This document shows positions 1 through 47,466 of a stretch of DNA of 47,466 bases, one piece after another. The translations under genes and the position numbers were made by a program. The notes below the pieces were generated by a model. It saw nothing but the letters and a program-made list of their open reading frames with translations, was not told the origin of the DNA and did no database searches. Source of the DNA: Octopus bimaculoides (Eukaryota); the NCBI RefSeq assembly GCF_001194135.2, contig NC_069004.1, forward strand, positions 33,188,021 to 33,235,486, read 5' to 3'. The first letter of the stretch is position 1; every line of letters starts with the position of its first letter.

Positions 1-1234
1 TGAGTGTTTATTGAGCGAAAACACCTAAAAGCTCCACGAGGCTCCGGCAGGGGATGGCAGCGAACCCTGCTGTACTCTTTCACCACAACTTTCTCTCACT
101 CTTTCTTCCTGTTTCTGCTGTTCCTGTATTTCAAAGGGGCCAGCCTTGTCACACTCTGTGTCATGCTGAATATCCCCAAGAACTACGTTAAGGGTACGCG
201 TGTCTGTGGAGTGCTCAGCCACTTGCACGTTAATTTCACGAGCAGGCTGTTCCGTTGATCGGATCGACTGGAACCCTCGATGTTGTAAGCCAATTACCCA
301 ATGTGTTCACTAAACATGGCCAGTCATATCTTCCCATCATATCCTAATGGAAATAGGTTTTTCTCAAGTAGTGCAAAAAAAAACTTAAAAGCACCACATT
401 TAAGTTTAATATAAAGTGACATCAGGTGATGTTTGAAACAGCTGCTTTCGTGAAAGTACCAGCTGCTCACATGACATATTATTGGGTTTGCGGTTTCTGT
501 TTCTCTCTCTCTCTCTCAGAATATCCCCTCCCTTAACTAAATCTATATTTTTTCAATCAACTTATACAACTGCAATGAAAAGAAGGCCTTCATATATATA
601 CACACATACATACGTACATACATACATACATGTGTGTGTAGTATGTATGTGTCTTCATTTTATGTCCATTTTCCATGCTTGGATGGCTCAGATAGGTCAT
701 TGTGGTCTTGCTAAATTCATATTGTGAGTTACACTCTGTGTGTGTGTGTGTGTGTGTAAGATTAGAGAAGATTGAAAGTTTAATTCGAATAGTAATATCT
801 ACACCTTATAGCAACATGCACACTCACACGCAGGCACCTGTACATGCACACACACACACATTTATGTACATACATGTATGTATATTATGTGTGTATATAC
901 ATACATATGTGTGTGTGTGTGCACACACACACACACATACATACATATATATATATATATAAAGAATATGAGGGGGTTTAGTTCAGTGGTGATCTAAACG
1001 AATAGGTCCACTGTGTCAGGGCTATAATTGGTCATCCGTTAGGTTCCAAGTTCACAGCTGAGGCTGGAGCTAGGGATCCATAGTAGGCTTCCGGGTTAGC
1101 AGGTGTATATTAGAGGAAAAAGGACAACAAAACCAAGGCAGGACGAGTATCTCAAGTCATTTAAAATATCTAACTATAGTAAGGTAAATTTGAAGTAATT
1201 AATTGGTTAATTAATCAATCAATTAATTATTGGA

Positions 1235-1312
1235 TGTCTTACAGCTGTTTCTGGGATATCCCAAGTGGAAGGTTGGCATCTCCATACACTGGGTATTCCG
1301 TCATCAGAGACA
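1235..1312 (-). ncRNA. Minimal type I hammerhead ribozyme motif (Penelope/retrozyme type)
   Basis: tgtct-CUGAUGA-stem II-GAAAC-AGCU-GUA-agaca; palindromic ACAGCUGU helix III. Confidence 0.6.
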
Positions 1313-1931
1313 AGATGAGTATGTATGAAAGTTCCAGGCAGGGAATTCACCATTTATAAAGGCATGAAATAGTAGATAGAAGAATGGATATCCTCCAGGA
1401 TCACTTGTGCTTCACATTGTTATAGACGATCCATTTTACGTCCCCCATCACTAATCTCTTTAAAAAAAAGAGGATAGTTTTCTTCCCGTTTCTATAATGG
1501 AAATCAAATGAGTGTTGGTGACAGGAAAGGCATCTGGCTATAGAAAACTGTCAGCATACTTTCGTCTGACACAGGCAAACAAGGAAAAGTGGGCATTAAA
1601 ATATTGATGATGTGTGTGTGTGCGTGCATGCATCCTTGTTTGTCCCTACCACTGTTGGTTTGTTTCTGTCCCCCTTACTTCAGTAGTTCAGTAATAAGAG
1701 AAGGGCAAAACAAATGTCACTTAAAATAAGTGCTGGAGTGAAATTGCTCAATTCTTTTTAGGTATTGCTCCAGCATGGCCACAATTCAGAGATTGAAACA
1801 AAGAAGACTGAAAAAAAAAATGAAGCAGAAGAAATTTTTAAAAAAATCGTGAGGCGAACAACGTCTATTTGGTTCTCTCTCTCTCTTTCTCTCTCTCTGA
1901 CGTTTTCTTTTTCCCTTTTATTAACGAACAG

Positions 1932-2096
1932 GTCTTGAGAAACTCAAAGAAATTGAATCTAGTCTCCGTTATGATATCAATCAAATGTCAGCCAGATTGG
2001 TGCGCCAATTAAAGAGGAGAGATCATCGAATTGCCAAACTCAGTTGCAATTTTGACCTCGTCACAGCTTTCTTGCAAGCATCTTCTCTGAAGCGCC
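1932..2096 (+). CDS. TBC1D30: TBC1D30 long-isoform exon (DUF4682-like coiled coil)
   Basis: cag| acceptor, C|gtaagt donor, phase 1-1. Encodes LEKLKEIESSLRYDINQMSARLVRQLKRRDHRIAKLSCNFDLVTAFLQASSLKR, resembling human ELKYRIGIQSAKLLRHLKQKDRLLHKVQRNCDIVTACLQAVSQKRR. Joins exon 13571 in frame (C+GA = Arg). Confidence 0.85.
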
Positions 2097-2105
2097 GTAA
2101 GTTTA

Positions 2106-2171
2106 CTATTATTATTATTATTATTATTATTATTATCATCATCATTATTATTATCATCATTATCATTATCT
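2106..2171. repeat. (ATT/ATC)n microsatellite right after the TBC1D30 donor
   Basis: Direct reading. Confidence 0.95.
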
Positions 2172-2324
2172 AATTGACTGCCCTCCCCCCCAAATTTCGG
2201 GCTTTGTGCCTAGAGCAGAAAAGATACCCCAGTTGTGACCATCCAACCTAAGTTGCTTCATATAACCTCCAATTGAAAGAAGGAAACCTAGCATAAGTAA
2301 TCTTTTATTCATAATTTTTTTTTT

Positions 2325-2635
2325 TTTACTTGTTTTACGTCTTAGGTCACTGCCTTAAAGGGTATTAATTGAATGAAACGATCCCAATATTCATTTAAGA
2401 ACTGGGACTTATTCTGCCGAACTGCAAATTTAACCAATATCAGTTGTCAAGTAGTGGTCACACACAGACATATACGACGGGCTTCTGTCAGTTTCCGCCT
2501 ACCAAATCTACTCAAGGTTTTAGTTGACCTGGGGCGATAGTAGAAGACACTTTCCCAAGGTATCTTGCTGTGGTATCGAACCTGGAACCATATAGTTGAG
2601 GAGGGAACTCTACCTCTCAGCTACGCCTGTGCCTG
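2325..2635 (-). mobile_element. Family A SINE, diverged
   Basis: Same body (cttctgtcagtttccgcctaccaaatc...gaagacactttcccaagg) and head. Confidence 0.7.
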
Positions 2636-2933
2636 ATTGTTTTATTTTATTCGTTTTTCTTTCGTTGATAGCCGGTTTTTTTTCTTTGTGGGGCTTGTCC
2701 AAAGACTAATTTTACCAACAAGTCGAGTGTCATTCTTTGAAATCAACCTAGAATATCACTGGTATAAAATGTGTCGACTACTTTAGGGTCTGACAATAAA
2801 AATGTAACGTAAAACTAGATTTATGCTAAGGGAAATAATTCGATTTCATAGTTTTTGTGAAGAGTGCTCTCCCTTCTTCTATTCATTCCCATAAAAAAAA
2901 AAATTTAGTACTTTTGTATCAGAAATTGGCAGT

Positions 2934-3671
2934 CATGCTATTAGCTGTCAGAAGTGAAAGTGCTCACTGCTAGTGAAGTATCTGTCTGTCTGCCTGTCTG
3001 CCTGCATGCCTGTTGCTGGCCTGTCGATTCTTTGGCTACTGACAGCTAATACCATGACTGACCGGAGCGAGCTATATGTCTGTCTCTCTCTCTATCTATC
3101 TATCTATCTATCTATTACTCGAAAGTTATTGGAACAAATTTGACACCTATATCCGTCTGTCTGTCTGCCTGCTGGTTTGAGTTGATACTTTGGCTTACTT
3201 ACTTACTGATATCTATCTACTATCTATCTATCTATCAATCACTCGTCCACCTTATTAGAAAACACAAATTTAATATAAAAACATATTTCCTGAAATTGCA
3301 AATTATTTAAAATATAAAAATATAATTTTCAACAGAGAGAATTTATCAAAATAGAAAACAAATGAAGTTTGAAGTTTAAAAATAATAGGATCGACCACTC
3401 ACGACTAGCTAGCGCGGACGCGAGTTCCCTTATACTCTGTGTTTTCAAACGCATGGATATAGGTGTCAAATTTGTTCCAATAACTTTCGAGTAATAGATA
3501 GATAGATAGAGAGAGAGACAGACAGACAGACAGACATATAGCTCGCTTCGGCCAGTCATGGTATTAGCTGTCAGTAGCCAAAGAATCGACAGGCCAGCAA
3601 CAGGCATGCAGGCAAACAGACAGATACTTCACTAGCAGTGAGCACTTTCACTTCTGACAGCTATTAGCATG
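2934..3671. repeat. Long inverted repeat (arms 2934-3154 and 3455-3671)
   Basis: About 220-bp arms with only a few substitutions outside a (TCTG/TCTA)n tract; 300-bp spacer. Confidence 0.92.
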
Positions 3672-4074
3672 ATAGTGCCCAGAAATTTAGTACTTTTTAT
3701 ATCGAGTTGAAAGTAAATATTGGTCAGAAGTACCGAGTTTATGTATTTACTTAAAAAATATATTACCTTGTGCCTATGTTGGAGACTATCATGGTTGTTG
3801 TTTTTATTATTTCTTTTGTGGTTTCATTCGAGATTTTACTGCACCACTTTTGCACTCATTTGTATTCCTGAAGTGTGTACAATATATGTTCTTGTTTTTT
3901 GTGGGTATCGGACGAGTATGGACTCCTCTATTATTTTGTACGTTTTGCTGTGTGGTTTAGCTTCTAATTTCTAGTGTAATGTGAGTTGTATTATTTTATA
4001 GCATGTGAAATTGTAGTCGTGGCTGTTGCCATGTGAATGGTACCCGTGAAAATCGTAAGTGTGGCCGTTGCCGG

Positions 4075-4722
4075 TAGCATGATCCTCGAATGATGGGCCT
4101 CACAGAGGCGTTAACAAGTGACCAAGACCTTTGGCGATATGCTGTGCTTGAGAAGACTCGTCAAGCCAAGTGAAATCGTTAGTCGTGGCCAGTGTCTGTG
4201 GTGTATGCGTGCGAGTAGATGTAATCGCCTTACCTCGGTTTTCCTGTCGTCCACTGCGAGTCTGTCTTGCGGTATCCGATCCTCGAAGCTTGCCCCGACC
4301 CGAAGAACACTAGGAATAGCAGCTGCTTCTCCCAAACCTAGACCGTCGCTTAGCGCGTCCTCTCCTGACCACGACCCCGTTCGAGAAGGGCACGAATCCC
4401 GATCGAGGCTCCCTCTGCCCTTCTTCCTCTTCCGGTCAGCTCCCCAGTCACTGACGTCATACCACAGTGTCATGCAGATGGCACTCGTGGAATCGTAAAA
4501 ATGCCAGTGTCATGTAAATGGCACGCGTGCCGGTGGCACATAAAAAGCACCCATTACACTCTTGGAATGGTTGGCGTTAGGAAGGGCATCCAGCCGTAGA
4601 AACCAAGCCAAAATCAGACTGGAACTTGGTGCAGTTCTCAGGCTTACCAGTTCCAGTCAAACCGTCTAACCCATGCCAGCACGAAAAGTGGACGTTAAAT
4701 GCTGATAACGATGATGATGATT
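4075..4722 (+). mobile_element. RTE-type LINE 3' end with (GAT)n tail (family C), interrupted by the 270-bp insert
   Basis: ggcctcacagagg...cttgagaagactcgtcaagccaagtgaaatc joined to the ggttggcgttaggaagggcatccagc body and GAT tail that recur across the window. Confidence 0.7.
4197..4466. mobile_element. 270-bp TG...CA insert with 5-bp TSD (solo LTR or Ginger-like non-autonomous element)
   Basis: Starts TGTGGT, ends ACCACA; flanked by GTGTC at 4192-4196 and 4467-4471; GC/CpG-rich; interrupts an RTE 3' tail. Confidence 0.75.
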
Positions 4723-4724
4723 AA

Positions 4725-5766
4725 TTTTGTAGAACATGTGATGTGAATTGGGTTGTTATGTATATCCAGTGTTGGCTTTGAAGATGCTTTCTTGTTCTTT
4801 TTATGAAATGTCCGGTCCATTATGCCTCAGAGGTGTTCTATAGGGTTCATATCTGGTGACTGGCTTGGTCTTGGAAGCTTTCTAATGCCATTCTTTTCCA
4901 ACAAATCTTGGGTCATTTTGACCGTGTAGCAAGGAATCCCATCTCCCATAAATTGAGAGTCTTCTTTAATCATTTCACCACTGGAGAAGTTTGGAAGGAG
5001 GCCTTTCTGCAATATGGACACATATTTATTTGAGTTTATCTTTTCCTCACACTCCACCAGCTCTGATCAACCATTGCTCCAAATTGTTCACCAGACCATC
5101 ACAAAATAGCTGCTGTGTTTCATTGCTGGTTGCAATCTTTTCACATCAAATTCTTGATCACACAGTCTCCAAACCCACACTCGACCACTGTTAGGAAATA
5201 CAGCAAATCTGGACTCATCAGAGAATATGACAGTGTCCCAAAATGCTAATGGCCTCACTGGCCCAATCTTTTGTCCACTTCATATTGGCTGGTCAAAGAC
5301 ATGGCTTCCTTCTTCCTGTTCTACTATAGTAACCAAGTTTGTGAAGATACCTGACAGCTGTTCTGGGACTGACATCAATTTGCTGTGATATGTCAGGGGC
5401 CTTGCAACGCGGATTATTCTCCACACTTCTCTTAACAAAGAGAAGAGTCCTGGTTGATCTGGACAAGGTGATGTGGACTCTTTCCCCTCTTTGGTGAATT
5501 GCACAATCACTCTATTAATTGTGGAAAGCGGGATGCCAAGGTTTTCTGCGATTTTACGCTGACTATATCCACCTTCAGAATGACCCACAATACGGACTCT
5601 TTGAAATACAAGGCTTCTTTTATACATGGCATGATTAAAAACAGTCACATATAGAATCTGAAACCTAAAAATGTCAATTAATAAGAAATATAAACCTTTA
5701 CAAGTTAGAATAAACAGAAAAACGATGTTTTATGGGGTGTCTATTTACTTCTAACATATGTGTGTA
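4725..5766 (-). mobile_element. Decayed Tc1/mariner (DD34E) transposon
   Basis: [32 protein letters not shown]; VIFSDESRF (D at 5219-5217); MGDGIPCY...PSQSPDMNPIEHL with 34 residues between D and E; frameshifts and stops; no second TIR found. Confidence 0.9.
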
Positions 5767-5767
5767 T

Positions 5768-6014
5768 ATTTATTTCTTTATTGGCCACAGGGGTGGGGGT
5801 GGGGCTAAACATAGGGGGGACAAACAAGGACAGACAAAGAGGTTAAGTCAATTGCATCGACCCAAGTGTGTAACCGGTACTTAATTGATTGACCCCGAAA
5901 GGATGAAAGGCAAAGTCGACCTTGGTGGAATTTGAACTCAGAATGAAATACTGGCAGACGAAATACCACTAAGCATTTTGCTCAGCGTGCTAATGATTCT
6001 GCCAGCTCGCCGCC
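5768..6014 (-). mobile_element. tRNA-headed SINE, family B
   Basis: ggcggcgagctggcagaatc...ctgagttcaaattcc (B box)...gactttgcctttcatcctttcggggtc core, resembling the Meta-type SINE core as I recall it; A-rich tail. Confidence 0.85.
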
Positions 6015-6146
6015 CTCCATTGATCATATATCGATGTAGTAGAGTGATCTGAATGTGATACCTGATGGAAGTCGCCATCCAAGCTAATAACAATATACGT
6101 ATGTAGCAATGAGCATAGAACCATGTGGTTGGGAAGCAAGCTTCTT

Positions 6147-6378
6147 ATTTATTTATTGCCCACAAGGGGCTAAACATAGAGGGGACAAACAAGGACAGAC
6201 AAAGGGATCAAGTCGATTACATCGACCCAGTGTTTCACTGGTACTTAATTTATCGACCCCGAAAGGATGAAAGGTAAAGTAGACCTTGGCGGAATTTGAA
6301 CTCAGAACATAAAAACAGACGAAATACTGCTAAGCATTTTGCCCAGCGTGCTACTGATTCTGCCAGCTCGCTGCTTTA
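6147..6378 (-). mobile_element. Family B SINE nested in a family A head, with TSD
   Basis: Flanked by gaagcaagcttctt (6133-6146) and gaagcgagcttctt (6379-6392). Confidence 0.85.
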
Positions 6379-6950
6379 GAAGCGAGCTTCTTACCACACA
6401 GCCATGTCTGCCATGCTCCATGAATACAATGTTTTGTCTCTATTGTCAACCACCATGTATTAGTATTAAGGTCTTTCTACCCCCTCCCCTTTAACCCAAT
6501 TAAAGATGGCAGCACTGTAGCATGTCAATCTCACAGGCCAGCTGTTGCTGGCTGTGATTAATTTTCTGGAATGTAGTTTGCTTTTCAGTAACATTTTCAA
6601 CCTCATTAAATATGTCTCTGTAACATTTGTTTTCATGATTCCTTCTAGATTTTTAATCCTAATACACCCAAGTGTTTACAGCAGTTTTTAGGATCACTAA
6701 CATTGACTCTCTCTGCATGTTACTTCTTAACCCCTTTTCATATTAACTCCTTCACACTTTGCGATGACAAAAACTCCCTTCCAATATCCTAGCAACTATA
6801 ACATACCATTTTAACAAATGTATCAGTTTAGTCTTCTGACTTAGCAAACAGTTTGAAGTCATCGATAAACAAAAGATCGTTAATCTGAGGAGTTTCTTTC
6901 ATGTAAGAATATTTGACAATGGTGTTAATAATAAGACAAAAAGTAAGAAA

Positions 6951-7143
6951 GTAATCCTTTCTACTATAGGCACAAGGCCTGAAATTTTGGGGGAGGGGAC
7001 TAGTTGATTACATGGACTCCAGTGCATAACTGGTACTTAATCTATCAACCCTGAAAGGATGAAAGGCAAAGTTGACCTCAGCAGAATTTGAACTCAGAAC
7101 ATAACAGCAGACAAAATACCGCTAAGCATTTTGCCCGGCGTGC
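6951..7143 (-). mobile_element. Family B SINE (variant tail)
   Basis: gaaaggatgaaaggcaaagttgacc...aatttgaactcagaac core. Other copies near 11620-11750(+), 27115-27290(-), 27794-27950(+), 28893-29049(-), 40481-40690(-), 40830-41255(-). Confidence 0.8.
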
Positions 7144-7392
7144 AGTCAAATGATTGAAACAAATGAAAGAGTAAAAGAGTAACCTCTCTCCTGAAAGTTG
7201 CCAGCCTTTTACCAAAATTTAGAATTTTATGTCTGCTGTTGTTACTTTGTTTTATAGGAGTAGTTTCAAGTCCCACCGTAAGACCTCAAGAAACAGGCAT
7301 TTTATTTTAAATGTTATTTATGTCTAGCAATGTTATGCTTGAGGGAAAGGAACCCAGGGAAAGACTTCCGCCCGTTACCCCCATTACTTCCC

Positions 7393-7676
7393 NNNNNNNN
7401 NNNNNNNNNNNNNNNNNNNNNNNNNNNNNNNNNNNNNNNNNNNNNNNNNNNNNNNNNNNNNNNNNNNNNNNNNNNNNNNNNNNNNNNNNNNNNNNNNNNN
7501 NNNNNNNNNNNNNNNNNNNNNNNNNNNNNNNNNNNNNNNNNNNNNNNNNNNNNNNNNNNNNNNNNNNNNNNNNNNNNNNNNNNNNNNNNNNNNNNNNNNN
7601 NNNNNNNNNNNNNNNNNNNNNNNNNNNNNNNNNNNNNNNNNNNNNNNNNNNNNNNNNNNNNNNNNNNNNNNNNNNN
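7393..7676. other. Assembly gap (N)
   Basis: N run. Other gaps: 23321-23330, 29258-29459, 31897-31906, 37053-37130, 40958-41158. Confidence 1.
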
Positions 7677-8206
7677 AATTTCTGAAAAAAGGGAAAAATG
7701 AAGGAAATGGGCGTGGGGGTGGTAATTTAAAAATTCTGGTTTTTGCCAATTTTTTTTGCAGATTCGTATTCCCCATAGCCAAAAAGGGGGTTTGTGTCGA
7801 AAAAAATTTTTTTTTTTAAAGGTGGTTTGGGTGGGGGGACGGGCTGAAGTCTTGCCGAACCCAGATATTGAGAATTAAAATTTAATTAAAATTTTGCTGT
7901 AGTGCTACATAAAAAGCACTGGTGATGGTGCCATGTAAAAAGCACCCAGTACACAGTGTGAAGTGGTTGGTGTTAGGAAGGGCATCCAGCTGTAGAAACC
8001 AGGCCAAAACAGACTATGGCTCCTGACATTGCCAGCTCCTGTTAAACTGACCAACCCCTGCCAGCATAGAAAATGGACATTAAATAAAGTTGATGATGAT
8101 GATGATTTACAATTTTTGATAGTTTAATAATTCGAAAATCCTAAGGTTGACAAGGTTCTTAGGATATGTCTGTAAACTTAACTCTGTGGTTACCCGTGTC
8201 ATCGTA

Positions 8207-8231
8207 CCACGTGACTGCATTGTCTATAAAA
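8207..8231 (+). promoter_or_regulatory. E-box (CCACGTGAC) plus TATAAAA; candidate internal promoter
   Basis: Motifs at 8207-8215 and 8225-8231 at the start of a CpG-richer stretch upstream of exon 9800; motif evidence only. Confidence 0.3.
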
Positions 8232-9799
8232 TCTCTCTCCTCGTCATATTCCTATCTCCCCCCCTTCCATTCATTAATTCATTCATCAATTATTTCTTTA
8301 CTATAACGTCATTTCGTGTCCTCTCCAGAGTCGACGGCGTTTTTTCGAAAAGTCGAACTCACGAAACGAAATAAGTCCATGTTTTTGTCATTGAACATAA
8401 AACGAAAATCTGTTTCCTTTAGTCACTCTGTAGGTGTTATTATTGCAGTTGACCCATTTCCGTCTCGGAAATTATAACTCGTTTTCTCCTGGATACTCGA
8501 CAGGTTCCTATTGGCAACTTACCTTTTTTTTTCTCTTCTCTCTCATTATCTTATTCTAATCTCTAACCATCTGATGCTTCACTCATTTACTTCCCTCAAA
8601 GAAGACCCACTCCAGACGTTACCTCACTCACTCATTACTATATTCAATGCTCTCTCGCTCACTTACTCTCTCCATTTTCCTCCAGTCATCTTTTTTACAC
8701 TTTCCCTTCTCTCTCTCTCTCTTATTCAATGGATGAGTCTCTCTCTTGCCCACTCATTCAATTTATTACTTAGATCGCCCACACTCAGACACTGGCGTTC
8801 TCATTTTATCACTTACTCTTTCTCTATCACTATCTCATATTCTTTTCCTCTCTCTCTTACCCACTCGCTCTCTCATGCATTCTCACTCACACCATCCCCT
8901 CTCGCTCTTCCTCCTCCTCTCATTCAATTTCCAAATACCTCGCTCAGTTTATATTCGATAAATGATCGATGCTGCTTATTTCTCCTTCCTTTTCCTCTCT
9001 CTCGACGGAAGTTAAGAAAGAGAAAATAACCAAATGAGTGAATAAGAAAGAAACCTGGCCATTTGTCTCGTTTATCTTCTTATTCTTCCTCTTTCTTTTG
9101 TTTATTTTCTCTTTCAAACCAACCAGCCTAGCCATACAACCTGAAGGCTGCGATAGTATTTCGATGGGACTCTTAAGGAGTAGAAAGAGCGACACCACCA
9201 TCAGCATCATCATTACCATAACGGGACGACAACAATAACAACAACTACGATATTGTTACCACACACTCCTCCTAATGTAGTTGGAACTACTGTAACTGCC
9301 CCTGTCGTAGTTGTTATGCGTTCGATACCAAACGGTGTGAGAGAGGTTTTGCCGAACGCCCCCGCCGCGCACTTGGCTTTCTCTGTCGACAATTATTTCT
9401 GTTTTTCAAAGCAAAAAATGGTCGCGGGTCGTCGTTTTATCGAACCGTATGTCAAAATGGATGAGTACTTTGTTCAAATAGCCTTTCTTTGACATCGTTT
9501 ATATATTTATATATTTATTCTCTAATCTCGATATCTACCCGAAATCTCTCTGACTATATATATATATATATATATAATGTACTCTTACACTCAAATGGAG
9601 ACAGAGATGGAAAACCACTTATTAATACCTGGGATCGTTTCATTTGGGAAATTGAAGAAATGTGTGCATATCTCTTCCGTGGAACGAACCTAATTCTGTC
9701 CGAAACTACACCATATTCGATAGCTGAATTTCCATATCGATTCCAGAACCATTCTGGACAATATCAGCTGAACAGCAATTCAGTTTCAACGGCCAAAAT

Positions 9800-9935
9800 A
9801 TGTTCGCCTTTATGAATAACTTAGAATCTCGGTTGTTCAAAAAGAACAAGAAACGGCAAGATGTTGTGTCGAGGCGACGGTTGCAACAACCCCCTATTTC
9901 GTTTGGCAAGTCTGCTAGTTGCCCCTCGAGCTTTG
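9800..9935 (+). CDS. TBC1D30: Candidate alternative first coding exon of TBC1D30 (short isoform)
   Basis: ATG at 9800, 45 codons MFAFMNNLESRLFKKNKKRQ...CPSSF, then G|gtgagt donor in phase 1 compatible with exon 13571 (G+GA = Gly). In-frame stop upstream at 9725. No homology support. Confidence 0.6.
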
Positions 9936-12900
9936 GTGAGTTCTCGCTCCATTCATTCTTATTTGTAATTGTTGTACTGTAAATTATACAATGTTCACTT
10001 TGTGGTAGAATGATTTATTATGATTTAATATGCACTCTTGTTAACATCTGCTGTAAAGAAAGACAAAAAAAAAATCAGGAACAACAGCGCATCATCGTCT
10101 TCCTTTATCACGTTCTATCTAAACGTTGAGTCTTCGTGTTTATGTAATAATATTGGTAATTATTCATCTCTGACATCGACACAAGGCCTCACATTTGCGG
10201 AAAGACTGAACAGGCTCTGATCAAAGACATTACAAATATGACCATCCTGTGTATATAACCCTTTTTCAGGGTTCGTTATTAGGGCTGCAGTATCTAATGT
10301 TTCTGTTTCCTGTAACAGGTGTAAATTGAGGAAAGGTTTGAATTCTCTCAGCGCATGAAACATATTATAAACGTCAAATTGTTAGGAATTTGTAACATAA
10401 ATGACTGTCTTGTGTTTAGGTTCAAACCGGTTTTTCTTTTTCTTTCTTTCTTTCTCACCTGGGGTGCTTTCCTTTCAGAAACGTCAGGAGAGGCCTGTTT
10501 CAAAATCGAATATGAGTGAAGGAGGTTTCTCCTCACCGCTAGTACAAAGGATTCCCTTGTGGGTCAGTGCCTTCTTAAGGCATCGGCACATTGGCAGTTG
10601 GTCAGGGGCCTCTTAGATCTAGAGGACCAATTCTGACACATGTATGTAGTGGTTAGCTGTCGATTATCTATTTAACCAACTAACTAATCAATTGTTCGAT
10701 TAATCGTTCGGTTCATCAATCAATTAGGTCGACCCTCCCGAGAAACAAAATATGTCTCAACACTCAAGTTCGCATCAAGAATTTTGCAAACCCAATACAA
10801 AAACGAAATATACGTACGTTATGAATTTCTTCTGATCTGTCTGACCTTGTATGGGACGAGATGTAAGGCGACTGAAACGACCCCAGAGTATTACTGATAT
10901 TATTCTATCAACAAAGGCATCAGTGTCGAAGTTACTCTTAGATGTTTTAAAAACTAGAGCAGGGTCCATATGGCTCTTGGAGGTCTAGATAAGATTCTGT
11001 TGTTAAAATTTATGTGCGATACGTTGGTTATATTTATACAATACATAACATATTTTAACAATTTTTGCATATAATTCCTTGTAATATTTATGAAAATATA
11101 ATAGGATTTTTTAAACATCAATCAAATGGTTATGTGGGTCCACTTGTAGAATAAGAATCAAAGGGGTTGATAGGGAAAGAAGGGTTGAGAAACACTGAGC
11201 TGGAGAAACGGGCTGTCTTCGATCTCTCGTTTTTACAATTCATCGATAACAATAACATTAATGTTGTTACTAATGTACTTCGGTTTCAGTCCTTACCAAT
11301 CGGATCTAGGATCAATTATTTTTCTGTGTTGACCATCTTAGTGCTTTCTTCCACCCAACTCCACAAATGACCATCCAGTCCTCTACAGCACTGCTCTGGG
11401 ACTACAGTATGTGATCCATCCTTCCTTTTTTCAAGACGGTACGTTGCGATGATTTGCGGGCAATTTGGTTGATATTTCTGGCTTAGCGAGCAACTGCGCA
11501 CGGAGCTCCTCTCGTCGGATCGTTGTTGTTTGTTATAGTAAATTATTATCGTTACTTAGCGTGTCGGACAAAATACTTAGCAGCGTATCTTCCGGCTATT
11601 TACGTTCTGTGTCTAAATTCCTTTCGCCCTTTTATGGTCGATAAAATAAGTACCAGTCGAATACTGGGGGTCGATGTAATCGACTTACACCCCACCCCCC
11701 AAATTTCAGGCCTTGTGCCCATAACTGAAAGAATTATTATTATTATTATTGCATGTTATGACGGTGGCGTGGTTGTTAGTGTTTATGCTCCGGTTAGATT
11801 TGATTGAGAAGGCTTCACTGGGATGGAACGCTTTCCAACAATGGCCATGCTGTCTATTTGAGCATTAGAGAACTTCATTGTTGTTACTTTTTGAGGTTAA
11901 TTTCAGGGACAGCTGACTGCTATTTCTAGCGGTTCCTCTGTCACATTGACCACGATAGTACCTTCGGGTTTCACCACATAATATAGAGTGATATCGTTTA
12001 TCTATGGAACCTTTCTCATCCTATTTATCTAAGGGGACCTCTGACGCCATATGGTCGATCGATTTTCTAGAAACAGCAGCCAAATCTCAAGTTATATGTG
12101 CCACCAGATAGCCAGGGTGCTTTGGATAAACATACCCGTTTGAATGAAATCCCCTTCATCGTTGCCCTACACCAGTGCTCCTCAACCAGGGTCCATATAA
12201 GATTTCGTTGTCAAAATTTATCTGCAATAAATTGATAAGGCTTCCACAATACACAAAATATTTAAACCATTTTTTAATATAATTCCTAATATAATTGAGA
12301 ATTCCATTCATGTTTCAGAAACTAACATCAGTGTTGGTGCAGTGATGAGGTCTCGCTTCCTGGCTGTAGGAAAGCGAGACCCACTTTATGTGGGTGTCAG
12401 GTTTTGTGTTTTTGTTATGTTCAGTGATCGAGGGTTTGTGCTGGAGGGTCCACTTTCAGACAGTTTGTCTTATTGAATTAACTGTACGTGTACATTAAGG
12501 CACTTGTCCCATTTGGAGATTGCTGAAATATGGAAAGATAATCTTTTTTCATATAGAAATCCTTTTTTTGTTTTTCCACTATCTTTTATATTCATACATA
12601 TATAAACATGCACAGACACACACACACACATCTGTTAAAACAGGACTTGTATGTTTTGAGTTAAAACCATCCTGAGTTTTTTGGGTTTTTTTTGTTGACA
12701 ATATTGATAATGTATTTGGAATAAAGTTCTTCACTTGACAACACATTAATGAACAGATTCCACTCTCCAAGAATCTCAACTTTTGTTCACTCACACACAC
12801 ACACATGCCTGTATATGTACAGCATGTGTGCTTCAGTAATATATATAGTAAGTTTGAGTTGGCTCCACATCAGATGCTCGTAACATGTGATGAGATGGAC

Positions 12901-13570
12901 ATATCCTTCACATCCATGAAACTTAAAGTTATGCAGAGCAGAGTCAAACTGTTATTAACAATATGCATAACTCCTATCAAATGTATTGAGTGCTACATGC
13001 TTTAGTTTGTTGTTTGTTCACTCACTTGTGTGTGTGTGTGTACCTAAAACTCATGCCAACATGGAAAATGGACATTAAATGATGATGATGATGATAAAAT
13101 GTGTTTCTGAGTGAAAGAATTTGGTTTGTGTTCAGTGTATGAAGTTCACACAGAATGAGAAGGCAATCATCATCATCATTTAACGTCCATTGTCCATGCT
13201 GGCATGGGTTGGATGATTTGACCAGGGCTGGCCAGCTGGAAGGCTGCACCAGACTCCTGTCTAATTTGGGATGGTTTCTACAGCTGGATGCCCTTCCTAA
13301 AGCCAACCACAACAAGAGTACAATGGGGGCCTCTACATGCCACCAGCACAGGTGCCATTTGCATGATACTAGTATCTGCCACAACTGCGATTTTACTTGG
13401 TTTGATGGGTCTTCTTCTCAAACGCGATATAATGCCAAAGGTTTTGGTCATTGCCTCCGTGACATATATATATGGCTGGTTTAAATGCCAAAGAGTTAAT
13501 CCCAGACTCTGAATATTAAAACATCCAACATGTCTTTTATTTGATCTTTTTTTTCCTTTCTCTTCTCCAG

Positions 13571-13701
13571 GAATTGACACCAGAATTAAGTTTAGCATTG
13601 AACCACCATTGGTTGGTGAGAACGCCTATGAACAATGGGTAGATGCTATGAAAGGGGTTGCACGACTCCCTCTTGGGATTCCTGAGGAATTCAGAAGAAA
13701 G
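13571..13701 (+). CDS. TBC1D30: TBC1D30 exon
   Basis: tctccag| ... AAG|gtaagc; IDTRIKFSIEPPLVGENAYEQWVDAMKGVARLPLGIPEEFRRK. Confidence 0.93.
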
Positions 13702-14736
13702 GTAAGCTTTCTCTTTTTGAGAAATTCTTTGGATTGTTTCACCATTGTGCTTCTGGCCAGTCTGGATCCTCTGCTACAGTGTCATTGATGTCATCATCAT
13801 CCTTTAATAACCATTCTCATCTTCATCCCTTTCCACACCGTTTTTACCAATCTCTTCCATCCTGTACCTCCATTTATCTTTCCCCCTTCTCTGCCATACT
13901 TCATCTTCAACCCCTCTCATATCTGCCATTCTTAACACCCTCTCATCTTCCCATCACACCCCACTCACTATAGCCACCGTTATGTATACTTACACCTCCC
14001 TCCCCACTGCTCCCATACTTTACACATCAGAGCCCCTTTTATCTCTCCTTACTTTACCCCCCTCCACATTCTGGTATTTCCCATCAACTTCAGCTTCACC
14101 TTTGTTCACCTCCACCCCTATCACTAACCACCTGCCACTCTCTTCCCCCTCTTATGAAACTGCCCCATCTCCTGTTCCCATGATCCACTGCCTTTATTCT
14201 TTCTTATGCTCACCTTTTATGTTGAGGGTTTCCTCTGGCACCCTATTACTACCATCTTTATCTTCTTCCCAGATATTCTTATCCACCTATATAAAACATG
14301 AGGTAGCCATAGCAACACACCTGTGCCTGTCCCTTTATCATACTTTGACCTCTCGACACCTGATATAAAATCCCTTGTCTCAAATACTTCCCTACACTTG
14401 GTCAAGGGCGATTTCTTTTTGGCCCTTTTCCTACTCTTTCCCTGTCTTGATGACCTCACTTGTGCCATTGGCACAAAAAAGGCCCCCAGTATACACTGTA
14501 AAGTGGTTGGCATTAGGAAGGCCATCCAGCCATAGAAACAATGCCGAAGCTGACATTGTTTTCTTATATGCCCGCTGCCCCTAAATTTAGGACCTGGTTT
14601 CACTCCATTGTGTGCATTCAAGATATTTTCTTTTCTATAAATCCTAATACATTTCTAACCTGATTTGTTTCTTGTTTTTCTCCCCAGTTTCCTATATTTT
14701 TCTTTTATTTATTTTTTTTCTCATTTATTTCTTCAG

Positions 14737-14862
14737 GTGTGGCTGAGTTTGGCTGACCATTATATCAAAGAGATCCATCTGGACTGGGAGAAAACCGTGC
14801 GATTTGCTTTTAATGATCGCTGCAATCCAGATGACAATAAACTTGGACTTCAGATTGTCAAG
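14737..14862 (+). CDS. TBC1D30: TBC1D30 exon
   Basis: cttcag| ... AAG|gtaagt; VWLSLADHYIKEIHLDWEKTVRFAFNDRCNPDDNKLGLQIVK. Confidence 0.95.
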
Positions 14863-15060
14863 GTAAGTTCAATTCTCTGAGTAATATCTCTTTTCTTCTG
14901 ACCAGCTACGTCCATTTAAATACTTTTATTTATGTTCTGTCTTAGCATTTAACATCCCCCCTATCTCTGCTTCTCTCTTAGAACATAAGGACTGTCTTTA
15001 TCAAACAATCAACTAATTTTGCCTTTTCTTTTCCTTTTTCTGCTAAAATTAATTTTTCAG

Positions 15061-15246
15061 GATCTCCATCGAACTGGTTGTCGCAGCTTCAGTGGCCATG
15101 ACAACGAGGAGGAACGTGCTGTTCTGAAGCGCGTCCTGCTGGCCTATGCCCGCTGGAATAAGAACGTTGGTTACTGCCAGGGTTTCAATGTGATAGCAGC
15201 ATTATTGCTGGACGTCTTTGATAGGAGGGAAGATGAAGCATTGAAA
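15061..15246 (+). CDS. TBC1D30: TBC1D30 exon carrying both catalytic fingers
   Basis: tttcag| ... AAA|gtaagt; DLHRTGCRSF...KRVLLAYARWNKNVGYCQGFNVIAALLL. Confidence 0.95.
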
Positions 15247-15384
15247 GTAAGTACAGTTCTTGGACCTTCTTTGACTTCCTATTTCATATCTTGGTGGTGG
15301 TGGTCATGGTATGCTGAGGAGAGTGGTTGTTTAGATCCAGGGCTGTGGAACCTAGCTGACCGTTTCTATTTTTGATTCTCTTAC

Positions 15385-15685
15385 ATTGTATCTAGGACAA
15401 CCTTGTCCATTGTGACCATTCCATTTTTCATTCAGGCACAGTGTATCTAGGATTACATTATCATATGTGGTGGTGGTCACCAGCTCCAGATATGTCTAAT
15501 CTAACAGTGCACTCCTGTCCAATTGTGACCATCCTGTCTTTCATTCAGGCATAGTGTATCTAGGATTACATTATCATGTATGTGGTGGTGGTCACTAGCT
15601 CCGGATATATCTACTGTAATAGTGTATGCTTTCCCTATTGTGACCATCCTGTTTTTCATCCAGGCAAAGTGTACCTAGGACTACA
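15385..15685. repeat. Tandem repeat, period about 113-115 bp, about 3 units
   Basis: attgtgaccat recurs at 15409, 15522 and 15637 with conserved gtgtatctaggattacattatca. Confidence 0.85.
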
Positions 15686-15883
15686 CAACAAAGGAAAATC
15701 CAGGTAATCTGTATCTATAACCCTGAAGGAATGAAGGGCAAAGTTGACCTTGGCAGGATTTGAACTCAGAACATAAAGAACTGAAAGAAATACTGTCCAA
15801 CATGTTAATGGTTCTTCTAACTCATTCCGTTAATTATATTACCTTCAATTAATTAATTAAATGTTTTGGTTTCTTTCTATCAG

Positions 15884-16052
15884 GTTATGGTTTACCTCAT
15901 CGACCACGTGCTACCTGACAGTTATTTTGCCAACAATTTGCGTGCCTTATCTGTTGACATGGCTGTTTTTAGGGACCTGCTGCACTGGAAGTTCCCTTAT
16001 CTCTCTCAGCACCTGGAAAATCTACAGAAAGCAGCTCAGGAAGAAGCATCAG
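15884..16052 (+). CDS. TBC1D30: TBC1D30 exon
   Basis: tatcag| ... G|gtaaga; VMVYLIDHVLPDSYFANNLRALSVDMAVFRDLL. Confidence 0.95.
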
Positions 16053-17514
16053 GTAAGAGAGGTTGTCTGTTCTATTTTTTAAAGATTATTTTATATATTC
16101 AAGGGTGTGAGTATGGTTGGGTAGTTAAGAAGCTTGCTTCCTAACCATGTGGCTTCAGGTTCAATCCCACCACATGGTACCTTGGAACATGTGTCTTTTA
16201 TTATAGCCCTGGGCTGACCAAAGCCTTAAGAGACTGAAAGAAGTCCCTTGAATATATCATCATCCTTTAACATCTGTTTCCTATGCTGTCATGGGTTGGA
16301 CGGTTTGAGAGCTGTACTGTGTTTAAGTCTGATTTGGCATGGTTTCTACAACTGGATGCCCTTCCTAATGCCAACCACTTTAGAGTGTGCTGGGTGCCTT
16401 GTATGTGGGACTGACATGAGTGCTTTTTTATGTGGAACCAGAACAAAACTCTTGCAGGCCAAAGGAAAATATTACCATACTCAGAAACAGGTGAGGGTTT
16501 GTAATAGGAAGGGCATCTGGCCGTAAATATAATATACCTCAACAAATCCTGTCTGACAAAAGCAAATACGGCAAAAGTGGGCATCAAATGATGATGATGT
16601 ATTTTAGGATCTGACTACTTTTGTAGTCCCCCTTTGGAATGTTAATATTTTTTGAGGGTATGATGAGGGCCTTGTCAAGGCTGTTGTAAGGAACGAGTAA
16701 TGTGGGTATTTTAAGGTTGTGAGGGATGTGTAATGTAAGCCTGATGAAGGCTTTCAATGTTTTGAGGGCCAACAGAATAAAGTATTGCTCAATTATTGAG
16801 GTTGATGGTATCAACTAAACCCCCCCCCCCCTCTGAAAATTGATGGGGTTTGGGTTTAAATTAGAAACTCTTATTGAGGGGACGGATGATTGAAATGATA
16901 ACACCTGGAATTATTTAGTTGTGAGTGAAAGTGGTGGTTGTGGTGGGGAACTAAGAAATGTAGGCAGGTATAAGAACTAAATGCCTTTCATTCTAGCATC
17001 CTGAGTTCAAATAACATTAGGGCCTATCTCACTTTTCATTATTCCAGGGTTAATAAAGTATATACCATTTATACCACAGTTTGAATCAGGTATACCCACA
17101 CACATTTTAAAATTTCATTTTTTTTTTTTAATGCTTTGGAATAACAAATTAATATTTTTGTTTAACTCTTTTGTCACCATAATTCTGTTGAAATGCACTG
17201 CCTTTGAATTTCAAAATGAAGAATTTACTAAAATAACTTTGTCATTAATTGAGCTGGTGTATGGAACATAATAAATTAACATAAAATGAATGAAGCTTTT
17301 TATTTAGATCACTTTAACCCTTTTGTTACCATATCTCTGTCTAAATACATGGACTTCATTATCATCGTTGTTTAGCGTCCACTTTCCATGCTAGCATGGG
17401 TTGGACGATTTGACTGAGGACTGGTGAGCCAGATGGCTACACCAGGCTCCAATCTGATTTGGCAGAGTTTCTACAGCTGGATGCTCTTCAAAGAATTTTA
17501 ATAAAATAAAATTG

Positions 17515-17651
17515 AAAATTTCTATTTGTAAATCTCTTAATGAGAGATATTCAGTAACAATACTGTAGAGTAAAGATTATTTACCAATGTTATGTTTGCA
17601 AATAATCTTTACTCTAGAATACTGTTACTGAGATTTACAAATAGAAATTTT
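17515..17651. repeat. AT-rich intronic hairpin
   Basis: 22-bp perfect outer IR plus 32-bp inner IR with 3 mismatches; 17-nt loop. Confidence 0.85.
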
Positions 17652-17785
17652 CTACTTCTCCCTTGTTTGAAAATGTAAGTACACAGGTACTTACATTTGT
17701 GTTGTATAGCCAGCTGGAGACGATGCTTCCTGGGGCTAAATAACAATAATATTCTACTACCATGTTATTTTGGCAAATAATCCTT

Positions 17786-18125
17786 GCTGAGACCCCCTTC
17801 GGTCATGACTGACCCTGGGATTGTCACTAGAAAGTTACCCTCCCAGGCACAAGTCTGGGCAAGGTTGTTTATGGAAGACCAGCAGTCGCCCATGCATACC
17901 AGCCTCTCCTCTCCACACCACCAGTGTTATCCGAGGGAAAGGCAAAGGGGCCGATACAGCTTGGCACTAGTGACCTCGCAACTCATTTCTACAGCTGAGT
18001 GAATTGGAGCAATGTGAAATAAAATGTCTTGCTCAAGAACACAATATGCAGCCCAGTCCGGGATTTGAACTCACAACCTCACAATCATAAGATTGACGCT
18101 CTAACCACTGAACCATGCGCCTTCA
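17786..18125 (-). mobile_element. tRNA-headed SINE, family E, with 12-bp TSD
   Basis: TSD caaataatcctt at 17774-17785 and 18126-18137; head ggcgcatggttcagtggttagagcg...gtgagttcaaatcc; related head at about 41390-41510(-). Confidence 0.85.
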
Positions 18126-18605
18126 CAAATAATCCTTACTATCTAATAATAACTTTGCCATTATTAAGCTGATGTTTGGAACAATTTAACATGAAATTTT
18201 GATGTAAGACTTTAATGTAAATCAGTTTAAACCTTTTGCCACAAGAGCTTTTTGTTTTAATTTTCAACATAATAAAGAATTTAGCAACATGGTTATGTCA
18301 TTAAGCTGGTGTCTGGAACATAAGTTAAAATGAAATTTTGAAGGAGAATTTTAATTTAAATTAGTTTAAGCGTTTTGCCGAAATACTTTGTCTTTACTTT
18401 AAATAATTTTGAAAATAACGATGAATTTACTAAAATAACTTTGTTGTTATTAAGCTGATGTAAAGAGCATAAATTAAAATGAGTTTTGATGTGTTTTAAT
18501 TTAGATCACTTTATGTCCAAGAATTTGTATCAAAGAACCAGATATGGTATCAGAAAATGTTAAGTAAATCTGATTTTGAAACCATGTTTTTTCTTGTTTT
18601 GTCAG

Positions 18606-18777
18606 GTGCCATCTATGAGCCTCCATTAACCAATGTCTTCACAATGCAATGGTTTCTGACTCTGTTTGCAACTTGTCTTCCAAAGAAAACCGTTCTCCGA
18701 TTGTGGGATTCTATATTACTGGAAGGTTCTGAGATATTACTACGAGCGGCATTGGTAATCTGGAACAAACTGTCCAA
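18606..18777 (+). CDS. TBC1D30: TBC1D30 exon
   Basis: tgtcag| ... AA|gtaagc; AIYEPPLTNVFTMQWFLTLFATCLPKKTVLRLWDSILLEGSEILLR. Confidence 0.95.
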
Positions 18778-19563
18778 GTAAGCATACATGATTTCCATCT
18801 GATAATTCTCACATCTCTGTCTGTTAGGTTATTGGGGATTTAGTGGCCATGGACTCCGGTTCAATCCTAAGGTGCTGCATCATAACTGTCTTTTGTTATA
18901 GCCTGGGCTGTGTGTTGCAAACGATGGCTTTGTATTGTCTGCAAGCCATACTTGGTAACTGGACTTACCTGGCAAAAATGAGTAATCCTGCAATGGACCA
19001 ATGCCCCATTTGGGTGGGGGAGATATAAACACCAGGGAAGCTGGCCCTTATGAGTCAACATGACTCGAAAAGGTAACTTTACATTTTATCTTTAGTCAGC
19101 TGTAAATGGATAACCTGTGATGGGATTCCCTTCCAACCAGGGGAGAATGTTGGCTTGCATGCTTATCCAGCGAGGCAGCATCATTTGGAAACAAAAAACA
19201 ATGTGAAGCGCATTGTGACACAAACAGGATTCAATAAAGGAGACTCTATTTGGTCACTCAGTTTGCTAGAAATAGTAACCTCATCTCTCTTTCAGCTGTC
19301 CTAAAAAAACAGGAGGGACATGTTGGATAAACAAGTCTTAAATTGTCTAGAACAAAACGGGGATGGTCACTTCTAGAATACCTTTAATTTTTTGTCTGTT
19401 GTATATATATATGTGTGTCTATCATCATCATCATCATCATCGTTTAACGCCCGCTTTCCATGCTAGCATGGGTTGGAAGAATAAAATTCATGTTCAGTTA
19501 AATGAAGGAAAGAAAATGGAGATTTCAGATAAAAATAATTATTTATTATTAAAGAACTGGTAA

Positions 19564-19666
19564 TCTTTACTTCTTACGGCTGTTTCCATTCGCGTTCAAA
19601 AGGAAAATTACAAATTTATGCTATAAATTTGTATTTATGTTAACAGAATTTCATCAGAGAAAAAGA
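19564..19666 (-). ncRNA. Second minimal hammerhead ribozyme motif
   Basis: tctttttct-CUGAUGA-stem II-GAAAC-AGCC-GUA-agaagtaaaga. Confidence 0.5.
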
Positions 19667-19821
19667 TATACATTACGGTATTACATTCTGACCTTTCCGT
19701 TCATTCTAAATATATTACCTATTGATTTAAAGAAATTTTATTTCTCTGAAATATTAGGTATAGAACCAGTTTTTCCTTGAATGTAACCATCCCTTTATGA
19801 GGTTAACATGTCCTTCTAAGC

Positions 19822-19856
19822 CAGTGCTTCTCAAACAATCTGATGTGGCCTACCAG

Positions 19857-19895
<39 letters not shown>

Positions 19896-20135
19896 CCAAT
19901 TTGCCAGGGACCAGTAATATTTCTTAGTAATATAAATTTATACTGGAAGCAATATATATAATGAATATAATAAAAGTTGACAATTTTTTTTTTATCCTAT
20001 ATCTATTTTGTAAACAAATAATATTACATAAGCATTTTATAATGTTTCTTTCTTTTCTGGAAACTCACCACGTACCAGAAGCTGATAGCTCATGGACCAG
20101 CACCAGTCCATGGACCACCAGTTTGAGTAGCACTG
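19822..20135. mobile_element. hAT (Charlie-like) MITE
   Basis: TIRs cagtgcttctcaaac / gtttgagtagcactg (14 of 15 match); 8-bp flanks ttctaagc / ctcgaagc (6 of 8 match). Confidence 0.8.
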
Positions 20136-20324
20136 CTCGAAGCAATTTTAATAATTGTGTGTGTGTGTGTGTGTGTGTACACTGATATACATGCATTGCA
20201 TACAGTATGTATAAAATGGAGAGAAATGAGTTTCTCCTTATTGCTGTAGAATGTTCTTCTCATGTCCCAAGCTTTGTCGCTTTCTCTTATGTATCCTGAC
20301 ATGTCTGTCTGTCTGTCACCACAG

Positions 20325-20430
20325 GAGAATATTAATGGTTGGCAGCGCTGATGAGTTCTATACTCTCATGGGTGAACTGACCCAAGAAATGGTCAGTGGG
20401 GACAAGTTCAGTCCAGAAAAGTTAATAAAG
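20325..20430 (+). CDS. TBC1D30: TBC1D30 exon
   Basis: ccacag| ... AAG|gtaaat; RILMVGSADEFYTLMGELTQEMVSGDKFSPEKLIK. Confidence 0.92.
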
Positions 20431-20599
20431 GTAAATAACATCAATTCCATATTATTTTTATGTATATTTTAAGTCAGACGTGTGTTGTGTGCATGCATGT
20501 ATATATATTCATTACAAAAACTGCTTCTGTTGCTAATAGCTAAAAATAAATAACAATTAAGTTCTAACTCACCCCCCACTGACCTCCTCTCCGTTTCAG

Positions 20600-20837
20600 G
20601 CAATCTACTCAATATCACCATTCCCATTTCCACAACTGAGTGAGTTACGGGAGAAATACACTTACAACATTCGCCCATTCAGTGGGACTGCTAACAGTGG
20701 TAAGAAAGTGAACCAGTTTGATGGTGGTGGTGTGTCCATCAGTGACGATGACCTCGACGAAGAAGACATGGAAGCCATTCGCTGTTTCACTGGCCTCTTC
20801 AACCTCCAATCTCTGAACTCGGCAAACAAGGCAAAAG
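20600..20837 (+). CDS. TBC1D30: TBC1D30 exon (acidic patch)
   Basis: tttcag| ... G|gtttgt; AIYSISPFPFPQLSELREKYTYNIRPF...SDDDLDEEDMEAIRCFTGLF. An internal in-phase donor lies at 20700. Confidence 0.88.
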
Positions 20838-21085
20838 GTTTGTTTTTCACTTCGTTTATTTCTATTGAGAAGAAACTTGCCGTTGATGACAAAAGTTCTT
20901 GTGTGTGACTTAGAGGTGGGGGGGGAGAGCAAACTTCAGACGTCAGGATATCTTCTCGGGCCTCAGCCTCACCTTTCACAGAATCTCTCTTGTCACTATC
21001 ATCCTTGCTTCTCACTCTGTAGAGAAGGCAGTGAGCAAGCAGAGCCATGGGGTTGTGAAGTCCCTTTAGCCATGTTGAGGACATA

Positions 21086-21460
21086 CGCTCTTTTACTTGT
21101 TTCAGTCATTTGACTGCGGCCATGCTGGAGCACCGCCTTTAGTTGAGTAAATCGACCCCCAGGACTTATTCTTTGTAAGCCTAGTACTTATTCTATCAGT
21201 CTCTTTTACCGAACTGCTAGGTTACAGGGATATAAACACACCAGCATCGGTTGTCAAGCGATGTTGGGGGGGACAAACACACAGACATACATACATACGA
21301 CAGGCTTCTTTCAGTTTCAGTCTACCAAATCCACTCACAAGGCTTTAGTCGGCCCGAGGCTATAGTAGAAGACACTTGCCCAAGGTGCCACGCAGTGGGA
21401 ATGAACCCGGAACTATGTGGTTAGTAAGCGAGCTACTTACCACACAGCCACTCCTGCGCC
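21086..21460 (-). mobile_element. Full-length tRNA-headed SINE, family A (octopus OR-like)
   Basis: Head ggcgcaggagtggctgtgtggtaagtagc...gttccgggttcattccc (A and B boxes); body gtgagtggatttggtagactgaaactgaaagaagcc; tail gactgaaacaagtaaaagag. Confidence 0.85.
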
Positions 21461-22305
21461 TAAGAACATGATGACCTCTCTAGGAATGAGACCATGAAAA
21501 GTGCACCCCAGTACATTCTGTTAAGTGCTATAAGCCATGTCCTTGAAATGACTAAAGGGACCCCATTAGCCCCTTGTCTGCTTGCTTGCCAGCCTCTTTA
21601 CAGATCAAGAAGCATGAGTGATAGTCGAATAACAAAAAGGGAGGATGGTCATGGCTGTACTGGGCAGCCCAAACTCCTTGCTACACAACTGGTTAGAGCA
21701 CCATTTATGTATTCAGAAATGTAGGAGCCCTGTGCAATCTCTTGATCTGCTAGAAGCAGAAGCCAAACTTCCCTCACATCACACTCTGCTAGCTTAAAAA
21801 AGATGGCTTTTTTAGAGAATCTATAGTATTTATTGCCTCTAAATAGATGACTTGGTCATGGTTGGAGTGTCTAGTTGATCTGGCTTCTACAACAAAAACA
21901 AGGAGGTAATTTTGCACTTTTCTTACCATGTGTGATAAGTAGCTTGCTTACCAACCACATGGTTCCGGGTTCAGTCCCACTGCGTGGCACCTTGGGCAAG
22001 TGTCTTCCACCTTGTGAGTGGATTTGGTAGACAGAAACTAAAAGAAGCCTGTCGTATATATGTATATGTGTGTGTTTCTGTATCATAGAACTAGAGTCAG
22101 TTTAGGTGGGTACCAGAAGAGTTAATGGTATGGGGATATATTTCATCCAATTTATGGTTTCTAAATAAAAACTGAATCCTTCAAAGAATCAGAGAAAAAA
22201 TGTGTGAATGGGTGTGTGAGAGAGAAAAAGATTTCTATTGTCAATTTGAAGAACTGAATTTTAACTCTGCCGTTGACAACTAATCTGTTCTGGCAATTAA
22301 AACAG

Positions 22306-22524
22306 GTTTAGAAGGAGACGTAAGCAGCACTGCAAACACCAACTGCAATGATATATCAATGGTAGGACCTGGTATCTACGGAATGCCTTCAGTTACCGAT
22401 TCCAACCTGACAGTGAATCGATCTTCGGCCTACATGGAAAGAATGACAACTGATTTATGTGCCTTGAAGAAACAATACCAAAGGCTGCGCCAAAGACAAG
22501 CTCAAGCCCATATTATTTTGTCAG
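22306..22524 (+). CDS. TBC1D30: TBC1D30 exon
   Basis: aaacag| ... G|gtaaat; ...AYMERMTTDLCALKKQYQRLRQRQAQAHIILS. Confidence 0.92.
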
Positions 22525-23403
22525 GTAAATATCTGTCTGTCTGTCTCTCAGTGTTTTTGTCCTCTTCCTTACTGTCTGTTTTTGTCTACCTGTCTCTGAT
22601 TTACCTCTCTGTCCGGTCAGTGAGTGAGAACACGTGGTCTAATGATTAGGGTGTTGCACTTGTGATCGTGAGATTGTGGGTTCAATCCCTGGATTGGCTG
22701 GTACATTGCATTCTTGAGCAAATCACATCCTTTCCCATGGCTCTGCAATCACTTTGACATCTGACATGTGGCACACCATGCATCTGCACAGGCAATATTG
22801 ATTTGATCCACTGTAAACAAATCGTCTTTGCAGATTGTTCAGCAAAAAATTGCAGAACCTGCAGCTGTCATTCATGACAGGAGAGTCTGCTAGCATGGAA
22901 GGCAGACTTTAAAAACGATGACGATGATGATATATGTTGTGAAAACCTAGAGGTGTGGATTTTGAGTCCCACTCATATGGAAAACCCTACTTTTTTTTCT
23001 GTCAAGGGGTTTATATGCTCCAATATTAGACTATTTTCCTTAGTCAATGCACGGTGATCACTTATAAGCTTTAAGCTTATAAATTTTATATATATATATA
23101 ATTTTCAAACATATGAACCTGTATTTTAACTTCTTTTATCGTTGTTACATGCACACACACACACACACACACAGAGCTCTGAAGAAGCTATAATTTGTTA
23201 ATCAGGAACTCAACGATGAGTCCACTGCATCTCAGCAGAAACAAATATAAGCTAATGAAGGTCATAATTGTTTATTCCTTTGTCATCTCATTTTCTTTAT
23301 ATATATATATATACATACATNNNNNNNNNNTATATATATATATATATATACGCAGACAAACACACAGACACGTACATCTCCTCCTTTTCTTCTTGTCTTC
23401 CAG

Positions 23404-25010
23404 CTGCCAATACTTACCAACAGAAGTCACACACAGATTTCATCACGCCTACAATTGAGTCGCCAAAAGCTATGAACCATTTATTTATTGGACGAAATGC
23501 TCTGAAAAAACACAAAAATAGATTCATAACTGCAGGGCCTCGTATCGCTTGTCAAGTTCCTTCGGGCAGTGTTCCAGGGAAAGCTGCCAGCCTTTCAGGT
23601 AAATTCCGTTCAAAGAGCTTCGATAGCCATTTTGATCCAAACCAAAGTTGCAAACCAACCGAAACTCAGAAAATGAATTGCTCAAGAAGATCCAACTCTG
23701 AAAACACCCGTCTCCCCGATGCACTGCAGCGATTGCAATCTGCTGACAATCATAAACTTTCAAGTAGTTCCCAAGATAGTCTTCCCCAAGACGACAACAG
23801 TGGTGGCGGCACAAGTACCAGGGTCACTACAGCTGTTGTGGGCTTGGCATCTAATATGACGTCCTTAAAGGACGACCCAACTGTCGTTGAAGACACTGAT
23901 GCTGGGGATAGTTCCCCTGCAGATTCTATAACAGCTTCTCAAGAGAAGTCACAGGCTACCAGTGTTGAAAACATTACACACACGGCAGATATTTTCATAA
24001 AAGACAGTCAAGAGAACCTTAATCTCACAGACCCTCATTCTGTAAGTGAATTACTACATTCCATATCTGAGATCTCTGCAAATAATTCTGAAGATCCAGC
24101 CCCCACTCAGAACATTACCGATTTAAAAACCCCAACAACTGATCCAGCATGTATTCCTAACGTTCCTCCTGAAACTATGGATCCTGGGCCAACCATCACA
24201 TCTGCCTCTTGTCACGTTGCTAATGGCAACGAAGACAATGATCATAATCAACATTCTTTAATCACCTTTGACAATGGTCCTGAGCATCTTGAAGATGCCT
24301 CATTTGTGGTTACACCTATTTCTCACCTGGAAGATTCTGATGCAAAAGACAATCTAGAGGAACAGGTGAGCCAGTTACTTCGAAGCCCTTCACTCGATAG
24401 CTGTAACAATCTGGACTTTTCAGCACTGTCCGAGGCCTCTGATGAGGTGAGCAGTTTGGCCAGCTTCTTTGAAACGAATAGCGAAAATTTCAAAGTGTCA
24501 GGTGATGACGAAAAGACACCATTATCGTTGTCGCCAATGCCATCAGAGTTATCTTGGGAAACTGTTCCGAATCCTCCCCCTTCCAAAGAACGCTTTCGTT
24601 CTCATTCGTGCTGTTCTCCTGATACGCTTTCACCGACTGAGAAAATTGGTATCAAGTTTGGTGTGGCTCGAATCAACGGAGACTCGTGGTGTCATCAGAA
24701 CATGATGGAATATAACCGTAGCATGCGGCGACGGTCAACAAAGAGCGAATGCCAACTTCCAAGCAATAATTACTCAACTAATTCCAACTCGTTAGAATCC
24801 CTCAACAGCTTCACAACAGAAAGCAAATTTTCTAGTCGTAATGTCAACCCCAAAACTGTAGCCCAGCAATCTGCAGCCGACCCTTCAGTTTATCTCAACC
24901 GACACTGTGCTCTCAATGGTCTCAAATTAGGAATGTACAAACCTTCAATGTTAGTTCGTGTGAATAAAAAACAAAAGCCAAGTTTACAGCGCACTTTCAG
25001 TAAGAGCTGA
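23404..25010 (+). CDS. TBC1D30: TBC1D30 terminal exon (long Ser/Thr/Asp-rich tail)
   Basis: cttccag| phase-1 acceptor; 1607 nt open to TGA at 25008-25010; contains MNHLFIG and C-terminal KLGMY...SLQRTFSKS. Confidence 0.9.
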
Positions 25011-25123
25011 CTGCTGCAGCACACAAGCTGATACCAAAGACTATTCTTAACTTTAAACTAAATTAAAACTCTTGCAGATCTTGTCACAGATATCTAATTA
25101 TTATTAATATTATTATTATTAGT

Positions 25124-25676
25124 AGGCAGTGAGGTGGCAGAACCATTAGCAGGCCAGGCAAAATGTTTGCGGCATTTCATCTGTTATTATGTTCTGAGTT
25201 CAGTTCAGCCAAGGTCAACTTTGTCTTTCATCCTTTCGGAGTTTGATAAAATAAGTACCAGTGAAACACTGGGGGTCGATGTAATCGACTAGTCCCCTTC
25301 CCTCCAAATTTCAGGCCATGTGCCTTTAGTAGAAAGTTGGATAAAAAACAAAAAATGTCCCATTCGACTGCTAGAATTCATTCAGTTGACCATTTCTATC
25401 TTTCATAATATAAATTTGTGGCCTTGTGCTTACGGAACAATTATTTTTTAAGGCGTCCAGTTGGCAGAATTGTTAGCATGCCTGGCAAAACGCTTAAACG
25501 CATTTTGTCCATCTTTGTTTTGAGTTCAAATTCTGCCAAGGTCGACTTTGCCTTTCATCCTTTTGAGGTCGATAAAATAAGTACCAGTTGAGTACTGGGG
25601 CTGATGTAATCGACTAACCCCCACCCTCAAAATTTCAGGTCTTGTGCCTAGAGTAGAAAGGTTTATTATTATTATT
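25124..25676 (+). mobile_element. Two tandem family B SINEs just after the TBC1D30 stop codon
   Basis: Copies at about 25124-25336 and 25452-25676 with the same head, core and aaatttcagg...gtagaaag tail. Confidence 0.85.
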
Positions 25677-26231
25677 GATTTGTAGAGCTGTAGCTGTTGA
25701 ATTTTATATTTCGTAGAGATTTGATTCTAGTCTGCAATCCAAGGGCAGATAATCAGTGTTGGCTAAAAATGAAATTGTCTGCTGAAATCAGTTTAATAGT
25801 TCAGCTTGTGATGATGATGATGATGATGATACAAGAGACAGGAAGTAAACCAGGCATATAATTATACTTTAGTTCAGTGCCTCACACCTTTCAATCACAA
25901 AATTTCACCCTGGGGCCTAGTTAACCGTTCTTTCTTTCTTTCCACCAAAACTGAGTATATTTGGAGCAGAGCAAAGTCTACGATAGGAATGGAATGGTGC
26001 CTTCATTCAGAAAGTGACTGATTGATGAAAGAAATCTTCAATGTTAGTATGATTAGAATTCCGAGATCGTTTTGATCTCCAGTCGTTATCAGGTGCCATT
26101 CTCCAAGATATATTTACATAGTAAAGAACTGGATAAAGTCGGCCTCTTATGTACATAGCCAAGACAAAAACACCTGACAACAACCGGGGATCAAACCATT
26201 TGAAATGTTATATAGATGTAAATATTGCAGG

Positions 26232-26268
<37 letters not shown>

Positions 26269-27295
26269 ATAATAATAATTTCTAATGGAGTTGTCTCAGA
26301 AAAAAAAAAAAAAACTAATAGTATTAACACTAATTCTTGTCTGAGAGCAGGTGTTTGTTTTTCTCCGAAGAGCTGTGGGAGAGACCCCCACCCACCCTTC
26401 TTTTTCAATATATTTTCTTCCAAATTCGTCCCAAATGATTGTTATTCCAATTTTGAAGTTCTAAAAATAGATTTTGTTTTTCCTACCACAGTCTTGGAGC
26501 CTCAATTACATATCTGAGGAAATGGGTTGATTGTTTTTGGAAGTACATAATAAATAAAACCAGGCCCCCCCTTATTTATTATCTGCTGTACTTGAAGTGA
26601 GTATAACATAATATTGGCAGAGAGACTTGCTCAACCTTTCAAAACTATAAACAATTAACTATCATCCTCATTATTATTCTTCTTGTCTTTTTTTATTATT
26701 ATTATTATTTATTCATTTGCACATCTTTCAGGTGTTTATAATCCAAGTTCAAACTCTGCTGAGGTCTGCCTTGCCTTTTATTCTTTTGGGTGGGGGTGGG
26801 AGTTAATGAAATAAAATACCAGTCATATACTGGGGGTCACTAATCAACACTAGTTTTTTTTGTTTTTTTTTATTGTTTTGGATTGGCAGAGACATTAGAG
26901 AGGCAGATAAGATGCCTTGTGGTATTCGGTTTAGACCCTTTATGTTCTGGGTTCAAATCCCATCACAGCCAACTCTGCATTCAATCCTTCTGGGTTAGAT
27001 TTTTTTAAAAAAACCCAAAATACCAGTAATGTATTGGGTTGATCTAATCAACTAATCCCCTCCATTTCATATTTCTAGCCTTATGCCTATGTAAGGAATT
27101 AATCACCCCCCCCCCCAATTTTGAGGGGAGGGAATAACTCAGTTATGTTGATCCCAGTACTTCTCTGTTACTTATTTTTATCAACTCTGAAAGGTAAAGT
27201 TGACCTTGGCAGAATTTGAACTCAGAACATCAAGAGCCAGAAGAAAGGCCACTAAGTATTTTGGTTTGATGCTCTACTGATTCTGCCAGTTTTAA

Positions 27296-27517
27296 CCCTT
27301 TAGCATTCAGATTACTCTCTTAAGTGTAATACTTACTAATCCACATCATTTCAAATTAATCCTGCATTATCTTGTAGCTTTGAGATTACAATGATGTGCA
27401 CTGTTTATTTTTTAGAATGACATTGTAGGATAAGTGCAATAGGCCAGATTTGGCCAGTTTGAACATAAAGCAGGCAGAATATATGGGCCGGATGTGGCCA
27501 CTTTAAATGCTAAAGGG
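27296..27517. mobile_element. piggyBac-type MITE
   Basis: TTAA-CCCTTTAGCATT ... AATGCTAAAGGG-TTAA; related partial copies near 33060-33200 and 40222-40390. Confidence 0.85.
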
Positions 27518-29588
27518 TTAATAACAGGGTGATGGGTGGGCAGAATCATAAGTGATGGTACCTGTGCTTATATTTTGGTATTTTTCTTCTTTTTTCTTGA
27601 GGAGGCAAGCTGACATAATTATTAGAGCTTTGTGGTATTTCTTACAATCCTGCTGAGGTTAATTTCATCTTTTATCTTTCTACAGTTCATTATTTAAAAA
27701 AAAGAAACCCTCATCATGTACTGGCACCAACTGACCCCTTGCCCCTCAACATCGCAGCCTTTGTGCCAAAATTTGAAACCATTATTATTATTAAGCAGCA
27801 AGCTGGCAGAATTGTGAGCACATCAGGCAAAGGGCTTAGCGGCATTTTTCTCCATCCTTACATTCTTGGTTCAAATTCCACTGAAGCCAACTTTGCCTTT
27901 CATCTTTTCAGGGTCAATAAAATAAGTACCAGCTGAGCACTAGGGTCAATGTTTATGTCATTGTAGCCTAGCAGTTCAGCAAAAGTGACTGATAAAACAA
28001 GTACTGAACTTGAAAAATAGGCACTGGGGTCAATTTGCTTGCTTAATCCCTTCAATGCAGTGCCACAGAATGGTTACAGTCCAGCAATTGAAAAAATATA
28101 TATATACGTACACATACATAAATATAGGTGTGGGAATGCCTGCAATCAATGCTGTGTTATGGCTATAAATGGTGACATTTCCAGTCAACAAATGGTCCGT
28201 TAGATTTGCCATTCTTGTATAAAAATAAGTAAATATTTTTTTCCATCATTAAAAGTCTTTAATCTTTGACATGACATCAGATCAGTCACATTCATTCACT
28301 TCTCTTTCAATCGAACAAACTTCTCTTTCCTGTTATTCTATCAGGTAACTAACATTGTAAATATCTTTCCATTTGTAAATTAATTCCTTTTGAAGCTCCA
28401 TCTGGTGGTGGTTGTTGTTGCTGCTTATTGTCAGATCAGCTGTGAGTAGAAAACCTTAAAATCTAAGTTGTTCCGTATGTGACCATCCTGTCTTTTCATT
28501 TTCCAGGCATAATGCATCTAGAACTACATAGTCTAACTTGGCCATTTTTCTTTTTTTGAAAACTTTGTGGATAGGACAGGCCTCATTCCCACCCCAGAGA
28601 GATTGAAAATTTTATGAGGACAAGAACGAGGGGTGGGGGAGCAGTAGAGGGTGGGACAACAGCTGCATCTATAAAGGATCTTTAGTCTTTGTGACCCCTT
28701 TAAATATTGTGATATTCTGAGATGTGTTACGGGTTTTATAAATAGGGATATATCTCCCTTGCCGTACATTGTTAGCAGTGAATGACAGGGTCTGTGGAAA
28801 GATCCAAGCAGGGCTCTCCTGGAATGCATGGGGAGGATTCTCTGTGAGGTTGCCCATGCTACAACATTGCAGTATCCCTTCTGCAGAAAATATTCTTTTC
28901 TACTCTAGGCACAAAACCCGAAATTTAAGGGAGGTTCCAGTCGATTAGATCGACCCCAGTATGCAACTGGTACTTAATTTATTGACCCTGAAAGGATGAA
29001 GGGCAAAGTCAACTTCGGCAGAATTTGAACTCAGAACGTAATGACAGACAATATTACTTGGACAGTAGTCTAGCTGGTCATTACTCACTGATGTGAATCT
29101 ACTAACAACCGAGAAGAGATTCCAAATATTTAAAAAAAAAAACAAAATGAAATATTTTCATAAATGGCTTTTAACAGCAAAAATAACATTAATGATAAAT
29201 AAAATGTAAACAAAATCAAATACATACCCCTCTGCTGTTGTAAATCCCTTTCTTCAGNNNNNNNNNNNNNNNNNNNNNNNNNNNNNNNNNNNNNNNNNNN
29301 NNNNNNNNNNNNNNNNNNNNNNNNNNNNNNNNNNNNNNNNNNNNNNNNNNNNNNNNNNNNNNNNNNNNNNNNNNNNNNNNNNNNNNNNNNNNNNNNNNNN
29401 NNNNNNNNNNNNNNNNNNNNNNNNNNNNNNNNNNNNNNNNNNNNNNNNNNNNNNNNNNNTACTTTGTCATCATAAGATAAGTTGACCTCAGAATTTAAAG
29501 CTGGAAAAAATGTTGCTGTGCATTTTGTGCTAACGATTCTGCCAATATATTATAAACAATATACAAAAGTATATTGAAAGGCAAATAG

Positions 29589-29945
29589 TATGATGCCTGT
29601 GTGTAAACAGCCATGCTACATGGCAGTGAAACATGGGCTGTGACTGCTGAGGACATGTGTAGGCTCGAAAGAAAGGAAGCTAGTATGCTTCGCTGGATGT
29701 GAAAGGTTAGTAAGCGTGTATAACAGAGTAAGTGCCTTGAGAGAAAAGTTGGGAATAAGAAGTGGTGTGTAAGAGAGAGAGAGAGACGACTGCGTTATGG
29801 TCATGTGATGCATATGGATTGTAGACAGGTGTGTGAAGAAGTGCCGATCTCTACCGGTGGAAGGAAACTGTGGAAGAGGGAGACATGGGATGAAGTGATG
29901 AAATGCCAAGCTTGCAAAGATCCATCAAGCCAAGTGAAATCATCA
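29589..29945 (+). mobile_element. RTE-type LINE ORF2 C-terminal remnant
   Basis: MLHGSETWAVTAEDMCRLERKEASMLRWM, later LREKLGI-, GHVM- and TWDEV-like segments, ending in the caagccaagtgaaatc motif of family C. Confidence 0.8.
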
Positions 29946-31087
29946 GCACGGATTACAAATGTTAAAGAATGATGAGGATATATACAAAGATACACACCAT
30001 CACATCTGCTTTTTATAAGGCTGTTACTTACCTGTCTTAAAGCATCACCATTTCTCAGGTCTTCAGGTTCCTTCCATTTGGATCACTTATCATTCTCCAT
30101 AAGAAGAACCATGGTGCAGCCTTTTCTCTTGCAAAGTTGAGCTGATTTCTCTTATATCCAGTCTGTCTCTTGGTTCATCTGTAAAGACTCCAGCTCTTAC
30201 CTCCTGTACAGAACACCCCTGCAACTTCTCCAGACCTACCTTACACTCTCAGAAGCAATGGACAGGATGATCCTGGCAGAAAACTTTTGATTATTGCTTT
30301 GCTGCATCGAGGCTGCCCTAAATCTAAACTACAGCAACGATTTATTTTAATTTCTGGTACCAAAAATCTGGAATGACAATTCCTAGTTCATGGTAATGGT
30401 GAAGACGATTTTTAACCATAGGTCAGCCCTGACCAAGCAGACCTGTGTAGAAATTCCAGCTTTGACTCTGCTGTCTTTTATTCCCAGAGACTACCACTGG
30501 GACTATGTTCTCCAATGGGTTCTTTACAGATCACTGTCAAAAAAAAAGGGGATATTTAGCTACTATTCTTAAAAAGACAACCATATATGGCATCCCTTTG
30601 TTGCCCCTTTCATGCTGAATACACTTGGCTCTTTTATCTTCCTTTACTTGAAAAATCTCAAAATATTTAGTTTCTTGAAGGATGGAAAATAAAAATAGAG
30701 ATAATAATAAATAATAATAAGAAAATAACAAAATTACATTGAGATTTTTGTCTTTAATTAAAGGCATGAGGAAGTGTGTGGCATGTTTGTGTGAGTATGA
30801 GACCTACAACAAAAGAAAAAAAATAACTATGTATGTATGTATCTACATAACATACACGTGGTTGCTTGATGTGCTAGAAATAGCAACCATACCTGATCCT
30901 CTTATGAACGCCGGCGGACATGTGTATCTAGGATGATGTGGTACTGGATACATGATCAAAGTCCGAACGTATTGCTGCATCATAAGTCTATCTGCTCAAA
31001 CAGGAGCTGTCCTGGTGCTATATGTCAACAATATATATATATCATATATATGGAAGACAGATATTGTCTGTTAGGAATATTGTGGAA

Positions 31088-31241
31088 TTATTTGAAGTCA
31101 AACTGAATCTTGACGAGATATTTCATTTTCACTTGCCTCGTGTCATAAACAACATATTCATTGTAATTTAAGGTATAACCGGCTGGATTAACAACACCAG
31201 TGTCTGAACCAGCGCCATTTGGTATAATCATACCATCTTTC
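31088..31241 (-). CDS. PARP2: PARP2-like terminal exon, catalytic Glu
   Basis: ttacag| ; KDGMIIPNG...YTLNYNEYVVYDTRQVKMKYLVKIQFDFK, TAA at 31090-31088. Confidence 0.95.
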
Positions 31242-31364
31242 CTGTAAAGAAAAACACAGAAGTATAAGGATAGAATGGCAAACAGTGCATGTGGTAAATG
31301 TGTGTAGGATTATGGAATATGTATATGTCAGTGTTGGTACTGCATAACTGAAATGCATGTATGT

Positions 31365-31589
31365 GTGTGGCCGTTGCCAGTACCGCCTGACTGGCCCTCG
31401 TGCCAGTGGCACGTAAAAGCACCCACTACACTCTCGGAGTGGTTGGCGTTAGGAAGGGCATCCAGCTGTAGAAACTCTGCCAGATCAGATTGGAGCCTGG
31501 TGTAGCCATCTGGTTTGCCAGTCCTCAGTCAAATCGTCCAACCCATGCTAGCATGGAAAGCGGACGTTAAACGATGATGATGATGATGA
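31365..31589 (+). mobile_element. Well-preserved family C copy (RTE 3' UTR-derived, GAT tail)
   Basis: gtggccgttgccagt...ggagtggttggcgttaggaagggcatccagctgtagaaac...ggaaagcggacgttaaacgatgatgat. Other copies near 7905-8106(+), 13166-13375(-), 14440-14540(+), 16258-16440(-), 17358-17487(-), 33650-33830(-), 40693-40828(-), 45268-45450(-), 45825-46090(+), 46720-46910(+), 47085-47450(+). Confidence 0.85.
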
Positions 31590-31966
31590 AAAAGTGCATT
31601 TTACACCTTGGACAAGTGATAGTAATTACACCACAGGTTCATTATATCATCTCATTAACGTGCAACTGGTGTAATGAGGTGTGGTAACAATTGTAGGGAT
31701 TTTAAAATAAAGAATGTTGTTCAATCCATTTTCTCTTATATATATATGCGTGTATGTGTGTGTGTATATATATGAAGAGAGAGAGAGGGTAAAAGGAAGT
31801 GGGAGAAAGATGGAGAAGACAAAAGCAGTAAATATTTCTTTTAACTTTGAAAAATAATTTTTTTTTTTTTGTAAACATTTAGAACTACTTACAATGNNNN
31901 NNNNNNATTTCTTTTAACTTTGAAAAATAATTTTTTTTTTTTTTGTAAACATTTAGAACTACTTAC

Positions 31967-32091
31967 AATGTTTGGTAACTGCTGGGGTGAGGGGCCACAC
32001 GACCAAGTCCCTTGACACTGTTTTTGCCTGGAGGTAGTCTGTCCGCATAATAGTTGGCTTCCAACAGCTCATGAATCTCACCAAGTGACAC
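31967..32091 (-). CDS. PARP2: PARP2-like exon
   Basis: gaccag| ... TT|gtaagt; VSLGEIHELLEANYYADRLPPGKNSVKGLGRVAP. Confidence 0.94.
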
Positions 32092-32124
32092 CTGGTCAAA
32101 GGTTGATATTTTGTTAGAAAAGAA

Positions 32125-32410
32125 AATATTATCAGACAACAATTGAAGCATCAGGAAACACAGAAATCATCAAACAAGCCACCATCGTATATATCATCAC
32201 ACATAATTATCAGACAACCATGAAACAATCCATCACTATATATCAAACAATGAATAAACCATCAGACAACAGAAATCATCAAGTAAGCTTCCATCATACA
32301 AATCATCAAACAACCATTAACCAATAAACTATCAGACAACACACAAATCATCAAACAAGCCTCCACCATATATATCATCAAACACAACTATCAGACATTA
32401 TCAGGCCATC
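32125..32410. repeat. Degenerate minisatellite (atcagacaac / aaatcatcaaacaagcc units)
   Basis: Motif recurs about 5 times at irregular 50-80 bp spacing. Confidence 0.7.
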
Positions 32411-32698
32411 AGTCAAGCCATAAAAGAATCACCATATCATAAATCCTTAATCACATAGTGACAAAGAATCCAGCACACATAAATCAACAAACCATCACTC
32501 ACCATCAAACAGAAGGGAAGTAACTGCAACTATACTCGACGGACAACTTGATTTCCTATGCAAAACAATTTACTTTTACATAAGGCTCACTGAAAATACT
32601 TTTAAGAGAAGTTTCTACCAACACATCTAGTTGTTATAAACTCAAATACACACACACACATTCAAGTGAAGAACATTGAGTTAGCAGATAATTCTTAC

Positions 32699-32797
32699 CT
32701 CACAAAGAAGTGCCAGACCAATATTTCTTTTCTTTGTTGCAAAACAGTAATTGGCACTCTTGCTGGACATATCAGCAAAATATATTCCTTTACCAAA
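32699..32797 (-). CDS. PARP2: PARP2-like exon, catalytic Tyr
   Basis: ccacag| ... GAG|gtaaga; [33 protein letters not shown]. Confidence 0.96.
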
Positions 32798-33326
32798 CTG
32801 TGGAAAGAATGCAGAGTCAGTTTTCGATTGGGAGTTTGATACAAAAGAGTAAGATGAGGTTGTATGACTCATGAGTGGATTTGGTAGATGGAAACTGAAA
32901 GAAGCCCATCATATTTCTATGTGTATGTGCTTATCTGTATGAATGTGTATTTCTTTGTCTTGTCATTGCATGATAGTTGTAAATAAGTGTCACTGTCAAT
33001 TATTATTTCCTATATTCAGTCAAGACCTACAGACCAAGGGAAAATGCTGCAGAAAATCTGCCTTAACTCTTTCGTATTCAAACTGGCCATATCCAACCTG
33101 AATATCCCACTCGTTTTATGTTCAAACTGACCAGATTGGGTCTCTTACACCTACTCTACAATGTCATTCTAAAAATAAACCATCACATCATTGAAATTCT
33201 AAAGCACCCTATATGTGCATGTATGTATACATATACATGTGCATGCGTGTGTTTGTGTATGTGCAGCTGTTGCAAGTATGGATAAATAGTAATAAAAGTG
33301 GAAAATAATCTAAGGTAAACACTGAC

Positions 33327-33426
33327 CATATCACCAGTGACAGGGGCTTCCGGTGGTGCTATACGTAGTCCACGACTGAGAATACCAACCCAGTTGGTTA
33401 GACGGGATCCATGCCATAACAACATC
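33327..33426 (-). CDS. PARP2: PARP2-like exon, catalytic His and D-loop
   Basis: ttctag| ... ATG|gtcagt; [33 protein letters not shown]. Confidence 0.95.
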
Positions 33427-34179
33427 CTAGAAAATAAAGAACACAAAACACTTACAGAATGTAGAATGAACAACAACAACAGCAAACAGTTTGAAAAGAG
33501 ATTTTAATCATTGAAATGTGGTATTATGTTTTTTTAGTTGAAACCCTGTCTAATTTGATAGAATAAGTCCCTGTTATTTACTGTGTCCTTAACTATATGT
33601 GAGGTTTGGATGATGTTGTAGGCCTGTATACTCAGCTACAGGTGTCCATCATTGTCGTTGTTTACTGTCTGTTTTCCATGCTGGCATGGGTTGGACGGTT
33701 TGATAAAAACTGGGTAGCTGGGTGGTTGTTGAGACTCCAAACTGCCTGTTGTCACATGGATTCTATAGCCGGATGCCCTGCCTAACGCCAACCCCTTTAC
33801 AGAGTGTGCTGGGAGCTTTTATCCACTTAGTTGTAAATAGGTCTTCACAGATAGTGACCTTCAACCCAGTATATTACTAAACACACACAACATTATTTAA
33901 CCATTGTTCAGCAACATTTTTTTCGCTGTGAAATCTATTACAGCCTCATGAGATAATTCACCTGACCAGGGACGTTCATAGGATGTTAAAATTGCTGTTG
34001 TTTACCCATATTAAGGAAAACTGTGATGAAAGGTAATGCAACCATGAACATCCTGTCATTTCCTCAGACACAGCATCTAATGAGCTGTTATCATAAGAGA
34101 GGAGGTTACGATTTGAGGAAGATTTCATTGTTATTTCTAGTGACCAAGTCATTCCCCAAGTGGTTGCATGCCAGGTAGT

Positions 34180-34232
34180 AGTGGTGGTGGTGGTGATAGT
34201 AGTAGTGGTTGGGATCATGATAATGATTGTGA

Positions 34233-34276
<44 letters not shown>
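34180..34276. repeat. (GTA/GTG)n microsatellite next to the PARP2 donor at 34287
   Basis: Direct reading. Confidence 0.95.
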
Positions 34277-34286
34277 ATTGTCTTAC

Positions 34287-34411
34287 CTGTTCCCATAATC
34301 AACAAACTGGTTGTGTTCAGCCATTTTCGTGCAGCTGTACACTTCCATGAGCTGCATTCTATAACTGTTGTGGGTGACAGCATGAGTGTTTTGGAGGTAG
34401 TTGCTCACAAG
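34287..34411 (-). CDS. PARP2: PARP2-like exon, catalytic domain
   Basis: ttcccag| ... AG|gtaaga; LVSNYLQNTHAVTHNSYRMQLMEVY...DYGN. Confidence 0.93.
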
Positions 34412-34586
34412 CTGGGAAAATACAGACAACAAAACAGTTTGAGGCCATCTACTTAGTTACCATGACAACATCTAGACACAAGGTATTTTTTAAAAAAATA
34501 TTTTGGTTAGAAATATAACAGAAGGGTTAATGATTATGTTTTGAAAGTCCTCCAATGATCTTGGGATGAGCTGTGACGTGTCTTAC

Positions 34587-34718
34587 CTTGAAATCTGGAT
34601 GATCTGAAGAGACGAGTGTGAGCTCGCATTCCAGGGATTTGTAAGTCTTGTCGATGGGGTTTTCTGACATGTCCCCTTGTTTCAAGATATTGATGGCAAT
34701 CTCTATATCCCCTAAGGC
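34587..34718 (-). CDS. PARP2: PARP2-like exon
   Basis: ttcccag| ... AAG|gtaaga; ALGDIEIAINILKQGDMSENPIDKTYKSLECEL. Confidence 0.93.
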
Positions 34719-35146
34719 CTGGGAAAATAAAAAAAGTAAAACATTTAAGAAATAGTGTGGTTGATAATGATGGTGATTGTTATGATGTTGACATATGATG
34801 GCTGTATGGCAACAGGTTCAATCCTGCTGCTTGTATCTTGGACAAATAGATTCTACACCAGCATCAAGTTGATCAGTGCCTTGGGAATGAAGTTTGGTAA
34901 ATGGAAACGATGAGAAAACTTATTACATATATCTAATTCTTCATCGTTATCATGGTTTTTCATGTCCACTCATCCATACTTGCATGGGCCAAAGAGATTT
35001 TTTATGGCTGAATGTCCAACCCGATGCCAACGCCTTTCTTGTTTTCAAGCAAAGTAAATATTCCTCACCACGGCCAAATATGCTTTCCATAAAAGACGGT
35101 GACACTTGTTTACACCCATCACACATACATACATCTATATCCATAT

Positions 35147-35298
35147 GCAGGCATGGCTGTGTGGTGAGAAACTTGCTTCCCAACCACATGGTTCCAGGTT
35201 CAGTCCTACTGTGTGGCACCTTAGGCAAGTGTCTTCTTTTATAGCATTGGGCCGACCAAAGCCTTGTGAAACTGAAAGAACCTCGTCATATATATGTA

Positions 35299-35335
<37 letters not shown>

Positions 35336-35570
35336 GTGTGTTTGTGTGTGTGTGTGTGTCTTTGTGTCTGTCCCCCACCACTGCTTGACAACCGGTGATG
35401 GTGTGTTTACATCCCCATAACTTAGCAGTTTGTCAAAAGAGACTGATTGATTAAGTACTAGGCTTCAAAAGTTAATAAGTCCTAGGGTGATTTATTCAAC
35501 TAAAACCCTTCAAGGTGGTGCCCCAGCATGGCCACAGTCAAATGACTAAAACAAGTAAAAAAATAAAAGA
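35147..35570 (+). mobile_element. Family A SINE, near full length
   Basis: gcatggctgtgtggtgagaaacttgcttcccaaccacatggttcc...cagcatggccacagtcaaatgactaaaacaagtaaaa. Confidence 0.85.
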
Positions 35571-35753
35571 TATACACACATACACAAAATGGGCTTCTTT
35601 CAGTTTTCATGTACCAGATCCACTGACAAGGCATTGGTAAGCCCAGGCCTATAGCATAAGATACTTGCCCAAGATGTCATGCCATGGAACAGAACTTGAT
35701 GTGTGCGTGTGTGTCAGAATCAGTTTTGCATTTTTCCTATTTATTCTTTGTAT

Positions 35754-35946
35754 TCTTTTACTTGTGTCAGTCTTTTGACTGCGGCCAAGCTGGAGCGCTG
35801 CCTTTAGTCAAGCAAATTGACCCCAGGACTTGGTTTTTGTAAGCCTAGTACTTATTCTATCGGTCTCTTTTGCCGAACTGCTAAGTTACATGGACATAAA
35901 CACACCAGCACCAGTTGTCAAGCGATGATGGGGGGAACAAACACAA

Positions 35947-35989
<43 letters not shown>

Positions 35990-36151
35990 CGATGGGCTTC
36001 TTTCAGTTTCCGTCTACCAAATCCACTCACATGGCTTTGGTCAGCCCGAGGCTGTAGTAGAAGACACTTGCCAAGGTGCCACGGAGTGGGACTGAACCTG
36101 GAACCATGTGGTTGGTAAGCGAGCTACTTACCACACTCCCGCTCTTGCGCC
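35754..36151 (-). mobile_element. Family A SINE, near full length
   Basis: Reverse complement of the same consensus. Further partial copies near 16125-16250(+), 21932-22080(+), 38960-39120(+), 43930-44240(-), 46440-46560(-), 46912-47070(+). Confidence 0.85.
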
Positions 36152-36198
36152 TGTATTTAACATTTCAACAACAAAGGAATAAAAAAAATGCTTCCTAC

Positions 36199-36262
36199 CT
36201 CGAGTAACTGGATCTTTTCTTTGACTGTCTGCTCATCACGGATTACAGGGGGTTTTCTCATG
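36199..36262 (-). CDS. PARP2: PARP2-like exon, helical regulatory domain
   Basis: gtccag| ... GAG|gtagga; MRKPPVIRDEQTVKEKIQLLE. Confidence 0.92.
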
Positions 36263-36682
36263 CTGGACACACATCAACACAACAGAATGAGTGAGACAGA
36301 TGGTTTCCATGGACAAATTCATTCACAACACATCAAAAAACAAAAAGAGAAAAACATAAATTCCATCTTCAAAGCAAGACAAGTTCAAGAGTGAAAAATT
36401 ATTCAATTCTATAAGCTAACTAAGTTGGGAAGAAGGAATGGTAAGTTCTCTGCAGGGTAATTGAGAACACTGTCACCAGAGGAATGGGAGACATGGTTGG
36501 AGATCCCAAGAGAAAAAACGCTTCTAGAATACACTCAAAGCCTCACTGAAGAGCTTTGGGATCAACCACGATATCTGGGAAATGCAAGCACAAGACTGTC
36601 TACCCTGCCTGGGTGGTTTAACTGCTATTTCTAGAAGATTGAATAACCACATAAAAGCTTTGAAAAATTCTTCTATACCTAC

Positions 36683-36821
36683 CCAAAAGTGTGTGGAATT
36701 CTTGTGTAAAATTCATCGCATGCTGAAGACAAGCTAGCACCAAAGTTCTTCTTTTCTATACAGGCAGCAATTTTTTTCAAAGCTTGGTAACCAGCTTGGA
36801 TCTGTTTCACCGTTAAACGAC
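36683..36821 (-). CDS. PARP2: PARP2-like exon, helical regulatory domain
   Basis: ttgctag| ... GG|gtaggt; RLTVKQIQAGYQALKKI...ACDEFYTRIPHTF. Confidence 0.93.
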
Positions 36822-37263
36822 CTAGCAAAGTTTAATTAAACAGATTAATTGTAAAGCTTCAAATTCAAAGCAGGGTTTTTGTTTACTAATTATTCTTTCA
36901 CATTGTTGTATCACAGACAGTTTTATCTTCTAGGTAAATGGTTCTCAACTGGGGTCAATATAAAATTTTAGGGGGTCCACACCAGCAAAATAGTAAATTG
37001 GGTAAACACAGAAGTATGTTAAGGGTTCATGAAAATATTTTGTTTTAGATGTNNNNNNNNNNNNNNNNNNNNNNNNNNNNNNNNNNNNNNNNNNNNNNNN
37101 NNNNNNNNNNNNNNNNNNNNNNNNNNNNNNCCTGGCTTTAAGGATATTGCAAAAAGCATGGTTGGAGGCCCAACCTTCTGAGTTATTTTAAAGGGCTTAA
37201 AAAAACTGAAGGACCACTGCAGTAGGTGTGTGAATCTGAGAGGGGAATAGGTTGAATCTTGTG

Positions 37264-37438
37264 CAGACAATTTGTTGACAGACAATTCACCGATTGGACA
37301 ATAAGTCGACATGCGGAAGTATCGATCATGGAGTTCATCAAAACAGAATGCTTCTATACAAAGGATATGTCTATATGTCTATATTGATAGAACCACAAAT
37401 TGTCCAATCGGTCAATTGTTCTGTCGGTCAACTGTCTG
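37264..37438. mobile_element. MITE with about 40-bp imperfect TIRs
   Basis: gacaattcaccgattggacaat versus attgtccaatcggtcaattgttc. Confidence 0.6.
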
Positions 37439-37913
37439 TCTACTTTATTGAATAAAATAATAATTAATTGATCCTCCTGTATTTTCTTTTACCCAAAGCC
37501 AAGAACTTTTTAGTGGAAAGCACTCATGGCTAATAGGTGTACATGTTAGGTAAACTTGTAAGATATCTACTATTAGAAATTCTTCAAACAGAGAAATATT
37601 CAATTCTCTGTCTGAAGAATTTCTGATAGTAGATATCTTACTTGTTTTCTATCGCATGTACCATTTTGTAACTCCCATAAGCAAATGAAATATGTGTAAT
37701 CATGAATAAGTAATACCAAACAATTTTCCAATCTCCTGTCATGATATAAATTACTCTGTAAGTAATTTTCAACTGTAATGTGTACCTCACATGAATACGA
37801 CATCTCCATATGGAATTGGAACAAGCTGATGTGCTTCAAGAAGACACAGCTTCGATTTTAACCCTACCTATGAATACACACACATACACAAATACATCAA
37901 CAACACAACTTAC

Positions 37914-37998
37914 CCAGTGGAGCTTTCTGTGCATCATATTTCATCTCAATGACCGTTTCTTTCATCGAATCAATGTCAGATATTAACTTTATCAATTT
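37914..37998 (-). CDS. PARP2: PARP2-like exon, helical regulatory domain
   Basis: ttgcag| ... G|gtaagt; KLIKLISDIDSMKETVIEMKYDAQKAPL. Confidence 0.93.
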
Positions 37999-38203
37999 CT
38001 GCAACAGAACATTGATAAAGTAACTTAGAAACAGAACATGGATAATGTAGCTTACAGACAGAACATGGATAAAGTAACATAACACAGTGACAGGACATAG
38101 ACAGTGTTGCCTATAGTGTAAGAGTAGACAGAACAACATTGTTTGTGGTGAAAGAAAAAGAGAGATGGGGAGGGGGGACTTACAGAAGGAAAATGAAACT
38201 TAC

Positions 38204-38287
38204 TTGCAGAGAGGGGTCAAGTTTGGAGTCAGGAACTTTGCAGACACTTTCTTTTTTCGTATTATTCCCATCAACATCATCTTTTCC
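38204..38287 (-). CDS. PARP2: PARP2-like exon, linker
   Basis: tgttag| ... CAA|gtaagt; GKDDVDGNNTKKESVCKVPDSKLDPSLQ. Confidence 0.88.
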
Positions 38288-38547
38288 CTAACAAAAATAA
38301 AAAGCACATCATTTATTATGTCTGTCTATTTAATTGCTGCCACCACCATCATCATCATCATTGTTGTCTGTCTACTTTCCATGCTAAGCTGGATTGGTCA
38401 CCATGGACTGATGACCAATTCTTAATGGAAGTTGCATCTCCCATAGACTGGTGCTTAGACATGTGCTTCAGTTTGTTTTATATACACATACATGGTTGAA
38501 GATGGAAAAATGGTGTTAAATCACTTGCAGCATTTGAACAGCATCAA

Positions 38548-38583
<36 letters not shown>

Positions 38584-38773
38584 CATATATATGTTATGAC
38601 GTTGTTCATATATACATATATCATCATCATCATCATCATTTAACACATATATAAAGAATGGGAAAATGGATATAAGAACAAACAAGCAGAAACTTTATCT
38701 GAACACCTGTAATTAATGGTTCAGTGTGATGAGAGGAATCTAAGGTAATCATCAGTTGTTAATTAATATATAC

Positions 38774-38870
38774 CTGAGTACTGTAATCCATTTGAATCAG
38801 ATCATATTTTCCTGAGACTTGTTTAAATTTGTGTCGTTCACTCCAATCGTTTTTTGTCTTATCGTGAAAT
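38774..38870 (-). CDS. PARP2: PARP2-like exon, WGR end
   Basis: ctttcag| ... CAG|gtatat; FHDKTKNDWSERHKFKQVSGKYDLIQMDYSTQ. Confidence 0.93.
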
Positions 38871-39628
38871 CTGAAAGAAAAGGAACGAAAATGTTCAACC
38901 GTGCAGGAATGAATGAAACACAACAGAAGAAGTACTTAATATAGATGTGTTACAGATGAAAGAACAGCTATGTGGTAAAAAGTTTGTTTTGTAACCACGT
39001 GGTTTCGGGTTCAGTCCCACTGTGTGGCACCTTAGGCAAGGGTCTGCTACTACAGACCCAGGATGACCAAGTCCTTGAGTGAATTTGCTAACGGAGATTA
39101 AAAGAATCCTGTCACACACATATACAGGTGTTGCTGCCATGTATAAAGTACCCAGTACACTCGATAAAGTTGTTGGTATTAGAAACGGTATCCAACCATA
39201 AAAAACATGTTAAATCAGACAGAACTTATTAAATATTGAAACACCTTTGTGACTTTTGGCCCACCCTGCATAACCAATTTATTGCTCAGAAATTTTAACA
39301 ACAAAATCTTACATGGACCCTAAAGGTGTTAGAGGGAGTGACCCCCACAAAAGGTGCATTATTACATAGTAGGAGTCTTCATGAACCTATATTATTGTTA
39401 GCAGGAATATTATTCCATTTGTAGGAAGATTCACAATGGTGCCAAGATCATGTTATGTTAGGAAAAGAGAAATTCACAAAAGATGTCTTACGTTAATGAT
39501 GACCTTGTGATTAAAGTATTGTACTGAAGCTCACAAGATCATGGGTTCAATTCCCAGATCAGGCAGTGCATTGTGTTCTTAAGTAAATACGTGGCTGAGT
39601 AGTGTTTGAAGAGTGATGGGTTACTTAC

Positions 39629-39801
39629 TTTTTGGTGAACACATCGATGGCATTGTTTAAGTCTAAGGCACAGTCTATAAGATTGGTCTGGCCCTTGTAT
39701 CCAACGCGGCCCCATCGCAGCCACACGTAGTAGTGACGACTGTTGTCTTGTTGCAGAAGTTGGATCAAATAGAACTTGTTGTTGTTGTTGAGTGCATTGG
39801 T
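39629..39801 (-). CDS. PARP2: PARP2-like exon, WGR core
   Basis: ctgtag| ... AA|gtaagt; TNALNNNNKFYLIQLL...YYVWLRWGRVGYKGQ. Confidence 0.95.
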
Positions 39802-39994
39802 CTACAGAAAAAAAGAAGGACGTAAGTTGAACTGCCTGGATGTATAAGACATACATACATACATACGAGGGTGAGTCAAAAAGTAATGCCATTTTGTTTA
39901 GGACACACCCCCACCTTCCAGATCAAACTGCAGTCTTATTGATGGCTACTATTTCTAGCATAAAATACAAATAAACGAGAAATTTGAACCCTAC

Positions 39995-40107
39995 CTGGTT
40001 AAGCATACAGTCCCAGACATCATTTCCTTGGGTATAAACATGGACACGACCCAATAAAGGACACTCATCGTCTACTGACGCCATTCCTCTGACCACCACT
40101 GTCTTGA
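39995..40107 (-). CDS. PARP2: PARP2-like exon, WGR domain start
   Basis: ttccag| ... CAG|gtaggg; KTVVVRGMASVDDECPLLGRVHVYTQGNDVWDCMLNQ. Confidence 0.92.
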
Positions 40108-41568
40108 CTGGAATATAAATTAACCGTTTTATTACGAGCAATCTAAGAAATCATTTGTAAGAAACCAGAAGAATAGTAACAGAGAATTACACAAAACGTA
40201 TGACATTGCAGTAAATATTGTAACCCTTTAGTATATTCAGATTATTCTATTAAATGTAATCTTTATTTATTCCCATTGTTTTAAATTAAGCAAGCATTAT
40301 GTTGCAACTTCAAGATTTCAATGATGTGAGTGTATATTTTTTTCAATGACATTGTAGGGTAAGTGTAAGAGGCCAGATGTTGACAGTTCCAACATAAAAC
40401 AGCAAAGCATTTTGTCCCACACACTCATGATTCTGCCAGCTCATCACAATAATAATAATAATAATAATAATGATAAAAATGGTTTCAAATTTTCACACAA
40501 GGCCAGCAGTTTTTGGGGGAGGACTTAAGTCGATTAAATCAGCCCCAGTGTTCAACTGGTACTTATATCAACCCCAAAAGGATGAAAGGCAAAGTTGACT
40601 CCAGTGGAATTTGAACTCAGAACATAAAGATGGACGAAATGCCACTAAGCCTTTTGCACAGCATGCTAACGAGTCTGCCAGATTGCCACCTTAATCATCA
40701 TCATCATCATCATCATCGTTTAACGTCCGCTTTCCATGCTAGCATGGGTTGGACGATTTGACTGATGAAACCGGATGGCAACACCAGGCTCCAGTCTGAT
40801 TTGGCAGAGTTTCTACACCTGGATGCCCTAATAATAATAATCTTTTCTACTATAGGCACAAGGCCTGAAATTTTGGTGGAGGCAGGATAAGTCGATTTCA
40901 TCAACCCCAAAAGGATGAAAGGTAAAATCGACTTTGGCAGAATTTGAACTCAGAATGNNNNNNNNNNNNNNNNNNNNNNNNNNNNNNNNNNNNNNNNNNN
41001 NNNNNNNNNNNNNNNNNNNNNNNNNNNNNNNNNNNNNNNNNNNNNNNNNNNNNNNNNNNNNNNNNNNNNNNNNNNNNNNNNNNNNNNNNNNNNNNNNNNN
41101 NNNNNNNNNNNNNNNNNNNNNNNNNNNNNNNNNNNNNNNNNNNNNNNNNNNNNNNNNNGCTTGACGAGCACTTGTTTTATTGACCTCGAAAGGACGAAAA
41201 GCAAAATCGACCTCAGCAGAATTCGAGCTTAAAATGCAAAAACAAACGAAATGCCACTCGTGTCCCAGTTGATCCAATCAACGGAACAGCCTGCTTGTGA
41301 AATTGATGTAGTCTGCAGGATGATTCAGCAGGACATAAAATATGAAACGGTTGGCACTTCTGAGTTACAGGTACATCTCATTTTTCCCAGCTGGGTGGAC
41401 TGCAGCAACATGAAATAAAGTGTCTTGCTCAAGGACACAACACGCTGCCAGGAATTGAACTCACGATCTTATGATCCTGAGCCGAACACCCTAACCACTG
41501 AGCCATGTGCAAAAAAGTAATGACGTAAGTAATCTGGAGCTAAAGAGTTTAGAAGGGAGACTACTTAC

Positions 41569-41790
41569 TTTTCTTCTTGTCTTCATTGCTGTGACCATTC
41601 TCTTCAGGACATTCCTTCTTCACTTTGTCCGCAGACTGAGTACAGGGTTTACCACTTTTCTTGCGGTTCGTCGTCGCCTGCGACTGTGTTGCATTCGTCT
41701 TACGACCATTCCGACTGCTGGCGCTACTACTAGTACTGCTATTACAAGAGTTATCTACCGTGTCGTCTGAAGTCGATGACGAAGCTCCAC
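41569..41790 (-). CDS. PARP2: PARP2-like exon, Ser/Lys-rich linker
   Basis: ttccacag| ... A|gtaagt; phase 1-1; GASSSTSDD...TNRKKSGK...NEDKKK. Confidence 0.8.
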
Positions 41791-42827
41791 CTGTGGAATG
41801 GAAGAGACAGACGTATTCTTTCACTGGTTTCCATTAGCAAACTGGGACCATGCCAGGGACCTCCAGCAAGTGTGTGTCATACAGAAGGAGTTATTAATAA
41901 GGGATTATCAATCTGGACAAAACACTTCAGAAGCTCCTAATACAAATACACCAGGCTAACAAAAAAGACACCTTTCAACTCTATGCTTTCTAAACTCATT
42001 TGTTAAACACTTTACAGTTTATGCTGGGTGCACCCACACCAGAGAGGTTGTGTTGCTCACTAGTCACTGGTGATTAATCATTTGAGGTACTTACTTAAGG
42101 ACTTTTCAATCCTATCATTGCTTTTTCCTGAGTCCTGGAAGATCTGAGTTTTATTTCTTCTTTGTTTTTGATTCATTTTCTAGTGAGGGGGAGACAGGAC
42201 TTGAACTTGGAGCATGCAAATCTTTAAGATTCCATGGGGCATCTCATCTAATGCAAAAGAGTGGTTGGCTTTAGGAAAAGTATCTAGCTATAGAGACCCT
42301 GTCAAAGTGGACACTGGAGTTCAATGAAATTTTTGGACCATCAGATCCTGTTAAATCTTGGAGTGTATTTAATGATCCCAGAAGAATAAAAGGATAAGGC
42401 CAGCCATGGCTAGATTTGAACCAGGAATGCAAGAAACTGAAATAACCCAAGGCACTCTACCCAATGAAAAGAAAAGGGGGGGGGAGTAGTTACAGCTGGA
42501 ATACTCTTCATCATGAGTCTGCTGGATCAAGATATACATCAACATCTGTTTACTGCAACATTATAAAAGGTTTTGACTATTCCCTTGTCCTGTGTATCAC
42601 ATCTGATGACCCACCAGACATATTTCCCCGGTGTCCATGCATGATACATGATACACATCCCCAATTTCTTTCAACCCCCAGAATATTTGGGGATTTCTGA
42701 AAAGAAAGTTTTATAAAATGCCCAGAACATGAAACAAGGAATAACTAAAAGTCTGAAACAAACATGGATGCTTAGGACAAATTTGTAAAAATTACTTTGG
42801 ACAGGCAAATGGTTTAAGTTGACATAC

Positions 42828-43034
42828 TTTTAATTCTTTGCACTGACGAGATGACATTGTCCACTTCGTTTGACTGCTTCAGCGTCTGAAGGTCAATTAG
42901 GAATGATTGATTACTTGTTACAATGTCTACTGTTGGCACCGACTTCCTGAAAGCCTTCTCCAATGCCAGACTGGATGGGATACAGTATGTTTGCCATGTT
43001 CCATTCTTAGCCTGCCACTGCCAAGAGTAGTATT
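42828..43034 (-). CDS. PARP2: PARP2-like exon, WWE domain 2
   Basis: ttcaag| ... A|gtatgt; YYSWQWQAKNGTWQTYCIPSSLALEKAF...FLIDLQTLKQSN...VQRIK. Confidence 0.85.
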
Positions 43035-43103
43035 CTTGAAAGTAAAGAAACAAAATATCAAAACATGTAAATAACAGAAATAAGAAAGAAAAAAAAAGTT
43101 TAA

Positions 43104-43586
43104 CCCATTTGGTGCCATCTTGCTTGAGACTAACCTTGGTTTTACAATAAATTAAATCTTTCCATTAAAATTTCATGTTAATTTTACGTTCTAAATTCCA
43201 GCTTAATAACGACAAAGTTATTTTACTAATTTCTTTATTATTTTCAAAATTAAGTAAAACAAAGGCAATGAATTTCAATAGATATTTGGTAACAAAAAGA
43301 ATTAAAGTGATCGAAATTAAACTTCCTTCAAGACTTCATGTTACAAACTCCAGCTTTTCCTAAATTCTTCAAAATTGCAACTGAAGCAATGTATTTCAAC
43401 AGAAACATGTTAAAAAAAAGAGCTAAAGTGATCTAAATTAAAACCTTCCATAGAAATTACATGTTAATTTATGTTCCAAACACCATCTTAATAAATGACA
43501 AAGTTATTTTACTAAATTCCTCATTATTTTCAAAATTAATTTAAACAAAGACAGGGTATTTCAACAGAAATACGATGTCAAAAGGA
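43104..43586. mobile_element. TTAA-flanked AT-rich element with internally iterated end motif (piggyBac-like MITE array)
   Basis: TTAA at 43100-43103 and 43587-43590; unit aagttattttactaa...atttcaacagaaa repeated; reverse-strand relatives at about 17160-17345 and 18140-18550. Confidence 0.65.
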
Positions 43587-44344
43587 TTAAGATGTTTGTG
43601 TTTGTGTAACTACAACACGAGACCAGATACATGTGCAGTGCTGTAGATTGTACATCAGTTTTGAAGAACATCAGCAGCTAATCAGATCTTCGATTCTTCA
43701 AGAAAAAGTCTAGTTTTTGGAGAACAAGTTTGATAATGTTATATTTGTGTGAGGCTTATATCAATGCAAAGTTGCTATGAAGGATCATCAGGGACATATC
43801 TGTAACTCCACCTTACACATACGGTGGGGCTTGATCGGTGTCTATATAAAGGGAGTTTCTGTGTTTGAAGATATGAGCAGAGTATTATACCACTATGTTT
43901 AATGTACATGCGATGTGAGTGTATCTTTATTTTTTCCTTGCTTCAGTCATCAGCCTGTAGCCATGCTGGAGCATTGCCTTGACCGATTTAGGGAAACTAA
44001 TCGGCCCTGGTGCTTTTTCTATCAGTTTCTTTTGCTGAACTGCTAAGTTACAGGAACGTAAACAAACCATCAATGGTTGTCAAGCAATAGTGGTGAATAA
44101 ACAGAGAGAGAGATACAAGGGGCTTCTTTCAGTTTCTGCTTACCAAATCCACTCACAAAGCTTTGGTCAGCGTAAGGCTACAGTAAAAGACACTTGACAA
44201 AAGTGCCACACAGTGGGACTGAACCTGGAACCAAATGTCTTGCCAAACAGTCATGCTAAGAGGCACACACACACACACAAATAGGATAAGAGAGTCTAAG
44301 AAAATACAAAATGTATTGGTTTGAGGTTAAGGTTATAAACTGAC

Positions 44345-44471
44345 CTTTATCTTTTTCATCCTGGAAACAACAGCGAATCCGTCCCTGACGGACTGGTTTG
44401 TTTGCTGTCTTCTGAATGAGATGGTCTAATGATATCAGCAGCTTTCGTCCTGAGTTATCTGTGACTTCAAC
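44345..44471 (-). CDS. PARP2: PARP2-like exon, end of WWE domain 1
   Basis: caacag| ... G|gtcagt; VEVTDNSGRKLLISLDHLIQKTANKPVRQGRIRCCFQDEKDK. Confidence 0.78.
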
Positions 44472-44852
44472 CTGTTGTTGTTGTTGATGAAAACATTTAA
44501 AAATAAAAAAAATTTTATTATCAATTGTTGTTACCACCACCACCACCACCACCCCATACTTAACTACCCACCCAAACAATACTATCATCATCATGACCAC
44601 ACCCATTACTGTTTTTTTTTTTTTTATCTGACATCATCAGCATCATCGTTTAACGTCTGCTTTCCATGCTGGTATGGGTTGGATGGTTTGACTGGGGACT
44701 GGCAAGCACGGAAAAGTGGACATTAAAGTGATGATGGATGGATAGTTAGATAGATAGATAGACAGACAGACAGATAGAGAGAACACTTGATGAAAGACCT
44801 GCTGAGAGTCAACATGGAAGTAACAAAAACATAAAAAAGCAAACAAGCTTAC

Positions 44853-45040
44853 TTCGGTGTCACCACCATTATAGCGGTCAGTCAACTGTTCAGAAATACT
44901 GTCAGAATGAGGCAACCATTTGCCAGAATCTTCATAATCCCACCTTACTGTGAATCCATCAATCTCAGGTAACATATCCACGGGAATGGATATTGTTTTC
45001 GCTCGTTTAAACGAAGTTCCATTGCTGTTACTGGAATTTG
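44853..45040 (-). CDS. PARP2: PARP2-like exon, start of WWE domain 1
   Basis: ttattcag| ... GAA|gtaagc; NSSNSNGTSFKRAKTISIPVDMLPEIDGFTVRWDYEDSGKWLPHSDSISEQLTDRYNGGDTE. First in-exon in-frame ATG at 44975. Confidence 0.8.
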
Positions 45041-46127
45041 CTGAATAAAAGAAGCAAAAAAGAAACATTTTTTGGGTGGAGTGGAACCAAATACAAAGAA
45101 ATCATTCCTCATACCTATTCTTGACCAAAATCACTGACACTGGAGAACATTATGGCAGCTACTTTATTCCAAGAATGTCAGAGGAATGGACTCCAGTCTG
45201 CCCATGTAAACCAGCTTGGAGGGGATGGTAAATATGGTGACAGCATCGAGGTATCATCCTTATCATTTAACATCCATTTTCCATGCGGGCATGGGTTGGA
45301 CGGTTTGACAACGTCCAATGAGTCACAGAGGTACATCAGGCCCTGATGTCCGCCTTGGCATGGTTTCTACACTTGGATGCACTTCCTAATGCTGACCACT
45401 CTACAGAATGTACTGGGTACTTTTTTTTTTTTGTGACACTGGCACCAGAGAGGTCACCAAAGAACTTGCAAGGCAAAGTAAAGAAAAGGAAAAGTTTGCT
45501 TTGATTGAGTGGAAAGTGTATTTGAGGGAAGGTGGAGGGTGGGGTAAATAAAAGACATTTTACAGATTCTGATGATGAGAGTATTTCTGCCCAATCTACA
45601 GAATCTCTCAGAAACGGAGCTAAAAAGACTCCTGAGAATCAAAGAGAGAACCAACCAATTACTTCAACTCTAGATGGAAACATTTACACAAAAATAGAAT
45701 GAAGTGGCAAGAATTTCCAAGTGTTCTGAAGCCAGGCCACAGAATTGTGTATTGGGATTCTTCATCATCAGGTACCAACCATTCTCGGCATTTTGAATAT
45801 CGTGGATCGCCACATATAAGAAGCATTGGTGGTGGTGCCACATGAAAAGGACCGGTGCTGGTGCCACGTAAAAAGCACTGGTGCCACATAAAGAGCATTG
45901 GTACTGGTACCACATAAAAAGTGCTGGTGCTATGAAAAAAAAACACCCAGTACACTGTTTGAAGTGGGTGGTGTTAGGAAGGGCATCCAGCCATAGAAAC
46001 CATGCCAAATCAGGCAATCGATGTGGGCCCCTGTCAAGCCGTCCAACCCATGCCAGCATGGAAAATGGATATCAAATGATGATTACGATGACCCTTGGTC
46101 CTACTCATGTTCTCCTTGTCCACTCAC

Positions 46128-46164
46128 CTTCGTCATTGTCACGTCTGCTTTTCTATGTTTGCAT
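46128..46164 (-). other. PARP2: Candidate PARP2 start-codon exon segment interrupted by an in-frame TAG
   Basis: gagccATG CAA ACA TAG AAA AGC AGA CGT GAC AAT GAC GAA G|gtgagt; the phase-1 donor matches the acceptor at 45040. Confidence 0.4.
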
Positions 46165-47466
46165 GGCTCAGACAAGAGTTTTTCTAGGGCCAGATATCCT
46201 TCCGATCATCAATCCCCAATTGTTTCCAAGTAAGTCAATCCTCTCCCAATTTACTGAACAACAAACAGCTCAGATAAGTTTACACAGAGAACAGGAAACA
46301 AACAACACGACACAAACAGGTCTTTTATTTACACAAGTTGCACAACATGTCAGGACATGTCGATATACCTGCACGGTCAATAGACAAAACAACGCCATTG
46401 TTTACATACACGACACAAGGAAGTACAAGGCTCACTCACACAATCTTTCAGTCATTTGACTATGACCATGCTGGAGCACTGCCTTTGAAGGGTTTCAGCC
46501 AAACTTTTTTAAAACCTGATACGTTTTCTATTATTCTCTTTTCCTGAACTGCTAAGTTATGGGTAGGGCAAACACAAAAACCCTTATCTCTCTCTCTCTA
46601 TTATTCTTTTAACTTCTCATCAACTGGCTCAAAGCCACCTCCCTCAATACTACCTCCACTCCACCTCTGGTCAAGGGGAATTTCTTTTTCGTATCTTACA
46701 AATTACTTGGTGACCCCTACTGGTGTTGGTACCACGATAGAAGCACCCAGCACACTTAGTAAAGTAGTTGGCGTTAGAAAGAGGTATCTAACCATCGAAA
46801 TCATGTCAAAACAGACAATGGGGCTTGACACAGCCCTCTGGCTTGCCAGCTCTTGTCAAACTCATCCAACCCATGCCAGCATAGAAAACGGACATTAAAT
46901 AATTATGGTGATGACTGTGGTAAGAAGCTTGCTTCCCAACCACATGGTTCTGGGTTCAATTCCGCTGTGTGGTACCTTGGGCAAGTGTCTTCTGCTATAG
47001 CCTCAGGCCGACCAAAGCCTTGCGAGTGGATTTGGTAGGCGGAAACTGAAAGAAGCCCATCATGTGTGTGTATGTACATATATATAGCTTTGGATGCGGA
47101 ATCTCACTGAGGAAATGAGAAGGGGCCGAGAGTTGCAGCGATCTGCTGTACTTGAGAAAAAACACACCAAGCCAAGTAGAATCACTGCCGTCCTATAAAT
47201 ACGGCTTGTCTTTCACAGGTACTGGTACCACTTAAAAATGTACTCATACTGGCATTGCACAAATGCACCCATGCCAGTGGCGCATAAAAGGCACCCAGCA
47301 CACTCAGTAAATTGATTGGCGTTAAAAAGGGCATCCAGACATAGAAACCATGCCACAACAGACAACTGGTATCTGGGTATCTGGTCAGCTCTTGTCATCA
47401 AACTGTCCAATCCTTGCCAGCAGAGAAAAAGGATGTTACACGATGATGATAAACTGTATTCACTTT

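What the first reader, a model, noticed from the sequence alone, without database searches (positions are those of the whole stretch)
42828..45040. PARP2-type enzyme with a tandem WWE module in place of the basic N-terminal region
Seen: three phase-compatible exons encode two WWE-like repeats (RWDYEDSGKWLPH...LTDRY and SWQWQAKNGTWQTY...LEKAF...LIDLQTLKQ...VQR). They splice in frame through a Ser/Lys linker into a PARP2-type WGR-helical-catalytic core with H-Y-E intact. Established: mammalian PARP2 has no WWE; WWE domains bind ADP-ribose in RNF146, Deltex and PARP11-14. Inference: a DNA-break-activated writer that could also read PAR, giving feed-forward recruitment. WWE1 lacks the signature Glu and both repeats differ from RNF146 at several ligand-contacting positions, so binding may be altered. 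I recall WWE-bearing clade-1 PARPs in some non-mammalian animals, so this may be an under-studied ancestral form rather than unique.
Basis: partly seen in the sequence, partly recalled or inferred. Interest (0 to 1): 0.7.

Follow-up and report, generated by a model that had tools for sequence, protein, structure and literature searches.

The report
Octopus PARP2 with ancestral WWE pair
These exons encode two WWE domains at the front of the octopus PARP2 DNA-repair enzyme; the arrangement is real, but it is already annotated, already published, and shared by most animals except placental mammals.

Summary
On the minus strand, three GT-AG exons (45040-44853, 44471-44345, 43034-42828) encode two Pfam WWE domains. 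They splice in frame, through a basic Ser/Lys linker, into a WGR, helical and catalytic core with H-Y-E intact. My 17-exon model equals residues 8-750 of RefSeq XP_014776883.1, "PARP2 isoform X1", Octopus bimaculoides. Exon 1 lies 2.7 kb beyond the window.

The architecture is not new. 108 of the 120 best homologues carry WWE+WGR+PARP_reg+PARP. They span sponges, cnidarians, molluscs, annelids, echinoderms, lamprey, fish, amphibians, squamates and marsupials. Among named hits, only bats, one amphioxus model and one tubeworm model lack WWE. Perina et al. 2014 already reported WWE domains on non-mammalian PARP2.

The WWE pair is added to the basic region, not substituted for it: the bat N-terminal region aligns to the post-WWE linker.

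Most likely function (inferred): a poly(ADP-ribose) reader that recruits or retains a break-activated writer. Human PARP2's disordered N-terminus is already reported to do this.

Octopod peculiarities:
- The phosphate-contacting Arg (RNF146 R163 equivalent) is replaced in both repeats.
- The D-loop Tyr is Asp.
- WWE2 nevertheless evolves as slowly as the catalytic core.

Verdict: real, ordinary, already known, functionally under-studied.

The parts
44853..45040 (-). PARP2 coding exon 2 (residues 7-69 of XP_014776883.1): basic N-terminal tail and the first half of WWE1. Met29 here is the start of isoform X2.
   Evidence: AG/GT borders; enters in phase 1. Pfam WWE repeat 1 spans residues 39-102. 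Isoform X2 is the 722-aa form starting MLPEID.
44345..44471 (-). Coding exon 3 (residues 70-112): second half of WWE1, including the adenine-binding Gln equivalent (LIQKT).
   Evidence: Exons 2+3 total 315 nt, a symmetric phase 1-1 unit.
42828..43034 (-). Coding exon 4 (residues 112-181): the whole of WWE2 (Pfam residues 114-178).
   Evidence: 207 nt, symmetric phase 1-1. Pfam WWE 45.8 bits alone. The AlphaFold2 model of residues 30-186 has pLDDT 95.1.
41569..41790 (-). Coding exon 5 (residues 181-255): Ser/Lys-rich basic linker. It is the counterpart of the placental PARP2 N-terminal region.
   Evidence: 16 Ser and 11 Lys in 75 residues, pI 9.3. Bat residues 2-60 align to the marsupial post-WWE linker, residues 181-236.
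39995..40107 (-). Coding exon 6 (residues 255-292): the conserved segment just before the WGR domain (KTVVVRG...VDDEC...MLNQ).
39629..39801 (-). Coding exon 7: WGR domain core (WLRWGRVG).
   Evidence: Pfam WGR 87.8 bits.
38774..38870 (-). Coding exon 8: end of the WGR domain.
38204..38287 (-). Coding exon 9 (84 nt): WGR-to-helical-domain linker. I missed it in my first assembly.
   Evidence: It is needed for the exact match to the RefSeq protein.
37914..37998 (-). Coding exon 10: start of the helical (PARP_reg) domain.
36683..36821 (-). Coding exon 11: helical domain.
36199..36262 (-). Coding exon 12: helical domain.
34587..34718 (-). Coding exon 13: end of the helical domain.
34287..34411 (-). 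Coding exon 14: start of the catalytic (ART) domain.
33327..33426 (-). Coding exon 15: catalytic His (LLWHGSR) and D-loop. The D-loop reads PVTGDM, with Asp where PARP1 has Tyr889 and PARP2 has Tyr455.
32699..32797 (-). Coding exon 16: catalytic Tyr (GIYFADM).
31967..32091 (-). Coding exon 17: catalytic domain.
31088..31241 (-). Coding exon 18: catalytic Glu (YNEYVVY) and the TAA stop codon.

Best explanation
The finding covers coding exons 2-4 of the Octopus bimaculoides PARP2 orthologue, which lies on the minus strand. The window holds 17 of its 18 coding exons.

Domain order of the protein:
- a short basic tail;
- WWE1 (exons 2+3);
- WWE2 (exon 4);
- a basic Ser/Lys linker;
- WGR;
- the helical regulatory domain;
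- the ADP-ribosyltransferase domain with H-Y-E.

This is the ancestral animal form of PARP2. Placental mammals lost the WWE cassette and kept only the flanking basic segments as their 'N-terminal region'.

Mechanism. Shown: the domains, the fold, and conservation under purifying selection. Inferred:
1. WGR senses DNA breaks and relieves autoinhibition by the helical domain, as in human PARP2.
2. The compact WWE pair reads the ADP-ribose/iso-ADP-ribose units of poly(ADP-ribose) already laid down, mainly by PARP1.
3. That reading recruits or retains the enzyme at PARylated sites. It possibly also helps to activate it. This is the role reported for the disordered N-terminal region of human PARP2.

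In octopods the pocket is remodelled: the Arg equivalent to RNF146 R163 is replaced in both repeats. Affinity or ligand preference is therefore probably altered.
For: Identity:
- The spliced model is an exact suffix of XP_014776883.1.
- The window is 100% identical to GCA_001194135.2 CM046624.1.
- The core scores PARP2 628 bits, PARP1 404, PARP3 178 against solved structures.

Domains and fold:
- Pfam WWE x2, WGR, PARP_reg, PARP.
- The AlphaFold2 model of residues 30-186 has pLDDT 95.1 and pTM 0.88.
- Foldseek's best matches are the Deltex/DTX1 and ZAP tandem WWEs. Single repeats superpose on TRIP12, HUWE1 and RNF146 at 1-2 A.
- A profile of the PARP2 WWE pair hits DTX1 at 6e-24, TRIP12 at 5e-17 and RNF146 at 4e-7.

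Ancestral state:
- 108 of the 120 best homologues, from sponge to marsupial, carry WWE.
- Pfam re-scan: Sarcophilus 2 WWE, lamprey 2, jellyfish 2, sponge Dysidea 3, bat 0.
- Perina et al. 2014 state the same for bird, frog and fish.

One mRNA:
- A 2,415-nt intron-free Logan contig encodes the 65%-identical P0003 with WWE through PARP in one ORF.
- Argonauta has the same exon layout.
- Both annotated octopus isoforms keep the pair.

Reader function:
- The adenine-binding Gln (RNF146 Q153) is kept in both octopus repeats, and in 92 of 97 WWE1 and 96 of 100 WWE2 sequences.
- WWE2 keeps W, W, E and an aromatic residue at the Y144 position.
- That Gln contacts adenine in all solved WWE-ligand structures, and the tandem DTX1 WWE binds an 11-mer PAR at 340 nM (PMC11269756).
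- The human PARP2 N-terminal region binds PAR and is needed for PAR-dependent activation (PMC6089979).

Constraint: Octopus versus Argonauta dN is WWE2 0.13 and WWE1 0.27, against linker 0.33, WGR 0.10, HD 0.12 and ART 0.15, with synonymous sites saturated. WWE2 is identical in three Octopus species.
Against: - No binding or recruitment data exist for any WWE-bearing PARP2 in the literature I could search.
- The Arg that contacts a phosphate in RNF146 (R163; PMC10877565) is Ser in octopod WWE2. Only the two octopod sequences among the 100 aligned have Ser there. It is Gly in Octopus WWE1.
- WWE1 lacks the signature Glu and the Y144 aromatic residue in the whole PARP2 family.
- The RNF146 K175 equivalent cannot be aligned.
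- The octopus pair scores 64 bits against Pfam WWE, versus 86-162 bits in the other orthologues re-scanned.
- DTX1 and DTX2 bind mononucleotide ligands only at 0.2-0.7 mM.
- The predicted packing of the two repeats differs from Deltex (rmsd about 8.6 A over both repeats).
Confidence: 0.65

Rival explanations
1. In octopods, and perhaps for WWE1 in all animals, the WWE pair no longer binds ADP-ribose. It serves instead as a protein-protein interaction or structural module. The precedent is the Drosophila Deltex tandem WWE, which binds Notch ankyrin repeats (that binding is from my own knowledge, not tested here).
For: - The R163-equivalent Arg is lost in both octopus repeats. WWE1 lacks the Glu and the Y144 aromatic residue family-wide.
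- The octopus pair has a lower Pfam score than the other orthologues.
- The closest solved tandem is Deltex/DTX1.
- WWE2 is strongly conserved despite the Arg loss, so some function is kept.
Against: - The adenine-binding Gln and the stacking aromatic residues are retained in both repeats. Nothing but nucleotide binding is known to require that Gln.
- Arg or Lys residues remain next to the lost position: GRIRC in WWE1, and VQR plus K at about the R110 position in WWE2.
Confidence: 0.3
2. Gene-model artefact: the WWE exons belong to a separate upstream transcript and are only computationally fused to PARP2.
For: No RNA-seq reads from this species were available to me. The RefSeq entry is a predicted (XP_) model.
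Against: - The same architecture occurs in 108 of 120 homologues from many phyla.
- An intron-free 2.4-kb transcript contig carries WWE through PARP in one ORF in the closest non-octopod relative.
- All junctions are GT-AG and in phase.
- The exon layout is conserved in Argonauta.
- No stop or start signal separates the parts.
- There is no other ORF of note on either strand of 42500-45300.
Confidence: 0.02
3. One reading: a lineage-specific innovation in which a WWE pair replaced the basic DNA-binding N-terminus, creating a new writer-reader feed-forward enzyme.
For: Human, mouse and bat PARP2 lack WWE.
Against: - The pair is present from sponges to marsupials and was published in 2014.
- The basic segments are retained on both sides of it.
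- PAR reading by PARP2 is already described in human.
Confidence: 0.02

Closest known systems
PARP2 of non-placental animals (WWE-WWE-WGR-HD-ART), as noted by Perina et al. 2014, DNA Repair 23:4 (PMC4245714)
   Same: Same domain order. Identity to the octopus protein over the whole length is 43-75%. Both share two WWE repeats, a basic linker and H-Y-E. The octopus gene is a plain orthologue, annotated as such in RefSeq.
   Different: Octopods replace the R163-equivalent Arg in WWE2 (Ser), and Octopus also in WWE1 (Gly). They also replace the D-loop Tyr with Asp. The sponge Dysidea has three WWE repeats.
Human/placental PARP2 (disordered basic N-terminal region, then WGR-HD-ART)
   Same: The WGR-HD-ART core scores 628 bits. 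Identity to bat PARP2 is about 60% per core domain. The basic linker before WGR is homologous to the placental N-terminal region. The human N-terminal region binds PAR, which is the function inferred for the WWE pair.
   Different: Placentals have no WWE domains. The 522-nt, phase 1-1 WWE cassette is absent there, and its removal keeps the reading frame.
Deltex / DTX1 tandem WWE (PDB 2A90, 8R5N, 8R6A)
   Same: Best sequence-profile match (6e-24) and best Foldseek match. Both are two WWE repeats joined by a short linker. DTX1 binds PAR, and both of its repeats can bind ADP.
   Different: About 17-18% identity. The predicted relative orientation of the repeats differs (TM 0.43-0.48, rmsd about 8.6 A over both repeats). 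Deltex pairs with a RING/DTC ligase, not with a PARP.
RNF146 WWE (PDB 3V3L), the reference iso-ADP-ribose reader
   Same: Same fold (rmsd 1.2-1.5 A). The equivalents of Q153, the Y107 stacking position and E125 are present in WWE2.
   Different: In octopus, R163 becomes Ser/Gly, W114 and K175 are not conserved, and R110 is only approximately matched by Lys. RNF146 has a single WWE.
WWE-bearing clade-3 PARPs (PARP11, PARP14, ZAP/PARP13 WWE1-WWE2)
   Same: A WWE domain sits N-terminal of a PARP catalytic domain. ZAP also has a packed WWE pair.
   Different: These are a different PARP clade, without WGR or the helical domain. They match the PARP2 WWE profile more weakly (6e-7 to 4e-3, against 6e-24 for DTX1). 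Most are mono-ADP-ribosyltransferases or inactive.

Membership tests
PARP2 (clade 1 DNA-dependent PARP) | WGR domain directly upstream of the helical regulatory domain and the ART domain | tested here: met
   Pfam WGR 87.8 bits, PARP_reg 151.6, PARP 230.1, in that order.
PARP2 (clade 1 DNA-dependent PARP) | H-Y-E catalytic triad | tested here: met
   LWHGSR, GIYFAD and YNEYVVY are present.
PARP2 (clade 1 DNA-dependent PARP) | Closer to PARP2 than to PARP1 or PARP3, with no zinc fingers or BRCT | tested here: met
   Human PARP2 628 bits, PARP1 404, PARP3 178. All named best hits are PARP2. No zinc-finger, PADR1 or BRCT hit in Pfam.
PARP2 (clade 1 DNA-dependent PARP) | DNA-break-stimulated poly(ADP-ribose) synthesis | not testable with these tools
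   Needs an enzyme assay. The D-loop Tyr-to-Asp change makes a direct test worthwhile.
WWE domain (PF02825) | Profile match above the curated threshold | tested here: met
   Repeat 1 scores 28.4 bits and repeat 2 scores 45.8 bits, against a gathering score of 21.1.
WWE domain (PF02825) | Half-beta-barrel plus one helix fold | tested here: met
   AlphaFold2 pLDDT 95.1; each repeat has six strands and one helix. Rmsd is 1-2 A to the TRIP12, HUWE1 and RNF146 WWE domains.
WWE domain (PF02825) | Signature Trp, Trp, Glu | tested here: inconclusive
   WWE2 has W, W and E. WWE1 has W, W and Thr instead of Glu, as in the whole PARP2 family, where the position is T/N/S.
PAR / iso-ADP-ribose-reading WWE (RNF146 type) | Adenine-binding Gln (Q153) and a stacking aromatic residue (Y107) | tested here: met
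   Gln is present in both repeats. The Y107 position is Tyr in WWE1 and Trp in WWE2. The role of the Gln is described in PMC11269756.
PAR / iso-ADP-ribose-reading WWE (RNF146 type) | Phosphate-contacting basic residues (R110, R163, K175) | tested here: not met
   R163 becomes Gly in WWE1 and Ser in WWE2. K175 has no alignable equivalent. R110 is matched only approximately, by Lys in WWE2. Most other PARP2 orthologues keep R163: 83 of 97 in WWE1 and 82 of 100 in WWE2.
PAR / iso-ADP-ribose-reading WWE (RNF146 type) | Measured binding to PAR or iso-ADP-ribose | not testable with these tools
   No data were found for any PARP2 WWE.
Deltex-type tandem WWE | Two WWE repeats packed as one unit with Deltex-like geometry | tested here: inconclusive
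   It is the top Foldseek and profile match, and pTM 0.88 suggests a fixed pair. Superposition over both repeats is poor, however (TM 0.43-0.48, rmsd 8.6-8.7 A).

The most novel reading that the evidence does not exclude
The PAR-dependent recruitment and activation that human PARP2 performs through its disordered N-terminal region is the remnant of an ancestral, WWE-based PAR reader.

Their PARP2 would then read a different ADP-ribose feature, or bind it far more weakly, and could differ in NAD+ or inhibitor handling.
Probability: 0.3. Interest if true: 0.45.

Novelty: already known. Interest (0 to 1): 0.2.

Why it matters
It matters little as a discovery. The gene is annotated as PARP2 in RefSeq, its Pfam domains are precomputed, and the WWE-bearing form of PARP2 was described in 2014.

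It has modest value as a reminder. Nearly all PARP2 biochemistry comes from the placental protein, which is the derived, WWE-less form. Most animals, marsupials included, carry a folded pair of putative ADP-ribose readers on this enzyme, and I found no functional study of it. Testing it would show whether PAR-dependent recruitment and activation of PARP2 is an ancient, domain-encoded property.

Tried and rejected
- **Homologue search with the WWE region alone.** It returned nothing, not even the protein itself. This is a quirk of the word index, not evidence of uniqueness: the full-length query then found 619 hits.
- **Search for the MPRRKQ start exon inside the window.** It is absent. It was found 2.7 kb outside the window in L001. 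Upstream in-window ATG/GT candidates at about 46400, 46146 and 45153 were rejected, because their phase is wrong or they hit an in-frame stop.
- **dN/dS between Octopus and Argonauta.** Synonymous sites are saturated (pS about 0.78), so no ratio can be given. Only dN per domain is reported. 589 of 750 codons were paired, because three short Argonauta exons were not recovered by tblastn.
- **A WWE-less, exon 2-4-skipped isoform.** It would be in frame, but that exact sequence is not in the 15-billion-protein collection. Both annotated isoforms keep the pair.
- **Literature searches for a functional study of PARP2 WWE domains.** Only the 2014 survey mentions them. Citarelli et al. 2010 list WWE for clades 2 and 3 only. 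Wang et al. 2012 (RNF146) is not held in the library, so residue roles were taken from PMC10877565 and PMC11269756. The C-terminal third of the RNF146 sequence used is from my memory. It was checked only against the published residue numbers and the part of 3V3L shown.
- **The Tc1/mariner-like ORF fragments at about 5730-4830.** They gave only sub-threshold HTH and DDE_3 hits.
- **A full-length structure prediction.** Not run, because the tool returns no inter-domain contact information.
Full report
**What is in the sequence**

The window is Octopus bimaculoides genomic DNA. It is 100% identical to GCA_001194135.2 chromosome record CM046624.1.

On the minus strand I assembled 17 exons, every one with AG/GT borders and compatible phases. 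Their translation is an exact suffix, residues 8-750, of the 750-aa RefSeq protein XP_014776883.1, "poly [ADP-ribose] polymerase 2 isoform X1".

The finding's interval holds coding exons 2, 3 and 4: 45040-44853, 44471-44345 and 43034-42828. Exon 2 enters in phase 1, so a start exon is required. It is ATGCCGCGAAGAAAGCAAG|gt (MPRRKQ plus one base) and lies about 2.73 kb beyond the end of the window. A second annotated isoform (X2, 722 aa) starts at Met29 inside exon 2 and keeps both WWE repeats.

The core also contains an 84-nt exon at 38287-38204, which I missed in my own first assembly.

**Is it more than chance?**

Pfam WWE (gathering score 21.1) scores 28.4 bits on repeat 1 alone and 45.8 bits on repeat 2 alone. 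WGR, PARP_reg and PARP score 87.8, 151.6 and 230.1 bits.

An AlphaFold2 model of residues 30-186, built with 38 orthologues, has mean pLDDT 95.1 and pTM 0.88. It shows two units of six strands and one helix.

Foldseek ranks the Deltex and DTX1 tandem WWE structures first, then the ZAP WWE1-WWE2 pair. Single repeats superpose on the TRIP12, HUWE1 and RNF146 WWE domains at 1-2 A. A profile of the PARP2 WWE pair hits DTX1 at 6e-24, TRIP12 at 5e-17, Deltex at 1e-14, HUWE1 at 5e-12 and RNF146 at 4e-7.

The core scores 628 bits to human PARP2, 404 to PARP1 and 178 to PARP3. H-Y-E is intact.

**Is it one transcript?**

I had no RNA-seq for this species, but four lines of evidence argue for a single mRNA:
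- The closest non-octopod relative (P0003, 65% identity) is encoded by one uninterrupted ORF on a 2,415-nt Logan contig, that is, an assembled transcript. The ORF runs from WWE through PARP.
- Argonauta hians has the same exon layout.
- Nothing else of note is encoded on either strand of 42500-45300.
- 108 of the 120 best homologues have the same four-family Pfam string.

**How common is it?**

The WWE-bearing homologues include:
- molluscs of all major classes, a brachiopod, a nemertean and annelids;
- echinoderms, a jellyfish and sponges;
- lampreys, a shark, a teleost, many amphibians and squamates;
- five marsupials.

The 12 hits without WWE are bats, one Branchiostoma model (506 aa), one Ridgeia model (601 aa) and unnamed contigs.

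Re-scanning confirmed two WWE repeats in the Tasmanian devil (111 bits), lamprey (107) and jellyfish (86), three in the sponge Dysidea (162), and none in a bat.

Perina et al. [quoted passage not shown] The earlier survey by Citarelli et al. 2010 listed WWE only for clades 2 and 3. The architecture is therefore ancestral for animals and already known. The only refinement here is that the loss is placental rather than mammalian.

**"In place of the basic N-terminal region" is wrong**

The octopus protein keeps a very basic tail (residues 1-28, pI 11.7). It also keeps a Ser/Lys-rich basic linker after WWE2 (75 residues, 16 Ser, 11 Lys, pI 9.3).

Bat PARP2 residues 2-60, its "N-terminal region", align to Tasmanian devil residues 181-236, which is the linker after WWE2. 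In a 12-species alignment the bat protein has no residues opposite either octopus WWE repeat.

Each repeat is also a symmetric phase 1-1 unit:
- exons 2+3, 315 nt;
- exon 4, 207 nt;
- together 522 nt.

Deleting or skipping the cassette therefore leaves the frame intact. That is a simple route to the placental form, and duplication of such a unit would fit the three-repeat sponge form. No skipped isoform is on record for octopus.

**Likely function**

The steps below are inferred from human PARP2, not shown here:
1. The WGR domain senses DNA breaks.
2. That relieves autoinhibition by the helical domain.
3. The H-Y-E catalytic domain synthesises poly(ADP-ribose).

For the WWE pair, the best-supported role is reading ADP-ribose units of existing PAR. 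The support is:
- The Gln that makes the two hydrogen bonds to adenine in every solved WWE-ligand complex is present in both octopus repeats. It is present in 92 of 97 WWE1 and 96 of 100 WWE2 sequences across the family.
- WWE2 keeps the two Trp residues, the Glu, and an aromatic residue (Phe) at the RNF146 Y144 position.
- The DTX1 tandem WWE binds an 11-mer PAR at 340 nM.
- Human PARP2 binds PAR through its N-terminal region and needs that region for PAR-dependent activation and branching. A PARP2 that both writes and reads is therefore not a new concept.

**Points against canonical binding in octopus**

- The Arg equivalent to RNF146 R163, a phosphate contact, is Ser in WWE2. Only the two octopod sequences among the 100 aligned have Ser there.
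- The same position is Gly in WWE1 of Octopus, although Argonauta keeps Arg.
- WWE1 lacks the signature Glu and the Y144 aromatic residue in the whole PARP2 family.
- The octopus pair scores 64 bits against Pfam WWE, versus 86-162 bits in the four orthologues re-scanned.

Even so, the module is constrained. Octopus versus Argonauta non-synonymous divergence is as follows, with synonymous sites saturated:

| Region | dN |
|---|---|
| WWE2 | 0.13 |
| WWE1 | 0.27 |
| Linker | 0.33 |
| WGR | 0.10 |
| Helical domain | 0.12 |
| Catalytic domain | 0.15 |

WWE2 is identical in O. bimaculoides, O. vulgaris and O. sinensis. I therefore put about 0.55-0.6 on a retained, possibly weakened or retuned, ADP-ribose reader. 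I put about 0.3 on a switch to another partner.

**Verdict**

It is an annotated orthologue with a published, ancestral architecture.

Novelty: already known. Interest is low, at 0.2. The residual interest lies in the absence of any functional work on the WWE pair of PARP2 and in the octopod-specific changes.

Noticed in passing
window 33327-33426 (minus strand), codon GAT in PVTGDM: The D-loop Tyr (PARP1 Tyr889, PARP2 Tyr455) is Asp in O. bimaculoides and Argonauta, against Tyr in the other 118 of the 120 best homologues. It is also Asp in O. vulgaris and O. sinensis. In human PARP2 this Tyr stacks on talazoparib and hydrogen-bonds Glu335 of the helical domain (PMC4157409). The consequence for activity, autoinhibition or inhibitor binding is unknown.
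   Followed up: partly
window about 14989-25007, plus strand (L001 35208-39130): A RabGAP-TBC gene (product 1,296 aa in the annotation) converges tail-to-tail on PARP2. TBC-domain exons lie near 14989-15372, 15857-16141 and 18500-18778 (Pfam RabGAP-TBC, 122.8 bits). A long Ser-rich last exon is open from 23268 to 25007.
   Followed up: partly
window, at least 14 sites, e.g. 4642-4716, 13166-13236, 17352-17424, 31515-31588, 40702-40764, 44632-44707, 45253-45309, 46841-46914: A dispersed repeat core of about 60-75 bp (76-91% identity, both orientations) lies in PARP2 introns and elsewhere in the window. It produces the recurring pseudo-peptide '...F(P/S)CWHGLDGL...' in ORF lists. It looks like a SINE-type interspersed repeat and was not classified.
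   Followed up: partly
window about 4830-5730, minus strand: Three same-frame ORF fragments separated by stops resemble a decayed Tc1/mariner-type transposase. Only sub-threshold Pfam hits were found (HTH_23 20.3 bits, DDE_3 16.6 bits).
   Followed up: partly
window exons 45040-44853 + 44471-44345 (315 nt) and 43034-42828 (207 nt): Each WWE repeat is a symmetric phase 1-1 exon unit. Removing all three exons (522 nt) keeps the reading frame, which fits loss of the cassette in placentals and a third repeat in a sponge orthologue (P0077).
   Followed up: partly
window, several runs of N, e.g. about 7400-7680, 29258-29459, 37053-37130, 40958-41158: There are 785 N bases in assembly gaps, several of them inside PARP2 introns. 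None interrupts a coding exon.
   Followed up: yes
window 44733-44782 and 45809-45930: Intronic tandem repeats: (GATA)n, 12.5 copies, in the intron after coding exon 2, and a 26/46-bp minisatellite upstream of coding exon 2.
   Followed up: no
tool behaviour: The word-indexed protein search returned no hit for the 162-aa WWE segment, although the database holds the identical full-length protein. Negative results from that tool on short or divergent queries should not be read as absence.
   Followed up: yes
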